Source: an uncultured Candidatus Saccharibacteria bacterium
GTDB taxonomy: Bacteria > Patescibacteriota > Minisyncoccia > Phycocordibacterales > UBA2100
Direction: 5' to 3'
NCBI GenBank assembly: GCA_964434285.1
Contig: CAYSUJ010000001.1
Coordinates: 240,564 to 304,563, forward strand
Length of the DNA stretch: 64,000 nucleotides
The translations under genes were made by a program, and so were the position numbers. The notes beneath the pieces were generated by a model that did not search any database, was not told where the DNA came from, and saw nothing but the letters and a program-made list of their open reading frames with translations. Each line of letters opens with the position of its first letter. Position 1 is the first letter of the stretch. Of this stretch, positions 1 through 64,000 are shown one piece after another.

Positions 1-558
1 GGCGGAGCCTTGATTGCCGGTCTACCCTTGCCCATTTCCGCACTGCAAATCATTTGGGTGAATTTCTTCACTGACAGCTTGCCCGCGCTCTCATTCGCGT
101 TTGAGAAAGAATACGCGAAGCGTGCGCATGGGCGCGGTGCAGAGATACTCACGACGGAAGTGAAGGCGCTCACTTTGGGTATCGGCATCTTGACCTCAAT
201 TCTTCTATTTGGGATGTACTGGGCACTCTTGCATTTCGGCGTTGCACTAGAAGCTGCGCGCAGCACGATCTTCGTGTGCTTCGCTCTCTACGGACTCGTC
301 GTTGCCTACTCGTTCCGTTCGCTACACACCTCTATTTTTTCCATGCCTCTCTTTGAGAACACTGCATTAAATTTCAGTTCTGGTTTTGGCATCGCCCTTA
401 TTGCCTGCACGATGTTTATCCCATTCGTACGAGATATTTTCTCGCTCGCGCCGCTTTCACTCTCACTCTTTGGTCTCATCGTCATTTGGCTTGCACTCAA
501 TATTCTGCTCGTCGAAATGACTAAGTTAGGTTTTCGCGCATACACACGAAGAGCTTAA
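1..558 (+). CDS. Cation-transporting P-type ATPase, C-terminal transmembrane part; 5' end lies outside the window
   Basis: ORF 10..558 reads in frame from the window edge. PISALQIIWVNFFTDSLPALSFAFE and the hydrophobic tail match the C-terminal TM7-10 region of P-type ATPases. Confidence 0.75.
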   Translation, partial: GGALIAGLPLPISALQIIWVNFFTDSLPALSFAFEKEYAKRAHGRGAEILTTEVKALTLGIGILTSILLFGMYWALLHFGVALEAARSTIFVCFALYGLVVAYSFRSLHTSIFSMPLFENTALNFSSGFGIALIACTMFIPFVRDIFSLAPLSLSLFGLIVIWLALNILLVEMTKLGFRAYTRRA

Positions 559-1337
559 CGTATTTCGTGCGTCTGGAGCATTCGTTCTGCAAGAATAGCT
601 CCCCCGATGAGCCCCCCGTTATCGCCCAGTTGAGCCATATTTACAGGCACACCAGTGAACCTCACTGCAATATGGTCGAGCGGTATTGGGTTTCTCCCGA
701 CTATCATCGAGCCGCCGATCACGAATACATCCGGCTTCCAAATAGTCGCGATCTCTGCGAGCCCGTCGGCAAGTATGTCAGCGAGCGCATGTCGCTCTTC
801 GAGTGAGTCAAGATCCCTGGGCTCGATGCCAAACTTTCTTCTGACTGCGGTGCCCGATATCTGTGATTCGAGCCGCGACTTTAGTTCGGGAAAATCTACT
901 TGAAGAAGCGGACTGCTTGCGAGGTTGGACATGTTGATGAAAGCGCCTCCTACACCTGTTGAAACGGTGATGTATGCGATAAGATCAAATGCTTTTCCGC
1001 CACCCTGCTCTGCCTCGCCAAGCCCAACGACGATGGCATCATTGAGGACGCTTACCGGAACGCCAACAATTTTTGTGATCTCTTGTTCTATATGTAGTCC
1101 GCTCCATGCTGGTAGGTTGGTCGCCTGATCCACGACGCCACGCGTCACTCGTCCGGCGAAATCGCCCGCAGCGGCCGCGACACCTTCCGGTGCAAGTTCC
1201 TGTGCAATCCGCCCAAGCACCGCAATCCCCTCATTCGGATCCTGCAACGTTTGCACTTTGCGAATCTCACCGAGCTCCCGCCCCTCGGCGGCGGCCACAC
1301 GCATGTTCGTCCCGCCGATGTCGAATACGATGTTCAT
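555..1337 (-). CDS. ROK-family sugar kinase (glucokinase-like)
   Basis: N-terminal DIGGTNMRVA ATP-binding motif, ROK-like glycine-rich core, 260 aa. Confidence 0.75.
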   Translation of the reverse strand: MNIVFDIGGTNMRVAAAEGRELGEIRKVQTLQDPNEGIAVLGRIAQELAPEGVAAAAGDFAGRVTRGVVDQATNLPAWSGLHIEQEITKIVGVPVSVLNDAIVVGLGEAEQGGGKAFDLIAYITVSTGVGGAFINMSNLASSPLLQVDFPELKSRLESQISGTAVRRKFGIEPRDLDSLEERHALADILADGLAEIATIWKPDVFVIGGSMIVGRNPIPLDHIAVRFTGVPVNMAQLGDNGGLIGGAILAERMLQTHEIR

Positions 1338-1375
1338 GCACCATAGTATCTCACACTTTCACCCCTTTTTGTGTA

Positions 1376-1411
1376 TACGATAACTATGACCGACCGGTTA
1401 TAGTTATCGTA
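1376..1411. promoter_or_regulatory. 36-nt palindromic element, copy 1 (TACGATAACTAT-gaccgaccggtt-ATAGTTATCGTA)
   Basis: Perfect 11-12 bp inverted arms read directly. Lies immediately 3' of the PaaX-like gene stop. Two near-identical copies are at 2051-2090 and 11270-11308. Confidence 0.5.
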
Positions 1412-1414
1412 TTA

Positions 1415-2053
1415 CTACTTCCTGGGCAAAATGACGTCGAGGATTGGATCAAGTGCTGTGGGTGTGCGCAGCGGCGATGTTTCCGCGCTCGCCAACTTAA
1501 ATGTGGAACGAAGATCTCCGTCGCCCTCGATTGAATCGACAATAAGATATTTCATGTCGCGGCCGACACGAAGTTCTGTTTTTAAGAGAGCGATGAACTC
1601 CTCGCACGGGTAGGGATATACCCACACACTATGCTGCATATGAACGAAACCGATTTCGCGCAGATGTTCTCGAATCCGAAAGCGAATGTGTCGGCGTTGT
1701 TCTGGGATATCAAAAATAAGCACTCTCCATTTCCCGTCCCACCGCTTCGGCGGAGGAACCTTTGCAAATACCAATGCGAGTGACCTCAAATATTTCTCAC
1801 CTTTGCTCGTCAGATACAGGTGACCATTCTGTTCCTCAAGATACCCCTGCCTTTTGAGGCGCCTCCGAGCAGCAGCGATGTATTCAGTTTGGCGTGGCTT
1901 GGGAAAGAGGCCAAGCCTTTTCATGCCACCGAGCACATTCGGCGCGACAAGTGCTATAGAAAGCGCACCTGCAACCGCAACGCTACCCAGAAGAATCGCT
2001 CTCAATGATTCATTTCTGCGCCGTTTCTTGCTTTTATCTTCAAGATCACCCAT
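1415..2053 (-). CDS. PaaX-family-like transcriptional regulator with an N-terminal membrane helix
   Basis: C-terminal WDGKWRVLIFDIPEQRRHIRFRIREHLREIGFVHMQHSVWVYP matches the PaaX_C (Cas2-like fold) pattern W-G-W-[LV]-FD-PE...R...GF..L...VW. N-terminal hydrophobic stretch AILLGSVAVAGALSIALVAP. Confidence 0.5.
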   Translation of the reverse strand: MGDLEDKSKKRRRNESLRAILLGSVAVAGALSIALVAPNVLGGMKRLGLFPKPRQTEYIAAARRRLKRQGYLEEQNGHLYLTSKGEKYLRSLALVFAKVPPPKRWDGKWRVLIFDIPEQRRHIRFRIREHLREIGFVHMQHSVWVYPYPCEEFIALLKTELRVGRDMKYLIVDSIEGDGDLRSTFKLASAETSPLRTPTALDPILDVILPRK

Positions 2054-2090
2054 ACGATAAGTATACCCGGCCGGAGAGAGTTATCGTATG
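2051..2090. promoter_or_regulatory. 36-nt palindromic element, copy 2 (CATACGATAAgtatacccggccggagagagTTATCGTATG); overlaps the regulator start codon
   Basis: 10-bp perfect inverted arms. CAT at 2051-2053 is the reverse-complement ATG of the 1415..2053 gene. Confidence 0.5.
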
Positions 2091-2093
2091 TGG

Positions 2094-3089
2094 TCAGGAA
2101 CGGTTGTTTGCAAACAGTATTTTCATCCGCTCCCAAAATTCTGGATGCCCCTTTTCGCGCACGTAATACCACCACTCAATACCCCAGAGATACTGGATGC
2201 CGAGGCGCGAAGCGCGCGCGTACGCGAGAATCTCTTCAACTTTTTCGATATTCATGCGGCGGAGTTGTTCCTCGATCGATACGGTTTCTATCGCAGCGCC
2301 AAACCATGGTTCGAGCGAAAGTTCAGAAAGAATAACGTCGCGCTCGCCAAACATGAGACGCATCAGGTTCGCCTTAATCCGATAGTACGATGCGGGGAGC
2401 GCCGTGCGAAAGGCGCCCGCCGTTTCATTCCAGAAGTAGAGATACATGCTCGTACCAAACACATCCGCCCGTTTGTATGTCTCGAACCACGTGCCGGTGT
2501 TGCCGCCGTCGGTGAGCATAACGGGACGATCATCAAGTGTGCGCACGAGCGCAATTTCTTCATCAAGAAACGATGCGTCAACCTTACCACAATGCTCATC
2601 GGCGAAGACGCGGAGAAAGGGCTCGTTCTCCACTTGCCACATACTGATGGTTTCTTCTTCTTTATAGCGCTCTACGACGGCGGTCAGATACTGCATAATC
2701 TCGATTTTCTGCTCATCCCACGGCATGGATCCAACCCATGCGGGAATATGGCATTCTGGCCAGCGTGGCAAACGGCGACCGATGGAGAGAACGACGTCGG
2801 CATCGTGCTTTTTTGCCTCGGCAATTTGAAAATCGAGCTCGGACCAATCATAGATGTCGCGCTCGCGTTCGATGTGTTCCCAGTATGCAGCGAGCCGCAG
2901 GTGCTTCACGTCGAGCTCCTCGAGTACCGCGCGATACACGTCCCGCCAATCAAGACCTAATTCTTCTGCATACAAGGGGCTGAACGTCGCGCCGTATTGA
3001 ATCCGCGTTGGCGCTTCACGAAATGAGAGTCCAATGAGCACAAAGCCGACGAGAAACATGCCGACGATCACCGCGCGCCACCGACTCAT
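2094..3089 (-). CDS. Glycoside hydrolase (TIM-barrel, GH5/GH42-like) with N-terminal membrane anchor
   Basis: WQVENEP catalytic-acid-type motif, N-terminal TM helix. Start taken at the internal Met (MSRWRAVIVG) to avoid a 46-nt overlap with the upstream gene. Confidence 0.55.
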   Translation of the reverse strand: MSRWRAVIVGMFLVGFVLIGLSFREAPTRIQYGATFSPLYAEELGLDWRDVYRAVLEELDVKHLRLAAYWEHIERERDIYDWSELDFQIAEAKKHDADVVLSIGRRLPRWPECHIPAWVGSMPWDEQKIEIMQYLTAVVERYKEEETISMWQVENEPFLRVFADEHCGKVDASFLDEEIALVRTLDDRPVMLTDGGNTGTWFETYKRADVFGTSMYLYFWNETAGAFRTALPASYYRIKANLMRLMFGERDVILSELSLEPWFGAAIETVSIEEQLRRMNIEKVEEILAYARASRLGIQYLWGIEWWYYVREKGHPEFWERMKILFANNRS

Positions 3090-3982
3090 AGATTGAGATA
3101 GTGCCCAACCGAGAGCAGCGCGAGACCGCACACGATGAGGCCGACGCCCGTCGCGGATATTGTGCCGCCATGCCCATGCGTGCGCGAACCCTCCCGCTTT
3201 GGCATGCGCTTTGCAAACAAAATCGCGAATACAAACAGAAAGACGAACTGCAAACCGGCGAGCGCGTTTACGATCGTCACGGAGCCGAGCGAGATCGCAA
3301 AGGCCGTGAGTATGCTTGCGACACCGCCGATTACTTTGTTACCCATAACGAGCCCCTTTGAGCGAGACGATGAGTGTCTGCCACCGTGCGTGATCGCTGC
3401 GCGCCACGGTGGCACGATGAGAAGCCCGAGCGCTAAGACCACGTTTGCTGCACGCGTCCAAAAAAATCCATCAATGAACGGGACTTCAAAGAATACGAGC
3501 TTAAATGTGAACGCAACCAGCCCGAAAAAGAAGCCCGAAAGGAGCGTAAAGGAAAGCGCGTTCCGAGAGAAATGGAAGTGAGAGATGAGTGCTGTTCCTC
3601 CCGCAAGCAGAAGAACAGGCAGCACGAACGCGGTTGTGATGTCGTCGTCGATCCAGAGCCCGGCAAAAACGAGTGTCGTAATCGCTGAAACGGCTCCCAC
3701 GACCGGCGCTACGTCTGAGGCCCGACCATGGGTAAGCGCCGAATAGAGGCAGAAAATGGCGGCGACAAACGCGGCTGCGTTAATAAAGGAAAGCGCGAGC
3801 GCATGCACACTGGGGATGGAAACGAACGGAACAAATACAACTACAAAACCCGAAAGCAAAGAAACATAAAACGTGTAGACAATTGGGCGCCCGATGTGCG
3901 TTGCACGCAGAACAATGTGGCGATCAATCAAGACGGAGACCGCGTAGAGAAACTGTGCCACTATCGCGAGCGCGAGATACAT
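3086..3982 (-). CDS. Polytopic membrane protein, DMT/EamA-like
   Basis: 298 aa with about 10 predicted TM helices in two halves. Confidence 0.45.
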   Translation of the reverse strand: MYLALAIVAQFLYAVSVLIDRHIVLRATHIGRPIVYTFYVSLLSGFVVVFVPFVSIPSVHALALSFINAAAFVAAIFCLYSALTHGRASDVAPVVGAVSAITTLVFAGLWIDDDITTAFVLPVLLLAGGTALISHFHFSRNALSFTLLSGFFFGLVAFTFKLVFFEVPFIDGFFWTRAANVVLALGLLIVPPWRAAITHGGRHSSSRSKGLVMGNKVIGGVASILTAFAISLGSVTIVNALAGLQFVFLFVFAILFAKRMPKREGSRTHGHGGTISATGVGLIVCGLALLSVGHYLNL

Positions 3983-3986
3983 TCCT

Positions 3987-5159
3987 CTATTCTAGCAACC
4001 CATTGTGCTCGATGATCTGCTTATACACGTAGGCACTGGGACGTATCTTTCGCTCGAGGGTTTGGTAGTCTATTTCAACGAGCCCGAAGCGCTTTTCAAA
4101 GCCCTGCGCCCATTCGTAATTATCGAGGAGCGACCAATACATGTAGCCGCGCACATCTGCACCTCGCTGGAGCGCTGCATGCATCGCACGCGCGAGGCGG
4201 GTGATGTAATCAGCACGAATCGCATCTTTCGCATCTGCCACCCCCGCCTCGCTCACCCACAGAGGCTTTCCGTAGCGCTTAAGCATCATGAGGGCGCCAT
4301 AGAGCCCCTCAGGATACACATCCCAATTCATGTCGGTTTTCTCGTAAATCTTTGTGTCGCCGAATTTTTTATGCTGATAGTAGTTCACTCCGATGGAGTC
4401 GCATTTATTGTAGACCTGCGAAATAACGTGGTGCGTGGAGATCCAGTTCATGAATCGCGCGCGGAGCTTGTTGATCGGGTTCCCGTTCGCATGAAAATAC
4501 ACGGTGTGATGCACGATACCGACCTCGGCACCGAAGGCAGCCGCCTTAATTGCGTCGTACGCCAGATTGTGTGCGCGCGTGAGATTATTCATAACGCGCC
4601 AGTAGCCGCGATAGTTTTTCTTTCGGAATGGCGGCCAATCACCACGTATCCATCCGAGCGATGCAAACACCGTCGGTTCGTTCATCGTGGCAAAATGGCG
4701 GCAATCGTTCCCAAGCTTCTTCGCGACGTACGCACAGTAGCGAGCGAATATTTCTGGTGACTCTGGATTCTCAAAACCACCCTTCTCCACAAACCACTGT
4801 GGGAGCGTGAAGTGCCACATCGTAACAAACGGCTTTAAACGCCGTTCGCGGAGCGCAGCCAAGACCGCAAGATAATGCCCTATCTCCCGCTCATCAAACT
4901 TCCCTTCTTCCGGCTCGATGCGCGCCCACTCTATAGAGATACGGTGACAGTTGTGCCCAAGCTCTTTCGCGATATCAAAGTCGCTTTCGAAGCGATTGTA
5001 GTGATCGCATGCTTTGTTGCACGGCGGCACGCGCCCTGCGCGTGCCGCCTCCGCCCAATCGCAGTTCTCAATACCCCCCTCGACTTGGTAGCTCGCCGTT
5101 GCGGCGCCCCAGTAGAAACCCTCGGGGAATTTTCGTTCCATGCTACCGAAGCCCGACAT
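3987..5159 (-). CDS. GH1 beta-glucosidase
   Basis: FYWGAATASYQVEGG N-terminal signature, TMNEP acid/base motif, overall GH1 length and layout. Confidence 0.9.
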   Translation of the reverse strand: MSGFGSMERKFPEGFYWGAATASYQVEGGIENCDWAEAARAGRVPPCNKACDHYNRFESDFDIAKELGHNCHRISIEWARIEPEEGKFDEREIGHYLAVLAALRERRLKPFVTMWHFTLPQWFVEKGGFENPESPEIFARYCAYVAKKLGNDCRHFATMNEPTVFASLGWIRGDWPPFRKKNYRGYWRVMNNLTRAHNLAYDAIKAAAFGAEVGIVHHTVYFHANGNPINKLRARFMNWISTHHVISQVYNKCDSIGVNYYQHKKFGDTKIYEKTDMNWDVYPEGLYGALMMLKRYGKPLWVSEAGVADAKDAIRADYITRLARAMHAALQRGADVRGYMYWSLLDNYEWAQGFEKRFGLVEIDYQTLERKIRPSAYVYKQIIEHNGLLE

Positions 5160-5400
5160 GCTTTTCTAGAGCACGAATGCGTTCAAGTGCGTGATCGATC
5201 TCCTTACTATGACCCGAGTGGTCTGAAGTCTGTCTTTCGATATCTTTGATTCGCATTTTTACATCACGTACTTCCTGTCGTATCTGATCGATGTCGTGCT
5301 TTAATCTCTCAATATCGCTTTTATGAGCAACGTGATCGCGCACAAATGTAAAAAGCTCCCCTATTTCACTCGTCTTTTTTGCGGGTCGCTTCTTTTTCAT
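5143..5400 (-). CDS. Hypothetical small coiled-coil protein
   Basis: 85-aa ORF with heptad-like charged repeats. Sits between GH1 and the cupin PGI on the same strand. Confidence 0.35.
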   Translation of the reverse strand: MKKKRPAKKTSEIGELFTFVRDHVAHKSDIERLKHDIDQIRQEVRDVKMRIKDIERQTSDHSGHSKEIDHALERIRALEKHVGLR

Positions 5401-5416
5401 AACATAATTGTACCAC

Positions 5417-5995
5417 TCATTTTTCTACGATCGGCAGCTCGCCGAAATCGGTTTTCTGTACCTCCGTGTAAAGCGAGTTTTTGAGAAGTGCTGGCTTGCC
5501 GTCGCGCTCGACGACGTAGTAGGCGAAGCCGCGCATTTTCTGCACCATCGTGTAATCGGCGTGTCCGGGCATCGCGATTGGGTTCTTCTCATCGAAGTTT
5601 ACGGGCGAGTCGTCTGCGGTCACGAAATAGGTTTTCCCAATGTTCACCGCAAGGTGCCCATGTCCGGGCGGCATATAAACTGAATCTCCTGGTTTTACGA
5701 CTATCGCACGGAAAAGCTCGACACGTGCAGGATCACTTTCGTCGAAAAGTTTCTGCTGAAGAATGACGCCCTTGCCAAGAAGCACCCAATACGTCTCGTC
5801 GAGCTGCCCGATGTGGTAGTGACCATAGGTCTTAATGTACTCGCCGCCCACGGTGCCCGGCTCCCAGACCGTCACGTTGCGCTGATCGCTCCCGCCGCGA
5901 ATCATGTAGTAGTGGATATTCGGCCCAGGCGCATCCGGTACCATCAAAACTTCGCGCATTTTTTCATGGGTACGTGCAGCGTAGTGTTCGATCAT
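5417..5995 (-). CDS. Cupin-type glucose-6-phosphate isomerase (archaeal-type cPGI)
   Basis: EPGTVGGEYIKTYGHYH...ETYW matches the cPGI signature T-x3-P-x3-G-x-E-x3-T-x-GH-x-H...E-x-Y. PPGHGHLAVN matches PP-x3-H-x3-N. Confidence 0.8.
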   Translation of the reverse strand: MIEHYAARTHEKMREVLMVPDAPGPNIHYYMIRGGSDQRNVTVWEPGTVGGEYIKTYGHYHIGQLDETYWVLLGKGVILQQKLFDESDPARVELFRAIVVKPGDSVYMPPGHGHLAVNIGKTYFVTADDSPVNFDEKNPIAMPGHADYTMVQKMRGFAYYVVERDGKPALLKNSLYTEVQKTDFGELPIVEK

Positions 5996-6531
5996 TCACT
6001 CATAGTATCGCGATACGCGCATAGGGCGCAATCCACAGAAACGTCATTCTTATTCACATGGTTATACACAGCTTTCGCACTTGATTTCCCCGAAAAAGCG
6101 AAAAAATGCCGATTGACTTTTCTTTCTTTTCGCTCAGACTAGAAATTGAAGTTTGTTCTTTCGGGATGGTTCTCAAGAGCACTTTCGGGATCCGACTGGG
6201 AGCCCACTTAACGCTAAATCAGAACTTCAATTCCCGAACGAATGAGCTCGGTGAGAGGCCCGCGGAAGCGGGTTTCTCCATCGGGGGATCGAGCAATATG
6301 GAAACGTTCACCATCATGTGCTCATGCGGAGAAGTCGCATCAGTCGAGGCGACAACACGCCGCGAAGCGGTGCGGATTCTTTCTGAGCGATGGAGCGAGG
6401 GCATGCTCCACCGGCACCTTCGTGAAAAACACCCGAAAGAGCGGCTCCCATCCCGCACCGAGATAACCACTCTCATTGCAAGTAAATTGCTTCCCGTGAC
6501 TTCCTAACGGGAGATTTGCTACAATCCCCGA

Positions 6532-7410
6532 GTGAAAATGACTCACAACCTTGAGCGCCTTCCTATCCTGCTTCTGGGCATCCTAACCCTTGCACTCGGC
6601 ATCGGGGGTTATTTTCTGTGGGATTCGCATCGTTCGCTCAGTGGAATCCGCGCTGAAGCCGAAACGGCGCGCGCCTCGTACGCCGAACTCGAAACGCGTC
6701 TACGCGATGCGGAAGCGCACAACGCCGAACTGCGCTCGCTTCTCGAACGCGCTGCCGCAGAAAATTCTGCATTTGCCGAGCGCGTGAACGAGCTTGCAGG
6801 GAGCGTCACGTTGCTCGACAAGATATTCAAGACGGACGAAGAGCTTTTGCAGAAATATTCTTCCGTGTATTTTTTGAATGAAAACTATGTGCCGGAAAAT
6901 TTGGCGCCTATTAACGACGAACTTCTCGCACGTCCGGGAAATTTTATGTTCCATGGCGGCGCCTTTCCCTACCTCGAAAAGATGATGCAGGCGGCAGAAA
7001 AAGATGGCAAACCGCTCCGTGTCCTTTCCTCGTATCGCTCTTTTGGCGAACAGAGCTCACTCAAATCGAGCTACACACGCAAATATGGCACAGGCGCAAA
7101 TGCATTTTCGGCTGATCAAGGATATTCCGAGCACCAACTCGGGACAACGGTCGATTTCACGACCGCGGAAAATCCCGAAAGCCTCGCACTCTTCGGCGCC
7201 TCAGTGCAATACAGCTGGCTCGTGCGGAACGCGCATGAATATGGCTTCGTGCTCTCGTATCCAAAAGACAACACCTATTTCCAATTCGAGCCGTGGCACT
7301 GGCGCTTTGTTGGCGTCGCCCTCGCCACCCGCCTCTACCATGACAACAAGTTCTTCTACGACCTCGACCAGCGGGAGATCAATCTCTACCTGTCGCGAAT
7401 TTTTGATTAA
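6532..7410 (+). CDS. VanY-type D-alanyl-D-alanine carboxypeptidase (peptidase M15B) with signal anchor
   Basis: SYRSFGEQ, SEHQLGTTVD and EPWHWRF motifs of the LAS/VanY family. The TGCTACAAT box sits 12 nt upstream of the ATG. Confidence 0.85.
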   Translation: MKMTHNLERLPILLLGILTLALGIGGYFLWDSHRSLSGIRAEAETARASYAELETRLRDAEAHNAELRSLLERAAAENSAFAERVNELAGSVTLLDKIFKTDEELLQKYSSVYFLNENYVPENLAPINDELLARPGNFMFHGGAFPYLEKMMQAAEKDGKPLRVLSSYRSFGEQSSLKSSYTRKYGTGANAFSADQGYSEHQLGTTVDFTTAENPESLALFGASVQYSWLVRNAHEYGFVLSYPKDNTYFQFEPWHWRFVGVALATRLYHDNKFFYDLDQREINLYLSRIFD

Positions 7411-7417
7411 TACAAAA

Positions 7418-7448
7418 CAAACGGGTCGCCTGGTGAGCGACCCGTCCC
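7418..7448 (+). terminator. Stem-loop ACGGGTCGC-ctggtga-GCGACCCGT 3' of the VanY gene (no U-tract)
   Basis: 9-bp perfect stem read directly. Confidence 0.35.
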
Positions 7449-7793
7449 CGTGAATGGGTGGTTGGGAGATTAGTGGTAGTTGCCGGGGCGGCGCCAACGC
7501 CGACACCAGCTTCCCTGTCGCGAACGCGCCGGGTCGGTGATGAACGCAGGAAGAGCCTCCTCCGGCCGGTAGATCTGCCGGACGCCATTCGGGTGCCTCA
7601 TCGGCGCCTGAATGACGATCATCCTCGAATCAACGATACGCCCGCCGCGACGGGTCTCGACCTGAATCTGCATCAGCAGTTCTCCCTTTTTTTCAGGTTG
7701 ACGCCGAAAATATACACTACACTTGCTGTTTTGTCAAGACCGTGGTTTGCAAGCAATTTCCTCATTTCGGGCGAAATGAGGAAATTATGGTTT

Positions 7794-8399
7794 TCAGACC
7801 GCACGATACCGGGCAGCGCGGCGATTGCCGGTGCGACGAAGCTTGCCCGCAAGAACAAGGGTGTTTAGGTATCGCGTGGCAGTTGCCGAAGAAACTCGAA
7901 GTGCGAGTGCAACCTCGCGCGCCTGAATAGTTCCCCGCTCGCGGGCGAGCGCGAGAATATGCTCAAGATTCGCGGCGCGCTTCGCGCGCCGCGCCCTGAG
8001 TCCCTCCGCACTACTTATCTGAGGCACTAGGGCGACAGGTGGAGACGAAGGTGGCGGCGCAGGTGGTGACACGGCTTGAGCACTCGTCTGCGTCTCCTTC
8101 TTCTCTTCAATCTTCTCTTCAGTCCCGGCCGGCGCAATTTCTGGCGATTCAGCGACAGGAACTTCCTGAACTGCCGTCGCAGCGGGAACAGGCGCACTTT
8201 CAATTGGTGACACTGGCGCAGTTTCCTGGGGAGTCTCAACCTCCACAGCTTTTGCATCCGGTGTCGTTTCCGCGATAACCTCTTCCGGCACACTCACCTC
8301 AACCGGCGCAACCACACTCTCTTCTTTCGCCACTTCTTCCACGCGCATGACTTCCGGCACTGACTCACTCTCTGCAACTGTGTCACCACTCATACACAC
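7794..8399 (-). CDS. Hypothetical DNA-binding protein: acidic Pro/Glu/Val-rich N-terminus, C-terminal winged-HTH
   Basis: C-terminal REVALALRVSSATATRYLNTLVLAGKLRRTG is HTH-like. The N-terminal 130 aa are low complexity. Confidence 0.45.
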   Translation of the reverse strand: MCMSGDTVAESESVPEVMRVEEVAKEESVVAPVEVSVPEEVIAETTPDAKAVEVETPQETAPVSPIESAPVPAATAVQEVPVAESPEIAPAGTEEKIEEKKETQTSAQAVSPPAPPPSSPPVALVPQISSAEGLRARRAKRAANLEHILALARERGTIQAREVALALRVSSATATRYLNTLVLAGKLRRTGNRRAARYRAV

Positions 8400-8510
8400 A
8401 TCGTAGCATCTTCAATCGAACAATTGGCAATAATCCTTAGGAAAGTCAATTTCGCGCTAGCCGTCATATCTATCGAGGGCATGAATTACTCTAACCCCCT
8501 CCTAATACAT

Positions 8511-9248
8511 ATGACACGCATCACACTACAGCATTATCAGTTCGCACTCGTCGGCATTCTGCTCGCGCTCGCGGCGCTTCCCTTCGGCGTTCATGCCGAT
8601 AGCGATAAGAATAAAAGCTCCTCAAAAGGACTCGGTGGCACGGGAGTTGAAATAAACATCGGCTCGAATGGTGGCGTCTTGGTTCGCGGCGCGAAAGTCA
8701 CCGGCGTTTCGTCCTCGACGATTAACGCGAACACCTCCATCGGCGCATCCATATTGAGTTGGGTGGTTAAAACCGATGGCTCTACGGAATTTACGACGCA
8801 GAATGGCGTAGCGACAGGCCTTTCCGGCATCGCCGTGGGCGATACGATTTCCTTCCGCGGCGCGCTTGATCAGGCGGTTGCCGGACTCACCGTGAACGCA
8901 AAGATCGTGAAGGACTGGAGTCAGGTGGAGACCAAGCGCACGCTCGAAGGCGTTGTGAGCTCGATAAACGCGACACTCGGCTCGTTCACCGTCATCAAGA
9001 ATGATTCGACGACAACCGTGCAAACATCCTCTTCAACACAGTGGAAAGGCGACGCAGATTCCTTCTCTGATCTCATCGTGAATGCGGCAGTGAAGATCAA
9101 AGGCTTCTTCAATGCATCGACCACGGTCATGACGGCGCAGTCCGTTGACGTCGATGATGATAACGATGACAACGAAAGTTGGAGCAGTAATGATAGACAC
9201 GAGTGGCGCGACTGGATCCGCTCAAAGGTCTGGCTGAGCCTCCGCTAA
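8511..9248 (+). CDS. Secreted repeat protein (signal peptide, Ser/Thr/Val-rich beta-repeat)
   Basis: MTRITLQHYQFALVGILLALAALPFGVHA signal peptide. Repeated V-x-G-x-V-x-S/T-I pattern. Acidic C-terminus. Confidence 0.55.
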   Translation: MTRITLQHYQFALVGILLALAALPFGVHADSDKNKSSSKGLGGTGVEINIGSNGGVLVRGAKVTGVSSSTINANTSIGASILSWVVKTDGSTEFTTQNGVATGLSGIAVGDTISFRGALDQAVAGLTVNAKIVKDWSQVETKRTLEGVVSSINATLGSFTVIKNDSTTTVQTSSSTQWKGDADSFSDLIVNAAVKIKGFFNASTTVMTAQSVDVDDDNDDNESWSSNDRHEWRDWIRSKVWLSLR

Positions 9249-9261
9249 ATGCACAGGCACT

Positions 9262-9294
9262 CGGTGCGGCAAGCTCCATTGGAGCTTGCCGCAC
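9262..9294 (+). terminator. Perfect 15-bp hairpin GGTGCGGCAAGCTCC-att-GGAGCTTGCCGCACC 3' of the 8511..9248 gene
   Basis: Read directly. No U-tract follows. Confidence 0.4.
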
Positions 9295-9355
9295 CGCCTT
9301 GTCCCCCATGAGCCCCACACATACAATAGATAAAGGCACTCCTCGTAAGAGGAGC

Positions 9356-9913
9356 ATGGCCTTTGCGTCTTATATGAAAGGCTCCTCGTACGAAGCAGAA
9401 TATCTTTCGGCCTTTGAAATGCACTCAGATGCACTCTTCCGCCACGCATTCTTCCGGCTCTCAAACCGGGACCGCGCGCAAGAGCTCACACAAGAGGCGT
9501 TTCTCAAAACCTGGGACTTTCTGCGCAAGGGGGGCGACGTGCGCGATTTCAAAAGTTTTTTGTATCGCATTTTGAATAATCTCATCATCGACGAGTATCG
9601 AAAGAAGAAATCTTCTTCGCTCGACGAAATACTCGAAGACGATACCGGCGCTTTCGAGGCACGCATGTCAGAGGGTAGCCGTGTCGAGACAGAAACCGAG
9701 CTTGATGAGAAAGTGATCGGCGCGCGTATCCGGGAAAAGATTGAGGAATTGCCCACGATGTATCGTGAGGCGGTCACCATGCGCTTCATCGACGAGCTCT
9801 CGCCAAAAGAAATTGCGGAGATGCTCGGGGAGAGCGAGAACGTCATCTCCGTGCGCATCCATCGTGGAGTCAATAAGCTCAAGCAATTGTGTAGTAATGA
9901 ATCATATGAATAA
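9356..9913 (+). CDS. ECF (sigma-70 family) RNA polymerase sigma factor
   Basis: Region-2 LTQEAFLKTWDFL and region-4 HTH ELSPKEIAEMLGESENVISVRIHRGVNKLK. An RBS-like AGAGGAG sits at 9345-9351. Confidence 0.8.
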   Translation: MAFASYMKGSSYEAEYLSAFEMHSDALFRHAFFRLSNRDRAQELTQEAFLKTWDFLRKGGDVRDFKSFLYRILNNLIIDEYRKKKSSSLDEILEDDTGAFEARMSEGSRVETETELDEKVIGARIREKIEELPTMYREAVTMRFIDELSPKEIAEMLGESENVISVRIHRGVNKLKQLCSNESYE

Positions 9914-11231
9914 CTTTGAAAAACATATCAAGCACACGGGCGCGAGCGTTCATCTTTCGGACGCAGAAAAAGCGCGCATGAAAAGCGTGCTCCAAAGCTA
10001 CATGCGCTTCCATCCCCTACCAGAACCCGTGACCACCTACACAGTGACGCGCGACTGGACACTCTTCCTCTATCGCCCTATCGCGACCTCACTCGTCCTC
10101 GTGCTCGTCGTCGGCTCCGGCGTGTCCTACGCCGCCGAAGGCGCGCTTCCGGGCGACGCGCTCTATACCATCAAGACGAGTGTGAACGAACCCGTGAAAG
10201 TCGCACTTGCCTCCACCGCAGCAGAAAAGGTAGAGGTTGAAATTGAACTCACCGAACGCCGCATCGCAGAGGCAACAGCACTCGCGGCCGACGATCGCCT
10301 CGACGAGATTACCGAAGCTAAGCTCGCAATCGCTCTTGATACACATGCCGAAGCGGCCGCAACTATCATGGAAGAAATCGACGAGGATGACGCGAGCGCG
10401 GGCGCCGAGCTCTCCACACGCTTTGAGACGCGCCTCCGCGCCCGCGAAGACGTCCTCACCGAGGTTCGTCATCAAGGCAAGAATGGAGATTCCGAAAAAA
10501 GCGTCGAGCGCTCGATCCGGACCGCAAGCTCGCGCGTGGCGCTCCTGCGCGAACGCTCCGAAGTCCGTCTCGCACTGGCTCCTGCGCTCGGCGGCAGCCT
10601 CGAAGAGGCTGCCGCCCCAGCGGCTGCAACCATAACCATGGCTGCAAGAGCTGCCACAACGCAAGAAGCAATTTCCCTCACCCTTTCCGCGGATATGGCA
10701 ACAGAAACCACAGAAACCGCTGCAACAAGTGGACCCGCCGTCGAACGGGCGACGGCTGAGCGCATGCACGCCTCTGCCGAGAACAAATTTAAAACAGTGA
10801 GCAAGAAGGCGCGCAAATCCGAGAAAGCCCGCGAGGATCTGAAGATCGCGGAGAACCTTCTCGAAGAGGGCGAAGACCACCTGGGCGATGACGACTACGC
10901 CGCCGCATTCTTCTCCTTCCGCGCCGCACTCGAACAAAGCGAGCGCGTGAGTGTCTTCCTCGATTCCGCAACAATCCTCCAAAAAGCACGCAATAAAAAT
11001 CAGAAGGTGGAGAGTAGAAAAGAGAAGGTGGAAAATGAAAGTCAGATACAAGAAAACAGAAAAGAGACAACAGAAAAAAGCCAAGAGGAGGGTTCCGGAG
11101 ATCAAAAAGATGAAAAGCGCAACGAGGAAAGCGACGATGAGCACAATACTGACGATGACGGGAAAAGCGACACCTCCGGCAGCTCAAAAGTAGAACTCGA
11201 GGTCTCCGGCGGTCTCAACGTCTCGCTCTAA
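9897..11231 (+). CDS. Putative membrane-anchored anti-sigma or co-transcribed partner of the ECF sigma
   Basis: Start overlaps the sigma stop. One TM helix (TSLVLVLVVGSGVSYAA) is followed by long Ala/Glu-rich coiled-coil and Lys/Glu low-complexity sequence. The call is from position and architecture only. Confidence 0.5.
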   Translation: MNHMNNFEKHIKHTGASVHLSDAEKARMKSVLQSYMRFHPLPEPVTTYTVTRDWTLFLYRPIATSLVLVLVVGSGVSYAAEGALPGDALYTIKTSVNEPVKVALASTAAEKVEVEIELTERRIAEATALAADDRLDEITEAKLAIALDTHAEAAATIMEEIDEDDASAGAELSTRFETRLRAREDVLTEVRHQGKNGDSEKSVERSIRTASSRVALLRERSEVRLALAPALGGSLEEAAAPAAATITMAARAATTQEAISLTLSADMATETTETAATSGPAVERATAERMHASAENKFKTVSKKARKSEKAREDLKIAENLLEEGEDHLGDDDYAAAFFSFRAALEQSERVSVFLDSATILQKARNKNQKVESRKEKVENESQIQENRKETTEKSQEEGSGDQKDEKRNEESDDEHNTDDDGKSDTSGSSKVELEVSGGLNVSL

Positions 11232-11269
11232 TATCACGCATCACTCCGGGTACCAATCGATTTTTCTTA

Positions 11270-11308
11270 ATACGATAACTATACCCGACCGGATAGAGTT
11301 ATCGTATG
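11270..11308. promoter_or_regulatory. 36-nt palindromic element, copy 3 (ATACGATAACTatacccgaccggatagAGTTATCGTAT)
   Basis: 11-bp perfect arms. Core CCCGACCGG is shared with copies 1 and 2. A TGCTAGAAT -10 box follows at 11345-11353. Confidence 0.5.
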
Positions 11309-11361
11309 CGCAAAGACGGCTGCATTGGGGGTGGCACAACTCACCGTGCTAGAATCGCGGC

Positions 11362-12084
11362 ATGCCAAAGCATTTCTTTTTTGACCTCGACAACACGCTC
11401 ACCCTAAGCCGTGCGGGAATGGCACCGCGCCATGTACCAATGTTCCAAGAACTGTGCGCACGACATGACGTGGTAGTCGTCACGGGCGGCGCCGAAGAAC
11501 AAATACAAAAGCAGATCCCCTTTCCAAGCGCTGGCAATTTCACAATGTTGAGCCAGCAAGGTAATTACGCCGTGGCGAAAGACGGCACGCTGTTGTGGTA
11601 TGAGACGGTCACTCTTGAACAAGAAGCCGCTGTTCGCGCGTTTGCCGATCTTCTTACCGCAGAACTTGCCCTTCAGGTATCTGACTCGAACGATTTGTTC
11701 GAGAATCGTGGCAGCCAACTCGCATACAGCACGCTCGGTTTCCACGCGAAAAATGAGCTCAAGTACGCGTACGATCCTGATCAATCCAAGCGACGTGCAC
11801 TTCTCGCCGCGCATCCAGAAGAGATGGCACACCTGCATGCTGCAGGTATCGAGGCAATGCCGGCGGGCTCAACAACCATCGATTTCATTCTCAAGGGCAA
11901 GAATAAAGGTCACAACATCAGAAAGCTTATCGAAAATAATAACTGGCAGAAAGAAGAATGCCTCTACATCGGCGACGCCCTCTTCCCCGGCGGGAACGAC
12001 GAAACGGTGATCGGCGTCATCCCCACTCACTCAGTCAAGAACCCCGAGGAAACATTTGCATATCTCGCATCGCTCCTGGGCTAA
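11362..12084 (+). CDS. HAD-superfamily hydrolase, subfamily IIB
   Basis: FFDLDNTLT (DxDxT) motif I. C-terminal YIGDALFPGGNDETV motif IV. Confidence 0.8.
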   Translation: MPKHFFFDLDNTLTLSRAGMAPRHVPMFQELCARHDVVVVTGGAEEQIQKQIPFPSAGNFTMLSQQGNYAVAKDGTLLWYETVTLEQEAAVRAFADLLTAELALQVSDSNDLFENRGSQLAYSTLGFHAKNELKYAYDPDQSKRRALLAAHPEEMAHLHAAGIEAMPAGSTTIDFILKGKNKGHNIRKLIENNNWQKEECLYIGDALFPGGNDETVIGVIPTHSVKNPEETFAYLASLLG

Positions 12085-12154
12085 CACCATTTCTTGCAGA
12101 ACCCGAGTAGGAGGCGTAATCTGCACACATCGTCAGCAGTGAAAGGGACGCGAC

Positions 12155-12511
12155 ATGACGAAAACGTTCTTTGCACTCTCAGTGCTTCTGAGCTGGACTG
12201 TTTCGAATGCAGCGACGGCGCAGGATGGCCACCACGGCCATGGACACAGCACGTATCACCCGTGGTACGAAAGTCTCTACGATCACAAAGGCCATTCGTG
12301 CTGCAACGACCGCGATTGCCGCCCAACCGAACATCGTGCAAATGCCGACGGAACGATCGAGGTCATGGTTGACGGCAACTGGATGAAAGTGCCGCCCGAG
12401 AAAATCCTTAACAAGTCTGCACCAGATCTCGGGAGTCATGTCTGTGCAACTCCACCAGTACCGTGGCAACCGACGAAAATTCTCTGCGTGGTTCTCGGTC
12501 ATGGCGTCTGA
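12155..12511 (+). CDS. Small secreted His/Cys-rich protein
   Basis: Signal peptide MTKTFFALSVLLSWTVSNAATA, HGHGH and CC/C motifs. Confidence 0.45.
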   Translation: MTKTFFALSVLLSWTVSNAATAQDGHHGHGHSTYHPWYESLYDHKGHSCCNDRDCRPTEHRANADGTIEVMVDGNWMKVPPEKILNKSAPDLGSHVCATPPVPWQPTKILCVVLGHGV

Positions 12512-12522
12512 TCTGAAGCCAA

Positions 12523-12551
12523 ACTGCAAGCCCCGTCTCGACGGGGCTTTT
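12523..12551 (+). terminator. Rho-independent terminator AAGCCCCGTC-tcga-CGGGGCTT plus T6
   Basis: Perfect stem followed by TTTTTT. Confidence 0.7.
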
Positions 12552-12582
12552 TTCCAACCTCATCGTCCAGACAAAAAACATC

Positions 12583-12618
12583 CCCGACCAGCGTACGCCG
12601 GTCGGGGACTTTTTCTGA
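12583..12618. terminator. Bidirectional terminator hairpin CCCCGACC-agcgtacgcc-GGTCGGGG with T-runs on both strands
   Basis: ACTTTTT follows on the plus strand and ATGTTTTTT on the minus strand. It sits between the convergent 12155..12511 (+) and 12634..14160 (-) genes. Confidence 0.65.
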
Positions 12619-12633
12619 AAGAACTTCGGAAGG

Positions 12634-14160
12634 TTAGCCGTGAGCTGCCTTGCCCGCGCCGTTGAACGAAAGCTTCATAGCTTGTCCGGCGTTCACGAGG
12701 CCGTCGGCGAGCTTGCTCATGTCGTTGGTGTTGCCACCGGCGACCTGATTCCTGAACATCTCACCCTCAGCTTTCACCTCACGGGCAACGGCTTCGAGGT
12801 CAGCGCCGGTAATTTTGGCGTTGACGTCGCCGGTGCGCCGATTGGCTTCGAGCTCTGCTCGGTTCACAGCTTCCTTGACCCGCGCCGGGATTTCTCCCGC
12901 GAGGATTGCCCCGACACCCGAAAGATCGGTGTTGGGAGCAAGGAGCTTGCCCGCGAACATCTCCACCATCCTAACGACAGTGTCGGCGTCCGGTGCATGC
13001 ACCGGAACGACCAAGTCGATACGACCAGGACGCCGCATAGCAGCGTTGATCTTGTCGGCGTGATTCGAAGTCAGCACCGTTAGGATTTCCGAGGCCTTGC
13101 CGTCGATGCCATCGAGCTGGTTCAGAAGCTCGTTGACCTCTTTCGTGCGATCCAGCCCAGCCACGCGCTCGATGTCTTCAACGAAGACAACGACCGGCTG
13201 GTACTGCACCGCCCACTGCAGAGCCTGCGGGAGCTCGGCCGGATTCTTGACGTAAATGAACGTCCAGCCCGCGGCCGTCGACTCGCGCGCGATGTAACTC
13301 GCGAGCAAGGTCTTGCCGACTCCATACTCGCCCGCGAAGAGCACGCCGCGCTTGAGCGACTTACCCTGCGCCCTGCGCTGTGCCGCATACTTGATCGGCA
13401 CGAGCACGTTCCGGTCGATGGAGTTCTGCAGGTCCTGCCGGAAGATCGGAGTCTCGCCGGTGATCTTGAAGAATTTCGGCTTAGGCATCCGATCCGGCCG
13501 ACCCTGTGCGTCGTGGAACGCGATCGAGAAGGCTTTCCCCTTGTGGAGGCTTTCTTTCGTCGCGATCTCGCGCACTTTCTCGAGCAGACGACGAATGCGC
13601 TGCTCGTAGAGGCGTTTGCATTCGACATGGCACTGAAAGACGATGCGACCATCCTCGAAGGCAGTGTCGGTCCTGACCGTGGCACCGTCCATACCCGGAA
13701 GCTCGAATTGGCCCCAGGGAATCTGAACGGTCTTGCCGAGTTCGACCTCGACGTCGAGTTGGTGCGCATTACCGTCGATCGAGCTCATCTGGTTGAAAAG
13801 CCCGAGTCCGCTCGTGATCGCCTTCTTCAGTGCATGAGCCCCATCCCACGGAGCCACCGGAAGGGTGACGTGGATCTGGGTCCATTGCTGCTCGAAGTCG
13901 TCTTGACGCTCGAGTGCATCGATCACATCGCGCAGCTTCGCACCTTCGGGCAAGATGATTTTGTCGCCCTCGCGCCCGACGGACGGATTGTAGGCTTTCT
14001 CATCGCCACCGCCGGCAAATGCCGCGATGGCAGCCATGAGAGCCGCCTGCGAATCAGAGCCCCGACCGAGGATCTTCTCAAGAATGGCGCGTTCGTTTCC
14101 TTTAAGCTTAGTCATGTTGACTTCTCCGTTTGTTTGGATTGACGTTAGGTTGACGTTCAT
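12634..14160 (-). CDS. Classic-clade AAA ATPase with an N-terminal domain of about 250 aa of unknown function
   Basis: Walker A GVLFAGEYGVGKT, Walker B VVFVEDIERV, second region of homology NHADKINAAMRRPGRIDLV, and a pre-Walker linker of Vps4/FtsH type. The start could instead be MTKLKG at 14115. Confidence 0.85.
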   Translation of the reverse strand: MNVNLTSIQTNGEVNMTKLKGNERAILEKILGRGSDSQAALMAAIAAFAGGGDEKAYNPSVGREGDKIILPEGAKLRDVIDALERQDDFEQQWTQIHVTLPVAPWDGAHALKKAITSGLGLFNQMSSIDGNAHQLDVEVELGKTVQIPWGQFELPGMDGATVRTDTAFEDGRIVFQCHVECKRLYEQRIRRLLEKVREIATKESLHKGKAFSIAFHDAQGRPDRMPKPKFFKITGETPIFRQDLQNSIDRNVLVPIKYAAQRRAQGKSLKRGVLFAGEYGVGKTLLASYIARESTAAGWTFIYVKNPAELPQALQWAVQYQPVVVFVEDIERVAGLDRTKEVNELLNQLDGIDGKASEILTVLTSNHADKINAAMRRPGRIDLVVPVHAPDADTVVRMVEMFAGKLLAPNTDLSGVGAILAGEIPARVKEAVNRAELEANRRTGDVNAKITGADLEAVAREVKAEGEMFRNQVAGGNTNDMSKLADGLVNAGQAMKLSFNGAGKAAHG

Positions 14161-14162
14161 CC

Positions 14163-14408
14163 TCAGGCATTCTCGAGGCAGACATCTACTGCTCTCGGAA
14201 CTTTATTGCCTGCGGAATCATCGACAGTACCAATGGCGAAATGGACGTTGAGTCCACGCGCGAGCTCCAATCCTCCTCGGACTGAAGCCACGACGAACTT
14301 GCGTCCGTCGTATTGGCTAGCATAGTCTTTCACACGCACCGTCCAGACTGTTCGTCCGACCGCCGCGAGATGAGACCCGCTGACAAAGCCGCGATGTCTT
14401 GCATTCAT
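14163..14408 (-). CDS. Hypothetical 81-aa protein (operon with the AAA ATPase)
   Basis: ORF sits 2 nt from the AAA gene start on the same strand. Confidence 0.4.
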   Translation of the reverse strand: MNARHRGFVSGSHLAAVGRTVWTVRVKDYASQYDGRKFVVASVRGGLELARGLNVHFAIGTVDDSAGNKVPRAVDVCLENA

Positions 14409-14417
14409 CGCAGCCTC

Positions 14418-14894
14418 CTAGTGACGCGTCGATGGTTTTTCTCCCGTCGCGGAAGTGCCGCCGAAACGTTCACGAAGCGAGTCGAGAAATTCTTTCAGGC
14501 CTTCGCCATCAAGAACGCCGACAAGATTTTCGTGATCCGTCCAAACGACTTTCCAACCCTTCCTGATACCGATGTTGGGCTTCGCCCACAGTTCAGGAAA
14601 AGCATGGCGACACGAGACCCAGAACATGTCCTTAAGGACATCTGCCTGGGTGTCAAAGTATGCAGCTTCAGCCAACTTCTCCTCGCGCTCCTTTCCTCGG
14701 AGCATGAGGACGGCTGCTGCCGCCTCTTTGGACTTCTTCTGGTATTCGAGCATGAGGAAGAAGAGCCTGCGCATATCCTGGTCGGCAATGCCGACAGGAG
14801 TATCGTGCTCGCACCCTTCGTAATCAGGCTCGACAGAATCCTCATCCGTAACCCTAGCGAGCTCAGCCTGAATCGATTTAAGCCATGATGTCAT
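14418..14894 (-). CDS. Hypothetical 158-aa protein (first gene of the AAA operon)
   Basis: AAAGGAG RBS 7 nt upstream on the minus strand. No recognisable motifs. Confidence 0.45.
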   Translation of the reverse strand: MTSWLKSIQAELARVTDEDSVEPDYEGCEHDTPVGIADQDMRRLFFLMLEYQKKSKEAAAAVLMLRGKEREEKLAEAAYFDTQADVLKDMFWVSCRHAFPELWAKPNIGIRKGWKVVWTDHENLVGVLDGEGLKEFLDSLRERFGGTSATGEKPSTRH

Positions 14895-15074
14895 GGCCGT
14901 CTCCTTTCTGACACTAGTTGACGTTATGACAGTAAGTAGTTTTTAGGCTGATTTACCTCCTTTTTCAAAGATCGAAAATCCGTCTCCATTTGGAGACGAG
15001 GTAGGATTATAATACAATAATGTGTATCCTGTCAAATACAATTTTGCTTTATTCATTTGCTATAATCCCGTTGC

Positions 15075-15833
15075 ATGTCCTCCCCCGCTCTCAAAATCAC
15101 GAATCTCAAAAAGAAGTATGCCAACGGCACCGAAGCCCTCAAGGGCGTTTCGCTCGAAGTGCCTGCGGGAGACTTCTTCGCACTTCTCGGGCCAAATGGC
15201 GCGGGGAAAACGACCATCATCGGCATCTCAACTGGCCTCGTAAACAAGAGCGAGGGTTCGGTTTCGGTATTCGGATACGACATCGACAAAGAGCCTGAGA
15301 TGGCGAAAGCGCAGATCGGTCTCGTCGGTCAAGAGATTAATTTCAACCCGTTCGAAAAGCCGATTGATATCGTCGTGAATCAGGGTGGCTACTACGGCAT
15401 CCCCCGCGCGGAGGCGATTCCCCGCGCTGAGCAACTTCTCAAAGACTTGGGGCTCGGCGAAAAGATGAACGTCAAATCCATGGAACTTTCCGGCGGCATG
15501 AAGCGTCGCCTCATGATCGCCCGCGCCCTCATACACAAGCCGCGCTTCCTCGTCTTGGACGAACCAACAGCGGGGGTGGACGTCGAACTCCGCCGCGGCA
15601 TGTGGGATTACTTACGCAAACTCACGTCCGAAGGCCTTACGATCCTACTCACTACACACTATCTGGAAGAAGCAGAACAACTCGCGAAGCATGTTGCCAT
15701 CATCCGAAAAGGCGAAATCGTCGCGAACGGCACCATGGATGAGATCCTCGGCATGCACCAAGATAAAGGCGGCGAGGGCTACAAAGGCGGCAGGCTTGAG
15801 GAAGTGTTCATCCAGCTCACGAAGGAGAATTAA
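15075..15833 (+). CDS. ABC transporter ATP-binding protein (ABC-2 exporter type)
   Basis: Walker A GPNGAGKTT, signature LSGGMKRRL, Walker B LVLDEPT. TTGCTATAAT -10 box 7 nt upstream, so likely leaderless. Confidence 0.9.
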   Translation: MSSPALKITNLKKKYANGTEALKGVSLEVPAGDFFALLGPNGAGKTTIIGISTGLVNKSEGSVSVFGYDIDKEPEMAKAQIGLVGQEINFNPFEKPIDIVVNQGGYYGIPRAEAIPRAEQLLKDLGLGEKMNVKSMELSGGMKRRLMIARALIHKPRFLVLDEPTAGVDVELRRGMWDYLRKLTSEGLTILLTTHYLEEAEQLAKHVAIIRKGEIVANGTMDEILGMHQDKGGEGYKGGRLEEVFIQLTKEN

Positions 15834-15960
15834 TTTGCAAGCTTCAAAGATCAATTCGCAAAAGAAATCACAATGAACAAATTACAAACATATACGAACA
15901 TTTGTGGCATGCGATTTGGAATTTCATTTGCAAATTGCAAATTGTCAAATTGAAAATTGT

Positions 15961-16743
15961 ATGTCTCCTTCCCAACAATGGATTTCCTTCTACACCATGA
16001 TCCGCAAGGACGTCGTTCGTATGTTCCGCATCTGGGTTCAGACGTTCCTGCCATCGGTCATCACTTCCTCTCTCTACTTTCTCGTTTTTGGCACCGTTCT
16101 TGGTTCACGCATCGGAGAAATGCAGGGCGTGGATTACATGACCTTCGTTGTCCCGGGGCTCGTCATGCTCGCGATTGTCACTACGAGCTACGCGAACACG
16201 TCATTCACCTTTTTCGCTTCCAAATTCTTCGCAAAAAATATTGAGGAGATTCTCGTCTCACCCACGCCACCATGGCTCATGATCGCGGGGTTCGTCGGCG
16301 GTGGCATCGTGCGTGGTGTTATCACGGGCGCCCTGGTGCTTCTCGTTTCTCTTTTCTTCACGGGACTCTCGCTCTCGATCCATAACCTCATCATCATCCT
16401 CGGCTTCGCCGTCCTCACGTGTCTCGTATTCGCACTCGCTGGTCTCGTAAACGGCATTTATGCGAAATCAATTGATGGCATCAACATCGTCCCCACATTT
16501 GTCCTCACCCCACTCGTCTACCTCGGCGGCATCTTTTATTCAGTGCATGCCCTGCCCGACTGGTGGCAGGCAATCACGTACGCTAATCCCCTCTTTTATC
16601 TCATCAACGGCTTCCGCTATGGTTTCTTAGGCTTTTCAGACGTCTCTCTCACACTCGCCGTCAGCATCCTCGCGGCAATGGTGGTCGCCCTCGTAACACT
16701 CAACTGGTATCTCATCCGCACCGGCCTTGGCTTGAAGCAGTAG
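15961..16743 (+). CDS. ABC-2 family transporter permease
   Basis: 6-TM ABC-2 permease layout directly downstream of the ATPase. Confidence 0.8.
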   Translation: MSPSQQWISFYTMIRKDVVRMFRIWVQTFLPSVITSSLYFLVFGTVLGSRIGEMQGVDYMTFVVPGLVMLAIVTTSYANTSFTFFASKFFAKNIEEILVSPTPPWLMIAGFVGGGIVRGVITGALVLLVSLFFTGLSLSIHNLIIILGFAVLTCLVFALAGLVNGIYAKSIDGINIVPTFVLTPLVYLGGIFYSVHALPDWWQAITYANPLFYLINGFRYGFLGFSDVSLTLAVSILAAMVVALVTLNWYLIRTGLGLKQ

Positions 16744-16810
16744 CGATAGAAATTGCACTCGTTTCGTGGTACAAAGCTCCAAGTTTTGTTCTACGAGAAG
16801 GAGAAAAATC

Positions 16811-17782
16811 ATGGCGTATCTCTCGCCAATGCGCGAATCAATTCCAACGCTCGCCGGTTTGCATCTCGCCCATCGCGGCAAGGTCCGCGATAGCTATGAA
16901 CTCTTCGGCAATCGCCGGCTAATCGTCGCAACCGACGCAATCAGCATCTTCGACTTCGTCTTAAACGCGCTCGTCCCCGGCAAGGGAGCGATCTTGAACG
17001 CACTCAGCCACCACTGGCTTGCGTTCCTCGAGTCACGAGGCATTGCGACCCACATGATCGCCGCAGGAGCGCGAATCGACGCATACCTACCCGAATCCAT
17101 ACAGGGCAACACAGAGCTACAGACACGTGCGATGGTAGCGCGAAATCTCAAGATGATTCCGATCGAATTCATCGCGCGCAACTGCCTGACCGGCTCGGCC
17201 CTATCACAGTACCGAAAATCGGGGACCGTATACGGTCATGTTCTGCCAGCTGGCCTGCACGACGGTGACAGGCTCAAAGAACCTCTCTTCACGCCGACGA
17301 CAAAAGCAGAAGAGGGACACGACGAACCGATGAGTGAAGAGTACGTTCGCAGTGAGTATCCAGAAGCAACGCGTACCTTTCTGCACGCATTTGCTGTAAT
17401 AACGGCCGAAGCGTGGAGTAAGGGCATCGTACTTGCTGATAGTAAGGGCGAGCTTGATACAGAGGGCTGCATCGGCGATGAGTTCGGTACACCGGATTCC
17501 TCGCGCTTTTGGGACCTTGATGCGTGGATCACTTCGCGCGAAGCAAACAGCCGCACTGCACCAACGCCCTTCGACAAGCAGATGGTACGGGCGTGGGGTA
17601 TCGAGCGCGGCATCAATACGCTCGATCCTACGAACCCCGAACACGTCAAGCACGTTCATGATCTGGACGTTCCAGAGGAGCTGCTGCAAGCAACCGCAGA
17701 CATCTATCGGACGATTTTCCAAAAACTCACCGGCTTCCCCCTCGAAGAGTATCAACGCCGGTTTTTAGGGATTTCTGTCTAA
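16811..17782 (+). CDS. purC: Phosphoribosylaminoimidazole-succinocarboxamide synthase (SAICAR synthetase), long form
   Basis: HRGKVRDSYELFGNRRLIVATDAISIFD matches the PurC GKVR-x-Y...TDR-SAFD N-terminal signature. Confidence 0.7.
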   Translation: MAYLSPMRESIPTLAGLHLAHRGKVRDSYELFGNRRLIVATDAISIFDFVLNALVPGKGAILNALSHHWLAFLESRGIATHMIAAGARIDAYLPESIQGNTELQTRAMVARNLKMIPIEFIARNCLTGSALSQYRKSGTVYGHVLPAGLHDGDRLKEPLFTPTTKAEEGHDEPMSEEYVRSEYPEATRTFLHAFAVITAEAWSKGIVLADSKGELDTEGCIGDEFGTPDSSRFWDLDAWITSREANSRTAPTPFDKQMVRAWGIERGINTLDPTNPEHVKHVHDLDVPEELLQATADIYRTIFQKLTGFPLEEYQRRFLGISV

Positions 17783-17826
17783 CTGAAAGGGCCCGCGCAT
17801 GTTGCGTCGGGCCCTTCTCATTTCTT

Positions 17827-19059
17827 CTACCGCACCTCGAGTTCGCTCGCGGTGAACTCAATGCCCAGAGGACGAATGATCACTCGACGCTCCTGCGCCG
17901 CCTTAATCTCGCCAGCAATGAATCCCCCGAAAGGATACCTACCTTTCGCCAAGAGCTGCAGTGCAGCACGTGCGTCTTCTTCTGGCATGTAGAGCGCAAA
18001 TCCCGCGCCCATGTTGAAGTCGGCAAACATATTCCGTCGACTCACTCCACCTTTCTGTTCGATGAATTCGAAAAGCGGCATAGGATCGGGAATGACACCG
18101 ATTTCATACGAGAACGGCTCCGGAGCACGCATGAGCTTCCGCCACCCATGCCCAGTAATGTTCACACCATAGTGAATCTCGATGTGCGCATTGATGCAGT
18201 CCTCGATAAACGGGCCGTAGAGATGGGTGGGCGTGAGAAGCGCCTTTCCGTAATACTCGCCATTCGAAAGGGGCGCCAGATATCCTTTGCGCATTTCCTT
18301 TGCGAGGTCACGCGCAAACGTGAGTCCGTTCGCATGAATACCTGAACTCTCGAGAAGAACAATGACATCTCCATCTGCAATGTTGCGGCGGATCAGTTTC
18401 CCCTTTGGTGTGACAATTCCATCGGCAGAACCCGAAAGAATCGACCTGCCAGGCAACACGAGATCGCGCAGCGCCGGCGTCTCGCCACCACCCCACGCGC
18501 ACCGAACCTCACGACACGCCGCTTCCCAACCTCCTACAAGTGCCTCCGCCCGGGCAGCGCGCTCAAACCACGACGCATTCTCAACAGCGAGATGCATGTG
18601 GAGCGAGACCGGGACGACACCGAGCGTTGCCATGTCGTTCAGAATCATCGCGGCCGTACACTGCGCAAGATTGTCGTACGAGCAGCCGTCGTGCCTCCAA
18701 TCAGTATCTTCAGCAAGAGCGAGATCGAGTGCATAGTGATCGCCCACGATGTTTTTCGTCCCAAGCCCTTCGTTCACATGTCCGGCGTAGTGATCGGGGT
18801 ACTCAACAAGAAACACGCTCTCGCCACGCGACCACTCCACGACCCGTGCGTCCAACCTCTCGATGTTCGCGCCCGTGCGGCTCGCCGCTGCTTGTGCGGC
18901 TCGCTTAAACGCATCAAGGGTTCCGTAGCCCACTTCATACTTATTCCTCATCCGAATCCTCCAGTGACAGAACAAGAAACGGGGAATCCCCCGTGACTCG
19001 CGCCACTCTACCCCACTCGCCTGCCAAAATCTATGCACGTCCTCCAGCACGTTCATCAT
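17827..19059 (-). CDS. purM: AIR synthase (phosphoribosylformylglycinamidine cyclo-ligase)-like protein
   Basis: GDVIVLLESSGIHANGLTFARDL, NITGHGWRKL and FNMGAGFALYMP match PurM C-terminal domain motifs. Confidence 0.65.
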   Translation of the reverse strand: MMNVLEDVHRFWQASGVEWRESRGIPRFLFCHWRIRMRNKYEVGYGTLDAFKRAAQAAASRTGANIERLDARVVEWSRGESVFLVEYPDHYAGHVNEGLGTKNIVGDHYALDLALAEDTDWRHDGCSYDNLAQCTAAMILNDMATLGVVPVSLHMHLAVENASWFERAARAEALVGGWEAACREVRCAWGGGETPALRDLVLPGRSILSGSADGIVTPKGKLIRRNIADGDVIVLLESSGIHANGLTFARDLAKEMRKGYLAPLSNGEYYGKALLTPTHLYGPFIEDCINAHIEIHYGVNITGHGWRKLMRAPEPFSYEIGVIPDPMPLFEFIEQKGGVSRRNMFADFNMGAGFALYMPEEDARAALQLLAKGRYPFGGFIAGEIKAAQERRVIIRPLGIEFTASELEVR

Positions 19060-19124
19060 GAAATCTTCATCTTCAATAGAGATACTATAAAAAGCGCGGG
19101 ATATGCGCTTGATACACTACTCGT

Positions 19125-19799
19125 ATGAAAGTCCTCTTAGTTGAAGACGAAGCCCGGCTTGCAGATGCGCTTTCGCGCGGCCTCACGCACAAAGGCTATA
19201 CCGTCGACGTCATCGATGATGGCGAGAAGGCGCTCACCCGTATCCTCCTCCATCGTAACGACTATAACGTCATCATCCTTGATCTCATGCTCCCCGGGAA
19301 GGACGGACTCGAAGTATGCGCGACTGCCCGCGCCGAGGGCGTTACGACTCCGATTCTCATACTCACCGCTCGTGGCGAAACCGACCGCAAGGTCGAGCTC
19401 CTCCTCGCAGGCGCCGATGATTACCTCGTCAAACCCTTCTCGTTCGATGAGCTCGCGGCGCGCCTGCACGCGCTACTCAGGCGCCCGACAGAGACCGTGC
19501 CCGACATTCTAAAAGTCGGCACTATCGAATTGAATCCCGTCGAACGACGCGTCACGCGCGACGGCAAAGAGCTCAATCTGACGCTGAAGGAATTCAATAT
19601 TCTGGAATACTTCATGCACCGCCCGAACCAGGTCGTGAATCGGGAAGATTTATTATCTAATCTATGGGATTTTAACTATGCGTCCTTCTCCAACGTGGTG
19701 GACGTCCATGTCAAAAACCTTCGCAGAAAACTCGATGACGAAGAACATAGTGAACTTTTGGAAACGGTTCGGGGCATTGGGTACCGACTTCGCGTCTAA
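19125..19799 (+). CDS. OmpR-family response regulator
   Basis: Receiver domain with the phospho-acceptor Asp in ILDLMLPGKDG, and a winged-helix C-terminus. Confidence 0.9.
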   Translation: MKVLLVEDEARLADALSRGLTHKGYTVDVIDDGEKALTRILLHRNDYNVIILDLMLPGKDGLEVCATARAEGVTTPILILTARGETDRKVELLLAGADDYLVKPFSFDELAARLHALLRRPTETVPDILKVGTIELNPVERRVTRDGKELNLTLKEFNILEYFMHRPNQVVNREDLLSNLWDFNYASFSNVVDVHVKNLRRKLDDEEHSELLETVRGIGYRLRV

Positions 19800-20868
19800 A
19801 TACCAAAACAATCCGTTTTTCCGGACTGAAACACGCATCGTTGCTTTTCACGTCCTCTTTGCTGCGTTTATTGTTTCCGCACTTGTTGCCTCATACATCA
19901 ACACCTCGTATTTCATCGGCACAACGCCCACGATGAGTACCACAACCGACCCTAATGCGGTTGTCACGACGCTCATCGCGGCAAGTTTTGAACAACTCGA
20001 GTATCGCCGCATTCGCAATCTGACGCTTGTCATTTCCGCAATCGTCCTCGCAACACTCATCGCGAGCTACGTCCTCGCGCAAATATCACTCAAACCCGCC
20101 CGCGAGGCGCTCGCGCAACAAAAAATCTTTGTCAGCAATATTGCGCACGAACTCCGAACCCCGCTCTCTACCATACAAACCAACACCGAGGTGGCACTGT
20201 TCGACACCTCGCTCAATCCTGCGCTGCGCGAAACGCTCGAAAACAACGTTCGCGATCTCAAACGCATCTCGGAAATCATCAACAATTTGCTTTCACTCGA
20301 CGTCTCACTTCAGCGAGAACGCATTCCCTTTGGAAAGATCGATCTCGCGCTCATCGTGCACACCGCACTCGAAAGGCTTAACTCCCTCTCGGTCACCAAA
20401 CAAGTCCGCCTCAACGCCCCCGCGCGCGGCAATTTCATCGTGTGGGGTAACGGAAACGCACTTGAGCAAATCGTGACGAACATTCTCAAAAATGCACTCA
20501 CGCACACCCCGTCCGGCGGGCGCGTCACTATCCGGCTCGGGCGCGCGGAGCCCGCCATGGTCGAGCTCTGCATTGAGGACACCGGCGCTGGCATCGCGCC
20601 AGCCGATCTTGCGCACATATTCGAACCGTTTTTTCGTTCAGATCGTTCGCGCAGCCGCGCACGCGGTGAAGCGGGCCTCGGTCTCACGATTGTCCACGAA
20701 CTCGTCAAATTGCACCGCGGCTCGATCCGTGTGCACAGTGTCCTCAAGCAAGGAACAACCGTGCTGGTGCGCATACCAACAGGGGCACCACAGAGTGATC
20801 ACACATATCCCACGTCACCGCTCTCAAACGAAATTACGGTTGATTATTCCGAAGAGCGTGGCGTATAA
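19708..20868 (+). CDS. Sensor histidine kinase (HisKA + HATPase_c)
   Basis: H-box NIAHELRTPLS, N-box and G-boxes (DTGAGI, GLGLTIV). Overlaps the RR stop in another frame. Confidence 0.85.
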   Translation: MSKTFAENSMTKNIVNFWKRFGALGTDFASKYQNNPFFRTETRIVAFHVLFAAFIVSALVASYINTSYFIGTTPTMSTTTDPNAVVTTLIAASFEQLEYRRIRNLTLVISAIVLATLIASYVLAQISLKPAREALAQQKIFVSNIAHELRTPLSTIQTNTEVALFDTSLNPALRETLENNVRDLKRISEIINNLLSLDVSLQRERIPFGKIDLALIVHTALERLNSLSVTKQVRLNAPARGNFIVWGNGNALEQIVTNILKNALTHTPSGGRVTIRLGRAEPAMVELCIEDTGAGIAPADLAHIFEPFFRSDRSRSRARGEAGLGLTIVHELVKLHRGSIRVHSVLKQGTTVLVRIPTGAPQSDHTYPTSPLSNEITVDYSEERGV

Positions 20869-21305
20869 GCCACCTTCACGTTCAGTTCACCACTCATTTT
20901 TTACACTCTCCTCAGACTGCTCTTGGGGCCCACGAACCGCAGGGCTTTACGCGCTTTCTCCCGGAAGAAAGTTGTCCTGCGGCATTCGTGGCTACATGGT
21001 CGAGGAGTGAGTAGATTTCAACGTAATAGCTATGGCATGTGAATACACGATACACAACGCAACAATCGAACGCTCGACCGCCGGATGAAATCGGCGATGA
21101 AGAGTTAAACGTTCGAGCCGGGGAGGTGGCGTACCGAAGAGGGCGCTGCCTCCCCGGCGCGTTACGGGTGAGACTTCGCACAAAATCGCACACCAACGCG
21201 CAGCAGTCTCTGTTCAGTAAATGAATTCGTAAGTATGAATGTTTCAAATCGTCTCTAGTTCTGTGCACCGCAATGCAGTCTTTAGTAGTTCTTCAAGCAT
21301 AATAT

Positions 21306-22652
21306 ATGTCTGCTCCCACCTCTCTCAATGCACCATCATTAGTGAAAGAAACACACTCTACAAAGCCGTCGAAACACGAAACTGTTGTGGTTATAGGTGT
21401 CGGCTATGTGGGTCTTCCACTCACCCTTCGCGCGGCGGCTCACGGATATCGCGCCATTGGGTTCGACATCGATAAGAAAAAAATTGCCGAGCTCAAGAAA
21501 GGAAACGCTCTCTATATTTCCGACGACGAACAAGCGCTGCTGCACGATCTCTCTAACATCTATTTCACGCACAGCGATGCCGACATTTGGCACGCAACGA
21601 ATTACATCATCTGCGTTCCCACACCCGTCCATCACAGCCATGCGCCCGATCTCGAGCCACTGAAAAGCGCTGCGCGCATCGTCGGCAAACACATGGCGAG
21701 GGGTGCGCTCGTCGTCGTTGAGTCAACGGTGAATCCCGGGGTGTGCGAAGAGGTTGTACTCCCTATTCTCGAGCGCGAGTCGAGCCTTCGCGGCGAAGAA
21801 GATTTCTTTTTCGCGCATTGCCCCGAGCGCATTAACCCGGGCGACGATGCGTGGCACGTAGGCTCGATTCCCCGAGTCATTGGCGCACTCGGCCCCACTT
21901 CGCTCGCCCGTGCGCACGCACTCTACGATGCGATGCTGGACGCCCCGCTGCACGACATGCAATCAATCAAAGAGGCGGAGGCGGTGAAGATGGTCGAGAA
22001 TACGTTTCGCGACGTCAACATCGCATTTGTGAACGAGCTCGCGATGTCGTTCGATCGCGCAGGCATCGATCTCACGAGCGTCATTCGCGGAGCGTCCACC
22101 AAACCCTTCGCCTTCATGCAGCACATGCCGGGCTGTGGCGTGGGCGGTCACTGCATCCCCGTTGACCCGTACTACCTCATTCGCTACGGCGAGGGCAATG
22201 GTTTCGAGCACGCCTTCTTGAAAACCGCCCGTCGTATCAACGAGGCAATGCCCCGCTACACTGTGCGCCGACTTGCTGGTGCACTGGCAGAAAAAAACAA
22301 GACGCTCAAAGGATCGACGATCGCGCTTTTGGGCCTCGCGTATAAAAAAGACATCCCCGACGTGCGCGAGAGCCCCGCGCTCGCGATCATGCACACGCTC
22401 AAGAACAAGGGGGCGCACGTTCAGTCATTTGATCCGCACGTTCCCCAGCACTCAAGCGTCGGCAGTTTTGAAGACGCGCTCCACGGAGCAGACGCAGTGC
22501 TCATCGCAACCAATCACTCAGCGTTCTGTGAGCGCACGCCCGAGGAATTCGCACGTGCAGGGACGACGATTGTCGTCGACGGTCGCAACTGCCTTGATCA
22601 GAAAGCCTTCACGGCGGCGGGAATCACCTATCGCGGTATCGGACGCTCATAA
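21306..22652 (+). CDS. Nucleotide-sugar dehydrogenase (UDP-glucose / UDP-ManNAc 6-dehydrogenase family)
   Basis: N-terminal Rossmann VVVIGVGYVGLPL, catalytic Cys region GCGVGGHCIP. Confidence 0.9.
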   Translation: MSAPTSLNAPSLVKETHSTKPSKHETVVVIGVGYVGLPLTLRAAAHGYRAIGFDIDKKKIAELKKGNALYISDDEQALLHDLSNIYFTHSDADIWHATNYIICVPTPVHHSHAPDLEPLKSAARIVGKHMARGALVVVESTVNPGVCEEVVLPILERESSLRGEEDFFFAHCPERINPGDDAWHVGSIPRVIGALGPTSLARAHALYDAMLDAPLHDMQSIKEAEAVKMVENTFRDVNIAFVNELAMSFDRAGIDLTSVIRGASTKPFAFMQHMPGCGVGGHCIPVDPYYLIRYGEGNGFEHAFLKTARRINEAMPRYTVRRLAGALAEKNKTLKGSTIALLGLAYKKDIPDVRESPALAIMHTLKNKGAHVQSFDPHVPQHSSVGSFEDALHGADAVLIATNHSAFCERTPEEFARAGTTIVVDGRNCLDQKAFTAAGITYRGIGRS

Positions 22653-22714
22653 TATGTATGAAGACTCACGCACACATCCGCACAGCACACACCACACCCT
22701 CCATCGTGCGGATG

Positions 22715-24103
22715 GGTGCAGAGATCTATTCACGCCCTGTTGAGCGCGCGCGCAAAGAAACACCGCAACAACACGAGGAGCGGGCGCATGATCGGCGCAT
22801 ATGGTATGAGGTCGTACTCTTCGCGATCGCGCTCTCGATCCTCGTCTGCATCACCCTTTTAAAGGCGGAAACCGCCGCAGCTTCAGACGTCGATGGCATT
22901 CTATTGTTTTATACATTCTTTGTGACGCTGTTCCAGCTCTCGCGCCTGATGGCATCCCTCATGTACACATCGTCATACTCAAGCGTCCTGCACCCGAGAG
23001 AAGCGCAGGCTGCATATCAACCCAAAATCTCGTTTGTGATCCCGTGCATGAATGAAGAAAAGGAGATCCAGACGACGATCAGGGCATGCTTTGACGCGCA
23101 CTACCCCCGACACCTCCTCGAGGTCATCGTCATTAACGACGGTTCAACGGACGGCACGGGAGAGAAGATTCGCGAGATCAGGAGGGAGTATCCCGAATTA
23201 GTTGTCGTCGATTGGACCGAGAATCGTGGTAAACGCCACGGTATGGCAGAAGGATTTCGCAGAGCTACCGGTGAGTTAGTGATCCAGCTCGACAGCGACA
23301 GCCGCATTGAACCTCGCGACGTCGCCTATCTCGTCGAGCCGTTCCGGAATCCTCGCGTCGGCGCGGTCAGCTTCCACACTGATCCCGCGAACGCGGATGA
23401 AAATATTCTCACGAAGATGCAGGCAGCGTACTATTTCCTTTCGTTTCGCATCCTCAAAGCCGCCGAATCAACATTTCGCATTGTGTTTTGCTGCAGCGGC
23501 TGCGCCTCGGCCTACCGCCGCGACATTGTGCTCCCGATTCTCGACAACTGGCTCATTGAGAAATTCTTAGGCCTTCCTGTCACCTGGGGCGACGATCGCT
23601 CGCTCACCAATCGGGTGATCGCACAAGGCTACGACACGCTCTACAGTGATCGCGCGCGCGCCTACACCATCGTGCCGAACACGCTCCGTCAATTTATTAA
23701 GCAGCAGATACGCTGGAAGAAAGGCTGGTTTGTAAATTCCCTATTTGCATCACGCTTCATCATTCGTCGTGATCCTTTTGTTGCGTTCACCTACTTCTTC
23801 CCGCTCATGGTCGTGACCATCTTTACGCCGTTCATGGCAGCACGCGCGTTCATCTACACGCCCATTGTCTACGGCTTCTCGAGCACCCTCTATTACATTC
23901 TCGGCGTCCTCGCCATCGCCGGTCTCTTTCTTGTGTTTTACCGCTTCTTCTCTAAAGACAACCCCTACTATCGCTACGTGTTCGTGTGGGCGGTCCTCAA
24001 CATGCTCGTTCTCTCGTATATGCTTTTCGTCGCGCTCGCAACCATCCAGAACCGCGGGTGGGGTACTCGCGGAATCGCTGCTGCGAAGAAGAGCGCTGTA
24101 TGA
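22715..24103 (+). CDS. Processive family-2 glycosyltransferase (cellulose/chitin/PNAG-synthase-like)
   Basis: GT2 DxD region VINDGSTDGT...QLDSDS, QQIRWKKGW (QxxRW) motif, flanking TM helices. Confidence 0.8.
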   Translation, partial: GAEIYSRPVERARKETPQQHEERAHDRRIWYEVVLFAIALSILVCITLLKAETAAASDVDGILLFYTFFVTLFQLSRLMASLMYTSSYSSVLHPREAQAAYQPKISFVIPCMNEEKEIQTTIRACFDAHYPRHLLEVIVINDGSTDGTGEKIREIRREYPELVVVDWTENRGKRHGMAEGFRRATGELVIQLDSDSRIEPRDVAYLVEPFRNPRVGAVSFHTDPANADENILTKMQAAYYFLSFRILKAAESTFRIVFCCSGCASAYRRDIVLPILDNWLIEKFLGLPVTWGDDRSLTNRVIAQGYDTLYSDRARAYTIVPNTLRQFIKQQIRWKKGWFVNSLFASRFIIRRDPFVAFTYFFPLMVVTIFTPFMAARAFIYTPIVYGFSSTLYYILGVLAIAGLFLVFYRFFSKDNPYYRYVFVWAVLNMLVLSYMLFVALATIQNRGWGTRGIAAAKKSAV

Positions 24104-24106
24104 CAT

Positions 24107-25672
24107 ATGAAACTACACACTTTTTCACTGTCACATCACCGACTTGCACTCGTCCTATCAACGGTCGTGCTCGCGATTTTCATAGGAGGTGGCGCTTGGT
24201 ACGCGGAGCAAGAGCCTGCGCTTTCACTGCGCGGCTTGCGGGCGCTTTTCGAACGCCCACTCTATGCACTCGAATTTGCGACGCTTGATACTCGCGCTTC
24301 GACAGGTAGCGCACGGGCGATTCCCGTCCTCACCTACCATCGTATCGTTTCTGACGGGAGCGACGTAGCGAACACCACGCGCTCACGATTTAAGGACCAG
24401 ATGGCTGCACTTAAGCGCGCCGGATGGGAAACCGTGACGCTCGAAGAGTTTGAATCATTCATGCGCGGAGAGCGCACGCTTCCCGATAAATCGTTCTTAC
24501 TGACATTTGACGATGCGGCGAAAGACAGCTTCTACCCCGTCGATCCGATTCTCGAGGCACTCGGGTATGAAGCGGTCAATTTTGTCATTGTCGAATCCTC
24601 AAACATTCCGCGTACCGTGTACTATCTCAATCCGAAGGAAATCAAGCGCATGATCGAGAGCGGCAGATGGTCGATCGGCTCTCACTCATACGACGGTCAC
24701 CGGCCCTATCCCGTGGACGCCTCGGGACAGACCGGCATATTCTTTGCAGACAGGCTCTTCCGAGAGAGCGAAGAGCGGCTTGAATCAAACACCGAATTTA
24801 GAGAGCGCGTCCATGCAGACCTCGTGCTCGCGAAAGAGGAACTTGAGAAAACCTATGGCGTCCCCATTAATAGCTTTGCATTCCCCCTCGGCAACGAGAC
24901 CGGCATCAACGGCGCAAACAACTTTCCTGAAGGGTCAGCCATAACAGAAGAGGAAGCGAAATCAGTGTACGAATTCGGGTACCTGCAATTAGCAAGCCAA
25001 CACTTCACGACGAATCTGCCGCGTGTAAACGCTTCTAGCACGCCACCTATGCCGAGTGATTTTCTCGTCTACCGCATACACGTGGATTACGACTGGGACG
25101 GTGCGCGCGTTTTAGAGATTCTCGAAAACGGCCGCGCAAAGGAAATCCCGTTCAACGACGACTTTTCAGAAAACAGAGGCTGGATCAACACCTGGGGATC
25201 GATCGATCTGGGGCGAAACAATTTTGTCCTTCGCGCGACGGAGGACGGCACGAGCGCCTCAGCCTTTCTCGATGGCACCTCGCTGTGGGACGATTATATT
25301 TTCGACCTCTCGGCAGAATGGAACCAAGGACATTTGATCGTCCTTGCTGACGTCACAGAAGGCAGCACATACAACGCGTGCGTCTTCTCTCCGGGCGTCG
25401 TGCACATTCAATCAACAGTCCGTGGCGTTACAGAGACGCTTGCCGAAGTGCGCGACCCCTCAATCGGCTACGGTGAAAACGTCCGCGCGGGCGTGCGCGT
25501 TCATGGGGCCGTTATCGAATGTGCGTGGGATTTCAACTCAATAGCTGAAGCCTATTCTCGGCCATTCTCAGGCGGCATCGGCATACAAACATGGGACGAA
25601 AATGAAGGCGCGGCCGAACTGCGCGTCTCAGAAGTCATCGTCCGACCGTATGCCACCTCAACCAACAATTAA
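24107..25672 (+). CDS. Polysaccharide deacetylase (NodB-homology) with N-terminal TM anchor and large C-terminal extension
   Basis: LLTFDDAAKDS (TFDD motif) and HSYDGH. 4-nt gap from the GT2 gene. Confidence 0.7.
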   Translation: MKLHTFSLSHHRLALVLSTVVLAIFIGGGAWYAEQEPALSLRGLRALFERPLYALEFATLDTRASTGSARAIPVLTYHRIVSDGSDVANTTRSRFKDQMAALKRAGWETVTLEEFESFMRGERTLPDKSFLLTFDDAAKDSFYPVDPILEALGYEAVNFVIVESSNIPRTVYYLNPKEIKRMIESGRWSIGSHSYDGHRPYPVDASGQTGIFFADRLFRESEERLESNTEFRERVHADLVLAKEELEKTYGVPINSFAFPLGNETGINGANNFPEGSAITEEEAKSVYEFGYLQLASQHFTTNLPRVNASSTPPMPSDFLVYRIHVDYDWDGARVLEILENGRAKEIPFNDDFSENRGWINTWGSIDLGRNNFVLRATEDGTSASAFLDGTSLWDDYIFDLSAEWNQGHLIVLADVTEGSTYNACVFSPGVVHIQSTVRGVTETLAEVRDPSIGYGENVRAGVRVHGAVIECAWDFNSIAEAYSRPFSGGIGIQTWDENEGAAELRVSEVIVRPYATSTNN

Positions 25673-25742
25673 CAGCGAGCGCGGTCATGAAAGAAATCTC
25701 TCGCGATCATTCCGCACGCAATCCTCAAACCCCACGCGAGCC

Positions 25743-25852
25743 GGTGACGTGGCACACGCCTCTCGAGGGTCTTTCGCAGCGCGTCGGCGCGAGAAGGAGC
25801 AAATTTTCAGCAGAAAATTATGCGACCCCCGAGAGGCGTGTGCCACGTCACC
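25743..25852 (+). repeat. Hairpin-embedded conserved element, copy A
   Basis: 22-bp perfect outer inverted repeat GGTGACGTGGCACACGCCTCTC / GAGAGGCGTGTGCCACGTCACC. Encloses the conserved core GGGTCTTTCGCAGCGCGTCGGCGCGAGAAGGAGCAAATTTTCAGCAGAAAATTATGCGACCCCC. Confidence 0.7.
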
Positions 25853-26030
25853 GCGAGCCCCCTTCTTCATGAAAAAATAGTTAAGCCATGATCTTCATCA
25901 AAAATACATTGACCAGAAATGGAGTACCCGTAAGATTATCGATGTGTTATTCGTGTCTCGCAGTGTGGCGTTGTCGGAAACAACGAGCTCTTTGTTCCTC
26001 TCACCGATCGGGGTTCATACGCTTCTCATT

Positions 26031-26909
26031 ATGAAGCGCCTTTCTCTTCGCGATGTTTTCTCTTCGCATCTAAACGTCATTCTTATCTGCTCGCTCATCC
26101 TCGGCGCGACAGCATTTCTTGTTCCCCCACCACCTCAACGCACACCAAATGTTGCCGCTGTCGTGACTGCATCGAGCCCCTTTCAATACCACTTCGACAC
26201 GAACGACGTGCTTCACGAGTCCAGTGACTACGACCAAAGCACGAGCCCCTATTGGTGGCTCAATTCTGGCGCGCAATTACGTCTCAAAAACGGCGTTGGA
26301 TCGACCGTGCAAGGAAACCTTCCGTCGGTGGATCGTTGGCGCCTCATGTACGCCGCATCGAATCCCGTCGACACCGATAACGGCTACCACCCCCAGAATA
26401 TTTTCCGTCTCGTCACGAAGGCAACGGGAGCGAGTATGCGTGTCGAATCGCTCTTTAAGATTCACGCTGACAACTGGAGCACCTCTCCTAACCGAAATTC
26501 GTCAAACGGGCTCCTGCTCATGAGCTCCTACGTCGATGGCAACTCTCTCTACTACGCAGGACTCCGCGTCGACGGTACGGCGGTTATCAAGAAAAAGTAC
26601 AAGGGCACCTACTACACCATCACGCAACCAAAGGTTTTCTCGGGCACGTACTCTCGTGAAGGCAAGGTCAATCTCATTCCTCATAACGAATGGCTCGGAC
26701 TACGGTCAGACACGAAGCGCAATGCCGATGGAAGCGTCTCCATCACGCTTTCAATGAAACGCGAAGGTTCAAACACGTGGACAAAAATTGCAGAGGGTCG
26801 CGATGATGGGCAATACGGCGGCACGCCGCCTATGAGCCAAGGACACGCAGGCATCCGCACCGATTTCATGGACGTGAGCTTCGAGTCGTTCCGCATGGAA
26901 GCGCTCTAG
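26031..26909 (+). CDS. Hypothetical signal-anchored extracellular protein
   Basis: MKRLSLRDVFSSHLNVILICSLILGATAFLV signal anchor. No catalytic motifs recognised. Confidence 0.5.
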   Translation: MKRLSLRDVFSSHLNVILICSLILGATAFLVPPPPQRTPNVAAVVTASSPFQYHFDTNDVLHESSDYDQSTSPYWWLNSGAQLRLKNGVGSTVQGNLPSVDRWRLMYAASNPVDTDNGYHPQNIFRLVTKATGASMRVESLFKIHADNWSTSPNRNSSNGLLLMSSYVDGNSLYYAGLRVDGTAVIKKKYKGTYYTITQPKVFSGTYSREGKVNLIPHNEWLGLRSDTKRNADGSVSITLSMKREGSNTWTKIAEGRDDGQYGGTPPMSQGHAGIRTDFMDVSFESFRMEAL

Positions 26910-26917
26910 GTGGGGTC

Positions 26918-27018
26918 TCATCATAACATGTTTGACGGGGTCTTCGGAGCGCGTCGGCGCGAGACTGAGGGAAATTTCAGCAGAAATTTACCCGACCCCG
27001 GAGAACATGTTGTGATGA
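26918..27018 (+). repeat. Hairpin-embedded conserved element, copy B
   Basis: Outer arms TCATCATAACATGTT / AACATGTTGTGATGA. Core GGGGTCTTCGGAGCGCGTCGGCGCGAGACTGAGGGAAATTTCAGCAGAAATTTACCCGACCCC. Confidence 0.7.
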
Positions 27019-27135
27019 GATACTCCTTCATCCTCACTTCAGGGCACATCGCGTACAGTGAACATGTTCCGGCAAGTGCGGGACTGGTCGAAAAGCGCGC
27101 TTATGCGCCCATTACCAGCCGTAACAACACCTCGT

Positions 27136-27258
27136 ATGGAACACACTACTGATACCATCACGTGTGACAAGTGCGGCGCAAAGTTCGATGCGCGCAGTGA
27201 GTACGAAACTCACTATCAAGACGTCCACAAGACCTCCGCACCAAAGTCGCGTGAGTAA
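27136..27258 (+). CDS. Possible 40-aa C2H2-type zinc-finger peptide
   Basis: MEHTTDTITCDKCGAKFDARSEYETHYQDVHK has C-x2-C-x12-H-x4-H spacing. A perfect 12-bp hairpin CGACATCGCCAT-tccag-ATGGCGATGTCG follows at 27272-27300. Confidence 0.3.
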   Translation: MEHTTDTITCDKCGAKFDARSEYETHYQDVHKTSAPKSRE

Positions 27259-27355
27259 TACCCAGGAACGACATCGCCATTCCAGATGGCGATGTCGTAA
27301 GGGTGCATTCTATGCGATACTAGGGGTATGTCGCGACGACACACCCTGTATTTGA

Positions 27356-29392
27356 GTGCCAGCACCCGCACCGGCCCGCCAGCCTAATACAATGTCACCC
27401 GCCACGATTCGGCATCTTGCGTACGTTGGTGGTGTTGCACTATTCGCAGGAGTCTATTACGTCACCGCAAAATTTGGCCTGCGCGTGACAGAACTACACC
27501 CAAGCGTTACAACCATCTGGGCGCCAACCGGTATCTCATTTGTCGTACTGTTGCTCGCGGGCATCAGATACTGGCCAGGGGTTTTTATCGGAGCATTCGC
27601 CGCGAATCTCACTACCTTTGGCACGGTGATCACGTCATGGCTCATTGCATGCGGCAACACGCTCGAGGCCGTCGTCATCACCTACCTCGTCATAACATTT
27701 GCATTCGGCGTGCGCGTGTTTGATCGTCTCCAAACCGTCGGCACATTCATCGTGGCCGCGCTCGCGGGAGGTGCGATCAGCTCCTCAGTCGGCGTTGGCA
27801 GTCTTCTCATTTTCGATTTTGCAGATCCGCATCTCGCCACGACCATCTGGACAACATGGTTTTTAGGAAACCTCGGCGGTGCCATCGTGATCGCGCCCTT
27901 AGCTCTCGCTTGGTGGAACAACAACCGCATGACCTGGAGCAAAAGGCAGTTCCTTGAAATCGGCGCGGTGCTCTCCGGTGTCCTTCTCACAGCGTATGTG
28001 ATTTTCGGCCCCCCCAGTTTCCCCTTCGACTTTCTTGTCGCACCCGTTCTCGTGTGGGCCATCATGCGCTTCTCGATGCGCGAGGCAATGAGCGCCTTCG
28101 CGCTTCTCTCGGCATGCGCGGTTTTGGGAACCATGGTGGGAAACGGTCCGTTTGCCGCTCATCCGCCAGCGCTCTCGCTCCTCTATTTGCAAACCTTCTT
28201 CGTCGTTGTGGGCATGTGTATTCTTGCACTTTCAGCGACGGTCGCCGAACGTCGAAGCATTGAAACATCGCTCAAAAATGCTGACCGCGCCAAAGACCAG
28301 TTCCTCTCAATGCTCTCTCACGAGCTTCGAAATCCCTTAACGACCATCGTAAGCTACGCGCAGCTTCTCACCTACGGCAAGCGCACTGCCGACGAACGCC
28401 TCATGTTAGACAACATGCAGAAAGAAATCGAGCACATTACACACCTACTCGAAGACCTCCTCGATCTCTCGCGCATCCGTCGCGGCCGCATCGAGCTCAA
28501 GCGAGACCTCGTCAATGTTGAGAAAGTCGCTCGCGATGCGGGAGAGAGCGCTCATTCGATCATGCACGAACGCGGGCTCGCCTTTTCTGTCGAGAGCGAA
28601 TCATCACTCTATACGTGGGGCGACGCAACGCGCATTAAGCAAATGATCGTAAATCTGCTTACGAATTCCGCAAAATACACCGACGAAGGCTCGATCACGC
28701 TTTCTGCGCATGCGGAAAAAGAATCGATCGTCGTTCGTGTGAAGGATACGGGCATCGGCATTTCGCCCGCGCGTCTTCCGTTTTTGTTTGATGAATCCCG
28801 AGCGCACGGAGCGCTATCGAAACGCCACTCGCGCGCAGGCCTTGGCATTGGCCTCTCGCTCGTCAATCGCCTTGCCGCTCTCCACGGCGGCACACTGAGT
28901 GCGGAGAGCGAAGGCGAAGGCAAGGGCAGCGTCTTTACGATTCGATTACCGCGCGCTGCCGCAGTCTCGATAGCGCCCGCGGAAACACTCACCTTGCCCG
29001 ACATGGAGAAAGTACCCCCAGCGCGACCAGCTGCAATGCTCTCGATTTTCGTCGTCGACGACAATATACTCTCAGCCGACGCGCTCGCGCAGCTCCTCCA
29101 CACTTATGGCTATCCGACCGAAGCTCTCTACAGCGGTCGCGCACTCCTCAAACGTCTCACCATGCGAGTTCCTGATGTCATCCTGCTCGACATTGATCTC
29201 GGCGATATGAGCGGATACACGGTTGCGGAAAAAATGCACGCACTCCATCTCAACCCTCAACCAATTCTTATCGCACTTTCAGGGTACGGATCCGACGATG
29301 ATATCGAGCGATCACGCGGCGAGGGATTCGCGCACTATTTAGTCAAACCAGTCAACATCACGCACGTGCGAGAAATACTCGCTCGCCTCTAG
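27356..29392 (+). CDS. Hybrid sensor histidine kinase: MASE1 membrane domain, HisKA/HATPase_c, C-terminal receiver
   Basis: About 8 TM helices of MASE1 type, H-box LSHELRNPLT, HATPase G-boxes, and a receiver with VILLDIDLGDMSG. Confidence 0.85.
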   Translation: MPAPAPARQPNTMSPATIRHLAYVGGVALFAGVYYVTAKFGLRVTELHPSVTTIWAPTGISFVVLLLAGIRYWPGVFIGAFAANLTTFGTVITSWLIACGNTLEAVVITYLVITFAFGVRVFDRLQTVGTFIVAALAGGAISSSVGVGSLLIFDFADPHLATTIWTTWFLGNLGGAIVIAPLALAWWNNNRMTWSKRQFLEIGAVLSGVLLTAYVIFGPPSFPFDFLVAPVLVWAIMRFSMREAMSAFALLSACAVLGTMVGNGPFAAHPPALSLLYLQTFFVVVGMCILALSATVAERRSIETSLKNADRAKDQFLSMLSHELRNPLTTIVSYAQLLTYGKRTADERLMLDNMQKEIEHITHLLEDLLDLSRIRRGRIELKRDLVNVEKVARDAGESAHSIMHERGLAFSVESESSLYTWGDATRIKQMIVNLLTNSAKYTDEGSITLSAHAEKESIVVRVKDTGIGISPARLPFLFDESRAHGALSKRHSRAGLGIGLSLVNRLAALHGGTLSAESEGEGKGSVFTIRLPRAAAVSIAPAETLTLPDMEKVPPARPAAMLSIFVVDDNILSADALAQLLHTYGYPTEALYSGRALLKRLTMRVPDVILLDIDLGDMSGYTVAEKMHALHLNPQPILIALSGYGSDDDIERSRGEGFAHYLVKPVNITHVREILARL

Positions 29393-29895
29393 CGCGATCG
29401 CTCCAGATCCACCCATCGATACTGCAACCCCTGATACTCCCGATCCTCCTCAAAAATGACGTTATTAAACTCTTCTTCATATTCAGGAAAAAATGAATCC
29501 CCCTCTTTCTCATCATCGATAAGCGTGAGATACAGCCTGTCGGTAAACGGCAGCGCTTGTCGGTAGACCTCCCCTCCGCCACCAATAAAAACCTCCTCAC
29601 CCCCCGGCGCACCTTTCGCCTTATCAATCGCCCCCTCCACTGACCCAGCAACCATCACATCATATCGATTTACGAAATCGATATTTCGCGTGACGACAAT
29701 ATTCGTCCGTCCCGGCAAGGGTTTCCCAATAGCCGCAAGAATCGATTCAAACGTCTTCCGCCCCATAATCACCGGATGCCCCAACGTGAGTTCCTTAAAC
29801 CGCTTCAAATCATCCGGTATGTGCCACAAAAGCTGATTATCCTTCCCCAAAACCCGCCCCCTCCCAATCGCCGCAATGGCCGAAACCCCCGCCAT
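29389..29895 (-). CDS. folA: Dihydrofolate reductase
   Basis: AIGRGRVLGKDNQLLWHIPDDLKRFKELTLGHPVIMGRKTFESI is the canonical DHFR N-terminus. Confidence 0.9.
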   Translation of the reverse strand: MAGVSAIAAIGRGRVLGKDNQLLWHIPDDLKRFKELTLGHPVIMGRKTFESILAAIGKPLPGRTNIVVTRNIDFVNRYDVMVAGSVEGAIDKAKGAPGGEEVFIGGGGEVYRQALPFTDRLYLTLIDDEKEGDSFFPEYEEEFNNVIFEEDREYQGLQYRWVDLERSR

Positions 29896-29896
29896 A

Positions 29897-30529
29897 TCAG
29901 ACTGCCTTATGAGCAGATTTCAACTTCTTGATATCCCCCGAAAAAACTAATTTCATCTCAGTGGCCTTTTCTTTCTTACCCTTTTCGACGACATCTTTTT
30001 TATGCCAACGACTTTTACGCGCTTCGACGGGATGCTTGAGCTCCTCAAAAACAACCTGGCAGATACGCTCTCCAGGATGCAGAGTGATCACCTGGGAGCG
30101 CGTGTTGTTGCGCACAGGAAGCGTGAGCGGCCCCTCATAGCTCGCATCAATAATTCCCGTGAGGTCAACGGAAAGCCCCTTGCGATTCACTGACGAGCGC
30201 GGGTACAACACACCCATCAAGTCTTTAGGGAGCTTCACCGTCTCAAACGTCGAGACGAGTACATATTCTTGCGGCAAGAGATCAAACGTTTGTCCCTGTT
30301 CGAGCTCGATCACGTCAAAATACTCGGGCCCATGATCCTTCAGCGGGTCGATCATATACGCTTCACGCCCCTCTTTTGTCATGCGCCACTGCTTTGGTAT
30401 GAGAAAGGTGAAGCCCATGCGCAAATCCACCGCATGTGCCTGAAGTTGAAAGGTGTCGAGTGATGGATGAAAAGCGAGTGATCCTTCCTTCACGCGCGCA
30501 ATGATCTCGTCTCTCGTGATGACAGCCAT
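29897..30529 (-). CDS. dcd: dCTP deaminase / dUTPase-superfamily protein
   Basis: Dcd-like beta-barrel motifs. 1-nt gap to folA. Start taken at MAVITRDEII. Confidence 0.7.
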   Translation of the reverse strand: MAVITRDEIIARVKEGSLAFHPSLDTFQLQAHAVDLRMGFTFLIPKQWRMTKEGREAYMIDPLKDHGPEYFDVIELEQGQTFDLLPQEYVLVSTFETVKLPKDLMGVLYPRSSVNRKGLSVDLTGIIDASYEGPLTLPVRNNTRSQVITLHPGERICQVVFEELKHPVEARKSRWHKKDVVEKGKKEKATEMKLVFSGDIKKLKSAHKAV

Positions 30530-30539
30530 AGTCGTACAG

Positions 30540-31376
30540 TTATAACACAATAGTCAGCCCCTTAATTGCCTCTTGTGGTCGGTACTGCTTCACAAATTCG
30601 GCAACGATTTCATCAACTAATTTCGGATGCTTCTTCTCAGCGCGTTCGTAGGCATTCTTCGGCATACTAATCTTGATGGGCTTATGTGTATTCTTGCGCC
30701 TTAACATCTCCTTCACGGCATCGTATTGGTTGTCATAGATATGCGCGTTCGAGATGGAGTGCGAGTAGATACCCGGTTTGACCTTCAATTTTTGCGCGAG
30801 AAACATCTGAAGCAGTGCGAAACCCGCCACATCCGCCGGGAACCCGAGCACCATGTCGTTCGAGCGCACCATATTATGCAAATTTAAACGACCGCCGATA
30901 ATGTTCACGGTAAAGGTATACGGGCACGGCACATTCTTCTTGTTGGTAACCCCAAGACCATCCCCCGCCGGATCCCACGTCACCACCACACCATGGCGCG
31001 AGGTCGGATCTTCTTTAAGATGCTTTACGAGAAGCCCGAGCTGATCGCGCCCGAAGTGTTTTCGCCACCGATAGCCGTAGGCCACCGTGACAACATCTGC
31101 CGGATTGGTAAAACTATCCCAAATCTTCGTAAAATCTCGTAAAAAATCTTCGGGTTTGCGTGCGCCAGAAATAAACCACACCTGCTCCGCGACAAACATC
31201 TTTACCGGAATCTTGCGGAGCGTAAGAAGTGGGAAACCGTCTTTCTCGATGTCTATCGAAAAATGCACCCCTGGAATCGCAGCCACTTCGTGTCCCGTGC
31301 GCTTATTCTTCTCGCGCACACCCTCCTTGACGATGCGCTTCAGCATATCTTGATAGATCGCATCGAACTTTGTCAT
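30540..31376 (-). CDS. thyA: Thymidylate synthase (ThyA-type)
   Basis: ThyA fold motifs (FHGRWRG-like region, CxxxQ-type catalytic region). Same operon as dcd and folA. Confidence 0.75.
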   Translation of the reverse strand: MTKFDAIYQDMLKRIVKEGVREKNKRTGHEVAAIPGVHFSIDIEKDGFPLLTLRKIPVKMFVAEQVWFISGARKPEDFLRDFTKIWDSFTNPADVVTVAYGYRWRKHFGRDQLGLLVKHLKEDPTSRHGVVVTWDPAGDGLGVTNKKNVPCPYTFTVNIIGGRLNLHNMVRSNDMVLGFPADVAGFALLQMFLAQKLKVKPGIYSHSISNAHIYDNQYDAVKEMLRRKNTHKPIKISMPKNAYERAEKKHPKLVDEIVAEFVKQYRPQEAIKGLTIVL

Positions 31377-31415
31377 GCGAAGATTATACGCGGTGTGCTA
31401 TATAGTACCTAGACC

Positions 31416-31907
31416 ATGGAGGATTCGAACATGACTGAGACAGGAATCAAGTATCCGTATCTGCCCGAAGGCAAGAAAATTCTGTACGTCCCCGAAGACC
31501 ATCCGCATATGCAACGTGCAAAGGGGCGCGCTCTTGAGCACTCTCTCGACGACGCGGTGAAGACTGGTGCGGTTGTCGTTCGCGGCAGTATTGTCATCGG
31601 CGAGGGGGCAAACGGGAGCGACTATCACAAGACGAACGAATGCGAACGTGTGAAGCGCGGGATGCCGACTGGTCAGGGTTATGAGCTCTGCGAAGGATGC
31701 CACCCGAAGAATCATGCCGAACCACGCGCAATCGCTGACGCGCGCACGAGCGGTCACTCGACCGAAGGCGCCGACCTGTACTTGTATGGTCACTGGTGGT
31801 GTTGCGAACCTTGCTGGCGAGCCATGATAGAGGCGGGTATTGCGAATGTGTACCTACTCGAGCGCAGCGAAATTCTCTTTAACAATAAACGCGAGGCGAA
31901 ACGCTAA
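31416..31907 (+). CDS. dCMP deaminase (CDA-fold zinc deaminase)
   Basis: HAEPRAI (H-A-E) and CCEPC (PCxxC) zinc-binding motifs. Confidence 0.8.
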   Translation: MEDSNMTETGIKYPYLPEGKKILYVPEDHPHMQRAKGRALEHSLDDAVKTGAVVVRGSIVIGEGANGSDYHKTNECERVKRGMPTGQGYELCEGCHPKNHAEPRAIADARTSGHSTEGADLYLYGHWWCCEPCWRAMIEAGIANVYLLERSEILFNNKREAKR

Positions 31908-31912
31908 CCTAA

Positions 31913-31945
31913 GGAGCCGGCAGTTCCCTGAACTGCCGGCTCATT
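31913..31945 (+). terminator. Rho-independent terminator GAGCCGGCAGTTC-cctg-AACTGCCGGCTC plus ATTTTGTG
   Basis: 12-bp perfect stem 6 nt after the dCMP deaminase stop, with a T-rich tail. Confidence 0.7.
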
Positions 31946-32345
31946 TTGTGCACACTCACACATCGATGCCCCAAAAGTAGCCGATCCACGAATAGACGAG
32001 AAGTATCATCGTCTCCAGATCGGGTTCGGCGTACAGGGCAAAAAGAACGACCAGCGCCGTGCCGGAATCAAACAGGCGAACGCTACGAATCCTCGTCTCG
32101 ACGCGCAACTGGTAGCCGATGAACATACCGGCAAGCGCACAATACAGAATCGAAAGTGCCATCTGTGCCTCCTGTGTTCCCTACACCCATGTGTAATATC
32201 ATCTTTACCTCTCCTACTCAAGGAGTACGGTCAAAGTGGAATCCTTCCCCCATGTGCGGCATTCTGATCGAGATCGACATCTTGATTTCAATTTTTTTCG
32301 ATTATACTTAAGTGAGTTAGATGTTCATAGTCGAGGAGAAATGAA

Positions 32346-32522
32346 ATGGGTGAAATTAGTGAGAGAGAGGCAGACCAAGTTGCGCTTGAGGTAGCGCCCA
32401 ATTCTGCGAAAATAATGGCGCAGATAAGAAAAGCCATCGATGAAGACATTGAAAAGTCTTTGCGTCTCGATCTGTTTCGGCAGGCGCGGGGACAGGGCAC
32501 GAAAAACTCCTCGGATAAATGA
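32346..32522 (+). CDS. Hypothetical 58-aa protein (absent from the ORF track; below its size cutoff)
   Basis: GAGGAG Shine-Dalgarno about 9 nt upstream of ATG 32346. Stop overlaps the downstream ATG in an ATGA arrangement. Sequence MGEISEREADQVALEVAPNSAKIMAQIRKAIDEDIEKSLRLDLFRQARGQGTKNSSDK. Confidence 0.35.
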   Translation: MGEISEREADQVALEVAPNSAKIMAQIRKAIDEDIEKSLRLDLFRQARGQGTKNSSDK

Positions 32523-32605
32523 CCGAGCCAGAGAGATTGTCATGCACTTATTATGGCCGACTCACGAGGTTCGGCCATATATTTTGCGCATGCTATCATC
32601 CGTCC

Positions 32606-33283
32606 ATGCGCGGCATACTCATTGATATCGAAGGTGGCGACGGCGCGGGCAAGGCGACGCAGACAAAGATGCTTGCCGAGCGACTCAAGGCGGAAGGACG
32701 AGAAGTCGTCACCTTCTCTTTCCCCCGCTACTACGAATCCCATTCCGGCAAACTCATCGGCGAACTCCTTGCCGGAAAACACGGCGATTTCATGAGTGTG
32801 CCGCCCTACATCTCCGCGCTTCCCTATGCGATGGATCGCGGCACAGCGCGGGATGCGATTCAGGAAGCGCTTGCAAAGGGTGCCACTGTAATCTGCGACC
32901 GCTACACATCATCAAATCTCGCGCACCAAAGTGCAAAACTCCCCAAAGATGAACAGGGCGCACTCGTCGAATTCATCGAGAATCTCGAATATGTCGATTT
33001 ACGCCTCCCACGCCCCGACGTCGTCATGTACCTCTCCGTTCCGACTGATGTTTCTGCGGAGCTCGTCTCAAAGAAAGAGGCCCGCGAATACACAGGAGGC
33101 GAGAAGCGCGATCAGGCCGAACGCAATATGGCACACCAAGATAGAACACGTTCCGCCTACCTGCGATTAGCTGCAGAAAAAGGCTGGCGCATCGTGGAAT
33201 GCGCGCCCTCGGGCGCACTCAGAGGACCTGAAGACATCCACGAGGAGGTGTCAAGAATTGTGCACGAAATGCTGGCGGTATAA
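32606..33283 (+). CDS. tmk: Thymidylate kinase
   Basis: MRGILIDIEGGDGAGKATQ P-loop, DRY motif (ICDRYTSS), Tmk lid region. Confidence 0.85.
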   Translation: MRGILIDIEGGDGAGKATQTKMLAERLKAEGREVVTFSFPRYYESHSGKLIGELLAGKHGDFMSVPPYISALPYAMDRGTARDAIQEALAKGATVICDRYTSSNLAHQSAKLPKDEQGALVEFIENLEYVDLRLPRPDVVMYLSVPTDVSAELVSKKEAREYTGGEKRDQAERNMAHQDRTRSAYLRLAAEKGWRIVECAPSGALRGPEDIHEEVSRIVHEMLAV

Positions 33284-33290
33284 TGCGTGG

Positions 33291-33626
33291 ATGGATTTTG
33301 ATGAGTACGAAAAGTTGGCATCCCGCACGGCAACATTCGACGGCTCGCAAAAAGAATACGCACTCCTCTATCTTGGCCTTGGAGTAACAGGCGAAGCGGG
33401 TGAAATCGCGGAGAAAATTAAGAAGATTGCACGCAACGATAACGGCGTCGTTTCCGATGAGAAACGGGAAGCTCTAAAACAAGAAATTGGCGATGTACTC
33501 TGGTACCTCTCCCAACTCTCGCGCCATCTCGGCATTCCATTCTCTGACGCAGCAAAAGCAAACATCCAAAAAACCGCCGATCGTGCAGCCCGCGGCGTTA
33601 TAAAAAGCTCCGGCGATAACCGATAA
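33291..33626 (+). CDS. MazG-like nucleotide pyrophosphohydrolase
   Basis: EAGEIAE and EIGDVLWYL metal-binding helices of the all-alpha NTP-PPase fold. Confidence 0.65.
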   Translation: MDFDEYEKLASRTATFDGSQKEYALLYLGLGVTGEAGEIAEKIKKIARNDNGVVSDEKREALKQEIGDVLWYLSQLSRHLGIPFSDAAKANIQKTADRAARGVIKSSGDNR

Positions 33627-33683
33627 CGGTATGATTTAGCTTTTTCTACAAACCACAGTCTACAAACTACTAACTACTCCTCT

Positions 33684-34952
33684 ATGGAACTCTACCCTTT
33701 CACCAAAAAACAAGACCCAAAAATCTACAAAGCCCTCCAAGGCGAGGAAAAACGCCAAGCCGCCGGACTCGAACTCATTCCCTCAGAAAACTACGTCTCG
33801 CGCGCCGTGCGTGAGGCAAATTACTCCATCCTCACTAATAAATATTCGGAGGGCTATCCCGGTAAGCGCTACTACGGCGGGCAGGAATTTACCGACGCCG
33901 TGGAAACACTTGCGATCGAGCGCGCAAAAAAGCTCTTCAAGGCGAAGTACGCCAACGTGCAAACACTTGGTGGCGCAAATGCCAACATCGCGATGTATTT
34001 CGCTCTACTCGAACCCGGCGATACCGTCCTCGGCATGGATCTCTCGCATGGCGGCCACCTCACGCACGGTCACCCCGTCACCTATCTCACCAAAATCTTC
34101 CGCTTCGTGCGCTACAAGATGAAAAATCCCGATACCGGCGAGATTGATTACGACGAGATGCGACAGGTGGCGCTCAAGGAGAAGCCGAAAATCCTGCTTG
34201 CAGGATTTTCGGCCTACCCCCGCGAACTCGACTACAAACGCATGGCCGCGATCGCGCGAGAAGTCGGTGCCTATGCCGTGATGGACGTCGCCCACATCGC
34301 AGGACTCATTGCCGGTAAAGCGGTGAAAAACCCCTTCGACTACGGCTTCGACATCATGACCTCAACAACGCACAAAACCCTCCGCGGCCCCCGAGGTGGT
34401 CTCATCCTCATTCGCGAAAGCGAAGAGCTCGCTAAGAAAATCAACAAATCCGTCTTTCCCGGCCTTCAGGGTGGCCCCCACATGCACGCCGTTGCCGCAA
34501 AAGCAGTCGCCTTCGGCGAAGCGCTCTCCCCGAAATTCCGCGTCTATGCGAAACAGGTTCTGAAGAACGCGAAAGCGATGGAGAAAGTATTCAAAGCGCA
34601 CAACATTCGCCTCCTCGCAGGTGGCACGAGCAACCACCTCCTCTTGGCTGACGTGTACGGATCGCTCGGTATCACTGGGCAAGATGCCGAACACACGCTC
34701 GACCTCGTCGGCATTACACTGAACAAAAACTCTGTCGCGGACGACGTCCGCGGCCCAATGGATCCCTCCGGCATCCGTTTCGGCACGCCCGCCATCACGA
34801 CTCGCGGCTTGAAGGAAAAAGAATGCATAAAAGTCGCCGAATGGATGGTCGCCGCACTCAAAAATAAAGACAACAAAAAAGAATTAGTAAAAATTAAAAA
34901 GGAGGTCGAAAAACTCTGCAAAAAATTCCCGATTCCGAACAAGTTCGTATAA
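33684..34952 (+). CDS. glyA: Serine hydroxymethyltransferase
   Basis: LIPSENYVS, PLP-lysine region TTTHKTLRGPRGG, full SHMT length. Confidence 0.95.
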   Translation: MELYPFTKKQDPKIYKALQGEEKRQAAGLELIPSENYVSRAVREANYSILTNKYSEGYPGKRYYGGQEFTDAVETLAIERAKKLFKAKYANVQTLGGANANIAMYFALLEPGDTVLGMDLSHGGHLTHGHPVTYLTKIFRFVRYKMKNPDTGEIDYDEMRQVALKEKPKILLAGFSAYPRELDYKRMAAIAREVGAYAVMDVAHIAGLIAGKAVKNPFDYGFDIMTSTTHKTLRGPRGGLILIRESEELAKKINKSVFPGLQGGPHMHAVAAKAVAFGEALSPKFRVYAKQVLKNAKAMEKVFKAHNIRLLAGGTSNHLLLADVYGSLGITGQDAEHTLDLVGITLNKNSVADDVRGPMDPSGIRFGTPAITTRGLKEKECIKVAEWMVAALKNKDNKKELVKIKKEVEKLCKKFPIPNKFV

Positions 34953-35021
34953 AAAAGCCCCTGTCACATTTAAGACGCGGGGCTTGTCTCGAGCTGGGAC
35001 GTACCCTTGCGAAAACGCTGG

Positions 35022-35240
35022 TTAGTTAGACCGGGTCTTCGCAGTCTCGTGAACAAGCCTCATGAAGTCAGCGAATTGCTCCGCGGTGGCTTCCTGTCGC
35101 TCGTCCTCGATGTACGTTTCCAACTCCTCGGGAGTCATTCTGCGGATATCGTTCCGCATATCATTCTCGATCGTATCCCGGATGTAATCGAGAAATTGCT
35201 GCTCTTTAGGCGACAGCGGCCTTTTCTTGTCTGCGCTCAT
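35022..35240 (-). CDS. Hypothetical small acidic protein
   Basis: ORF only. No motifs. Confidence 0.3.
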   Translation of the reverse strand: MSADKKRPLSPKEQQFLDYIRDTIENDMRNDIRRMTPEELETYIEDERQEATAEQFADFMRLVHETAKTRSN

Positions 35241-35358
35241 CGCGCACCTCCAAGACCTATACCCGATCGTATAGTCTCTACAAATTAACAATAACATTAC
35301 AATTTGTCAATCCCCAAAATCCCATTGAAACAAGCCAAAAATCGGTCATACTACGGAG

Positions 35359-36720
35359 ATGTTTTTTGGTATTGATTTAATCCAAGCAATTCAAGTGATT
35401 GGCTACCCCGGCATTTTTGCGATCATCCTGGCAGAGAGCGGCCTCTTTTTCGCCATCTATCTCCCTGGCGGCTCCCTTCTCTTCACCGCAGGCCTTCTCG
35501 CCTCGCAAGACATTCTCAACATCTGGCTTCTTCTCTCCATCGTCATCGTCGCAGCCGCGCTCGGCGACACGATCGGCTATTGGTTTGGCGCGTGGGTCGG
35601 CCCGGCACTCTGGCGTCGCGAAGATTCCCGCTTCCTCAAGCGAAAACACCTCGAACAAACACGCGAATTCTTCGATGAACACGGTGCGAAGACCATCCTC
35701 CTCGCACGCTTCGTTCCAATCGTACGCACCTTCGCACCGATTCTCGCGGGCGTGGGCGAGATGCGCTATCACACCTTCCTTTTTTACAACCTCCTCGGTG
35801 CACTTATTTGGGGCGGCGGCTTCACACTCGCTGGCTATTTCCTCGGCACCTCAATTCCGGATGCGAGTAAATATCTTGAGGTGATTGTTCTCGGCATTGT
35901 CTTCGTCACCATCCTTCCCTTGGTGCATCATGTGTGGCAAGCGCGCAGGCGTGAAGCGAAAAAAAACGACACCGGAGCATCAAAACCGCACGCATTAATT
36001 TTCGACCTCGACGACACGCTCGCGGAGAGCTTCCAAGCACCGAGCGAGCAAATTCTTGAGAAAGTGTTCACTCTCGCGGAGCGCATGCCGGTTGCCATTA
36101 TGTCGGGAGCCACATTCTCACGCCTCGAACGCGACATCATGCAACGTCTTCCCGCACACCACATGGCACAACTCTCCGTCTTTTCTGACAACGGCGCACG
36201 CGCTGACGTATGGAAAAACGGCACATGGGAAACCGCCTACCACTTCCCCCTTGAAAGCGCCGAGCGAGAACAAATAAAGAACATCGTCTCTGAAGCAGTC
36301 GCGGAAACCGGCGTGTTTAATGCTGAAGAGCCGCAGTATCGCATCATCGACCGCGGCACCTCCGTCTCTTTTGCTGCGCTCGAAGACGGGGCGACGAAAA
36401 CCAAGAAAAGCACATGGGATCCCGATCTTTCCAAGCGCTCAAAGCTTGCAGAAGCTCTCCGCGCGAAACTCCCCGGCTATGAAGTGCTGATCGCCGGCAA
36501 AACCACCATCGACATCGTCCGCAAAGGCATCAGCAAAGCCTACGGCGTTGAATGGCTCGCAGAGCACTTAGGTATCCCAGCAAAAGACATGCTTTTCGTC
36601 GGCGACGCCTTTTACGAAGGCGGGAACGACGCCGCTGTTATCCCCACCGGCATTAAAACCCACCACACGAGCGGCCCCAAAGAAACGGAAGAGCTCATCG
36701 ACAACCTCCTCCGCCCCTAA
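35359..36720 (+). CDS. Fusion of DedA/SNARE-associated membrane domain and HAD-IIB hydrolase
   Basis: N-terminal DedA-like GIFAIILAESGLFFAIYLPGGSLLFTAG with 4-5 TM. C-terminal LIFDLDDTLAES and FVGDAFYEGGNDAAV. The C-terminal half is paralogous to 11362..12084. Confidence 0.75.
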   Translation: MFFGIDLIQAIQVIGYPGIFAIILAESGLFFAIYLPGGSLLFTAGLLASQDILNIWLLLSIVIVAAALGDTIGYWFGAWVGPALWRREDSRFLKRKHLEQTREFFDEHGAKTILLARFVPIVRTFAPILAGVGEMRYHTFLFYNLLGALIWGGGFTLAGYFLGTSIPDASKYLEVIVLGIVFVTILPLVHHVWQARRREAKKNDTGASKPHALIFDLDDTLAESFQAPSEQILEKVFTLAERMPVAIMSGATFSRLERDIMQRLPAHHMAQLSVFSDNGARADVWKNGTWETAYHFPLESAEREQIKNIVSEAVAETGVFNAEEPQYRIIDRGTSVSFAALEDGATKTKKSTWDPDLSKRSKLAEALRAKLPGYEVLIAGKTTIDIVRKGISKAYGVEWLAEHLGIPAKDMLFVGDAFYEGGNDAAVIPTGIKTHHTSGPKETEELIDNLLRP

Positions 36721-36776
36721 CCCAAGGCACCCATCCCCAAGGTCCCCAAGGCGACGCCTTGTTCCAAACAAGCCAA

Positions 36777-37448
36777 TCAGAGAGCCATATTTTTATAGTA
36801 CTCTGCAGCATCTTCCAGGACCTCTGCCAGTTCCACATTTGTTTCGAACAAAGTGCGTGTTTCCGGATCAAGTACTAAGCTTTCAGCCCTCGGTGCACCA
36901 AAATAGTATCCGGCGCTGCTATATTCATAATTCAAAAGACGCTTCTTGAGTTGTGCAATATCTGCCCTGAGAATCCCCCGCTTCCAATGTGGTTCGAACA
37001 ATTCTGCAGGATTAAGATGGAGATAATTCGGTATGTGCATGAAGTGCGCTTCACTCGTGATTCTTCGTGCACGAAATGGTTTGAGAAATAGATTTCCCGT
37101 TCGTTCGTTGCGTTTATTGAAATACATCGTATACGCAGTACCAACTTTTTGCATATAAGAAGAAATGCCTCCTTCTACTATCTCCTGCATCACTATATGA
37201 AAATGATTTGGCATCAGACAATACGCAGCAATAGATACGAGAGGATCGCCGCGTATATGTCTGAAGATCTCATCGTGCGAAAGGAAGTTAACGTCATTTT
37301 GATGTATTGCTTTCGTACTGTTACTCAGATACAAAGCCTGAAGAAAACGCCGATAGTCATGAGGCGAACAGAAAACACGCCTCTTGTCGACGCCACGATT
37401 GTAACAATGATACCATTCACCGACTCCAAAGGACTCTCGCAACGCCAT
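36777..37448 (-). mobile_element. Y1 (HUH) transposase of the IS200/IS605 TnpA / RAYT family
   Basis: YHCYNRGVDKRRVF and AYCLMPNHFHIVMQ match the Transposase_17 His-hydrophobic-His and catalytic Tyr-region signatures. Flanked by palindromes sharing CAAGGCGACGCCTTGTTC. Confidence 0.8.
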
Positions 37449-37461
37449 TGCCTCTACTATA

Positions 37462-37502
37462 CCACCCCACAGAACAAGGCGACGCCTTGTTCTGTGGGGT
37501 GG
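37462..37502. repeat. Perfect 20-bp hairpin CCACCCCACAGAACAAGGCG-a-CGCCTTGTTCTGTGGGGTGG, 13 nt upstream of the RAYT start
   Basis: Read directly. The same CAAGGCGACGCCTTGTTC core is at 36747-36764, after three CCCAAGG tandem repeats (36721-36752). Confidence 0.6.
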
Positions 37503-37560
37503 CTTAAAATAAGAATATTATTGGTACACGACTTTGAGCTTGGGTGCACGAGCGTGCTGG

Positions 37561-38509
37561 TTACGGCAGACTTTCGCACACGCTACCATCCTTATTGCCA
37601 TCGAGACGATGAACATCGTTCCCAACGCCGCCGCACTGTTCAAACACTGACTGCGCCTCGGCTTGTGTCTTGAAATGCGAACAGTTGTAGGTGTTCGTTG
37701 AACATGTGTACCCGCCACCTGCGGGAGCTGGCTCTTCTTCTGACTCAGGCGAAAGTTCGGGTTCGGGTTTGGGTTCCGTCTTAGGCTCCACTTTCGGTTC
37801 CTCCTTTTTAACTTCCAGAGGAGTCGCCGGCGGCGCAGCGGAAGCAGGCGTTGTCGAGGCCCCGAGCACCGCAGAAACTGCGGGCACGGGGGGGCAAGAT
37901 CACTTTTTTTACTTCTGCTTTCACGGTCGGTTTCGGGCACGCGTCTGGCGCCCAGAGCCCCTTTCCTCCTTCTCGAGCCGCCGCCTCTGCGGCCTTGAAT
38001 GTATCCTGGTATTTATAATCGTCGTCGTACGTATATTCGTACGCATAGCCATCTTCAATCATCTTTTGGTTGAGATGCACTCCGTTCTCCGCAAAAAGAT
38101 ACACGAGGAGGCGTTTGTATTTGTCTCGCTCACCCTGGCTTGAATCCGTCTCCACCGCCACGCGCTTGCCGATTATTTTCTTGAGGTACGCTGTTGCCTC
38201 AGCGCCAAAACACTCGACACCTGCACGCGCATCGTTTGTTTCCGGCGTATCGATCCCAATCAAGCGCAGCGTCTCGTTTTTCTCCCTCATCTTGATCGTG
38301 ACAGTGTCACCGTCAATGACCTTTATGACCTCGTACAGCTCCCGCGTGGACGATGCCTGAGCGCTCTGCTCGTCCCCATCCTCAAACATCTCAAAACCGC
38401 TCGCGGCATCCGCTATCTGCGAATCATTTTTACTCGGCACAAAAAACGCCGCTCCGAGCCCAAGTCCTATCCCGATCGCCCCCACGAGAACGAGAAGCAA
38501 CTGTGGCAT
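37561..38509 (-). pseudogene. Secreted thermonuclease (SNase-like) with C-terminal Excalibur Ca-binding domain, split by a +1 frameshift at a C7 tract
   Basis: SNase motifs VIDGDTV...LRLIGIDTPE in frame A (37808..38509). Excalibur motif CSHFKTQAEAQSVFEQCGG...LDGNKDGSVCESLP in frame B (37561..37887). The frames overlap at the homopolymer 37888-37894, and removing one C joins them. Confidence 0.6.
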
Positions 38510-38510
38510 A

Positions 38511-39524
38511 TCACCCGAAGAGCTGCGCGATTGCGAGCACTGGTTCTGCAAAGAACACCCAATCAGCAACCACAAAGAGCATCGACATAATACCGAGAAG
38601 TGCGCCCGCTTTTGCGGCATGACGCAGGTGGTGGCGATGCAGCTCCCATTCCACATCGAAGAAAAGTGCGACAAGTATAATGAGACCAATAACATAATAC
38701 GCGTACTGCAACACATGTCGCGGCTGCGCGACGAGGAATGCCCACCATGGCCGCTCGTCCGGCGTCATGATCGCCGCATCGCCGTCTTGTTCCGCGAGCG
38801 CACCACTGACTCCCACCTCTTCATGTGGTGCAACAACTTCCACCTGCTCGCCAAGGACGTCGGGAGATGAAGCCTCAGCAATCGTGGGCGCAGGAGCCGC
38901 AGCAACGGCGCGCCCAAGCGCATCCGATTTCGGTCGCCCAAACATCTGCACGGCAAACACCGCCTCGCGTCCCTGATACATCCCGACAGCCGTCGCGATG
39001 CCAATCTCCGTGTAGCGCGGATTCACGATGTTGTCGCGATGCGTCGGCGAATTCATCCACGCATTCTGCACGTCACCGGAATCAACGAAATTCACCGCGA
39101 GATTCTCCCCCGCAAATTGGTAGTCATAGCCAACTTTCTTTAACCAGTGCCACGAATCATATCCCTCCGGTGTTGTGTGCGAAAAATAGCCCTTCTCGGC
39201 CATATCGTTCGCTTTCGCTTGCGCCGCGGCGGTCAAAACTGGATTGGCCTCAAGGCGCTCGAGCGCGAGCGCTTCACGATCATTGTTTGCAAGATCCACC
39301 AAGACCGATGCGATCACCGCCGCAACATACGGCGTATGCATCTCGCGCACCACGCGCTCGACGACACCCGCCGCGACGAAGAGGCACACCACAAGCGCCC
39401 CCGTCGCCACCATGACGGAGTGTTTCAGATATTTCGGTTCAAAACTGTATTGTTTTTTGACGTGCTTTCGTGAGCGGCGTTTCGGACTCATCTCATGTAT
39501 GGTACACGGCAAAAACGCGTGCAA
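38511..39524 (-). CDS. CAP/SCP/PR1-domain protein with N- and C-terminal membrane segments
   Basis: GYFSHTTPEG...GENLAVN...NAWMNSPTHRDNI CAP-domain motifs. Confidence 0.65.
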   Translation of the reverse strand: MHAFLPCTIHEMSPKRRSRKHVKKQYSFEPKYLKHSVMVATGALVVCLFVAAGVVERVVREMHTPYVAAVIASVLVDLANNDREALALERLEANPVLTAAAQAKANDMAEKGYFSHTTPEGYDSWHWLKKVGYDYQFAGENLAVNFVDSGDVQNAWMNSPTHRDNIVNPRYTEIGIATAVGMYQGREAVFAVQMFGRPKSDALGRAVAAAPAPTIAEASSPDVLGEQVEVVAPHEEVGVSGALAEQDGDAAIMTPDERPWWAFLVAQPRHVLQYAYYVIGLIILVALFFDVEWELHRHHLRHAAKAGALLGIMSMLFVVADWVFFAEPVLAIAQLFG

Positions 39525-39554
39525 AATAGTTTTTCAACAGGTGAAATCGCCCCC

Positions 39555-40181
39555 TCACCACGCCCAGAAAAATCCAAGCACGCGCGCGAATAACGCTGGC
39601 ATCGACTTGATCGCGCTTTCAAAACGAGTCATGAACGGAGGAGAATGCCCCTCAGTTGATGAAGAAAGACGTGCCTCAATGGATTCTTCATTCCCGTGCT
39701 CGTCTTTGGTAGTCGCACTCACTTCCGCTCCACTCTCATCGACGCGCGTCGAGACTTCAAGGTGCATCGGCTGTCCTGCTCCCACTTTCTTCTCATACTC
39801 ACGCGTTTCTGTCTCGCCATTTCGGGATGTCTCCACCTTCACCCTTGCCTCACCTCCCTCTGAACCGACATTAATGTATGTTTCCGAGCGCGACGACGCA
39901 CTCACATCGCCATCAGAAACCGAGGAGCCGCCGCTTCCCACTACCTTCCCACCAGTTGATACGGAAGAATGATTTTCAATAATGACAGCGCCACCCTGCC
40001 CCTCCGCAGCCTGCGACGCCTCACGCACGAGTTCGTCGACCCAAGACTCGGCGCTTACAAAACTCGGCACACCCAGAAAAACCACAGCCACCGCGAAGGC
40101 GCGCGGGAACGTGCCTTGAGCGAGCATCGCGCAGGGCACTCGCACACGTGCGAACACTTGGCAGAAGCTCGTTTTTTTCAT
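39555..40181 (-). CDS. Hypothetical secreted Ser/Gly/Glu-rich protein
   Basis: Signal peptide AFAVAVVFLGVPSFVSA. Low-complexity acidic body. Confidence 0.45.
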   Translation of the reverse strand: MKKTSFCQVFARVRVPCAMLAQGTFPRAFAVAVVFLGVPSFVSAESWVDELVREASQAAEGQGGAVIIENHSSVSTGGKVVGSGGSSVSDGDVSASSRSETYINVGSEGGEARVKVETSRNGETETREYEKKVGAGQPMHLEVSTRVDESGAEVSATTKDEHGNEESIEARLSSSTEGHSPPFMTRFESAIKSMPALFARVLGFFWAW

Positions 40182-40230
40182 GCGTGCAATCAACATACGG
40201 CTCGAACAAGGCACGCTCACGCGCGCAGAG

Positions 40231-43149
40231 CTACAATTCAAACGCCTCCACAAACGGCACTAAGCTGAAGAAGAGTCCTGAGAACAACCGGAGCGGGAGC
40301 CCCATCTGCACTTCCGTGCTTGGCTTTGGCGCGAGCAGGTTTACGCTCTGTATTGGCTTCGGTGCAAACGCATTCTGCTTCGGCGCCACCTGCCCAGTCT
40401 CATTTTTCTTGAGAAGCACGTCGAGTCCGACACCCGGTGCCTTCACGGAACCGCGGAACCGCGAGATCTCACTCAGCTGCGCCTCGGAGAGATCGAATGT
40501 CATTGCGTTCTGGCAGGCGATCTCGTTCACTTTCTTCTGTGTCGTGTAGTAGACGTTCCCCGTCGGTCGTGAGATGCCCCATGGCGTGAGGATGTCCGTC
40601 GCATACTTGCTCTGGAAGCGCATGACCGCAGCAAGGGTCTTCGAATCATAGGTACCGGTGGTGTCCAAGGTCTCGCCCTCGTATGAATTGAGGAATGTCT
40701 GGAGCGCCACCACCTGTCCCGGCGCATTCTGCTTCATTGGGCGAATGTATTCCGTAAGGAGGGGGGCGCAGGTCTCCTCTCCCAACACTTCGCCACCGGG
40801 CAAGATCTCGATAACCTTCTTCGCCACAATCGTCGCGAGTGGAATACCTGTGTCATACATACCCGTCATCTTTGCCGTGTTGGTGTAGTAGCCCGGCTTT
40901 ACGGTCGCACCAAAATCAACCGTGTATTTAATGGTAACCACCTCTTTTTCCTTAAGGGTGCCCAAATCCCAGCGCTGCGTGCCAATCTCCTTGCCATCCG
41001 GTGAGACCAAGACGTCAGTCACCACCACCTTCTTAAGCTTTCCGCCCTGATTATCGACGGTGATCACATATTCAACCTGTGTTGGTCCCGAGATCGTGCT
41101 TGCGCTTGCTTCCTTTGTGAGGATCACATTCGGCTTATAGTAGCTCTTGCCGCCTGAGCCGCCACCCGAGCCACCGCCGCCGCCACCGCCTCCACCGATA
41201 ACCTGCTCCGTAATGTCGCCAAGAATATCTGGCTCGCCTGGCTTTACGCCGAACTGCAGATCGCCGTCCCAATCGCCTGCGATGTTGAACATCGCGAAGA
41301 TCCAGTCTTGCCCAATGATCGTCTGGTTGACCACGTTCAAGATCGAGAGGAATGCGTCTGCATCTCCCGTGTTAATCGTTGCCGACTGCCCTTCCGCCGT
41401 GTTCGCGCCCGTCCTCGCCTCCACAATCGCACCGTTCAAGATGCGCGCGTAATTCGTGGTCGAGGCGATAAGTCCGTCATGTCCTGCACGATCGCTCGCG
41501 CCACCCGCGCCACAGATGAGGTGACCAAACTCCGTCCCTACGTGCTGGAAGCCCTCCGGCATCTGTACCACTTCACCATTCCAGTCTCCGCCGACAGAAA
41601 CCACGAAGCAGATAGGCGCACCGATCTGGTTCACAAAGTTTGCAACGGTCGTCTTTGCACGTGCATCACCTGTCGTGATATCAGAGCCTTCGGTCGAGAG
41701 CGCCGTGTTATCGCCCGTAAGCGCTGTTGTCGTACCGTTGTTCAAAACACCCGCGTCGTTGTCCACCTTTAAGACACTGTCGCGACCAAGTGTCGCACCC
41801 GTTGAGAGTGTCTTAAAGAATGCGCCATCTGGAAGCAGAATGTCGCCGGAAAGGTCACCCTCGTTATGCATTAGGAGAATGAGGTAGCGGGAATCAACGA
41901 GCTGAAGGTTACCGAAGTTCACGATACCGCCATAGGCAAGCGCGTCCCCTGTGTCGATCGTCGCATCGCCCTCTTCTGAGTGGGCACGATTCTCGCCAGA
42001 GAGCGAGCTGACCACGAGTTCATTCTTGATCTCGACCTCGTTCTCAGTGTAGAGGCGGAATTTCGCGTCGTCGGTGTCATCGCAACCCGTAAGGTTACAT
42101 GCCGTTGTGACGAGTCCAGAGAAAAGATCAATGATGCGCTGCGTGAAATCAAGCGCATCGCCGAGAGGATTGCGAAGGAAGAGAATGTTTCCTGTCGAAT
42201 TTGTGATTGCGATATTGAAGAGTGAAATGAGATAGCCGAATGCCTTTGAGCGTCCGGTCACGATAAGCGCATCACCTGGCTCCGTCACCTCGGTTGCACC
42301 CGTGAGATCCGTCTGCCCTTCGGTTGAAGTTGCCGTGTCGGCGAGTTCATCAGTAATAGATTCAGCGGTAGTACTTGCACCGGCAACGTCACCAAGGTTA
42401 GCCTCATCACTCGAGCCGCCGCCAGAGCCTCCACCCGAACCATTCGCAGAGCCGCCATCGCCGCCTGAGCCACCCGAACCACCGTCACCACCAGTTGCAC
42501 CGGAATCGGCCCCTGTTTCGCCATCTGCTGTTGCGTCGGCACCTGCGCCATCTCCACCTGTGCCACCCGTGCCAGCGTCAGCGCCACCACCAGTGCCGTC
42601 GCCGCCGTCACCACCTGCTCCGCCTGAGCCGCCCGTAGCGTCCGCGCCCGCATCGGTACTTTCGGAATCAGCCGTGCCGGTGCCGCCATCGCCACCCGCA
42701 CCACCATCGCCAGCGTCGCCAGTTGAAGCATCCCCACCAGTGCCACCATCACCACCCGCGCCACCCGTTGCGCCGGCATCGGTGCCATCACCAGTTGCGT
42801 CCGCCGTGCCGCCATCGCCGCCTGTACCCGCATCGCCGCCGCTTGCACCAGAACCACCGTCGCCGCCAGTTCCTGCGTCCCCGCCAGTTGCATCGGCGCC
42901 GCCATCTGTCCCGCCATCCGTCGACTCAGAAGTCGCCTCAGGCGCAGGATCTGAGGTTGTCTCCGTTGTTTCCTCAACAACAGGTTCCGGTGTTGGCTCG
43001 GGAGTAGGTTCGGAGACCGCCTCAGCAGTGGGTGCAGGATCAGCTTCTTGTGCAAATGCTACAAACGCAGGAAGTGGCGCCGCAAACACAAGAACGAACA
43101 TCGTGACGATGCTCGCAAGCTGCATAGTGATGGAGTTTTTTGTAAACAT
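40231..43149 (-). CDS. Giant (972 aa) secreted surface protein: Gly/Asp/Thr low-complexity N-terminal region, TGDA-repeat beta-domain, poly-Gly linker, C-terminal peptidoglycan-binding-like domain
   Basis: Signal peptide MQLASIVTMFVLVFAAPLPAFVAFA. (GGDGG/TGGDA)n. C-terminal LQTFLNSYEGETLDTTGTYDSKTLAAVMRFQSKYATDILTPWG resembles PG_binding_1. Confidence 0.7.
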   Translation of the reverse strand: MFTKNSITMQLASIVTMFVLVFAAPLPAFVAFAQEADPAPTAEAVSEPTPEPTPEPVVEETTETTSDPAPEATSESTDGGTDGGADATGGDAGTGGDGGSGASGGDAGTGGDGGTADATGDGTDAGATGGAGGDGGTGGDASTGDAGDGGAGGDGGTGTADSESTDAGADATGGSGGAGGDGGDGTGGGADAGTGGTGGDGAGADATADGETGADSGATGGDGGSGGSGGDGGSANGSGGGSGGGSSDEANLGDVAGASTTAESITDELADTATSTEGQTDLTGATEVTEPGDALIVTGRSKAFGYLISLFNIAITNSTGNILFLRNPLGDALDFTQRIIDLFSGLVTTACNLTGCDDTDDAKFRLYTENEVEIKNELVVSSLSGENRAHSEEGDATIDTGDALAYGGIVNFGNLQLVDSRYLILLMHNEGDLSGDILLPDGAFFKTLSTGATLGRDSVLKVDNDAGVLNNGTTTALTGDNTALSTEGSDITTGDARAKTTVANFVNQIGAPICFVVSVGGDWNGEVVQMPEGFQHVGTEFGHLICGAGGASDRAGHDGLIASTTNYARILNGAIVEARTGANTAEGQSATINTGDADAFLSILNVVNQTIIGQDWIFAMFNIAGDWDGDLQFGVKPGEPDILGDITEQVIGGGGGGGGGSGGGSGGKSYYKPNVILTKEASASTISGPTQVEYVITVDNQGGKLKKVVVTDVLVSPDGKEIGTQRWDLGTLKEKEVVTIKYTVDFGATVKPGYYTNTAKMTGMYDTGIPLATIVAKKVIEILPGGEVLGEETCAPLLTEYIRPMKQNAPGQVVALQTFLNSYEGETLDTTGTYDSKTLAAVMRFQSKYATDILTPWGISRPTGNVYYTTQKKVNEIACQNAMTFDLSEAQLSEISRFRGSVKAPGVGLDVLLKKNETGQVAPKQNAFAPKPIQSVNLLAPKPSTEVQMGLPLRLFSGLFFSLVPFVEAFEL

Positions 43150-43399
43150 ACGTATTTAAAGTTGGTTTTCCCTGGTAATGGTGGAACTGCGACCGTCGTC
43201 AAAAGTTTTTTCCTGCTGGAAAAACTTTCGACCCTGTCTCGCCCCGACGGGCTCCGGCCTTGCGACGGGGCCCCAACCCCGTCTCACCCTCTCCGAGAAC
43301 CCGAGAGCATTTCCCTAGCAGCTAGAAGCTAGTACCTAGAAGCTCTTACCGATTCTCGTGAGAAGGAGGGAGGTTGCCCTCCCTGCCTTCTTCCGCCAT

Positions 43400-44272
43400 T
43401 TAGCGGATAACGCGGATCAAGAGCGAATTGATGAGATTCACTGCACCCGAGTTAGATACTGCAGCACCCGTTACGATGAGGCCGCCAGCACCGCCGTTGC
43501 CGCCGTTGCCGCCGTCACCACCTGAGCCTGCCTTACCACCGTCTGCATCTGCATCTGCATCAGCATCGCCGTCTTCAGCGTCTGCATCTGCGTCAGCGTC
43601 AGCTTCGCCGCCGGTTGAGCCGTTGCCAGCATCATCACCGTCGCCACCGAACGAGCCATCAGCCCAGTTCCAGCCGGTCTTAGCGTATGCGTCTGTCTTG
43701 TTGACGAGAGCGCCTCCGTTAACAACTGCGATTTCAACTTCATTGTCTGCATCGTAGTCGACATCGTCGAAATCTTCGACATCGTCGAGATCAGCATCAC
43801 AGCCACAGCCCTCAACCTTGATGTCGGTCGAGTTGATGACGTTCATCGTGCCAGCGTTTGCTTCTGCATCGCCAGTTGCGATTGTGCCACCAGCACCGCC
43901 TGCGCCGCCGTTACCGCCGTCGCCGCCTGAGCCGCCCTTACCGCCGTCTGCATTTGCATCAGCATCTGCATCGCCGTATTCGTCAGCATCTGCATCTGCG
44001 TCAGCATCAGCGTCGCCGCCGTAGCCGCCGTTGCCGCCCTCCTCGCCGTCGCCGCCGTAGGAGCCGCCTGCCCAGTTGCCACCCGTTGAAGCAGTTGCAG
44101 TCGTCGAGTTCACGACGAATGCGCTGTTCACGACAGTGACCTTCACATCGTTGTCCAAGTCAACGTCGATCTCCGAGTCGTTGTAGTCTGCAAACGCTGG
44201 GAGAGCCGCCGTCAACGAAAGGAGTGCTGCGATCGTTGCAACCGCTGCACCGTAGTTCATTGTCTTTGTCAT
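43400..44272 (-). CDS. Secreted Gly/Asp/Ala-rich repeat protein with an internal tandem duplication of about 120 aa
   Basis: Signal peptide. Two homologous halves, each with VVN-x-T, GG-NWAGGS-GGDG, (DA)n and TGDA-x-N-x-G-x-N-I-NS segments. Confidence 0.6.
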   Translation of the reverse strand: MTKTMNYGAAVATIAALLSLTAALPAFADYNDSEIDVDLDNDVKVTVVNSAFVVNSTTATASTGGNWAGGSYGGDGEEGGNGGYGGDADADADADADEYGDADADANADGGKGGSGGDGGNGGAGGAGGTIATGDAEANAGTMNVINSTDIKVEGCGCDADLDDVEDFDDVDYDADNEVEIAVVNGGALVNKTDAYAKTGWNWADGSFGGDGDDAGNGSTGGEADADADADAEDGDADADADADGGKAGSGGDGGNGGNGGAGGLIVTGAAVSNSGAVNLINSLLIRVIR

Positions 44273-44755
44273 AATTATTTTTGAATTTAGAAGATTCTGT
44301 TAATTCCCTTTTAATCTCCCATTCCGCCCCCGTACGGATGGCGTAATGCTGGAGTCCTCGACCTCGTGTCTGTGTAAGAGCCGCTAAGCCCCCCGTGCAG
44401 TCCACGGCGCGATTCCTCGGGGGAGGAATCGCGCCATACACTTCACGCGTTTTCCTCCGAACGAACAGCCAAAACACCACGAGCAGAAACTCGCGACGTT
44501 AATACAAAAAAACCAGTACTGAAAATCTTGTAATGAGTCATGCGCTCGAAAGCGCTGGTTTCCCCATCTCACTTAACAAGCTCGCGCTTGTTATGGAGAT
44601 TGCTCACTGATTTCCCTTACTGGTTTCCTTACCATCTCACTTTGCGTAGAGATGATGCAGGGATTATCTCGCACCCACACGTGAAGTCAATGTTTTTTTC
44701 GTGTGGATAACGCCGACGATACAAATATCTGCATGCGTCAATAATTTTTAAAAGA

Positions 44756-44790
44756 AAAATCCCCGGAAAGTTCTGGGGATTTTTCTTTCT
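44756..44790. terminator. Bidirectional terminator AAAAATCCCC-ggaaagttct-GGGGATTTTT
   Basis: Perfect 10-bp stem with A/T runs on both sides. Confidence 0.6.
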
Positions 44791-44968
44791 TCGAGGTAAG
44801 GCTTCTGAACGGGCCCAAGACAGTAGGGAAACCAGCGCAAAGCTGTCTGTCTCGGGACCCGTTCCGAAGTCCTACACGCAACGAACATTCATACCAACAC
44901 CCGGCAAATCCGCGACACAGTGTCTGTCTTGGAACCCGTTTCGAAGCCGAACCAAAGATCATTCTCGC

Positions 44969-44994
44969 GCAGCGGGCGCTTACGCGCCCGCTGC
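44969..44994 (-). terminator. Hairpin GCAGCGGGCGC-ttac-GCGCCCGCTGC directly 3' of the 45003..46130 (-) gene
   Basis: 11-bp perfect GC-rich stem 9 nt after the stop. Confidence 0.5.
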
Positions 44995-45002
44995 CCATTC
45001 AC

Positions 45003-46130
45003 TTACCAGAATCGGTCAAACATTCGTCGGAAGAAGTCAGAAATTCGATTGCTTGGGAGCGTTACCACTCCTGCATCTTCACGCTGGCCTTCACCCTTAT
45101 CGTCACCCGCGTTCTCTACCGGCGCGGCAGGTGCCTTCAGTGCTGGAGCTATCGCACGAACTGCTGCCGTTTGAACGGTACCTCCCACCTTTCCGGTTTC
45201 GACGATACTCTGCTCATCAGTCGAAAGCGGGAACTCTTTGCCCTCACAGTAGATCTCATTCACCTGCTTACGGGTCGTGAGGTACACGAATCCTGTCGGC
45301 GAAGTGAGCCCCCATGGCATCAAAATCTTCTCGGCGTACTTGCCCTGAAACGCGAGGACTGCCGCGTGAGTAGTGTCATCAAAGACACCGTTCACTTCCA
45401 CCTCGAACCCATCCTTCTTGAGCACATCCTGAAGTCGCTGCACTTGCTCAAGCTTGTTCTCGCCCCCCTTCTTCAGGAAGTCGGTGAGATACATGTCGCA
45501 GGACGTAACACCCTCGAGATATGCTGGAGTCGACGTGCCGAGAACGCTTCCGCCTCCACCACCTCCGCCACCTCCACCGCCACTCCCACCGCCCGAGACG
45601 GGGTCAGCTTCGTCAGAGTCCCCTGAATTAGCGCATCCAGGATCCTCCATATCAATTTTTCCATCGGCATCATTGTCAGTCCCATCGCTACAGGCTGGGT
45701 TACTACCTCCACCGCCACCGCCATTATCCTCGTCAACGCATTGATCATCGACAAGAACCTTCCCCTCAGGAACTGATTCCTGGGCGCCGTCTATGTTAGG
45801 ACAAACGTCCGTTGGTTCTTCGCCACCTCCACCGCCATCACAGTTAGGCGGAAGGTTACCAAGCTCGTCAAAAATATCGCATGGATCAACAGGAACGTCC
45901 GGAACGTCGCCACCGCCATTGCCTCCATCAGAATCACCGCCTCCACACGCGCTTTCAAGTTCTGCAGGAATTGGCTCGCCTGCCGCCTGGAGCGCGGCGT
46001 ACGTCTCGCAGATAATGTCCTCCGCAAGCGTATCTGCATAAACCTCACGCTGGTTTCCCAAAACCACCGCAACCAATGAGAGAAACGCGAGAATAATCGC
46101 GATTCCTATGTGTGCTTTTCGTAGTGTCAT
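45003..46130 (-). CDS. Secreted Gly/Asp-rich protein with C-terminal peptidoglycan-binding-like domain
   Basis: Signal peptide. (G)n and DxDxDG-like acidic stretches. C-terminal LQDVLKKDGFEVEVNGVFDDTTHAAVLAFQGKYAEKILMPWG is paralogous to the C-terminus of 40231..43149. Confidence 0.65.
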   Translation of the reverse strand: MTLRKAHIGIAIILAFLSLVAVVLGNQREVYADTLAEDIICETYAALQAAGEPIPAELESACGGGDSDGGNGGGDVPDVPVDPCDIFDELGNLPPNCDGGGGGEEPTDVCPNIDGAQESVPEGKVLVDDQCVDEDNGGGGGGSNPACSDGTDNDADGKIDMEDPGCANSGDSDEADPVSGGGSGGGGGGGGGGGSVLGTSTPAYLEGVTSCDMYLTDFLKKGGENKLEQVQRLQDVLKKDGFEVEVNGVFDDTTHAAVLAFQGKYAEKILMPWGLTSPTGFVYLTTRKQVNEIYCEGKEFPLSTDEQSIVETGKVGGTVQTAAVRAIAPALKAPAAPVENAGDDKGEGQREDAGVVTLPSNRISDFFRRMFDRFW

Positions 46131-46489
46131 AAACGTGAGTAATTTTTGTAGTAATTAAATTCCCCTGCTAAACAAAACTGGCGTCAGGGTATCTCCCTAG
46201 AAGCGCGAGTCAATATAGCCAAACGCAAGCAATTATGCCGTGATTTTAATATGTCTTTTATTTATAAAAATAAGCATCGCCATGCGATGTCTTTTTAAAG
46301 ATGTGTCCCTTAAATATCCTTTGATACCAACGTTTGGGAGTATAGGTGAAAGGACACACTGTCCTTTGTCTTTTATAAAGGACAGTGTGCGTCGCTAGCG
46401 AGAGGAGCTTGACGAGAGCGTCAAAAATCATTGTATCTTGTTCCCGTACTTCTCCCTCTTTCCTGGGCCGGTCTTGGTATACTTTGCCC

Positions 46490-48142
46490 ATGTCGCTTCG
46501 TGATGAAATCGCATCTTTCGTACGAGGCACGGTAAGTGATGCCCACGAAGACCTCGCGCGCCTCTCTCGCGACACGAGTATATTTAAGCGGAAGCCGGCT
46601 CTTATGGTAGCCCCTCGCGATGCCGCGGATCTCTCTGCCCTCATTCGGTGGGTCGCCTCGGAGAGAGCGCGTGGAAAAGCGCTTTCCCTCACGGCCCGTT
46701 CTGCCGGCACCGACATGACGGGCGGCCCACTCACCAACTCGATCGTGGTGTCTTTTACCGAACACATGAACTCAATCGGCGATATTGGTGATGACTACGC
46801 CGAGGCAGAGCCCGGTGTTTTCTATCGCGATTTCGAGAAGGAAACACTCTCGAAGGCTGGCAAGCTCCTTCCCTCTTTTCCTGCTTCACGCGAAATCTGC
46901 GCCATCGGCGGTATAGTCTCAAATAACTCCGGTGGCGAACTGACCCTTAAATACGGCAAGACTGAGCAGTATGTGCAATCACTGGACGTCGTGCTCGCAG
47001 ATGGTTCCCAAACGACGCTGAGACCGTTGTCCCCAGTAGAGCTCGCCGAGAAGAAAAAAGGTGATTCCTTCGAGGCAAAGATCTACCGCGATATGGACCA
47101 GCTTCTCACAGAAAACGAGGCTTTAATTACATCGGCGAAACCGAAGGTCTCCAAAAACTCCTCTGGTTATGCACTCTGGAGCGTGAAAGATAGGAATAAG
47201 GGCACATTTGACCTCTCAAAGCTGATCGTCGGATCACAAGGCACTCTTGCGCTTGTGACCAAAGCGAAACTGGGACTCATCGAACGCGCCACGCACAAAG
47301 CCATGCTCGTTATCTTCCTCAAAGATCTCGAAGTGCTCCCCGAGGTGGTGAAGCGCGTACTTGCGCACGAGCCAGAGTCTTTTGAGAGTTACGATAATCA
47401 CACCTTCTCACTCGCTGTTAGATTTTTGCCCCAAATATTGCGCTCTATGGGCCCTCTCAAAGCTATTTCGCTTGGCGCCTCGTTCCTTCCAGAACTGTAT
47501 CTCGTGCTTACGGGCGGTGTGCCGAAGCTCGTCTTGATGGCAGAATTTGCCGAGGACTCTGAGGTCGCCGCGCGAGACAAAGTCCGCGAAACACGACATG
47601 CGCTCAGTGATCTTTCCGTGACAACACGCATGGCTGCAGGGACCATAGGCCCTGAAAAATACTGGAAAATTCGCCGCGAGAGCTTTAACCTCCTCCGCAA
47701 AAATGTGCCAGGCCTCTACGCCGCGCCCTTCATAGACGACTGCGTCGTGCTTCCTGAGACCTATCCAACGTTTTTGCCCGAACTCGAGGCATTACTCTCT
47801 CAATACCCATTCACCTTCACTATCGCGGGTCACGTTGGAAACGGCAACTTCCACATCTTCCCGCTGGTAGATATGACGAAAGACGCCGTTCACGAACAGA
47901 TCATAGAGCTTAACAAGAAGGTCTACGAGCTCGTTTTAAAGTATGGCGGCTCAACGACGGGCGAACACAACGATGGCATCATCCGCACGCCGTATGTGAA
48001 AGATATGTTCGGCCCGGAAATGTATGCCCTCTTTGAGAAAACGAAGCAGATTTTCGACCCCCAGAACATTTTCAACCCCGGCAAAAAGGTAGGTGGCACC
48101 CTCGACGACATCGAGACCTACATGATGCACTCTCCGCGCTAA
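46490..48142 (+). CDS. FAD-linked oxidase (PCMH-type FAD-binding; GlcD / D-lactate dehydrogenase-like)
   Basis: FAD_binding_4 region RSAGTDMTGGPLT. C-terminal FAD-oxidase_C-like region. Leaderless TATACT-type box 6 nt upstream. Confidence 0.75.
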   Translation: MSLRDEIASFVRGTVSDAHEDLARLSRDTSIFKRKPALMVAPRDAADLSALIRWVASERARGKALSLTARSAGTDMTGGPLTNSIVVSFTEHMNSIGDIGDDYAEAEPGVFYRDFEKETLSKAGKLLPSFPASREICAIGGIVSNNSGGELTLKYGKTEQYVQSLDVVLADGSQTTLRPLSPVELAEKKKGDSFEAKIYRDMDQLLTENEALITSAKPKVSKNSSGYALWSVKDRNKGTFDLSKLIVGSQGTLALVTKAKLGLIERATHKAMLVIFLKDLEVLPEVVKRVLAHEPESFESYDNHTFSLAVRFLPQILRSMGPLKAISLGASFLPELYLVLTGGVPKLVLMAEFAEDSEVAARDKVRETRHALSDLSVTTRMAAGTIGPEKYWKIRRESFNLLRKNVPGLYAAPFIDDCVVLPETYPTFLPELEALLSQYPFTFTIAGHVGNGNFHIFPLVDMTKDAVHEQIIELNKKVYELVLKYGGSTTGEHNDGIIRTPYVKDMFGPEMYALFEKTKQIFDPQNIFNPGKKVGGTLDDIETYMMHSPR

Positions 48143-48210
48143 TGCGTAGAAACCAAGCGCAGAAAAAAGCCGCTCGGCGAACCGTGCGGCTTCTCAAAGT
48201 CTGAAACGCA

Positions 48211-48642
48211 TTACGCATCCCAGAAGTTTCTTCCTGTTTTGTATGCCTCAAAATAGCTCGGCAAGGTGGCGAAAAGAGGACTTGGAGGGTCGTCTATACT
48301 TCGCCACTCCCACGCCTCCATCTTTTCAGGCTCCATCACCCTGGGCTCACCACTCTTCCAATCAGCGACGAGAGCAATATCAACGTAGTGCTTCGGCGCG
48401 TAGGCCTTGAGGTTCATGAGCCGTAAGAAGCGAACGTTCTCGATCTCTATCCCGGCTTCTTCCATCGTTTCTCGCTTGGCACACTCTTCGAAGGACTCCA
48501 TGTATTCCATATGCCCTCCCGGCCACGCCCACTCACCATCTCCGTGCGAATTTTTACGCTTACCGAATAGTGCTTTCCCGTCTTTGAGAATCATTACGCC
48601 GATACCCACTTTGGGACGTTCGTTTGCCGGTTGTTCGGTCAT
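48211..48642 (-). CDS. NUDIX hydrolase
   Basis: Nudix box GGHMEYMESFEECAKRETMEEAGI. Confidence 0.85.
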   Translation of the reverse strand: MTEQPANERPKVGIGVMILKDGKALFGKRKNSHGDGEWAWPGGHMEYMESFEECAKRETMEEAGIEIENVRFLRLMNLKAYAPKHYVDIALVADWKSGEPRVMEPEKMEAWEWRSIDDPPSPLFATLPSYFEAYKTGRNFWDA

Positions 48643-48705
48643 GGTTAGTTACCTCCTCTTCAACCGGTGCAATAGTACTTAATCCAATCAAGTACAACAA
48701 GCGGC

Positions 48706-49242
48706 TTAGCGTCTCGCACGCACGAGGAGCATCAGGACAATGAGAAAAGAAAACAGGGTAAACGCAAGGAGTGGAAACGTCACGTACCCAAACTCAAAGA
48801 GGAGACGTTGAGCACAGGAAGATCCGACGGCTGGGCACGGGAGACCAGAATTTGGGATCATTTGCAGTGCGTGTTGGTAGAGCGCAACGCCTGCACCGAA
48901 GAAAGACAATGCAATAGAATATTCAGCGATGTACAGGTCGCGCTTCCAAAGCGCCATACTAAATAGAATGATTTGCGGGAACATGAAAATTCGCTGCCAC
49001 CAACACAGAGGGCACGGCTCAAAACCAAGCACGTCAGAATAGAAAAGCGTGAGGCACGCAGCACAAAACGATATGACAAGCCCTATAAGGAGCCCTCTCT
49101 CTCCGACTACCCTTGTCACATCTGCACAGCCTGGAAACCGATTCCGAAGTACATATGCGGCAAGGAGTGTAACCGTTACGATCTGCAGAACCACGGCACC
49201 AAGCGCAATGATGTAATTTAATTCACTCACCTCCATACTCAT
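48706..49242 (-). CDS. DsbB/BdbC-family disulfide oxidoreductase (membrane)
   Basis: 4 TM with CPLCWWQR in the first periplasmic loop and a second Cys pair. Confidence 0.7.
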   Translation of the reverse strand: MSMEVSELNYIIALGAVVLQIVTVTLLAAYVLRNRFPGCADVTRVVGERGLLIGLVISFCAACLTLFYSDVLGFEPCPLCWWQRIFMFPQIILFSMALWKRDLYIAEYSIALSFFGAGVALYQHALQMIPNSGLPCPAVGSSCAQRLLFEFGYVTFPLLAFTLFSFLIVLMLLVRARR

Positions 49243-49619
49243 TCAGGCAATGTACAACCAGTCTTTTCCGCCAGAAACTGTGGGGTCTTTTCTCCAACCT
49301 CACGAGAGCCATCTGCGAAAATCCATGTTGGATACGATTGAATACCGACGTCAATGCACGCTTGGAGTTGAGACTTACCATCGGGGCTTGAACATTCAAC
49401 GTACGGGAGAAGTTCTGCTGAGTTACCAAACATCTTCTTTTGCTCTTGACAATGTGAGCACCAAAACGCCCCGTAAAACGTCGCGCTTTTCTCTCCCAAG
49501 CAGCGTGCCAAATCATCATATTTGCCCGGAAGGGTTTTTGCATACATCGTCCACCCGAGACCTCCAACAATAAGAAGTACTATAACCGCCCAAAAAATGG
49601 TAATTCCTTTTCCTTTCAT
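49239..49619 (-). CDS. Membrane-anchored thioredoxin-fold thiol:disulfide oxidoreductase
   Basis: FWCSHCQEQ CxxC motif after an N-terminal TM. 4-nt overlap with the DsbB-like gene. Confidence 0.7.
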   Translation of the reverse strand: MKGKGITIFWAVIVLLIVGGLGWTMYAKTLPGKYDDLARCLGEKSATFYGAFWCSHCQEQKKMFGNSAELLPYVECSSPDGKSQLQACIDVGIQSYPTWIFADGSREVGEKTPQFLAEKTGCTLPE

Positions 49620-49656
49620 ACGGCTCAGAGTACCACAGACATGCTAGAATGCACGA

Positions 49657-50166
49657 GTGCGAAGTTTCAAATCTCGCCTCGCCTACTACATCGGTGACAT
49701 TGTCTACGGAGCGAACGATGGCCTTATCACCACCTTCGCAGTGATCGCCGGTGCCGCAGGCGCTGGATTCTCATCAGCAATCATTATTGTGCTCAGTATT
49801 GCAAACCTTATTGCGGATGGCTTCTCGATGGGTGCCTCGCGCTATCTTTCGCTCAAATCAGAACAAGCAGTTGCCGGCGCGGAAAAAACGCGCAACCCCT
49901 TCAACGATGGGTTCGCAACATTTATGGCATTCGTCATTGCCGGAAGCCTTCCCGTCATCCCATTTTTGATATCAGATTTTTCTCACAACGCCTTTCAGAC
50001 GGCACTCATCACAACAGGTATCGCTTTCTTTGTTGTTGGCGCCGCACGCTCACTCGTCATCCAGAGAAACCCGCTTATCGCAGGTATCGAAATGCTTATC
50101 GTCGGCGGCGTCGCCTCCGCAATAGCCTACGGCCTCGGTTCGTGGGTTGAGACGTTGATACACTAA
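49657..50166 (+). CDS. VIT1/CCC1-family (DUF125) metal transporter
   Basis: GANDGLITTFAVIAG signature. GTG start 16 nt after a TGCTAGAAT box. Confidence 0.75.
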   Translation: MRSFKSRLAYYIGDIVYGANDGLITTFAVIAGAAGAGFSSAIIIVLSIANLIADGFSMGASRYLSLKSEQAVAGAEKTRNPFNDGFATFMAFVIAGSLPVIPFLISDFSHNAFQTALITTGIAFFVVGAARSLVIQRNPLIAGIEMLIVGGVASAIAYGLGSWVETLIH

Positions 50167-50170
50167 ACGT

Positions 50171-50599
50171 ATGCGCCGCTATTACTACCTCCTAACTCTC
50201 ACGTTCGTTTTCTGTATACCAACCATTATTGCGGCAGTATTGTTACAAGACGTCATCGCACTTCGTGAGCTCGTGCCATTCGTCGTACTGGTAACCATCA
50301 TCGGCAGTATCTGGGATGTCTGGGCAACACGCCACGGCAAGCGAGACCGAGTCTGGCTCTGGCAATTCCACCAATCTCAAACGCTTGGACATCGTTTCCT
50401 CGGACTTCCGATTGAGGAGTATCTGTTCTACACAGCAAGTAGCATATACATAATTTATATGTGGGAAGGGCTCAAGGTTATGGCTGGGGGGGACCACACG
50501 TGTCTACATCGTAATTTTCGGGCTGGCACTGTGGACGCTTCTTGCAATCGCATTTCCGTATTTCTTCCGCAAGAAAGGCGACAAATTTATCAACTGACC
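50171..50599 (+). pseudogene. Lycopene-cyclase-domain membrane protein with a +1 frameshift at a G7 tract (50488-50494)
   Basis: IWDVWATRHG...GLPIEEYLFY matches the lycopene cyclase domain. After GGGGGGG the annotated frame reads non-protein-like sequence, while the +1 frame reads TTRVYIVIFGLALWTLLAIAFPYFFRKKGDKFIN*, a clean TM helix plus basic tail. Confidence 0.55.
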
Positions 50600-50605
50600 T
50601 AGCAC

Positions 50606-50717
50606 GTAGGTGGCGGCAGATACTTTGAGGGGGTCTTTCGCAGACCGACGGGGCGAGAAGGAGGGAATTTTCAGCAGAAAATTACCCGACCCCCGAGAAG
50701 TATCTGCCGCCACCTAC
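50606..50717 (+). repeat. Hairpin-embedded conserved element, copy C
   Basis: 20-bp perfect outer arms GTAGGTGGCGGCAGATACTT / AAGTATCTGCCGCCACCTAC. Core GGGGGTCTTTCGCAGACCGACGGGGCGAGAAGGAGGGAATTTTCAGCAGAAAATTACCCGACCCCC. Confidence 0.7.
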
Positions 50718-51148
50718 TGCGCCACCTTCACGTGCGGCGAAGGAAGTCCCTTTTCACACGACGCACATTTACACCCAATCGGCTTAATGAATTCCTCAAA
50801 ATATTCCTCATCGTAATCAATCGTGAGCTCTTCACCCACCGCAATATCCTTCTGCGCGTAAATCATGATTTTGCCATCCTCAATCTCCGCCTCAACGTTT
50901 GGGTGGCAATCATGATTTATATAGCCCGCAGTATTTTCTGGCACGGGGCCATCTAGCGTCCACTCATCATCCACCTCGAAGAGATAACGTGAGTCGGATT
51001 CATCGGCGGTGGCGGTGGGGATCTTTACGCCCGTATACTCAATAAGAAAATCGCCGTCCTTAATCGGTACCCGCGCAAAAAGCCCCAAGCCCGTGCCCGG
51101 CCTGCCCTCCCGCACCTCAAAACGCGGATCTATGCTGATTTCCCCCAT
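50714..51148 (-). CDS. SET-domain protein (lysine methyltransferase-like)
   Basis: GLGLFARVPIKDGDFLIEYTG, NHDCHPN (NHSCxPN) and ELTIDY motifs. Post-SET Cys cluster CKCASC. Confidence 0.75.
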   Translation of the reverse strand: MGEISIDPRFEVREGRPGTGLGLFARVPIKDGDFLIEYTGVKIPTATADESDSRYLFEVDDEWTLDGPVPENTAGYINHDCHPNVEAEIEDGKIMIYAQKDIAVGEELTIDYDEEYFEEFIKPIGCKCASCEKGLPSPHVKVAQ

Positions 51149-51214
51149 GGCGTCGGCTATCGTAACACACAGGCGCACCTTTCAATACTCGTGCCCTTCG
51201 GTGATAATCCGAGA

Positions 51215-51427
51215 ATGAGCGGCGTCGTGTCTGGATTCTTTCCCGTTGTTGGATGGGCTATATTTCTCGGTGCTCTCGCACTCTCCATCACCCTTGGAAT
51301 AATTCTGGGCTTCCACTGGTTTAGTTATGCTCGCAATGATGGCGCAGCTCTCACGGCGAGTATTGTCTACGGGGCTGGGTGTCTCGTGATTCTCATTATG
51401 CTCCTTGGGGCTGTTGTTGCCTTATGA
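51215..51427 (+). CDS. Small two-TM membrane protein
   Basis: ORF with two hydrophobic helices directly upstream of, and overlapping, the next kinase gene. Confidence 0.3.
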   Translation: MSGVVSGFFPVVGWAIFLGALALSITLGIILGFHWFSYARNDGAALTASIVYGAGCLVILIMLLGAVVAL

Positions 51428-52650
51428 GCGACCCAATCTCAGGATCAGACGCCGTCCTCATGACCGTGCGCAAGCACTGGATCATCCTCGCCGAAGAGAC
51501 GACCGGCGTTGCTATCGCCGCATTTGTACCCCTCATCTTTCTTGGCGCGCTCTCCGCGGCGCCGTACGGCTTCTCAGCCGATCTCTCATTCCTGCGTGTC
51601 ATTTCCATCCTCTGGCTTCTCGTGTGCTGGATGACACTCGCACTCCTTTGGACAGCATACTATCTCGACATTTGGATAGTGACGGACAAGCACATCTATG
51701 CCGTTGATCAGATAGGACTTTTTGAACGCAACGTGCGCACGATCGCGCTTGAGCGCATTGAGGAAATTAATGTGCGAACCGAGGGAGTCCTGCAAACCTT
51801 TTTCAAATACGGCACGATTGAGGTGCATACCGCGAGCCCCAATGAAGATGATGCCGTGTTCCGCGGCATTCCGGATCCCCAAATGGTGCGCTCGCTCCTC
51901 CTCGACCAAATCGAGAGACTCCCCCAACTCGAGCGCGAAAATGCAGAACTGCACACCGCGACCGAAAATCAGGAGAAACTGATTCACATGGTTGGGCACG
52001 AGGTGAAGAGCTATCTCACCAAGAGCGCGGGAGCTCTTGCGGCAATCGCGGAGGGAGATTTAGGCACTGTTCCTGAAGGCGTCCAGAAAATGGCAGGAGC
52101 CGCGCTCCAAGAAACGCGCAAAGGCGTCGACACCGTTTCAAACATTCTGCATGGCGCGGATACATCACACGGCACGCTGGCGCTTGAAAAGAAGAAGTTC
52201 GATCTAAAGCAGACGGTGCTGCAAGCAGCACGCGCTCTTGAAGATGTCGCACTCAAGAAGGGACTCGCGTATGAACTTCTCGCGAGCGAAGGCGAACTCC
52301 CTTTCGTGGGAGACGAAGCAAAGCTTCGAGATCAAGTCTTTCGTAATCTCATCGAGAATGCGATTCGGTACACCCCCAGAGGCACAATTCGCATGGAACT
52401 CACCGCTTCCGGCAGTCAGTATCGCTTCATCATCACTGATTCCGGCGTTGGTATCTCTCCAGAAGACATGCAGAAGCTTTTTACCGAGGGTGGCCACGGC
52501 GCTCACTCGAAAGACGTGAACCCCGACTCCACCGGCTTTGGCCTCTCCATCGCAAAACAGATCACCGAAGCACACGGTGGCGCTATCCGCGCAGAATCAA
52601 AAGGTTCGGGCTCCGGCTCATCGTTCATTGTCGAATTACCCACCGCGTAA
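51424..52650 (+). CDS. Histidine kinase with N-terminal membrane-associated bacterial PH (YdbT/DUF304-like) domain
   Basis: VRKHWIIL plus two TM and a beta-rich segment. H-box MVGHEVKSYLT. HATPase G-boxes DSGVGIS and GFGLSIA. Confidence 0.75.
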   Translation: MSDPISGSDAVLMTVRKHWIILAEETTGVAIAAFVPLIFLGALSAAPYGFSADLSFLRVISILWLLVCWMTLALLWTAYYLDIWIVTDKHIYAVDQIGLFERNVRTIALERIEEINVRTEGVLQTFFKYGTIEVHTASPNEDDAVFRGIPDPQMVRSLLLDQIERLPQLERENAELHTATENQEKLIHMVGHEVKSYLTKSAGALAAIAEGDLGTVPEGVQKMAGAALQETRKGVDTVSNILHGADTSHGTLALEKKKFDLKQTVLQAARALEDVALKKGLAYELLASEGELPFVGDEAKLRDQVFRNLIENAIRYTPRGTIRMELTASGSQYRFIITDSGVGISPEDMQKLFTEGGHGAHSKDVNPDSTGFGLSIAKQITEAHGGAIRAESKGSGSGSSFIVELPTA

Positions 52651-52662
52651 TACAGTGCTCCT

Positions 52663-53916
52663 ATGTCAAAAGACAAACTTTCCACCGACCCCTACAAAGG
52701 CGTGCGTGATTTCTATCCAGAAGACCAATTCGTGCAGGATTACATTTTTGAGCAGATGCGCCGCGCATGTGAGCTCTTCGGCTACGAAGAATACAGCGCC
52801 TCCATTCTTGAGCCGTCCGAACTGTATCGCTCGAAGACATCCGAAGAAATTGTGAACGAACAGACTTACACCTTCACCGACCGCGGCGACCGGGAAGTGA
52901 CGCTCCGCCCAGAGATGACACCGACCCTCGCGCGCATGGTCGCCGCCAAGAGTCGCGATATCCCCATGCCCGCGCGCTTTTTTACCATTGCGAACGTGTT
53001 CCGCTATGAACGCCCGCAAAAAGGACGCCTCCGCGAACACTGGCAATTGAACGCCGATATAGTCGGCTCCACATCGATTGAAGCGGATGCCGAAATTATC
53101 ACTCTCGCGCACACCATCCTCCGCGCATTCGGCGCCGATGAGCGCAGCTTTGAGATCCGCATCTCCGATCGTCGCCTTCTCGAGAGCATATTTGATGAGC
53201 TCTCGATTCCTGTAGAGAAACGTAGTGCAGCAACACGCATTCTTGATCGTCGCGCAAAGCTCGAGAACTTCCCTGAAAAACTCGAAGAAGTGATTGGACA
53301 AAATGCTGCAATCCTCATTGACCGTATCGACCGCACCACCTCCACCGCCTACCTTGAGGAACTGCGCGGCCTCCTCCTCGCACGCGGCGTCGGCAACATG
53401 ATTGTCGACACCAAAATAACGCGCGGCTTTGATTACTACACAGGCATGGTGTTTGAGGTCTTTGACACCTCTGGTGAAAATTCGCGCTCACTCTTCGGCG
53501 GCGGTCGCTATGACAACCTCATGACGCTCTTTGGAAACGACATGATACCAGCCGTGGGTTTCGGCATGGGCGACGTCACCACGCGTGATTTCCTCGAGAC
53601 GCATAATCTGAAGCCAAACTACACACCCTCAACCGAACTCATGATCTGCGTCATAGACGCGAGCGCGATGAGTCATGCCCAAAAAATCGCCACCGATCTG
53701 CGCCGCGAAGACGTCTCTGTCGCCGTCAATATCTCCGGCAAAAAACTTGGCGATCAGATCCGCCAGGCCGACAAACTCAAAGTGCCATTTATTCTGGCGC
53801 TCGGCGAAAAAGAACGCGAAAGCGGGCAGTACACTATCAAGAATCTCGCCACAGGGCACGAGCTCACGACGAGCGCCGACAGGATAGCAGAACACCTGTT
53901 TAGTTCGCTTGGTTAG
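52663..53916 (+). CDS. hisS: Histidyl-tRNA synthetase
   Basis: Class-II motifs. GGGRYDNL motif 3. C-terminal anticodon-binding domain. Confidence 0.95.
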   Translation: MSKDKLSTDPYKGVRDFYPEDQFVQDYIFEQMRRACELFGYEEYSASILEPSELYRSKTSEEIVNEQTYTFTDRGDREVTLRPEMTPTLARMVAAKSRDIPMPARFFTIANVFRYERPQKGRLREHWQLNADIVGSTSIEADAEIITLAHTILRAFGADERSFEIRISDRRLLESIFDELSIPVEKRSAATRILDRRAKLENFPEKLEEVIGQNAAILIDRIDRTTSTAYLEELRGLLLARGVGNMIVDTKITRGFDYYTGMVFEVFDTSGENSRSLFGGGRYDNLMTLFGNDMIPAVGFGMGDVTTRDFLETHNLKPNYTPSTELMICVIDASAMSHAQKIATDLRREDVSVAVNISGKKLGDQIRQADKLKVPFILALGEKERESGQYTIKNLATGHELTTSADRIAEHLFSSLG

Positions 53917-53934
53917 TTTGATATACTTCCGCGG

Positions 53935-54507
53935 ATGCGAATTGTTACTTTTGATATTGAGACCTACGGCAACATCCGCGGGCCGTGGAAGCCGGAGGAT
54001 TTGGAGCTCACCATTTGCTGCATCCACGATTCTGAAACCGACTCCTATTCTTCCTATCTCAAAGAAGAGCTCCCGCAGCTCTGGAAAATTCTCGAATCCA
54101 CCGACATCCTTGTCGGTTTCAATTCCGACCACTTCGACATCCCTGTTCTAAATAAATACTATCCGGGCGATCTCACCAAAATTCGCTCTCTCGATCTGCT
54201 TAAGGAAATTGCAGGCTCGCTTGGACGTCGCGTGAAGCTCGATGCCATCGCTGAAGGCACGCTCGGCCTTAAGAAGAACGGCTCGGGTCTTCAAGCCATC
54301 CAATGGTGGAAAGAAGGCAATATCGATAAGCTCCGCGCTTATTGCTTGAAAGACGTAGAAATCACGAAGAAAGTGCTTGATTATGCGCTTGAAAACAACC
54401 TCCTCAAGTTCAAAGAACTCGGCATCAAGAAAGAGGTAAAGCTCGACACATCAAAATGGCTCACCGCTACGCAAACCGCTTCACTTACGAAAACTCTGGG
54501 ATTTTAA
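53935..54507 (+). CDS. DEDD-family 3'-5' exonuclease (RNase H-like fold)
   Basis: Exo I FDIET, Exo II FNSDHFDIPVL, Exo III YCLKDVE. Confidence 0.7.
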   Translation: MRIVTFDIETYGNIRGPWKPEDLELTICCIHDSETDSYSSYLKEELPQLWKILESTDILVGFNSDHFDIPVLNKYYPGDLTKIRSLDLLKEIAGSLGRRVKLDAIAEGTLGLKKNGSGLQAIQWWKEGNIDKLRAYCLKDVEITKKVLDYALENNLLKFKELGIKKEVKLDTSKWLTATQTASLTKTLGF

Positions 54508-54562
54508 TTGAATCTTCACGCAGTCTCACTATAATCAAGTAGTCTGTAACGAAGGAGGGAAA

Positions 54563-54787
54563 ATGCTCTTCTACGGACTCTCTAAAGACGTGGCGGCTCG
54601 CCGCTTTGTTGACGTTGTCAGACCGCTTCAAGGAATGACACATGCAGAGCAGAACGAGTTCCTTGGGGTTCTGTGGCATTCCGTAAGGACCGCCAGAGTG
54701 ACCTCTCAATATCGCCGCGATCTGAGCGAAATCACAGCGTCTGTCAAGCGTACGCAGGTAATGGCGCAGGCAAATGGTTCTGCGTGA
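54563..54787 (+). CDS. Hypothetical 74-aa protein
   Basis: Strong SD GAAGGAGGG 4 nt upstream of ATG. Terminator-like hairpin GGCAGA-cactca-TCTGCC plus T-run at 54803-54836. Confidence 0.45.
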   Translation: MLFYGLSKDVAARRFVDVVRPLQGMTHAEQNEFLGVLWHSVRTARVTSQYRRDLSEITASVKRTQVMAQANGSA

Positions 54788-54941
54788 GAAAATCGGGGCT
54801 CGGCAGACACTCATCTGCCGGCCCTTTTCTTTTTGCCATTTTGTCCTGTAGTTGTTCCTTCCCCTCCACACCCACTCCCGAATGCTATAATTCCCCAGTC
54901 TTATCTAATATCTATTATCTAATCTCTATTTTCTCGTCCTT

Positions 54942-55712
54942 ATGGAAACTGTTCAAAAACTCGCAGTCCCCATCGCTATCGTCATTGCAGGAGCGATGAT
55001 CGCAGCATCGCTGTTCTTCGTCCAATCAAAAGCACCTGCTGCAGGCGGAACACCACAGGCAGTAGTCGCAGAAGAGATTCGCGGTCCACAATCTGACGAC
55101 CACATTCGCGGCAATCCCAATGCAAAAGTGGTCATCGTGGAGTTCTCTGACACGGAGTGCCCATTCTGTAAGCAGTTCCACGAGACCATGAAGCGCGTCA
55201 TTGATGAGTACGGTGCTTCCGGCGACGTCGCATGGGTTTACCGCCACTTCCCAATCCCTTCACTCCACCCGAAAGCCCCTAAGGAAGCAGAGGCACTCGA
55301 GTGCGCAGCTGAGCAGGGTGGCAACGACATGTTCTGGAAATTTACCGACATGGTCTATGGCCGCACCGAGGCAAACAACTCGCTCGACATCGGCATCCAC
55401 AACTCACCGAAAGACGTGCCACTCGGTCCCGACGGCAAACCTTACTACGCCCAGGCAACGCCACGCTCCGCATCAGACGCAGGTCAGCTCTCTGACTTCG
55501 CCCGCGAACTCGGGCTCGACGTGGCAAAGTTTGAAGAGTGCATGACCTCGGGTCGCATGACAGACCGCGTGAACAAAGATCAAGCTGAGGTAGTTGCCGC
55601 AGGCGGCGGCGGCACTCCGCACTCCATCATTATCGTTGACGGTGAACAAATCCCTCTCGAAGGCGCACAGCCGTTCGATGTAGTGAAAGGTCTCATCGAC
55701 TCACTCCTCTAG
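54942..55712 (+). CDS. DsbA-family thiol:disulfide oxidoreductase with signal anchor
   Basis: CPFCKQFH active site in a thioredoxin fold. N-terminal TM. Confidence 0.85.
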   Translation: METVQKLAVPIAIVIAGAMIAASLFFVQSKAPAAGGTPQAVVAEEIRGPQSDDHIRGNPNAKVVIVEFSDTECPFCKQFHETMKRVIDEYGASGDVAWVYRHFPIPSLHPKAPKEAEALECAAEQGGNDMFWKFTDMVYGRTEANNSLDIGIHNSPKDVPLGPDGKPYYAQATPRSASDAGQLSDFARELGLDVAKFEECMTSGRMTDRVNKDQAEVVAAGGGGTPHSIIIVDGEQIPLEGAQPFDVVKGLIDSLL

Positions 55713-55869
55713 CCCCGCTCGCGAGGTTGCCAGAAACACCTCTTTCGGGTCGCTGTCTGCGCGTGCTCGCGCAGCGCTCACTCTCGGCTCGTCAGCCTGC
55801 GAGAGACCCTCATGAGGTATTTCTGTCACCCTCGTCTCGCTCAACAAATCGCACTGTTCTCAGCGAGAC

Positions 55870-56069
55870 GACGATGCGGGGCGATGCTTTGACGGGGTCT
55901 TTCGCAGTGAGGAGGGGTTGGGGCCCCGCCGCAAGGCCGAAGCAGCTTGGCTGTGAGGCGGGGTCGCGCAAAATCGCAGCAGCGATTTATGCGTGACCGT
56001 CGGCGCGAGAAGGAGCGAATTTTCAGCAGAAAATTACGCGACCCCGGAGAAGCACCGCCCCGCATCGTC
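55870..56069 (+). repeat. Hairpin-embedded conserved element, copy D, with an insertion of about 85 nt in the core
   Basis: Outer arms GACGATGCGGGGCGaTGCTT / AAGCAcCGCCCCGCATCGTC. Core ends GGGGTCTTTCGCAG ... CGTCGGCGCGAGAAGGAGCGAATTTTCAGCAGAAAATTACGCGACCCC. The insert carries a second AGCA-loop hairpin AAATCGC-agca-GCGATTT. Confidence 0.7.
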
Positions 56070-56088
56070 ACGAGCCAAAGTGATGGCA

Positions 56089-56991
56089 TCACTCGGTAAG
56101 CCCAAGTCGGTAAATATCGAACGAGTGTTCGCCCTCGAACATATCTGAAGGATTCGGAAGAAACACCTTCCGGCGAGCCAGATCGTTCGTGGCGTCAGTG
56201 ATGAGTCGCCTGAAGATGACGAATTCTTCCGCACACTGCGAGAAATCGATCACATATTTCCGCATCTGGCTTTTTCCATCAGCATTCTTCCGCTTTTTGC
56301 ATTCGTGCAAAATAAACTTCCCCACCGGTTTCCCAAACTGCGCCTGAACGGTGTAGTAGTTGAACATCGCCTGCACGATAAAGAGTGTTTTTGAGGCGCC
56401 CATGCCGCTAAAAGAATCAACAAACTTGTGGTCGACAATATCAATCTCTTTTGCATTCGTCTTTGAGCGCACCACAAGGTCTGAAACAGCCTTGAGAGGG
56501 AGCGGAAGCCCGGGAACTTTTGTCATTGCCTTAACTTCAACACCGAGTACGTCGTAACGCGGAGGTCGCGCCAAGTAGAATCCAATCGCCTGGAGGTATT
56601 CACGCTCCATACTCGCCCGCTTTTCTTTCTGCGCCTTCTTAGTCTTCGCAACGCCAAAATTAACCTCGAAATCACCCACGTTCCGCAGGTTCTCAAGCCC
56701 CAGCTCAATCGCACCCTCTTTCGCGATGCCGCCATAAAAGTGCTGGAGTGCCACATGCGCTGCTCGACCCACAATTCCCGCAGGCGAGGACGGTGTGTCG
56801 TATACATGCTCCACATACCGCTTGTACCACGCGAGCGGGTTGCGCAAATACGCCATAAGGGAGGAGTGGCTCCAATAGGATATCGGCAGCTTACGCATCA
56901 TGGCGGCAGTATACCAATTGAGAAACTCATAAATATATGTAATGGTAGGCGAAGTCAGCATCAGGGAGAGACCCATGGAAACAACTCGCAT
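56089..56991 (-). CDS. PD-(D/E)xK nuclease superfamily protein (RecB/Cas4-like fold)
   Basis: EIDIVDHKF matches the (V/I)D-x-K core with an upstream acidic residue. No Cys cluster seen. Confidence 0.5.
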   Translation of the reverse strand: MRVVSMGLSLMLTSPTITYIYEFLNWYTAAMMRKLPISYWSHSSLMAYLRNPLAWYKRYVEHVYDTPSSPAGIVGRAAHVALQHFYGGIAKEGAIELGLENLRNVGDFEVNFGVAKTKKAQKEKRASMEREYLQAIGFYLARPPRYDVLGVEVKAMTKVPGLPLPLKAVSDLVVRSKTNAKEIDIVDHKFVDSFSGMGASKTLFIVQAMFNYYTVQAQFGKPVGKFILHECKKRKNADGKSQMRKYVIDFSQCAEEFVIFRRLITDATNDLARRKVFLPNPSDMFEGEHSFDIYRLGLTE

Positions 56992-57329
56992 AATCCGGTA
57001 CAGAGACGCCCTCCTGAAATACGTTCACAAGTGGGTGAATATGGCTGGCAAAGATCCCGAGAAGCGGCGAAAAGGGACCACGTGCCTGCTCGAGGACCTT
57101 GATTTCGCACTACAGCATTGCGAAGTTGGGGACCACGTGAGGGCGCGCAACGCACTTCGTGCGGCGTTCAAGGGTGCCCTTGAACTCCACATTATTCCCC
57201 GTATTGGCAGGGTCATTTTGAGGTGATCACAGCGAGCGAAGAGCGGCGTGGATGTTACCTTCCATGCCGCTTCACTTTTTCCCTGGCGGGCGTATACTCA
57301 AGAGGGTTAAGTAACTGAGGGAGAATATC

Positions 57330-57611
57330 GTGAGCAGAAAGTACAAAGACTCTCAACGGCTAAATGCAGAGATGCAAATTAGGCGAGCAAAACGGTATGT
57401 CACTTTAACGCGCCGCATGTCGCGCTCGCCTCTGGCTCCCATATGCATCTGGGAGGCGCAAGCGCTCATTACGCTTGCGGTCCGCGCCTACAATCGTGGA
57501 GGGTTTCGTGATGTCAGTCGGCTGACGGCAAACGTCCGACCAGCCCTCACAAACGTAATTCCGCGATGGACAACAGTCCACGATTATATGGCTGCATCCC
57601 TGCGGGGATGA
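57330..57611 (+). CDS. Hypothetical basic 93-aa protein
   Basis: ORF followed by terminator CAACCGC-ttgcccccaggcat-GCGGTTG plus ATTTTTTC at 57617-57656. Confidence 0.3.
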   Translation: MSRKYKDSQRLNAEMQIRRAKRYVTLTRRMSRSPLAPICIWEAQALITLAVRAYNRGGFRDVSRLTANVRPALTNVIPRWTTVHDYMAASLRG

Positions 57612-57771
57612 TAACTCAACCGCTTGCCCCCAGGCATGCGGTTGATTTTTTCATCGTCTTTACACTTTCTAGAAAAAGAGTAGTGTGATTAAAAATACTT
57701 GATCATCCACGGAATCCACGCACCGCAGCCCTGATCAAACTCCGGCAGATATATACTCTTGAGATTCTGAT

Positions 57772-60333
57772 ATGACATCACACACCCATAGTCCAGATTC
57801 CTGTTTCAATGAATCGCGAGTGCTGGAGACACTCAAACACTATCTTCCCTCCCAGGGCCCTTTAAAGGACTTTGTGCACCACAATAGCCTCCACGCCTTT
57901 CAAGACATGGAGTTTTATGCCGCTATTTTCAAAGCATCGAAAATATTTGGCTATAAAGTGACCTTTTCTCTGGCTGAGTATCGCAACCTGTACCGCATCA
58001 ATCGCATTCACAAGAACATCCTCGAACGCGTTATTCGCGAACATGTTGGCGACGATCATTTTCAAGTATGGCTCGAAAAGCTTATGCACGGGACTTATGG
58101 CGGAAAGCTTGATGCTCGCGCTCTGAAACTTCGACAAGGCTGGCAAGAGCAGTATCCGATAGACCTCAATAACGCTGTGCATCCGGTGTTATTCCGCATC
58201 CTGTGCAGTTACCTGGATCAGGGAGTGGCCATCACACCATTCCCTTTTGAGAACAAAGGGCTCCTCAACGCGATTCGGATACTTGAGCGTCATAGTTTTG
58301 TACACTTTTTCAGAACAAAACGAGCGCGAATACTCCTCCACGACAATGACCTTTCCCTCAAAAAACTCCTTACCATCCTCGTTGGCAAAGAGGAGTTTTT
58401 TGAAGAATATCTCTACGGGCAGCAATTTTCGCACCGCGGATGGTCAGGCATGGTTTCTACTCTTGAAAATCGTCCTGAGACCCTCTTGTATCCAAAGAAC
58501 ATAACACTCAAGGAGCTTATACTACTGGAGTGTCTATTGGAAATTGATGCACTGGACTCAGCCCTCGGCACACACTGGAAACCCTTGGGAGAGATTACCC
58601 GTCGCACGCCTACGAACATCTTTGCAGATACTGAGCCAAATGAAATCTACGAGGTTATCAAGATATGGCACGATGCTTTTGAGTGGAGTTACTACGACGA
58701 GGCATTAGCGGCCTTACTCGCCACCGCAACATCGGCGGCTGCGCCCAGAAAGAAGCATGCATCGTTCCAAGCCGTCTTCTGCATTGATGAGCGCGAGGAT
58801 TCAATCCGCCGTCACATCGAACGAGCCGACCGTTCATGCGAGACACTAGGAGCTCCAGGCTTCTTTGGCGTCGAGTTTTATTTCCACCCGGCGCACGCCA
58901 AGTTCTATGACAAACTGTGCCCTGCCCCTGTCACACCACGATACTTGATTCAAGAAATCTCCCCCACCGAAACGCATACGCCCGCACGCGAGGTTGCATA
59001 CCTCAAAGAGTCGCACACACTTTTCCGTGGCGCACTGGCTTCATATATCTTAGGCATCCCCTCGTTAGTGCGACTTCTCTATAACATCTTCTCACCGAGC
59101 ATGAGCCCCGCCATCGCAAACGCGTTCGGACACATGCATGCCGAATATGCGCTGACGATTTTGCACAAAGGAAAACGAGATGAAAAGCATGACCTCCAGA
59201 TCGGATTCACTATGAGTGAAATGGCGGATCGTGTTGAGAAGTTGCTCCGTGGCATCGGCTTGGCTAAGCATTTCTCTGATCTCGTATATTTCGTAGGCCA
59301 CGGGTCATCAAGTGCAAACAACCCACACCATGGTGCGCATGATTGCGGCGCGTGCAGCGGACGCCCGGGTTCGGTTAATGCGCGCGTTGCCGCATCAATG
59401 GCAAACGATGATTCCGTACGAGGAGAGCTTGCGAAACGTGGCCTTGTCATCCCAGCTTCAACGCGATTCGTAGGAGCGCTGCATGATACCGCGAGTGACG
59501 AGATTGAGTTCTACGATGAAAAAGACCTTCCGCCCACACACCGATCCCTCCACGCAAAGAATAAAGAAAGTTTTGAACACGCCCTCGATCTCAACGCAAA
59601 GGAGCGCTCACGGCGTTTTATGTCCATCAACACCAAGCAATCCCTCAAACAAGTGCGCAGGGCGGTTAAACAGCGATCTGTTTCCTTCTTTGAGCCGCGA
59701 CCCGAGCTTGGCCATGGCACCAACGCACTCTGCATCGTAGGCAACCGTACACTCACTCGCAATCTCTTCCTCGATCGACGCGCCTTTATGAACTCCTATG
59801 ATTACCAGACGGATCCCGACGGAACATTTCTGGCGAATGTCATCGCGCCGCTTCCAATGGTATGCGGAGGCATCAATCTTGAATACTATTTCTCGCGAAT
59901 GGACAACTCCAAACTGGGGGCAGGCACCAAATTACCACACAACGTCATGGGACTGATCGGAGTTGCGAATAGCAGCGACGGAGATCTCCGCGCCGGGCTT
60001 CCGCTCCAAATGATCGAAGTGCACGATCCCGTTAGGTTGCTCATGATTATTGAGCATGACCCCGCGGTGGTATTACGCGTGATTTCTGCATCTCCCTCGC
60101 TTTATGAGTGGTTCATCAACGCATGGATACATTTGGTAGTGCTGCACCCCGGCGAAAAAAAGCTCTATCTCTTTAAAAAAGGAGTGTTCGTTCCGTATGA
60201 ACCGTCCACCGCCGAGGTGAACATTCTCACAACAGATTTTCTTGAAATGATCGAGTCTACTGCCAAAATGAAAACGAATGACATACTCGACGCAACTCAC
60301 GAAAACATTAAGGTTCAGATTCTCCACCAGTAA
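57772..60333 (+). CDS. dabA: DabA (DUF2309) subunit of a DAB-type energy-coupled inorganic-carbon pump
   Basis: 853 aa. Beta-carbonic-anhydrase-like zinc-site motifs FCIDERED (C-x-D-x-R) and HGAHDCGAC (H-x2-C). DUF2309 length. Immediately upstream of a NuoL-like gene. Confidence 0.85.
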   Translation: MTSHTHSPDSCFNESRVLETLKHYLPSQGPLKDFVHHNSLHAFQDMEFYAAIFKASKIFGYKVTFSLAEYRNLYRINRIHKNILERVIREHVGDDHFQVWLEKLMHGTYGGKLDARALKLRQGWQEQYPIDLNNAVHPVLFRILCSYLDQGVAITPFPFENKGLLNAIRILERHSFVHFFRTKRARILLHDNDLSLKKLLTILVGKEEFFEEYLYGQQFSHRGWSGMVSTLENRPETLLYPKNITLKELILLECLLEIDALDSALGTHWKPLGEITRRTPTNIFADTEPNEIYEVIKIWHDAFEWSYYDEALAALLATATSAAAPRKKHASFQAVFCIDEREDSIRRHIERADRSCETLGAPGFFGVEFYFHPAHAKFYDKLCPAPVTPRYLIQEISPTETHTPAREVAYLKESHTLFRGALASYILGIPSLVRLLYNIFSPSMSPAIANAFGHMHAEYALTILHKGKRDEKHDLQIGFTMSEMADRVEKLLRGIGLAKHFSDLVYFVGHGSSSANNPHHGAHDCGACSGRPGSVNARVAASMANDDSVRGELAKRGLVIPASTRFVGALHDTASDEIEFYDEKDLPPTHRSLHAKNKESFEHALDLNAKERSRRFMSINTKQSLKQVRRAVKQRSVSFFEPRPELGHGTNALCIVGNRTLTRNLFLDRRAFMNSYDYQTDPDGTFLANVIAPLPMVCGGINLEYYFSRMDNSKLGAGTKLPHNVMGLIGVANSSDGDLRAGLPLQMIEVHDPVRLLMIIEHDPAVVLRVISASPSLYEWFINAWIHLVVLHPGEKKLYLFKKGVFVPYEPSTAEVNILTTDFLEMIESTAKMKTNDILDATHENIKVQILHQ

Positions 60334-60339
60334 ACCAAT

Positions 60340-62181
60340 ATGTTGATACTGCTTTTCATTGTCCTGCCGCTTTTCGCACTCGCGCTCTGCTGCATGTTCC
60401 CCAATCGCTTGGAAAGAAGCATATCTAACACAGCAACATCGGCCATTCTTGCAGTATCGGCACTATTTGCAGGGACGCTTTTCCACTGGTGGCAAGGTGG
60501 ATTTACCCCTCTTTCCCAGAAGGGACTCACACTCTTCTCTAGCGCCCACTACGTATTTGCAGTGGATTTCTATATGGACAGCATCTCAGCTGTCTTCTTT
60601 GGAATGACGTGCATAATAACGATCCTCGTACTCCTCTTTAGCCGGTACTACATGCACCGCGATCCCGGATTCAGACGCTTCCATACGACAATCTTGTTCT
60701 TTTTTGCGGGCCTTGCCCTCATTATCTTCTCGGGAAATTTTGAAACACTGCTCATTGGGTGGGAGTGGATCGGCATCAGTTCCTTCATACTGATTGCGTT
60801 TTACCGAGATCGTTTCTTGCCCACGAAAAATGGCCTCAAGGTCTTCTCACTATACCGCTTAGGAGATGCGCTCCTTATTGTCGCGATCTGGTATGCGCAC
60901 CACCTCTTCGAAACCAACGTGCACTTTTCGCAGTTTCCATCGCTCGTAAACATGCACGGGAACGCGCTTCTTGTGCTTGGCATCCTTTTTCTGATGGTGT
61001 CCATGATAAAGTCCGCGCAATTCCCTTTCTCATATTGGCTCCCGCGCGCAATGGAGGGGCCGACCGTATCGAGCGCGATATTTTACGGCGCACTTTCAGT
61101 GCATATCGGCTTATTCCTCTTGCTTCGCACATATCCCCTCTGGGAAGGTAGCGCTGCGCTGCGCATGTCCATTATGTTTCTGGGATTCCTTACGGCACTC
61201 ATCGCAACCTCTATTACTCGTGTCCAATCGTCGATTAAAACACAGATTGCATACGCATCAGTCACCCAGATCGGCATCATGTATATGGAGCTCGCAGCCG
61301 GATTCCACTCCTTGGTACTTCTCCACTTCGTGAGTAACGCATGTCTCCGCACCTATCAGCTCCTTATTTCTCCCTCTATCGTCAGTTATCTGACCCATTA
61401 TCAAATCTACACATTCGTACCGCCGGAAAATAAAATACGCCCGGGTTTCATCGGGAAAATCCGTGCCACTCTCTTCATTCTGGGATTAAAAGAGTGGAAC
61501 ATGGACGGTGTAATGACGCGATTTCTTTGGCAACCACTCAAGCGCGTAGGACAGCGGATGCGATTCTTAGATACTGTGTGGGCAAGCGCCCTCTCCGCAA
61601 TCCTCATAATCATGGGAGTGTTTGCCATCTATGACGAAGCGCTGCCACATGCGACCCTCGACATCATCACGTGGACGAGCAGTATTCTGAGTATACTCTT
61701 TTTCATACGTGCTTACATAAGTAAAGGCACCGCACTTATGTGCTGGACCCAGATTTTTCTTGGGCAACTCTTTGCCAGCCTTTCCCTAGGCGCGCTCTCG
61801 AGCGCCGCTGCCCATACCGTCCCACTCTATCTTTCGGGCATCATACTTGCCTACCTCGTAGGCATTGCCTGTCTCCTCGTGCTGAGCCGCTCTGTAGGAT
61901 CCTACACATTGCTGGAATTCCATGGATTCATGTACACACATCCTGTACTCGGTAACATATTTCTCGTCGCCAGCCTCGCTATGATGGTATTTCCTATAAC
62001 CCCATCCTTTGTAGGTGGAGAAATTCTCCTGAGTGTTATACATACACATTACATCGCACTCGTATCGATGTTTTCGTTGGGGTATGTGTTGTCGGGAATC
62101 TCTGCACTACGACTCTTTGCAAAAGTATTCTTCGGACCCCACCAAAAGACCCACCACGAGATTGCCTACCGGTCGTCGTAA
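60340..62181 (+). CDS. dabB: DabB: NuoL/MrpA-like proton-conducting membrane subunit
   Basis: 613 aa, at least 14 TM, Proton_antipo_M-type core (WLPRAMEGPTVSSAIFYGALSVHIG). 6-nt gap from dabA. Confidence 0.85.
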   Translation: MLILLFIVLPLFALALCCMFPNRLERSISNTATSAILAVSALFAGTLFHWWQGGFTPLSQKGLTLFSSAHYVFAVDFYMDSISAVFFGMTCIITILVLLFSRYYMHRDPGFRRFHTTILFFFAGLALIIFSGNFETLLIGWEWIGISSFILIAFYRDRFLPTKNGLKVFSLYRLGDALLIVAIWYAHHLFETNVHFSQFPSLVNMHGNALLVLGILFLMVSMIKSAQFPFSYWLPRAMEGPTVSSAIFYGALSVHIGLFLLLRTYPLWEGSAALRMSIMFLGFLTALIATSITRVQSSIKTQIAYASVTQIGIMYMELAAGFHSLVLLHFVSNACLRTYQLLISPSIVSYLTHYQIYTFVPPENKIRPGFIGKIRATLFILGLKEWNMDGVMTRFLWQPLKRVGQRMRFLDTVWASALSAILIIMGVFAIYDEALPHATLDIITWTSSILSILFFIRAYISKGTALMCWTQIFLGQLFASLSLGALSSAAAHTVPLYLSGIILAYLVGIACLLVLSRSVGSYTLLEFHGFMYTHPVLGNIFLVASLAMMVFPITPSFVGGEILLSVIHTHYIALVSMFSLGYVLSGISALRLFAKVFFGPHQKTHHEIAYRSS

Positions 62182-62245
62182 TCAACCTAATCTACCGAAT
62201 TGCATTTACGCCACAGAAATGCTATCCTTGGCAAGGAGGTGAAGC

Positions 62246-62440
62246 ATGCAAGAAACCCTTGGAATTCTGGTTCTTGTGGCTGCCATTGTGGCAGTTATCA
62301 AGAACCCCCATCGACGCGATGCCGAGGTGGAAGAGCGGCTCAAACGCCGCGAATCGGCAGTCAGGATGAAAAGACGCCTTGGCCTTCCCCTCGACTGGGA
62401 AGACACAGCGACCATCTTCGCGCGGCAGATGCGCTTTTAG
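62246..62440 (+). CDS. Small single-TM protein downstream of dabB
   Basis: Strong SD CAAGGAGGTG 5 nt upstream. MQETLGILVLVAAIVAVIKNP TM helix then a basic tail. Confidence 0.5.
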   Translation: MQETLGILVLVAAIVAVIKNPHRRDAEVEERLKRRESAVRMKRRLGLPLDWEDTATIFARQMRF

Positions 62441-62564
62441 AAAACAGCAGGCGGCCTCTTGGAGAGACCGCCTGCAACCTTATGCACTTCGCTATCTTGC
62501 CAGTACTCAAGAGAAGAGTAGTATGGCCGAATCCGCCAAACGCCAAACCCAAAAGGAGGGAATA

Positions 62565-63245
62565 ATGACGCGTGACGGACAAGTACTTTCGTTTGCCGTT
62601 TCAGGACTGCGGGGGACCGGAAGAACCCTGCTCTATCGCGAGCTCGAATCCGTGTTGCCGAAGGAGCCAACCCTTCGGGAATGTGAATTCGCGTTCTTGG
62701 GAAATCCGTTCGGACACCTCCCTCACCCACTTATCTGGGTTCAGGAGGGTAACCACAAAAAGCATGGACTCTCACGGCTCTTTGAGTGCTGGGGCATGCT
62801 GAACGATTTCACCGAGGACAAGTGGCTTCCGGCACTTCGTGCAGGAAAGGTGCCTATCATGGATGGTTGCGGCCTTGATGCGGTTTTGTACGCAACAGCG
62901 TGCATTGGCTGCGTCAACGACGACGAGAAGGTGATTGACTGGCATCGAGCATGGGTGCAAGACCGCTTGGTGAAGCAGGGCGTACAACCGCCTCACTACA
63001 TCATCACACGAGCCGAACCGAAGCAGATCGTCAACCATATTGCACGGCACGTGAACACGCGGCTGCATCGCAATGACATCCGCCGGTTCGTGGAAAAGGA
63101 GCGCTCGATCATTGCCGACTACTTCAAGGACGGTGGTGGTCAGCACGTTCCACACCAGCTTCCAGTATGCACTTCGGAGAAGGATATGGCTTTTAATGCC
63201 GTCGCCTCCATCCGCCGCCTCACGCACATGCGTGTGGCAGCCTGA
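62565..63245 (+). CDS. P-loop kinase-like hypothetical protein
   Basis: SD AAAGGAGGG 5 nt upstream of ATG 62565. Degenerate P-loop AVSGLRGTGRT. The ORF-track version extends further upstream without an RBS. Confidence 0.45.
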   Translation: MTRDGQVLSFAVSGLRGTGRTLLYRELESVLPKEPTLRECEFAFLGNPFGHLPHPLIWVQEGNHKKHGLSRLFECWGMLNDFTEDKWLPALRAGKVPIMDGCGLDAVLYATACIGCVNDDEKVIDWHRAWVQDRLVKQGVQPPHYIITRAEPKQIVNHIARHVNTRLHRNDIRRFVEKERSIIADYFKDGGGQHVPHQLPVCTSEKDMAFNAVASIRRLTHMRVAA

Positions 63246-63432
63246 AACACTTGAAGGCCCCGAAATGTTTTCGTGGCCTTCTTCTTTTACCTGTGAGAAT
63301 GCCAAAGGTACTGGACGCGTACATATTTTTGACACCTCAATGCTCGAAGAGTACCATATCGCGTGCTAAAGCATGTGCCCCGATCGACTCTGCTCGCAGC
63401 AGTATACCTCGCACCTGCCGTAGCTACCTTCC

Positions 63433-64000
63433 ATGGAGCTCTCGCTCGTCTCAGTCTTACTTGTTTTCGTGTTATTCGCTGTTTCTGGCGGCGCTTTTTT
63501 CCTCGCACGGAGAAGTGGCATTCCTCACACGGTGATTCTCGTCGCAATCGGTGTCCTTTTGACAGCGCTCTCACAATTTCCCCCACTCGCCTTTCTTGGA
63601 GGTCTCCATCTTACACCCGAACTTCTCTTCTACATCTTCCTCCCGACACTCATTTTTGAATCTGCATATGCCATAAGCATTCGTCGCCTTACGCAGGATG
63701 CGATTCCCGTCGCACTCCTTTCAATCGTAAGCCTCATGGTCTCCGCGCTCGCAATTGCGCTTGGACTTTACTATTTCCTGCCACTTATTGGCTTCCCCAT
63801 TCCATTCGTCGTTGCGTTCCTCTTTGGCTCACTCATTTCTGCAACCGATCCCGTCGCGGTGCTCGCGCTCTTTAAGGAGTATGGTGCTCCTCGGCGCCTC
63901 GCACTTCTTTTCGAGGGTGAAAGCCTCTTTAATGATGCGACTGGCTTTGCATTGTTCCTCATAGCGCTTGAATTCGCTCTCAAGGGCGGTTTCTCGGCGG
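63433..64000 (+). CDS. CPA1-family Na+/H+ exchanger (NhaP-type); 3' end lies outside the window
   Basis: Frame open from ATG 63433 to the window end. FGSLISATDPVAVLALFKE...GESLFNDATG is the CPA1 signature. Not in the ORF track because no stop falls in the window. Confidence 0.75.
   Translation, partial: MELSLVSVLLVFVLFAVSGGAFFLARRSGIPHTVILVAIGVLLTALSQFPPLAFLGGLHLTPELLFYIFLPTLIFESAYAISIRRLTQDAIPVALLSIVSLMVSALAIALGLYYFLPLIGFPIPFVVAFLFGSLISATDPVAVLALFKEYGAPRRLALLFEGESLFNDATGFALFLIALEFALKGGFSA

Follow-up and report, generated by a model that had tools for sequence, protein, structure and literature searches.

Among the closest described systems to the one presented here is the regulator PaaX, the operators of which are located at Px, Pa, Pz and pac. 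In E. coli, PaaX binds a 39-bp palindrome, TGATTC-N27-GAATCA, and sterically represses its own promoter Px (PMC9493321). The other system that invites comparison is that of the RAYTs, which are always flanked by two REP elements, often right after the stop codon, and in which the protein and the repeat co-evolve (PMC2817692). Complementary changes preserve the palindromy of REP elements (PMC2817692), one end of which bears a conserved head, GTAG or CGTC (PMC3733652, PMC2817692). Literature searches combining PaaX with Cas2, Patescibacteria with leaderless, and CPR with palindromic elements found nothing. The CPR/Patescibacteria account for much of bacterial diversity, yet to our knowledge almost nothing is known about their transcription control. 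Proteins with PaaX_M as the only domain, which are often mis-annotated as Cas2, are among the most widespread putative regulators in these bacteria.

The window (the whole stretch of DNA analysed, 64 kb) contains a PaaX-like gene framed by two copies of a palindromic element, hereafter dyad, and a third copy further away. Exactly three matches to TACGATAA-N20-TTATCGTA were detected in the window, at 1376-1411, 2053-2088 and 11271-11306, compared to 0 matches in 100 dinucleotide-preserving shuffles, meaning that none is expected by chance. No further copies were found within the window when up to 3 mismatches per arm were allowed, and together with the shuffles this search ruled out a chance or half-site artefact. 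In each of the three copies the match can be lengthened to ATACGATAA...TTATCGTAT, which is 38 nt with the N20 spacer, and in copy 2 the dyad reaches 40 nt, CATACG...CGTATG. Arm length is 18-20 nt and self-complementarity 80-94%, copy 2 being the least symmetric of the three (80%): one of its inner arms is now a -10 hexamer (TATACT) and the other reads GAGAGT. The original prediction had placed a three-copy palindromic element with a conserved centre here; all its coordinates and spacings were correct, and the centre CCGRCCGG is common to 3/3 window copies. Copy 1, the stop-side dyad (1375..1412), follows the stop codon of the PaaX-like gene at a distance of 2-3 nt, and the ATG of a ROK-family sugar kinase comes 37 nt after the dyad. 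Copy 2, the start-side dyad CATACGATAAG...AGTTATCGTATG (2051..2090), has the ATG of the PaaX-like gene as its last minus-strand triplet and also lies 4 nt beyond the stop of the upstream glycoside hydrolase gene. Copy 3 is solitary (11270..11307); it follows a DUF5667 stop by 38 nt and precedes by 54 nt the ATG of a HAD (Hydrolase_3/PMM-like) gene (11362..12084, plus strand) identified by domain search. No strand is assigned to the dyads.

The framed gene (1415..2053, minus strand; ATG at 2053-2051, stop at 1417-1415) encodes a protein of 212 aa with a winged helix and a Cas2-like (PaaX_M) domain. Its identity as a PaaX-like protein, which the original prediction had proposed, was supported by both sequence and fold. 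The product matches PaaX_M (PF20803) in Pfam with an E value of 7.8e-21 (74 bits, cutoff 24). The AlphaFold2 model (pLDDT 75) has helices H38-46 and H55-68 and a wing E72-81, and in a Foldseek search with the model the best match was E. coli PaaX (8a39; E 5e-4, 139 columns), followed by 3kfw and then by Cas2 proteins. A single-protein sequence search of the PDB found nothing; only a sequence profile reached PaaX (E 0.007-0.01) and Rv0674 (3kfw), with an alignment spanning the recognition helix and the wing. The Pfam model of the PaaX N-terminal domain did not match the product at E <= 0.01, and no Pfam match to the helical PaaX_C domain was found in it. As in PaaX, an N-terminal winged helix is joined to a homologous Cas2-like middle domain. 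Unlike PaaX, the protein is without PaaX_C, so that there is no evident phenylacetyl-CoA sensing module, and paa (phenylacetate) genes are absent from the neighbourhoods of the family (GH1, GH, EamA, ROK and GPI; the ribosomal cluster with PurD; PGK with HIT). A further difference is an invariant Asp of the family that aligns with the catalytic Asp of Cas2 and is missing from PaaX and Rv0674. Short paralogues (187-189 aa) stop directly past the Cas2-like domain, and the window protein has an extra, poorly conserved tail of about 25 aa beyond it. We regard the product as a minimal protein of the PaaX type that is specific to CPR bacteria; more than 450 homologues were found at E <= 1e-10.

A canonical sigma-70 -35/-10 promoter was not found at any of the three window copies. 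The hexamer TATACT in the inner arm of copy 2 (2060..2065, minus strand) occupies -12..-7 relative to the first base of the start codon, which leaves 6 nt between hexamer and ATG. The pattern TANNNT occurs at this position in 8/8 start-side copies of the same arm type compared to 11/62 sides elsewhere. Leaderless genes are common in the window genome: the leaderless -10 layout was detected in 16 of 59 genes (background 3%), and a Shine-Dalgarno motif in only 6 of the 59. We infer from the sequence that the hexamer is the leaderless promoter of the PaaX-like gene, of which copy 2 would span -38 to +2. Much as the PaaX site, a palindrome with widely spaced arms and an overall length of about 39 bp, covers Px, the dyad would lie over the putative promoter of its own gene. 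Unlike with PaaX, the putative promoter is leaderless and the ATG is part of the dyad; moreover, PaaX operators have 6-bp arms, whereas the arms of the window dyads are 10 bp and the centre is also conserved. Copy 2 would in this respect be a concrete model of a leaderless promoter-operator. Similar boxes are found downstream of the other two copies. An extended -10-like box, TGAGATACTAT (1343..1353, minus strand), stands 5-7 nt before the ROK ATG, about 24 nt from the end of copy 1, and looks like a separate leaderless promoter of the ROK gene. Another extended -10 box, TGCTAGAAT (11347..11355, plus strand), stands 6 nt before the HAD ATG and looks like a leaderless promoter downstream of copy 3.

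The framing of the gene by two dyads was observed in 13/13 related loci examined (the window, L049 with 80% identity, L050, L053, L059, L074, L105, L026, L060, the L012 paralogue, L100, L102 and L104). Every one of these loci has a dyad that terminates at the ATG or touches it, and a second dyad on the stop or at most 33 nt from it. The start-side layout of the window is repeated in L049, L050, L053, L059, L074, L026 and L060, and the stop-side copy is kept even when the next gene is convergent (L026, L060). Different paralogues have different arms, with 5-6 arm sequences among the 13 loci: ATACGATAAC (type 1) in the window group and the L026/L060 group, ATGTACTTA (type 2) in L100, GTACCGATT/GTACCAATC in L102, ATACGTTA (type 4) in L012, which is a second paralogue in the same MAG as L026, and TACATTAA in L104. 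All 39 aligned copies end in (C)ATACG...CGTAT(G). The correspondence of arm and paralogue provides a candidate protein-to-site assignment with built-in specificity controls, as paralogues, once in the same genome, use different arms. The position of the gene is syntenic across genomes at 55-80% protein identity. The suggestion made earlier that a small mobile element travels with the regulator gene stands in part: co-inheritance is strict, whereas stable synteny and the fact that no target-site duplications were seen speak against active mobility.

It is on balance likely that the dyad is the cognate site of the protein it frames, copy 2 being a promoter-operator for autorepression, comparable to Px in the case of PaaX, and the other copies additional sites where transcription units meet. 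A dimer, with the Cas2-like domain as the dimerisation domain, would span the dyad, and each winged helix would read one 10-bp outer arm (ATACGATAAC / GTTATCGTAT); the outer arms would be about 18 bp apart, with C-G pairs closing the centre. The mode of binding would be that of E. coli PaaX on its 39-bp palindrome. Because copy 2 contains the gene's own putative leaderless promoter (TATACT, 6 nt, and the dyad-ending ATG), protein bound there would occlude RNA polymerase, resulting in negative autoregulation. Copies 1 and 3 would be further sites of the same protein between transcription units, most likely boundary/roadblock elements, with hairpin formation possibly helping, or modulators of the next leaderless promoter. 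What the analysis shows is the architecture of the sequence and its conservation, the match between arm and paralogue, the promoter motif and the fold; we infer binding, repression and any boundary function of the dyads. The autoregulation proposed originally is indirectly favoured by the PaaX-type fold, by the precedent of PaaX at its own promoter, by the putative promoter in copy 2 (8/8 loci) and by the match between arm and paralogue, but it leaves the stop-side and solitary copies unexplained. Also counting against a cognate site of this kind is that the window group and the L026/L060 group have arm type 1 in common despite a different putative recognition helix.

One related MAG (assembly CAYJVW01) has at least 16 copies, comprising at least 14 exact and 2 degenerate ones; 14 solitary copies in it have perfect 9+9-nt arms with differing inner sequences, and no degenerate solitary copies were found in the approximately 112 kb fetched around its copies. 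Perfect arms with varied inner sequence would be expected if the arms are under selection, and less so if the copies had arisen recently from one another. Scanning metagenomes added only about 10 copies, and a scan of species-representative genomes yielded no contig with the three-copy layout of the window. The solitary copies are intergenic and lie beside unrelated genes (RF2, MsrB, adenylosuccinate lyase, SHMT, OTCase, PIF1, tRNA-Cys and 16S rRNA), which counts against the cognate-site reading, as does the lack of a counterpart of copy 3 at the orthologous junction in L049, where divergence is too high for an insertion footprint to show in an empty-site comparison. Among 18 classified solitary copies, 4 lie between convergent genes, 13 between tandem and 1 between divergent genes, a distribution that does not differ significantly from random intergenic placement (chi-square, p about 0.1). 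The four copies between convergent genes, in L038 (PD-(D/E)XK nuclease / DsbA), L044 (epimerase / methyltransferase), L025 and L034, count against promoter regulation because there is no promoter there to regulate. The orientation of the solitary copies refutes an operator-only model and does not prove a 3'-end function. The presence of a second dyad at the stop in every family member, and of many solitary copies, some of them between convergent genes, sets the system apart from PaaX. What is new here is the two-dyad framing in 13/13 loci, the -10 hexamer on the start side and the many copies in one related genome.

The universal two-site framing and the copies between convergent genes may point to a boundary/roadblock function or to a partnership analogous to REP/RAYT on a different fold. 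A more general and more tentative reading, which we consider unlikely, is that the proteins form a 'self-framed' CPR family, each with a private 38-40-bp palindrome that would mark the limits of its own gene and also be scattered over other gene boundaries, functioning either as a sequence-specific roadblock/insulator or as a non-HUH analogue of REP/RAYT. In the former case the protein would partition transcription units in compact, leaderless-rich genomes; in the latter, the Cas2-like domain with its retained catalytic-Asp column would maintain or spread the repeats. Either a boundary/roadblock function or a non-HUH repeat-protein partnership would, if true, be new biology.

That the dyads are outright repeats of a REP/RAYT-like system, dispersed by or maintained with the Cas2-like protein they flank, is rather improbable. 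In that case the gene with its pair of repeats would be the 'master' from which the solitary copies derive, either as non-autonomous offspring or in domesticated form. The framing of the gene in all 13 loci by two repeats, often right after the stop, and the arms that co-vary with the paralogue are published RAYT hallmarks (PMC2817692), and the likeness extends to a vertically inherited, single-copy gene. The dispersed copies are intergenic whatever the function or orientation of the neighbour, copy 3 is absent from the orthologous site in L049, and the invariant Asp described above distinguishes the family from PaaX and Rv0674. The dyads resemble REPs also in that complementary changes preserve their symmetry: perfect palindromes are over-represented, those with idiosyncratic inner stems making up 8/23 of the solitary copies compared to 2.7% for swapped partners. 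However, the winged-helix/Cas2-like protein has no Y1_Tnp match and is not a Y1 HUH transposase, and we know of no nuclease or transposase activity in PaaX_M domains. REP copy number usually exceeds 100 per genome, whereas the dyad counts, at least 16 in one MAG and 3 in the 64-kb window, suggest tens rather than hundreds. The dyad lacks the GTAG or CGTC head and, unlike the asymmetric REP, is symmetric over the whole 38-40-bp site, and the start-side dyad appears to double as a promoter. Synteny and vertical inheritance of the gene and the absence of visible target-site duplications also argue against dispersal, and the perfect arms with differing inner sequences look like binding selection, not recent copying.

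The dyad could also act at the RNA level, with the transcribed element folding into a hairpin of as many as 18 bp in the stem and the protein being irrelevant or secondary; we find this decidedly improbable. Such a hairpin could cause transcription to pause or end, shield 3' ends or be a site for RNase III. Read-through transcripts of copy 2 would have their AUG hidden in it, leaving leaderless mRNA as the only translated form. Folding predictions give stable hairpins (-15 to -25 kcal/mol, z-scores -3.2 to -7.7), and in 17/18 classified solitary copies the 3' end of a gene faces the dyad and is usually nearer than the start of the next gene. The window has further unique hairpins that lack a T-run and are located after stop codons (9262-9296 and 7755-7786), which is in line with a role in RNA. 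The left and right inner arms, which would pair in the stem, co-vary (70 doubly changed cells compared to 30±5 in shuffles), and neither this nor the perfect solitary palindromes is predicted by two independently read half-sites, which counts against the cognate-site reading. Within one MAG, however, the co-variation is marginal (p about 0.03), and much of the alignment-wide signal therefore reflects a genome- or paralogue-specific consensus of the inner arms. On the sense strand, G.U pairs (15) are not in excess over A.C mismatches (17), and there are 42 transversion-type mismatches, so that selection at the RNA level leaves no trace here. The dyads resemble intrinsic terminators in being stable stem-loops a few nt past stops and also between convergent genes, but differ from them in the AT-rich base of the stem, the lack of a G.U bias and a paralogue-specific sequence conserved across genomes. 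The sequence directly after the copies is ACACAAAAAGG, GGGTGATC or GCGCAAAG, in none of which there is a T-run, and a terminator scan called none of the three window copies, although canonical T-run terminators are present in the same genome; an intrinsic terminator was rejected on these grounds. A structural hairpin alone also leaves unexplained the 10-bp arms, which are conserved across CPR families yet switch with the paralogue. No known RNA family or tRNA was found within the window.

The probability of a classical regulon, in which the protein represses a beta-glucoside/sugar cluster and a HAD phosphatase gene from three dyads acting as operators, is low. In its favour, the gene lies within a sugar-utilisation cluster in the window, L049, L050, L053 and L105, with the conserved order GPI (glucose-6-phosphate isomerase)-GH1-EamA-GH-PaaX-like-ROK. 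The glycoside hydrolase upstream (GH42/GH10-like TIM barrel; 2094..3131, minus strand) is part of this cluster, and synteny with the ROK kinase downstream (555..1337, minus strand) is kept in L049, L053 and L105. Copy 1 also ends about 24 nt upstream of the putative ROK -10 box, and both the window and L032 have a gene of HAD/PMM type 54-56 nt after a dyad, in L032 a VTT-HAD/PMM gene at 56 nt. Yet in Zambryskiibacteria the genes with type 1 arms are placed between PGK and a convergent HIT gene, and some paralogues are found at the end of a ribosomal-protein/SecY/Map cluster, with PurD also a neighbour. The solitary copies neighbour mostly unrelated housekeeping genes, rRNA and tRNA included, some lie between convergent genes, and in the window no dyad is found ahead of the first genes of the sugar cluster. 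Copies 1 and 3 do not look like sugar-regulon operators.

Other candidates were rejected: a CRISPR array, which has at least three regularly spaced direct repeats with spacers of 25-50 bp, as copies 1 and 2 are separated by a 639-bp protein-coding gene and copy 3 is at a distance of 9 kb; a MITE or insertion sequence, as no direct repeats flank the copies and the gene is syntenic; and an integron attC or Xer/dif site, on spacing and sequence as compared by eye. Elsewhere in the window, a genuine Y1_Tnp gene is present at 36777-37448, accompanied by hairpins of another sequence.

The 64-kb window has three matches to the pattern TACGATAA-N20-TTATCGTA (1376-1411, 2053-2088 and 11271-11306), and 100 dinucleotide-preserving shuffles yielded none. 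Each match can be extended to ATACGATAA...TTATCGTAT, giving near-perfect palindromes (dyads) with arms of 18-20 nt and 80-94% complementarity, and the window holds no further copy when up to three mismatches per arm are tolerated. Two of them enclose a PaaX-like gene (1415-2053, minus strand, 212 aa; PaaX_M, PF20803, E 8e-21). Copy 1 lies 2-3 nt from its stop, copy 2 is a 40-nt dyad (CATACG...CGTATG) whose final triplet is its ATG, and copy 3 is solitary, flanked by a DUF5667 gene and a HAD/PMM-type hydrolase gene. Pattern search and ORF positions show that the original prediction described the three copies and the bracketing of the gene accurately. The neighbours of the gene, also on the minus strand, are a ROK kinase (555-1337), a glycoside hydrolase (2094-3131), an EamA-like transporter listed between this and a GH1 gene (3987-5159), and glucose-6-phosphate isomerase (5417-5995). 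Outside two Logan assemblies and one NCBI contig, no identical copy of the protein was found. The DUF5667 and DUF5666 domains, together with the relatives recovered, place the organism in the Patescibacteria (Candidate Phyla Radiation).

Contigs encoding homologues and dyad scans of public genomes and metagenomes gave a comparison set of 13 independent loci (L-numbers denote the fetched contigs or loci). In the sugar-cluster orthologues, L049 (80% identity), L050 (61%), L053 (59%), L059, L074 and L105 (55%; arms degenerate), one dyad terminates precisely on the ATG (...TTATCGT-ATG-GGn, encoding MGxLEE...) and the second overlaps the stop or follows it immediately. A 189-aa relative in Zambryskiibacteria (L026, L060), with PGK on one side and a convergent HIT gene on the other, has framing and arms of the same type. 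Distant paralogues are likewise framed with different arms: ATGTACTTA...TAAGTACAT in L100, where the gene lies between a ribosomal-protein/SecY/Map cluster and PurD, GTACCGATT...AATCGGTAC and GTACCAATC...GATTGGTAC in L102, TACATTAA...TTAATGTA in L104, and ATACGTTA...TAACGTAT around a second paralogue (L012:1353-1925) from the same Zambryskiibacteria MAG as L026. Every arm type has a 4-nt core closed by C-G pairs at its centre, and C:G occupies columns 18/23 in 38 of the 39 sequences of a 39-copy alignment. Sequence comparison indicates that framing by two dyads is a family trait.

In the AlphaFold2 model of the protein (pLDDT 75) a ferredoxin-like domain comes after a helix-helix-wing module, and the closest PDB structures are E. 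coli PaaX (8a39, E 5e-4), Rv0674 (3kfw) and then Cas2 proteins; a sequence search with the family profile again recovered 8a39 and 3kfw. The proteins of the Candidate Phyla Radiation (CPR) have no PaaX_C domain and no association with paa genes, and are therefore called PaaX-like rather than PaaX. Their PaaX_M family has an invariant Asp (motif FDIPE; D115 in the window protein) that aligns with the catalytic Asp of Cas2 (YDITDD in SSO1404; alignments A2 and A4), and this Asp is missing in E. coli PaaX (LLSEGLD) and Rv0674 (LIVTSIG). Residues ~17-42, near the N terminus, include a hydrophobic stretch (ILLGSVAVAGALSIALVAPNVLGG) that the model places with low confidence (pLDDT 57-73) inside a long helix; it may form helix 1/2 of the winged helix or else act as a membrane anchor.

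All eight type-1 start-side copies, that is, those with the arm sequence of the window dyads, have TANNNT at -12 to -7 from the A of the ATG (TATACT, TATAGT, TATAAT or TAAAGT), compared to 11 of 62 sides of other dyad copies. Copy 2 is the least symmetrical of the copies because this -10-type hexamer is embedded in it. Other leaderless genes in the window share this layout, such as the HAD gene (TGCTAGAAT-6 nt-ATG). TANNNT, in many cases with TGn before it, stands 5-8 nt ahead of the start codon in 16/59 ORF-called window genes versus 3% at random positions, and only 6/59 have a Shine-Dalgarno-like motif. The genome thus looks rich in leaderless genes, with starts that look mostly leaderless, and the start-side copy is a predicted promoter in which the dyad would cover about -38 to +2 of its own gene.

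The best-supported reading is that the dyad is the predicted cognate site of the framed PaaX-like dimer. Binding to the start-side copy, as promoter-operator, would lead to autorepression, and the stop-side and solitary copies may be extra sites at transcription-unit boundaries, acting as a roadblock or insulator or modulating the next promoter. PaaX itself binds the 39-bp site TGATTC-N27-GAATCA and shuts off its own promoter by steric repression (PMC9493321). PaaX is already known to use long-spaced palindromic operators and autorepression, and it is rather doubtful that our finding reflects something more unusual. No description of family-wide two-dyad framing, an ATG inside the dyad of a leaderless promoter, paralogue-specific arms, or dispersed dyad copies at gene boundaries turned up in the searchable literature.

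The main rival is a REP/RAYT-like partnership of repeat and protein. RAYT genes always have two flanking repeats, often just after the stop, and co-evolve with them (PMC2817692), and our loci mirror these hallmarks strikingly. However, the framed protein does not belong to the Y1 transposases, the dyads occur in low numbers and lack a GTAG/CGTC head, and synteny is stable. The window does hold a genuine hairpin-flanked RAYT/IS200-type unit, a Y1_Tnp (IS200-like) gene (36777-37448, minus strand, Pfam E 8e-6). Its ATG is preceded, at a distance of 14 nt, by a perfect 41-nt palindrome (CCACCCCACAGAACAAGGCG-A-reverse complement, 37462-37502) that abuts a TATAGT box, and part of the palindrome centre (AAGGCGACGCCTTGTTC) recurs just beyond its stop (~36746-36766). 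These hairpins are unrelated in sequence to the PaaX-like dyad.

A role as an RNA hairpin is a weaker alternative. The dyads are predicted to fold stably as RNA; stem pairing is 86% in the 39-copy alignment, and doubly changed cells number 70, compared with 30±5 after shuffling (0/500 shuffles reach 70). Covariation inside one MAG is marginal (p about 0.03). The sense strand has no excess of G.U pairs (15, versus 17 A.C mismatches), transversion-type mismatches number 42, no T-run accompanies the dyads, and a terminator scan calls none of them. We read this pattern as selection chiefly on duplex-DNA arms. Perfect palindromes with idiosyncratic inner stems make up 8/23 solitary copies, a figure possibly inflated by the choice of metagenome copies (4/18 are perfect among taxon-labelled genome hits), versus 2.7% for swapped partners. 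A cruciform requirement, quasi-palindrome correction or site birth by fold-back duplication are possible sources of this tendency towards full palindromy.

Solitary copies are found in Kaiserbacteria, Zambryskiibacteria and other Patescibacteria MAGs, and one MAG labelled Saccharibacteria (CAYJVW01) has 14 with perfect arms besides two slightly degenerate dyads around its orthologue. Among the 18 copies classifiable by Pfam and tRNA scans, 13 lie between tandem, four between convergent (L038, PD-(D/E)XK nuclease/DsbA; L044, epimerase/methyltransferase; L025; L034) and one between divergent genes, a split that does not differ significantly from random intergenic placement and is incompatible with every copy being a promoter operator. 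The original prediction had linked the element to this regulator family, and the framing was seen at 13/13 loci. In tandem contexts the dyad is preceded by the upstream stop (2-56 nt off) and followed by the next gene's own, separate leaderless promoter. In both the window and L032 a dyad has a HAD/PMM-type gene 54-56 nt away, and copy 3 has no counterpart at the orthologous L049 junction. The adjacent genes are unrelated (RF2, MsrB, adenylosuccinate lyase, SHMT, OTCase, PIF1, tRNA-Cys, 16S rRNA), and a sugar-specific regulon, as the neighbours of the window gene might suggest, is also a weaker alternative.

Next to a type-1 dyad, tRNA-Cys was seen in two genomes (L006:2161-2323 and L070:2192-2340), 50 nt downstream in one and 38 nt upstream in the other. 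At L012:5845-5931 and 6264-6660, two adjacent dyads of unlike type (ATACGATAAC and ATACATTATAA arms, 11 nt between) lie ~330 nt upstream of a 16S rRNA gene and are followed by a promoter-like TTGACG-N16-TATACT. The centre of a perfect dyad at L069:6027-6064, CGACTCACTATAG, equals the T7 phi10 promoter core, probably by coincidence.

Long hairpins past stop codons seem common in the window genome. Unique perfect palindromes without a T-run lie at 9262-9296 (17+1+17 nt), 14 nt past the stop of a DUF5666 gene and ahead of a sigma-factor gene, and at 7755-7786 (15+2+15 nt), 8 nt past the stop of a wHTH gene (7794-8399). Many non-CPR matches in the pattern scans are due to a conserved hairpin with flanking A/T runs, ATACGATAAATAyrGCAnnnnTGCyrTATTTATCGTAT, of Clostridia and Lachnospiraceae contigs (L008, L018, L022, L031, L043, L048, L057, L058, L063, L078, L080, L093), an unrelated element that shares a 9-nt stem base by chance. 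In L053, a bAvd gene beside an RVT_1 reverse transcriptase (19803-20648) looks like a diversity-generating retroelement; the PaaX-like locus of this MAG is about 9 kb away.

Follow-up and report, generated by a model that had tools for sequence, protein, structure and literature searches.

The window (the whole 64,000-nt stretch of DNA that was analysed), from a candidate-phyla-radiation (CPR) bacterium, carries an operon in which the genes of two small proteins, p158 and p81, are followed by that of a soluble, Bcs1/YjoB-like AAA ATPase from the phage family phrog_10440; the ATPase shows derived features that characterise the Bcs1/YjoB branch. What stays constant in the arrangement is the p158-p81 pair, which precedes either a phrog_10440-type ATPase or an ARC/Mpa-like one. 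We give even chances to the reading that a phage-derived, Bcs1-like ATPase works here with p158-p81 as its adaptor/client pair, in a domesticated phage or mobile-element remodelling cassette.

The three genes are on a single transcript, with one promoter, three Shine-Dalgarno sites and one terminator:

15006..15035, minus strand: sigma-70-type promoter TTGACA-18-TATAAT, 12/12 consensus match
14980..14999, minus strand: stem-loop and U-rich run at the predicted mRNA 5' end
14955..14975, minus strand: leader element CTTTGAAAA...AAAGGAGG, about 60 nt 5' of the start codon
14918..14925, minus strand: copy of AACGTCAA in the 5' UTR, partly kept in locus L004 as CGTCAAC
14901..14907, minus strand: Shine-Dalgarno AAAGGAG of p158, 6 nt 5' of the first ATG
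14418..14894, minus strand: p158 ORF, 158 aa
14163..14408, minus strand: p81 ORF, 81 aa
14139..14157, minus strand: two copies of AACGTCAA, 11 nt apart, in the p81-ATPase spacer
12634-14160, minus strand: ATPase ORF as first annotated, 508 aa
12634..14115, minus strand: ATPase with revised start, 493 aa
12580..12609, minus strand: bidirectional intrinsic terminator, 13-bp GC-rich hairpin and T-run

A preliminary description had proposed one operon of three minus-strand ORFs separated by 9 and 2 nt, with an AAAGGAG ribosome-binding site ahead of the first gene and a bidirectional terminator after the last. The annotated coordinates are borne out, the ribosome-binding site is in place, the terminator hairpin lies 25 nt past the ATPase stop with Ts following on the plus-strand reading too, and promoter, Shine-Dalgarno sites and terminator agree with a single operon. 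Both the TTGACA and the hairpin with its T-run recur at the equivalent positions in L004 and L024; the 5' stem-loop could be a 5' stabiliser or attenuator. Alignment of the window with these two loci also revealed the conservation of CTTTGAAAA...AAAGGAGG, and no Rfam match for a regulatory RNA was found in the leader. The p81 Shine-Dalgarno AGGAGG overlaps the p158 stop codon and the ATPase has a GGAG 8 nt 5' of the ATG at 14115, a placement that suggests translational coupling. This ATG, which opens MTKLKG and had been raised as an alternative, is the real ATPase start: the database protein P0001 is likewise 493 aa long, and in L134 and L136 an indel places the upstream ATG in a different frame from the conserved start. 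Because the ATPase starts at 14115, the gap from p81 is 47 nt and holds the two spacer copies of AACGTCAA (14139-14146 and 14150-14157); L134 retains the tandem arrangement, L136 half of it and L004 a single copy. Of this suggested operator motif three copies do occur around the operon, the upstream one at 14918-14925 and not at 14913-14921, and AACGTCAA is not enriched (5 in the window vs 2.6 expected, 5 being reached in 12/100 shuffles). As the count is at chance level, an operator is possible but unproven.

The ATPase is organized as follows:

13432..14115, minus strand: N-terminal domain (NTD), about residues 1-228
12781..13431, minus strand: AAA module, pore loop 1 absent
13309-13332, minus strand: Walker A, GEYGVGKT
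13174-13194, minus strand: Walker B, VVVFVED
13015-13047, minus strand: sensor-1 Asn and two Arg fingers, NAAMRRPGRID
12637..12780, minus strand: C-terminal tail, about 48 aa long, containing a short helix-like motif, LADGL..A, semi-conserved in CPR homologues

The full set of classic AAA motifs recognised earlier (GEYGVGKT, VVVFVED, RRPGRID) is present, and so is membership of the classical clade: Pfam AAA (PF00004) matches at E=5e-16, with 59.7 bits vs a gathering cut-off of 21.2, and the sensor-1 Asn (N351) and Arg fingers (R362, R365) are invariant among 41 sequences. The further assignment to threading unfoldases in the style of Vps4, FtsH, Cdc48 and Msp1 had to be abandoned, because the protein has lost pore loop 1, has a shortened pore-loop-2 region and carries ED, not DE, in Walker B (E313 and D314, also invariant in the 41 sequences). 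In a MAFFT alignment with Cdc48 D1 and the ARC-like ATPase as reference, the phrog_10440 family and mouse Bcs1 (6uko_A, residues 233-372) have in common an 11-residue gap at pore loop 1, which falls exactly at KMAGESESNLR of Cdc48 D1 and RFVGVAEATIR of the ARC-like ATPase. An ED Walker B is stated to be an exception found in Bcs1 and YjoB, both of which are active (PMC9565160).

The phage affiliation is clear from the whole-protein match to phrog_10440 (E=1.8e-103; residues 55-473 on profile positions 11-439 of 483), a phage AAA ATPase family of unknown function in PHROGs. It includes 106 phage records at 35-38% identity over NTD and AAA module alike, among them Schitoviridae (N4-like) proteins annotated as 'FtsH-like' or 'cell division protein', and IMG/VR holds 347 relatives; the nearest non-CPR relatives are all viral. 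In composition, the ATPase gene is an outlier in GC and its GC3 of 0.739 exceeds that of all 30 other window genes. BCS1 orthologues have been described in jumbo phages (Iyer et al., 2021, PMC7824862). The NTD, thought at first to be a novel domain of about 250 aa, thus falls in a known family, and the best PDB match of its model is Bcs1. In this AlphaFold2 model (pLDDT 85), about 45 flexible residues precede an alpha/beta, helix-grip-like core at 47-187; searched alone with Foldseek, it retrieves Bcs1 8t14_A as top PDB match (E=7e-4, prob 0.96); the YjoB NTD and further Bcs1 entries come lower in the same list, the TM-scores being low (0.24-0.29) and START/Bet v1 folds scoring about equal to Bcs1. 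The top BFVD match is a mimivirus 'Mitochondrial chaperone', followed by AAA ATPases not named as Bcs1.

Mitochondrial Bcs1 (6UKO, 6SH3, 8T14), which as a heptamer translocates the folded Rieske protein, shares with the window ATPase the ED Walker B and the 11-residue gap at pore loop 1, and it is the top structural match of the NTD model. There are also differences: Bcs1 has an N-terminal transmembrane helix, whereas the window ATPase has no hydrophobic or transmembrane segment (maximum Kyte-Doolittle(19) of 1.04); Pfam BCS1_N gives no match to it at E<=1; and its pore-loop-2 region is further shortened. The AAA core is 24% identical to Bcs1 and 30% to Cdc48 D1 in the MAFFT alignment; being no closer to Bcs1 than to Cdc48 D1, it leaves room for convergence, by which the ED motif and the loss of pore loop 1 could have arisen separately. 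Ranking Bcs1 by a PDB sequence profile was uninformative because two-domain Cdc48/p97 fills the list, and BLASTP against a Bcs1 fragment gave an alignment confined to the second region of homology. Bacillus subtilis YjoB (7W42/7W43/7W46) is, like the window ATPase, soluble: it is a Bcs1-family AAA chaperone with an ED Walker B and no membrane anchor (PMC9565160). In each, one classical AAA module follows an alpha/beta NTD of about 160-230 aa, although the two NTDs have no detectable sequence similarity. By description, YjoB is confined to Bacillales and, unlike the window ATPase, lacks dedicated small partners.

Conserved partners are just what the small genes were expected to be, and they do adjoin the ATPase in its closest relatives. 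The exact p158-p81-ATPase trio is found in the window, L004, L006/L047, L133, L134 and L136/L137 (at least six related CPR lineages). The window, L134 and L136 all have it flanked by the same genes, an ABC transporter and a HAD gene; its context is different in the more distant L004 and L133. An AAA ATPase lies immediately 3' of p81 in 15/16 loci with enough downstream DNA, and one p158-p81 pair has no ATPase nearby. In L138 and L139 a p158-like gene and p81 precede an ARC-like ATPase; the same pair being found ahead of a quite different, proteasome-type ATPase, p158 and p81 look like a cofactor or client pair common to both ATPases. Elsewhere the association loosens: among 21 CPR-type ATPase loci, 14 lack both small genes, 3 have p81 and 4 a p158-like gene. 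In L008 and L017 p158-like genes flank the ATPase, and no universal ATPase partner was found across 114 loci, the neighbours being lineage-specific only. Nearly all phage homologues lack p158 and p81; no p81 partner is seen in the phage loci and a p158-like one only rarely, whereas the window has both. In viral contig L058 a p158-like gene follows the ATPase, HMMs detect p158-like ORFs in viral loci L056, L058 and L132, and pattern scans of IMG/VR for p81 and p158 found none or one. The preliminary description would have been refuted by a housekeeping FtsH- or ClpX-like paralogue beside unconserved small genes: the ATPase is no such paralogue (FtsH model TIGR01241 scores 47 bits vs a cut-off of 600, on the AAA region only), and the small genes, conserved at the closest relatives, are indeed missing from distant CPR and phage homologues.

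The two small proteins differ in character. p158 is acidic (pI 5.2) and soluble, with a conserved core at residues 1-125 (IFWxSxRDxFxLWxKxxIGIRKGWKVVW) and a variable, acidic C-terminal tail ending S-[KR]-x-H. It has no match in Pfam, PHROG, PADLOC, NCBIfam or PDB, sequence profiles included, and a comparison with the ATPase was negative. Its family, large and unannotated, comprises 946 clusters at 50% identity, and those few members that have a source name or lie on a long contig are CPR; distant p158-like genes occur alone, for example within a ribosomal-protein cluster. p81 is basic (pI 9.9; family median 9.2), and the window has the short form without C-terminal tail. AlphaFold2 (pLDDT 86) models it as a five-stranded OB-fold/cold-shock-like barrel (strands 5-14, 20-26, 37-40, 54-63 and 69-78) with a helix between beta3 and beta4. 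Foldseek pairs this model with SSB, cold-shock domains and ribosomal protein S12 (prob up to 1.0, E-values 0.02-0.1), and the comparison with CspC gives TM 0.62/0.72; in sequence, Pfam, PHROGs, NCBIfam and PDB yield no match, solved OB proteins included. The possibility that p81 corresponds to the ARC-like N-domain, or to the ATPase NTD, as a free-standing copy was rejected (hhalign probability <1%).

How could these proteins work together? By analogy with YjoB (a hexamer) or Bcs1 (a heptamer), we hypothesize that the ATPase assembles into a ring with a chamber capped by the NTDs, and that ATP is used to hold, remodel or release a folded client, not to thread a chain; the ATPase probably acts on folded clients instead of threading them. 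p158 and p81 would be its adaptor/client pair. Of the two, p81 would more likely be the handled client or a coupling subunit, its tail being present with a threading partner while a long tail is absent, in all but one case, with a pore-loop-less partner. One pair serving both a threading and a non-threading ATPase is, however, hard to fit to a single mechanism. Between L134 and the window, identity is 92% for the ATPase, 85% for p81 and 70% for p158; diverging fastest, p158 may be the specificity element. The setting would probably be phage-host or element-host conflict, in the form of defence or takeover. For the role proposed for the phage ATPases, membrane-proximal virion assembly, a chromosomal CPR cassette offers no obvious counterpart.

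To our knowledge, no classical AAA machines other than those of Bcs1 type move folded proteins; YjoB is the only one outside mitochondria that we know to have been studied, and we know of no role or partner for the many phage copies. Two conserved, co-transcribed small partners offer a biochemical handle on who binds whom, and on whether a client is folded or threaded. The occurrence of the same pair with a proteasome-type unfoldase is a natural experiment on how AAA rings, threading and non-threading, are paired with their adaptors or clients, and part of the large p158 family, whose traceable members are CPR, gains a first context.

Alternatively, the ATPase could be a housekeeping, substrate-specific CPR chaperone like Bacillus YjoB, vertically inherited, with p158 and p81 as ordinary clients or co-chaperones and a phage link that reflects shared ancestry only. 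We consider this somewhat unlikely. It has a precedent in YjoB itself (PMC9565160) and fits the strong constitutive-type promoter, the position next to the ABC transporter and HAD hydrolase genes in close relatives, the conserved synteny around the ATPase in L014, L015 and L018 (a different CPR group) and the p158-like family being common in CPR, often alone among core genes. The flanks are housekeeping genes, for which reason a prophage context was rejected in the window; mobility genes are absent, and neither integrase nor phage structural genes occur in the neighbourhood. A vertical chaperone is, however, at odds with the patchy distribution and the different contexts in L004 and L133, the outlying GC and GC3 of the ATPase, the viral origin of all its nearest relatives outside CPR and the quick divergence of p158.

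A broader and tentative proposal, to which we lend rather little confidence, is that p158-p81 is an undescribed CPR-specific cofactor/client pair for interchangeable phage-derived AAA+ machines. An ARC/Mpa-like unfoldase would engage p81 by its conserved C-terminal ...[KR]SGGQS tail, a Pup-like handle on a folded OB domain, and a Bcs1-like ATPase without pore loop 1 would handle the tail-less p81 as a folded protein in an NTD-capped chamber. If true, these ultra-small bacteria, which lack proteasomes, would have a new ATP-driven system of regulation or targeting, and the machine would be the first bacterial one of Bcs1 type to be defined by its partners. The ARC-like ATPase of the CPR loci has TIGR03689 as best match (322 bits vs a cut-off of 505), a coiled coil, an OB domain and an FVG pore loop, as in Mpa/ARC/PAN, and no Dop/PafA ligase or proteasome genes were seen nearby. 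The window ATPase does not belong to this type; it scores 35 bits with TIGR03689 and about 56 with PAN models, far below cut-off and on the AAA region only, and its NTD model is alpha/beta instead of coiled coil plus OB. The presence of a tail on p81 correlates with the type of the partner: with an ARC-like ATPase, p81 has a disordered tail of about 20 aa ending [KR]SGGQS, the exceptions being L006, which has an 18-aa tail with a Bcs1-like partner, and L048, where the GGQS motif is missing. The C-terminus of Pup is GGQ. The ...GGQS of p81 recalls it and may serve as a lead only; Pup is a disordered tag, whereas p81 models as a folded barrel.

Anti-phage defence, with the ATPase sensing or remodelling and the small proteins forming a sensor/effector pair, would be analogous to TRIP13-HORMA (CBASS) or IetAS, in which an AAA ATPase lies beside small partner genes as in the window operon. 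The small size and patchy distribution of the cassette and the fast evolution of one component would suit this role, as would weak matches of the IetA and TRIP13 models and the place of the L138 module amid a long series of small, unannotated genes that share its direction. It is quite unlikely all the same. The TRIP13 models match residues 342-401 only (E=2.7e-5), and IetA is matched partially, best over residues 342-435 (E=6.7e-9), with 28 bits vs a cut-off of 510 for NCBIfam IteA. PADLOC gives no system-level match: on the ATPase it recognises only the shared AAA core (about 60-95 residues), and on p81 and p158 only NsnC (E=0.007). No operon gene has a HORMA or cyclase match, protease and nuclease are absent, and there is no recognisable effector domain. 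The TRIP13/HORMA-type module considered in the preliminary description is thus unsupported, p81 having the model of an OB fold. Lytic phages, moreover, themselves encode the ATPase family.

It is more doubtful still that the operon is a nucleic-acid module, in which p81 would bind ssDNA or RNA and the ATPase remodel a nucleoprotein complex in replication or transcription. The basic charge of p81 and its structural matches to SSB, cold-shock domains and S12 point in this direction, an acidic p158 could mimic nucleic acid, and in N4-like phages the ATPase gene lies among those for RNA polymerase, helicase and DNA polymerase. Yet the Foldseek E-values of these matches are those given above (0.02-0.1), p81 has neither RNP1/RNP2-type motifs nor an OB sequence match, and it does not occur at the phage loci. 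The substrates of classical-clade AAA proteins, besides, are proteins. Finally, that the three genes are unrelated neighbours, as might be thought from most ATPase homologues lacking the small genes, is far-fetched and already contradicted by the conservation data: the trio recurs in the same order and spacing across those lineages and several genomic contexts, an AAA ATPase nearly always follows p81, and the Shine-Dalgarno placement suggests that translation of the genes is coupled.

The p158-p81 pair, the two small proteins (158 and 81 aa) encoded by the first genes of the minus-strand operon, is constant and the AAA ATPase encoded after it is exchangeable, because p81 is followed by either of two ATPase types and p158-like genes precede it in both arrangements. 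An AAA ATPase lies directly 3' of p81 in 15 of the 16 loci with enough downstream DNA; in 8 of those 15 it is of a type different from that in the window, a protein of 520-580 aa in which an N-terminal coiled coil, an OB region and a canonical FVG pore loop are present and which scores best with TIGR03689, the Mpa/ARC proteasome ATPase family (322 bits; the cut-off is 505). This ARC-like ATPase, which in most cases has a DUF1360 membrane protein encoded after it, belongs to a second module of candidate phyla radiation (CPR) bacteria (L-numbers are loci retrieved for comparison, each with its own coordinates):

L042:5001-7616, second module
L044:5070-7585, second module
L138:5928-9620, second module
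L139:6338-9667, second module

Its order is (p158-like gene), long-form p81, ARC/Mpa-like AAA ATPase, small ORF and DUF1360 protein, with p158-like genes 5' of p81 in L138 and L139; the stop of p81 overlaps the start of the ATPase, and the loci showed neither Dop/PafA nor proteasome genes. The C-terminus of p81 follows the partner type: beside the Bcs1-like ATPase of the window type the tail measures 2-9 aa at 8 of 9 loci, and beside the ARC-like one it measures 17-22 aa and ends in [KR][SP]GGQS at 8 of 9. In the second module this end is a conserved ...[KR]SGGQS, reminiscent of Pup, whose C-terminus is GGQ. No description of the pair, or of its use with two unrelated AAA machines, was found in the literature and libraries searched.

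In the window, the operon and its signals are as follows:

14418-14894, minus strand, p158 ORF
14163-14408, minus strand, p81 ORF
12634-14160, minus strand, ATPase ORF as first called
15035-15006, minus strand, perfect promoter TTGACA-18-TATAAT
14999-14980, minus strand, stem-loop downstream of the promoter, at the predicted mRNA 5' end
14918-14925, 14139-14146 and 14150-14157, three copies of AACGTCAA

The three ORFs of the preliminary description are all present where it placed them, as are its AAAGGAG ribosome-binding site, 6 nt 5' of the p158 ATG, and its bidirectional terminator, a 13-bp hairpin 25 nt 3' of the ATPase stop with T-runs on both strands; the p81 Shine-Dalgarno sequence AGGAGG overlaps the p158 stop codon. 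The alternative ATPase start it raised is also supported: the start should be moved to the ATG at 14115, for a 493-aa product, given a GGAG 8 nt upstream, an identical database protein of 493 aa, and an indel that, in two close relatives, leaves the upstream ATG in a different frame from the conserved start. Of the possible operator it saw in AACGTCAA, the three copies exist, but five copies in 64 kb (2.6 expected) are not a significant enrichment, because 12 of 100 shuffles reach five, and the tandem pair is kept whole in only one relative. A common 5' leader occupies window 14955-15035 (minus), L004:1735-1810 and L024:5538-5625; in each, a TTGACA promoter is followed by a hairpin with T-run and then CTTTGAAAA...AAAGGAGG, a strong Shine-Dalgarno-like sequence, which lies about 60 nt 5' of the real start and is not followed by an obvious start codon. 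The leader had no match in Rfam.

Three derived characters place the ATPase family with Bcs1 and YjoB and not with the threading unfoldases, contrary to its first assignment to the Vps4/FtsH/Cdc48/Msp1 type: (i), its Walker B motif is VVFVED, with E313 and D314 invariant in 41 sequences, an ED for which Bcs1 and YjoB, both active, are exceptional among classical AAA proteins (PMC9565160, the YjoB structure paper); (ii), in an alignment of the window ATPase, two homologues, the FSL SP-076 phage protein, mouse Bcs1 (from PDB 6uko_A), Cdc48 D1 and a CPR ARC-like ATPase, 11 residues are missing from the family and from Bcs1 alike at the exact place of pore loop 1, and the family is 7 residues short in the pore-loop-2 region too; (iii), less surely, the N-terminal domain (NTD), modelled alone (AlphaFold2, residues 1-240, pLDDT 85), has Bcs1 as its best Foldseek match in the PDB (8t14_A, E=7e-4, prob 0.96), with more Bcs1 entries and the YjoB NTD lower in the list, but the TM-scores, 0.24-0.29, are low, and START/Bet v1 folds do roughly as well. 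In BFVD the best match is a mimivirus 'Mitochondrial chaperone', followed by giant-virus and phage AAA ATPases, none annotated Bcs1. Pfam BCS1_N does not match the ATPase, and AAA core identity is 24% to Bcs1 and 30% to Cdc48 D1, so Bcs1 is not nearer. The ATPase contains no hydrophobic segment, from which it is predicted to be soluble, as YjoB is.

The ATPase is a known kind of protein, a new member of the phage BCS1-like family of Bcs1/YjoB-type AAA proteins. It has one AAA domain (Pfam); residues ~245-465 align with Cdc48/p97, FtsH and PAN in PDB sequence searches, and the full protein matches phage family phrog_10440 (E=1.8e-103), N-terminal part included, so this domain is not novel as had been proposed. 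By tblastn it occurs in 106 phage genomes (35-38% identity, >80% of length), including Schitoviridae of Salmonella, Klebsiella, Escherichia and Pseudomonas, whose copies are labelled variously FtsH, cell division protein or metalloprotease; IMG/VR holds 347 relatives. A closer clade (45-92% identity) lies in metagenome-assembled genomes of Patescibacteria/CPR, under the labels Saccharibacteria, Parcubacteria, Moranbacteria, Peribacteria and Paceibacteria, which marks the window as part of a CPR genome. Iyer et al. (PMC7824862) had already reported jumbo-phage orthologues of BCS1 and suggested that they move folded proteins in virion assembly. The phage gene pool is the source of both ATPase types; the Bcs1-like and ARC/Mpa-like ATPases lie 0.6-3.5 kb apart in phage or prophage contigs (L032:6001-9145, L144:2049-7087, L145:4980-9832), a proximity suggestive of a shared phage pathway for the two. 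The window ATPase gene (12634-14115, minus) has GC 0.602 and GC3 0.739, both above 30 of 30 other long window genes (window gene means 0.542 and 0.614, the latter with sd 0.043); the p81 and p158 genes are of ordinary composition. In N4-like phages (L001:2766-4926, L003:7507-9689) the ATPase adjoins, or lies ~1 kb from, a MoxR-type AAA ATPase and vWA/metalloprotease-like gene pair, in an early/middle region that also carries RNA polymerase, helicase and DNA polymerase genes. A frameshift in L017:3124-6726 splits the ATPase into 3880-4884 and 4814-5419, and this copy is possibly a pseudogene, or else misassembled.

The exact trio is kept in the window, L004, L006/L047, L133, L134/L135 and L136/L137; its flanks are the same in the window, L134 and L136 (ABC-transporter and HAD-hydrolase genes) and different in L004 and L133. 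L134 is 92% identical to the window in the ATPase, 85% in p81 and 70% in p158. However, among 21 other CPR loci with ATPase homologues, 14 lack both small genes (p81 is present in 3, a p158-like gene in 4), as do nearly all phage homologues. p158-like paralogues surround the ATPase in L008 (two) and L017 (three), and one directly follows it in viral contig L058.

Both small genes are real and conserved. p81 has 59 close relatives (63-86% identity), the named ones CPR, and is basic (pI 9.9; family median 9.2); its sequence matches no known family, and it is modelled (pLDDT 86) as a barrel of five strands with OB topology, closest to SSB, cold-shock domains and ribosomal S12. p158 has an acidic pI of 5.2. 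Its profile, searched against 1.8 billion representatives, finds 946 family clusters at E<=1e-3, of which 276 reach E<=1e-10; most of the proteins have 130-165 aa, and none matches Pfam or PHROGs; among 10 members checked, two carry names (one Candidatus Niyogibacteria, the other 'bacterium') and two stand alone among core genes. A distant p158-like gene (L147:5001-5405) lies alone directly 5' of ribosomal protein genes L3, L4, L23 and L2, in a 485-kb contig of presumed CPR origin, and neither p81 nor an AAA gene is close by; ATPase linkage is therefore not a property of the family as a whole. In L040:195-868 a p158-like/p81 pair is followed by 82-aa and 184-aa ORFs, with no AAA ATPase in 2.9 kb downstream.

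We hypothesize that the ATPase assembles into a ring like those of YjoB and Bcs1, its chamber capped by the NTDs, and that it would bind a folded client, remodel it or release it, with no threading. p158 and p81 would be its adaptor/client pair, p81 being the likelier handled component because its tail correlates with the pore loop of the partner; p158, which diverges fast and has local paralogues, would more probably confer specificity. The module is probably a domesticated one from a phage or mobile element and would act in conflict, as suggested by the patchy distribution of the ATPase, its outlying GC3 and its descent from phages. That the cassette is instead a YjoB-like housekeeping chaperone seems unlikely, and that it is a new defence system distinctly improbable; a nucleic-acid-centred role for p81, suggested by its basic charge and OB-type model, has the slimmest chance of the three. 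The TRIP13/HORMA module first considered found no support in a defence-system search.

Two further features of the window lie outside the operon. Window 12155-12511 (plus), between the ATPase and the HAD hydrolase, encodes a His/Cys-rich 118-aa protein (HGHGH..., CCNDRDC) with a signal-peptide-like N-terminus and no Pfam match; the gene is not at this position in the syntenic L134 and L136 and so looks like a local insertion. Window 8424-11231 (plus) carries an ECF-type sigma factor (9203-9913) between DUF5666 and DUF5667 proteins, the latter long, acidic and probably anti-sigma-like, and the DUF5667 gene is also conserved beside the HAD gene in L136.

Follow-up and report, generated by a model that had tools for sequence, protein, structure and literature searches.

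A probably mobile family of non-coding hairpins with a conserved branched apex and free stem sequences in CPR bacteria

Background

CPR bacteria (Patescibacteria) have genomes of roughly one megabase with very short intergenic spacers, and few repeats or regulatory RNAs are known in them. The described systems closest to the hairpin element analysed in this work are the REP and REPIN sequences, short extragenic hairpin repeats that lie at gene ends in both orientations, often as inverted pairs, occur in tens of copies per genome, act as one strand and can stabilise the 3' ends of mRNAs. The element is similar to them in these respects, and the window, the whole 64,000-nt stretch of DNA that was analysed, contains a Y1 transposase gene. 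However, REP and REPIN sequences have conserved arms with a GTAG or CGTC tag and a free loop, whereas in the element the apical junction is conserved across the superphylum and the arms are free; its conserved part is an apical core with no consistent tag, and the Y1 gene of the window is flanked by another palindrome. IS200/IS605-derived (PATE-like) elements have strand-specific hairpin ends, insert 3' of a short specific motif without duplicating it and take an orientation tied to the direction of replication. The comparison with them is mixed: the element pairs in a strand-specific manner and some of its copies have a GCGAG motif at both feet of the stem, whereas the 8-nt repeat around one copy (A) and the single large hairpin do not conform.

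Like the element, the MITEs (Correia/CREE, ERIC, RUP, BOX) are non-coding sequences, about 100-150 nt in length, that fold from one end to the other, insert between genes with flanking repeats, are polymorphic among strains, are co-transcribed with their neighbours and break short-read assemblies. They differ from it in their conserved terminal inverted repeats, which derive from a parent IS, in their fixed target duplication and in their species or genus range, whereas the element has unrelated arms, inconsistent flanking repeats, covarying helices and a phylum-wide core, and no parent IS with matching ends was found. This layout, with a conserved apex and free arms, is the reverse of that of classical REPs and MITEs and implies recognition by structure, not by terminal sequence.

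The attC sites of integrons are recognised as a folded single strand of largely free sequence, in which the structure, an extrahelical base and the polarity are conserved, and they also lie 3' of ORFs. In contrast to the element, they have R and L boxes conserved at the stem base and a variable apex, and they form arrays near intI. Finally, animal pri-miRNA hairpins and the AGNN-capped RNase III substrates of yeast Rnt1p have a layout for measured dsRNA processing, which is considered here as a functional analogy only. Although they belong to eukaryotic systems, they share with the element a stem of free sequence placed between an apical signal (the AGCA loop of the element fits AGNN) and basal single-stranded motifs (GCGAG, in one clade).

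Results

The repeats A, B, C and D reported by the first-pass annotation proved to be real and to lie on the + strand at the coordinates given for them, each within a unique long stem. A covariance model of the element (R1) detected two further copies in the window, namely E and the weak copy F. The features of the window are the following.

25735..25742 (left) and 25852-25859 (right), + strand: 8-nt direct repeat CGCGAGCC around copy A
25743..25852, + strand: copy A, whole hairpin, 90.8 bits with the covariance model R1; arms GGTGACGTGGCACACGCCTCTCG / CGAGAGGCGTGTGCCACGTCACC, core at 25766-25829
26915..27021, + strand: copy B, whole hairpin, 76.6 bits; arms GTCTCATCATAACATG / CATGTTGTGATGAGAT, with two G·U pairs
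36777-37448, - strand: Y1 transposase gene, IS200/RAYT-like, Pfam Y1_Tnp 26.5 bits (cut-off 23)
43191..43270, - strand: copy F, a weak match and either a diverged or a degenerate relative; 34.7 bits (E about 5e-6)
50606..50717, + strand: copy C, whole hairpin, 87.2 bits
55722..55834, - strand: copy E, diverged subfamily member, 58.8 bits, head-to-head with D
55870..56069, + strand: copy D, hairpin element plus an 88-nt insertion; 3' half 44.9 bits

Each of the regions A-D folded as a single long hairpin topped by a common branched core, with energies of -77.4 (A), -55.9 (B), -74.5 (C) and -121.5 (D) kcal/mol and z-scores from -9.2 to -12.1, the last value being that of A. Copy B folded at -55.9 kcal/mol on the + strand versus -44.5 on the - strand. 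The 18-mer AWTTTCAGCAGAAAWTTA was found four times with 0 mismatches, against 0.11 occurrences expected by chance. The core, previously described as 70 nt long, is indeed common to A-D and its extent was set at 64 nt. It consists of a three-way junction of P2 (GGGGU/ACCCC), the P3 hairpin and the P4 hairpin. P3 comprises P3a, a G-S-A/G-A internal loop and then the P3b hairpin, whereas P4 has a bulged A and ends in an AGCA loop that is invariant; the bulged base had been read as T, but it is A on the + strand. The core sits atop a long stem of 6-42 bp (median 20), free in sequence and conserved in pairing, and the whole element measures about 85-150 nt. The outer stems had been described as perfectly complementary in all four copies, which is not the case, since B contains two G·T pairs and D one A·C mismatch.

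Copy D is an otherwise ordinary copy in which the 88-nt insertion (55908-55995) occupies the 5' side of P3 and contains a second AGCA-loop hairpin. In copy E, which folded at -65.1 kcal/mol (z -5.6) and is flanked by GAGCGAGAC and GCGAGCGG, the P4 stem is wholly replaced (CUGCGCG/CGCGCAG), with the AGCA loop and the junction retained; this subfamily is also present at L066 (positions 11165-11241; L numbers denote loci from other genomes and metagenomes). The fold of copy F barely exceeded the shuffled sequences (z -2.4), and its 5' part (GTGAGACGGGGTTGGGGCCCCGTCGCAAGGCCGGAGC) is similar to the D insertion. The element density in the window is about one copy per 10 kb. Copies A-D were said to share one orientation, 3' of a plus-strand gene; this is correct for those four and limited to them, because E and F are on the minus strand. 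Copy C is placed between a lycopene-cyclase-domain ORF and a convergent SET-domain gene, whose stop codon falls within the 3' arm of the element. The arms of A to E are mutually unrelated, and hence recent copying within the genome of the window lacks support.

The covariance model gave 75 matches, 59 of them distinct. Among these 59 sequences, 92.8% of the cells were paired and double changes were observed in 29 of the 30 pairs; an independent MAFFT alignment gave 88.8% of pairing. None of 500 shuffles attained the observed pairing and covariation, and in slid controls only 43-56% was paired. The compensatory changes seen in the window copies (AATTTTC/GAAAATT versus AAATTTC/GAAATTT) and the covarying extension pairs (GCA/TGC, GCG/CGC and GGG/CCC) were therefore borne out by the larger alignment, with covariation in every helix, which confirms the earlier proposal that base-pairing is under selection. 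Compensatory substitutions in the helices thus go beyond those of the controls, as in structured RNAs; the folded molecule may be RNA or ssDNA.

The loops and the junction are invariant across CPR classes, and the range over which the core is conserved takes in Saccharibacteria, Paceibacterota and Uhrbacteria. True members accounted for 26 of the 39 genome hits, every informatively named one being from Patescibacteria, and 45 further matches came from metagenomes. Two matches in viral contigs were rejected as due to chance, because neither has the core. In agreement with the first reading of the core, Rfam 15 gave 0 hits at the gathering threshold over the whole window, and scans of the element regions at E<=10 returned nothing but generic models of long miRNA hairpins, at 24-34 bits where the thresholds are 80-140. 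A keyword search of the literature yielded no description of the element, which is weak evidence of absence given the nature of the search. The family is apparently undescribed and found only in CPR (Patescibacteria).

Near-identical whole hairpins were found inside single MAGs (L013/L019/L029 and L028/L032/L036), which points to copying. Arms are common only to such recent copies within some MAGs and to the pair formed by D and L093. Apart from same-genome copies and L093, the arms had no second match in the window (<=4 mismatches) or in the fetched loci (<=3 mismatches) that might indicate use as guides or spacers, and there was no sign of processing, of a guide role or of a target. Autonomous or cargo-carrying versions were not found either, D being the only split copy.

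Empty sites in relatives show that core and arms enter gene-end spacers together, as a single unit, and the proposed mobility of the element was in this way corroborated. Copies A and B are missing from the syntenic locus L103 (77-82% nucleotide identity). At the A site of L103, the sequence equivalent to position 25742 of the window is joined to that of 25852, with a single ...CACGCGAGCCCCCTTC, so that the 8-nt repeat present on both sides of A in the window occurs once in the empty site. At the B site, positions 26910-27020 of the window are missing and L103 reads GCGCTCTAG|TCCTTCATCC. Copies E and D are missing together (window 55713-56091) from the relative L102, and in another pair of loci L064 carries the element and L095 is empty at the corresponding site. 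No matches to the covariance model were obtained in the relatives L102, L103, L100 and L101, and close relatives contain no copy across 8-16 kb of synteny. No hairpin is present at the empty sites of A, B and E+D, which indicates that the arms arrive with the core. Two other candidates for comparison were discarded. L007 was rejected as syntenic with the D/E locus, there being no protein similarity. The arms of D are related to those of the copy in L093, which is located at an unrelated locus and does not have the 88-nt insertion; L093 was rejected as a same-locus empty site for this insertion, since the flanks are not homologous, and it represents a homologous copy elsewhere.

At the C site, both C and the adjacent ORF are missing from L097-L101, which suggested a single inserted cassette; this was rejected, as L105, L106 and L107 have the ORF at the same site. 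L105 has an orthologue of C (86.1 bits) with 7 substitutions over 112 nt, among them one compensatory change in the arms as well as wobbles. Orthologous copies preserve the fold through compensatory changes: these, together with wobbles, were seen between C and L105, L024 and L085, and L061 and L090, and orthologous copies had fewer substitutions than their flanks.

Flanking repeats vary among copies. A has the 8-nt repeat, B and L036 have none, and many copies carry GCGAG(C)G on both sides. Of the 59 copies, 14 have GCGAG at both stem feet, where about 1% would be expected, and in one clade the element lies beside a GCGAG(C) motif that is present on both sides after insertion. Five elements whose arms are unrelated all have GCGAGAC as the left flank and GCGAGCG as the right flank, a pattern that resembles element ends or a favoured target and not a simple target duplication.

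Pairing is kept for just one of the two strands, in which G·U (or G·T) is tolerated and A·C is not. The outer stems contain 795 Watson-Crick pairs, 71 G·U pairs and 5 A·C, and U·G is present in P3a in 37 of the 59 sequences. The asymmetry of G·U over A·C is independent of the strand of the neighbouring gene. Of the 41 elements with an assigned gene context, 14 lie between convergent and 3 between divergent genes, and in co-directional spacers 15 are antisense and 9 sense; elements are located at gene ends in short spacers, avoid divergent promoter regions, and show across the family no coupling of their orientation to the upstream gene. A 3'UTR or terminator-associated RNA, one of the two readings initially offered, was not established, given the lack of a U-tract after the stems, the fact that elements between co-directional genes are antisense no less often than sense, and the presence of the strand-specific G·U signal in the antisense cases as well. 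Intrinsic (Rho-independent) terminators are not formed by the element: no U-tract follows the stems of the window copies and the terminator scan was silent at the elements, canonical terminators being present elsewhere in the window (12572-12617 and 44751-44788).

No promoter of their own was found at the window copies, and all-against-all BLAST of 157 neighbouring ORFs revealed no protein associated in cis. The recurrent neighbours were only housekeeping genes from orthologous loci (histidine kinase, CTP synthase, T2SS-F and 5'-3' exonuclease). The element lies upstream of pyrG in L003, L025, L030 and L088, and upstream of the MASE1 histidine-kinase gene in the window and L095. This conserved position suggests a host function for which mobility does not account.

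Discussion

We consider it reasonably probable that copies A-E, and perhaps F, are members of a family of small non-coding mobile hairpins not yet catalogued, which are non-autonomous and act through one strand of fixed polarity, probably RNA and possibly ssDNA. The active form would be this single strand, whose long stem would draw the two element ends together, and the invariant junction and loops would be recognised by a trans-acting protein responsible for copying or moving it. An RNA form is favoured because of the conserved U·G wobble in P3a and because A-D lie downstream of co-oriented genes, so that read-through could transcribe the window copies; an ssDNA intermediate is possible. Once inserted, such a very stable hairpin would probably also be a 3'-end barrier or processing site, which could account for its retention. 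With its density in the window and a core conserved across CPR classes, the element would rank among the most widespread non-coding features of CPR.

It is possible, although we hold it with some reserve, that the element is not primarily selfish and constitutes a host cis-acting 3'-end or intercistronic RNA, in which a protein-binding three-way junction stands on a long dsRNA stem cuttable by RNase III. Transcripts would be stabilised, processed or insulated by it, and copies would be gained and lost like small genes. The strong covariation, the invariance of loops and junction across CPR classes, the slower, compensated divergence of orthologues relative to their flanks, and the conserved position upstream of pyrG and the MASE1 kinase gene are consistent with such a role, as are the placement at gene ends with avoidance of divergent promoter regions (3/41) and the location of A, after a stop codon and before the next promoter-like site. 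However, the orientation is independent of the genes (15 antisense versus 9 sense), yet G·U and not A·C is kept in the antisense copies; in addition, the element has no promoter of its own, close relatives lack it across 8-16 kb of synteny, and near-identical whole copies in one MAG indicate copying. The two explanations, host RNA and mobile hairpin, are not exclusive.

A broader and rather doubtful proposal is that of a structure-defined, CPR-wide module of RNP type, mobile and kept by selection, in which the junction would recruit a conserved CPR protein and the stem would be processed or transposed. The stem may be measured and processed in the manner of a pri-miRNA or an RNase III substrate, giving locus-specific duplex RNAs, or it may undergo structure-specific, sequence-independent transposition. 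If the stems were processed, this would represent a new bacterial dsRNA pathway.

It is unlikely that the Y1 (HUH) transposase of the window mobilises the element as ssDNA, in a system resembling that of REP/REPIN. The Pfam score of this protein is over the cut-off, its best NCBIfam match is the REP-associated tyrosine transposase, it has the HUH (NHFHIV) and Y (NYLHLNP) motifs, and a 48%-identical homologue is encoded in the element-bearing locus L089. Y1 enzymes work on one strand of hairpin DNA, in line with the 71:5 ratio of G·T to A·C and with the independence from gene orientation, and the head-to-head element pairs are reminiscent of REP doublets. Nevertheless, the NCBIfam score (38.7) is under the 80-bit cut-off, and IS200/IS605-type enzymes produce no target duplication, yet A has its 8-nt repeat. 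The Y1 gene also has flanking palindromes of its own (AACAAGGCG-N-CGCCTTG in the window and GGCAAGGT-AAG-ACCTTGCC in L089). They bear no relation to the element and have no further copy in the window or among the 108 loci searched, and neither in the window nor in L089 is the gene flanked by the repeat studied here. Despite its presence in the window, the Y1 gene shows no link to the element.

The other reading initially offered, a mobile core of about 70 nt that enters the loops of pre-existing, locus-specific terminator hairpins, is highly improbable. Long perfect palindromes without the core do exist in the window (37462-37502, 9262-9296 and 7755-7786), the sites of L106 and L107 orthologous to C have the same stem base and a P2-like helix with a different interior, and D shows that sequence can enter an element. 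Against this, the hairpin-free empty sites refute loop insertion for A, B and E+D, the arms move with the core between loci and genomes, the conserved flank motifs of one clade lie outside the unique arms, and the stems have no U-tract. It is scarcely credible that the element is an attC site like those of integrons, or another site at which gene cassettes recombine. This would fit the strand-specific folded hairpin with its bulged base and branched apex, the location of A, B and C immediately 3' of ORFs and the initial resemblance of ORF and C to a single indel. However, the ORF beside C is not cargo because L105, L106 and L107 have it at the same site, no RYYYAAC/GTTRRRY boxes were seen at the stem base by inspection, copies are dispersed and not arrayed, and a scan of about 40 window proteins revealed no integrase.

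Contigs assembled from short reads break within A; those carrying the deacetylase gene of the window itself are uninformative on the A site, because they end inside this copy. The element breaks short-read assemblies and is variable among strains, and it would therefore be a practical marker.

Copies and anatomy of the element

The four elements described in the first-pass annotation (copies A to D) were recovered at the reported positions, all on the + strand, and that observation was both confirmed and extended. The 18-mer AWTTTCAGCAGAAAWTTA occurs exactly four times in the window, against 0.11 occurrences expected by chance. The covariance model (R1), built from 24 sequences, gave the following matches, with E and F as additional copies.

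Copies of the element in the window, with covariance model scores
25743-25852, + strand, copy A, 90.8 bits
50606-50717, + strand, copy C, 87.2 bits
26918-27018, + strand, copy B, 76.6 bits
~55722-55834, - strand, copy E, 58.8 bits
55870-56069, + strand, copy D, 44.9 bits (3' half)
43191-43270, - strand, copy F, weak and diverged, 34.7 bits

Folding showed that each of the regions A to D is a single long hairpin with the same branched core as its cap, the predicted energies being -77.4 (A), -55.9 (B), -74.5 (C) and -121.5 kcal/mol (D), with z values of -9.2 to -12.1 relative to shuffled sequences. The outermost stem (P1) is free in sequence and encloses P2 (GGGGU/ACCCC), inside which lies a three-way junction. 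In one arm of the junction, an internal loop (5' G-S-A, 3' G-A) lies between P3a, of 5 bp, and the P3b hairpin. This arm is separated by one junction A from P4, which begins with an invariant G-C pair and continues through 2 bp, a bulged A and 7 bp to an AGCA loop that is likewise invariant; a single invariant G in the junction then leads into the 3' strand of P2. The bulged base, earlier taken for a T, is actually an A on the + strand, and the outer stems, described as perfect, are so except in B (two G·T pairs) and D (one A·C mismatch).

Copy D is a normal copy carrying 88 extra nt (55908-55995) within the P3 arm, which contain a second AGCA-loop hairpin. Copy E, arranged head-to-head with D, has all 7 base pairs of the upper P4 stem replaced (CUGCGCG/CGCGCAG) with retention of the AGCA loop and the junction, and its subfamily is also present in another metagenome (L066 11165-11241; L numbers denote contigs or loci fetched from other genomes or metagenomes). 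Copy F is doubtful as a member, since its fold scarcely beats shuffles (z -2.4). The insertion in D and F's 5' portion (43230-43290) have one module in common, GTGAG..GGGGTTGGGGCCCCG.CGCAAGGCCG.AGC with an AGCA-loop hairpin after it; this may be a nested insertion or another, related type of element.

Family, covariation and range

Scanning one genome per species for the exact pattern yielded 39 matches, 26 of which had the full core and their own outer inverted repeat. All of these true members with an informative record title belonged to Patescibacteria (candidate phyla radiation, CPR), the named groups being Paceibacterota, Minisyncoccia, Saccharibacteria, Uhrbacteria, Kaiserbacteria, Nomurabacteria and Parcubacteria. 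The other 13 matches, from other phyla, lacked the core and were as numerous as expected by chance, to which two viral matches were also attributed. A looser pattern applied to metagenomes added 53 loci and 45 covariance model matches.

Standard pairs occupied 92.8% of the cells in the covariance model alignment (75 matches, 59 distinct), changes on both sides were seen in 29 of 30 pairs, and the observed values were reached by none of 500 shuffles. When the partners were slid by 1-3 columns, pairing fell to 43-56%. A MAFFT alignment made independently of the model gave 88.8% paired, versus 39-58% in the slid versions. No matching family was found in Rfam 15, and no description of the element was found by full-text literature search.

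Strand and gene context

The outer stems were extended past the model in 60 distinct elements (total stem length 6-42 bp, median 20 bp), giving 795 Watson-Crick pairs, 71 G·U pairs, 5 A·C and 27 other irregularities. A G·U pair on one strand is an A·C mismatch on the opposite strand; hence, with G·U kept and A·C rare, pairing is preserved on the strand reading GGGGUC...AGCA...GACCCC. Within P3a, U·G is present at one position in 37 of the 59 sequences.

Judged from crude ORF calling, the elements lie in intergenic DNA, in 14 convergent, 24 co-directional and only 3 divergent contexts. Fifteen elements in co-directional spacers are antisense to their neighbours versus 9 sense, and the antisense copies still show G·U and not A·C. 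Neither a σ70-like promoter upstream of the window copies nor a U-tract 3' of any stem was found. Together, these results indicate that the single strand under selection is something other than just the neighbouring mRNA, and that the elements are not canonical terminators. Ordinary bidirectional intrinsic terminators (A-tract, GC stem, T-tract) were observed at 12572-12617 and 44751-44788, so the genome uses ordinary terminators, unlike the element.

Head-to-head pairs are recurrent (E/D in the window, L096 544-621(-)/726-805(+) and L007 7116(-)/7632(+)). GC skew is negative in all 2-kb bins of window 1-64000, the cumulative value reaching -3.0, which places the entire window on a single replichore; the + strand is C-rich and is the sense strand of 4 of the 6 copies.

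Empty sites and mobility

Contig L103 is syntenic with window 19124-31926 (77-82% nucleotide identity; deacetylase 84% identical) and has no match to the model. By BLAST, it joins window position 25742 to 25852 and 26909 to 27021. Its empty site for A reads ...CACGCGAGCCCCCTTC, and in the window CGCGAGCC flanks A on both sides; the empty site for B is GCGCTCTAG|TCCTTCATCC, and B has no flanking repeat. L102, whose SET protein is 92% identical to that of the window, has no model match in 9.8 kb, and its DsbA stop codon directly abuts the homologue of window 56092 onward, which indicates that window 55713-56091, holding E and D, is extra. L064/L095 provided a further filled/empty pair. The proposal that the core alone inserts into the loops of terminators already in place is refuted, because none of the empty sites contains a hairpin: the arms arrive together with the core.

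Three observations are signs of copying. Near-identical whole hairpins occur at different loci of one metagenome-assembled genome (L013/L019/L029 and L028/L032/L036); D and L093, at non-syntenic loci of different genomes, have related arms that differ by compensatory and wobble changes; and two short-read Logan contigs with the window's own deacetylase (L042, L043) both end inside A, the element acting there as an assembly breakpoint. In L089, a complete element (5066-5142, minus-strand reading) is preceded ~55-25 nt upstream by an isolated 5' arm, AGCGAGTCGGGCATGTGCG, which belongs to another subfamily and is also seen in L094; this suggests a remnant of a tandem or nested insertion.

GCGAG stands at both stem feet in one clade (A, D, E and about 15 others), and was found on both sides, at symmetric distances, in 14 of 59 elements versus about 1% expected. 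Perfect GCGAGCG flanks four elements on both sides. In five whose arms are unrelated and which come from four or more sources, the left flank is invariably GCGAGAC and the right flank GCGAGCG; B, C and L036 are without the motif. The empty site of A has a single copy of the motif, so GCGAG would be a target favoured by the element, one of its ends, or both, and does not look like a plain duplication of fixed length.

Retention and decay of copies

An orthologue of C (86.1 bits) is present in L105 (82% nucleotide identity) and differs at 7 of 112 nt, against ~18-24% in the flanks; in its arms, A-U to G-C (a compensatory change), A-U to G·U and G-C to A·C occur once each. At the orthologous site in L106 (2432-2575) and L107 (1070-1215), with 70% identity, the same stem base and a P2-like helix surround a different interior of ~95 nt that folds poorly. 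These hairpins give no match to the model and are a decayed copy or variant. An early impression that C and a lycopene-cyclase-domain ORF formed a single indel was discarded: the gene order VIT1-ORF-SET is also found in L105, L106 and L107, and thus the ORF is not cargo.

Orthologous filled pairs with 70-80% flank identity (L022/L035, L061/L090, L024/L085) have diverged arms with pairing kept. In four genomes the element immediately precedes pyrG; in the window and in L095 it is found upstream of a MASE1 histidine-kinase gene. Individual copies are thus kept foldable after insertion, which suggests that they have some function at the locus or that the palindrome is corrected in a conversion-like manner, although the latter would leave the G·U bias unexplained.

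Nature of the element and candidate mover

The best-supported reading is that of a non-autonomous, structure-defined mobile hairpin of CPR, with a conserved apical three-way junction and free arms. Its lifestyle is like that of REP/REPIN elements and hairpin MITEs, but it fails the defining features of both and its layout is reversed. The element would act through a single strand of fixed polarity. We lean towards RNA as the active form, because the P3a U·G is conserved and read-through from co-oriented upstream genes could transcribe A to D; a single-stranded DNA form is possible. The mover would presumably act in trans, and any host role is likewise putative.

One gene in the window is a lead for the mover, since Y1-type enzymes act on one strand of hairpin DNA:

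36777-37448, - strand, Y1 (HUH) transposase gene, IS200/RAYT-like, 223 aa

The protein has the motifs NHFHIV and NYLHLNP. It scores 26.5 bits against Pfam Y1_Tnp (cut-off 23 bits), and its best NCBIfam match is REP-associated tyrosine transposase at 38.7 bits, under the 80-bit cut-off. Palindromes of its own, AACAAGGCG-N-CGCCTTG, border the gene: a perfect one with 20-bp arms (37462-37502) and a partial copy (36745-36763). A 48% identical homologue in L089 (7640-8415) has its own flanking hairpins, GGCAAGGT-AAG-ACCTTGCC. Both sets of hairpins are unrelated to the element and not dispersed, and no tie between the gene and the element was found.

Other features of the window

Unique, perfect palindromes of 15-17 bp with 1-2 nt spacers and without the conserved core, at 9262-9296 and 7755-7786, resemble the 'naked' hairpins imagined as targets in the first-pass annotation. 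A second palindromic family, ATACGATAACTAT..CCG / CGG..ATAGTTATCGTAT, unrelated to the element, has three intergenic copies (1375-1412, 2051-2090 and 11270-11307). Window 57772-62181 holds a DabA-like gene (PF10070, 699 bits) followed by a proton-antiporter-type membrane subunit, apparently a DAB-type pair for the uptake of inorganic carbon; such a pair is unexpected in a CPR genome.
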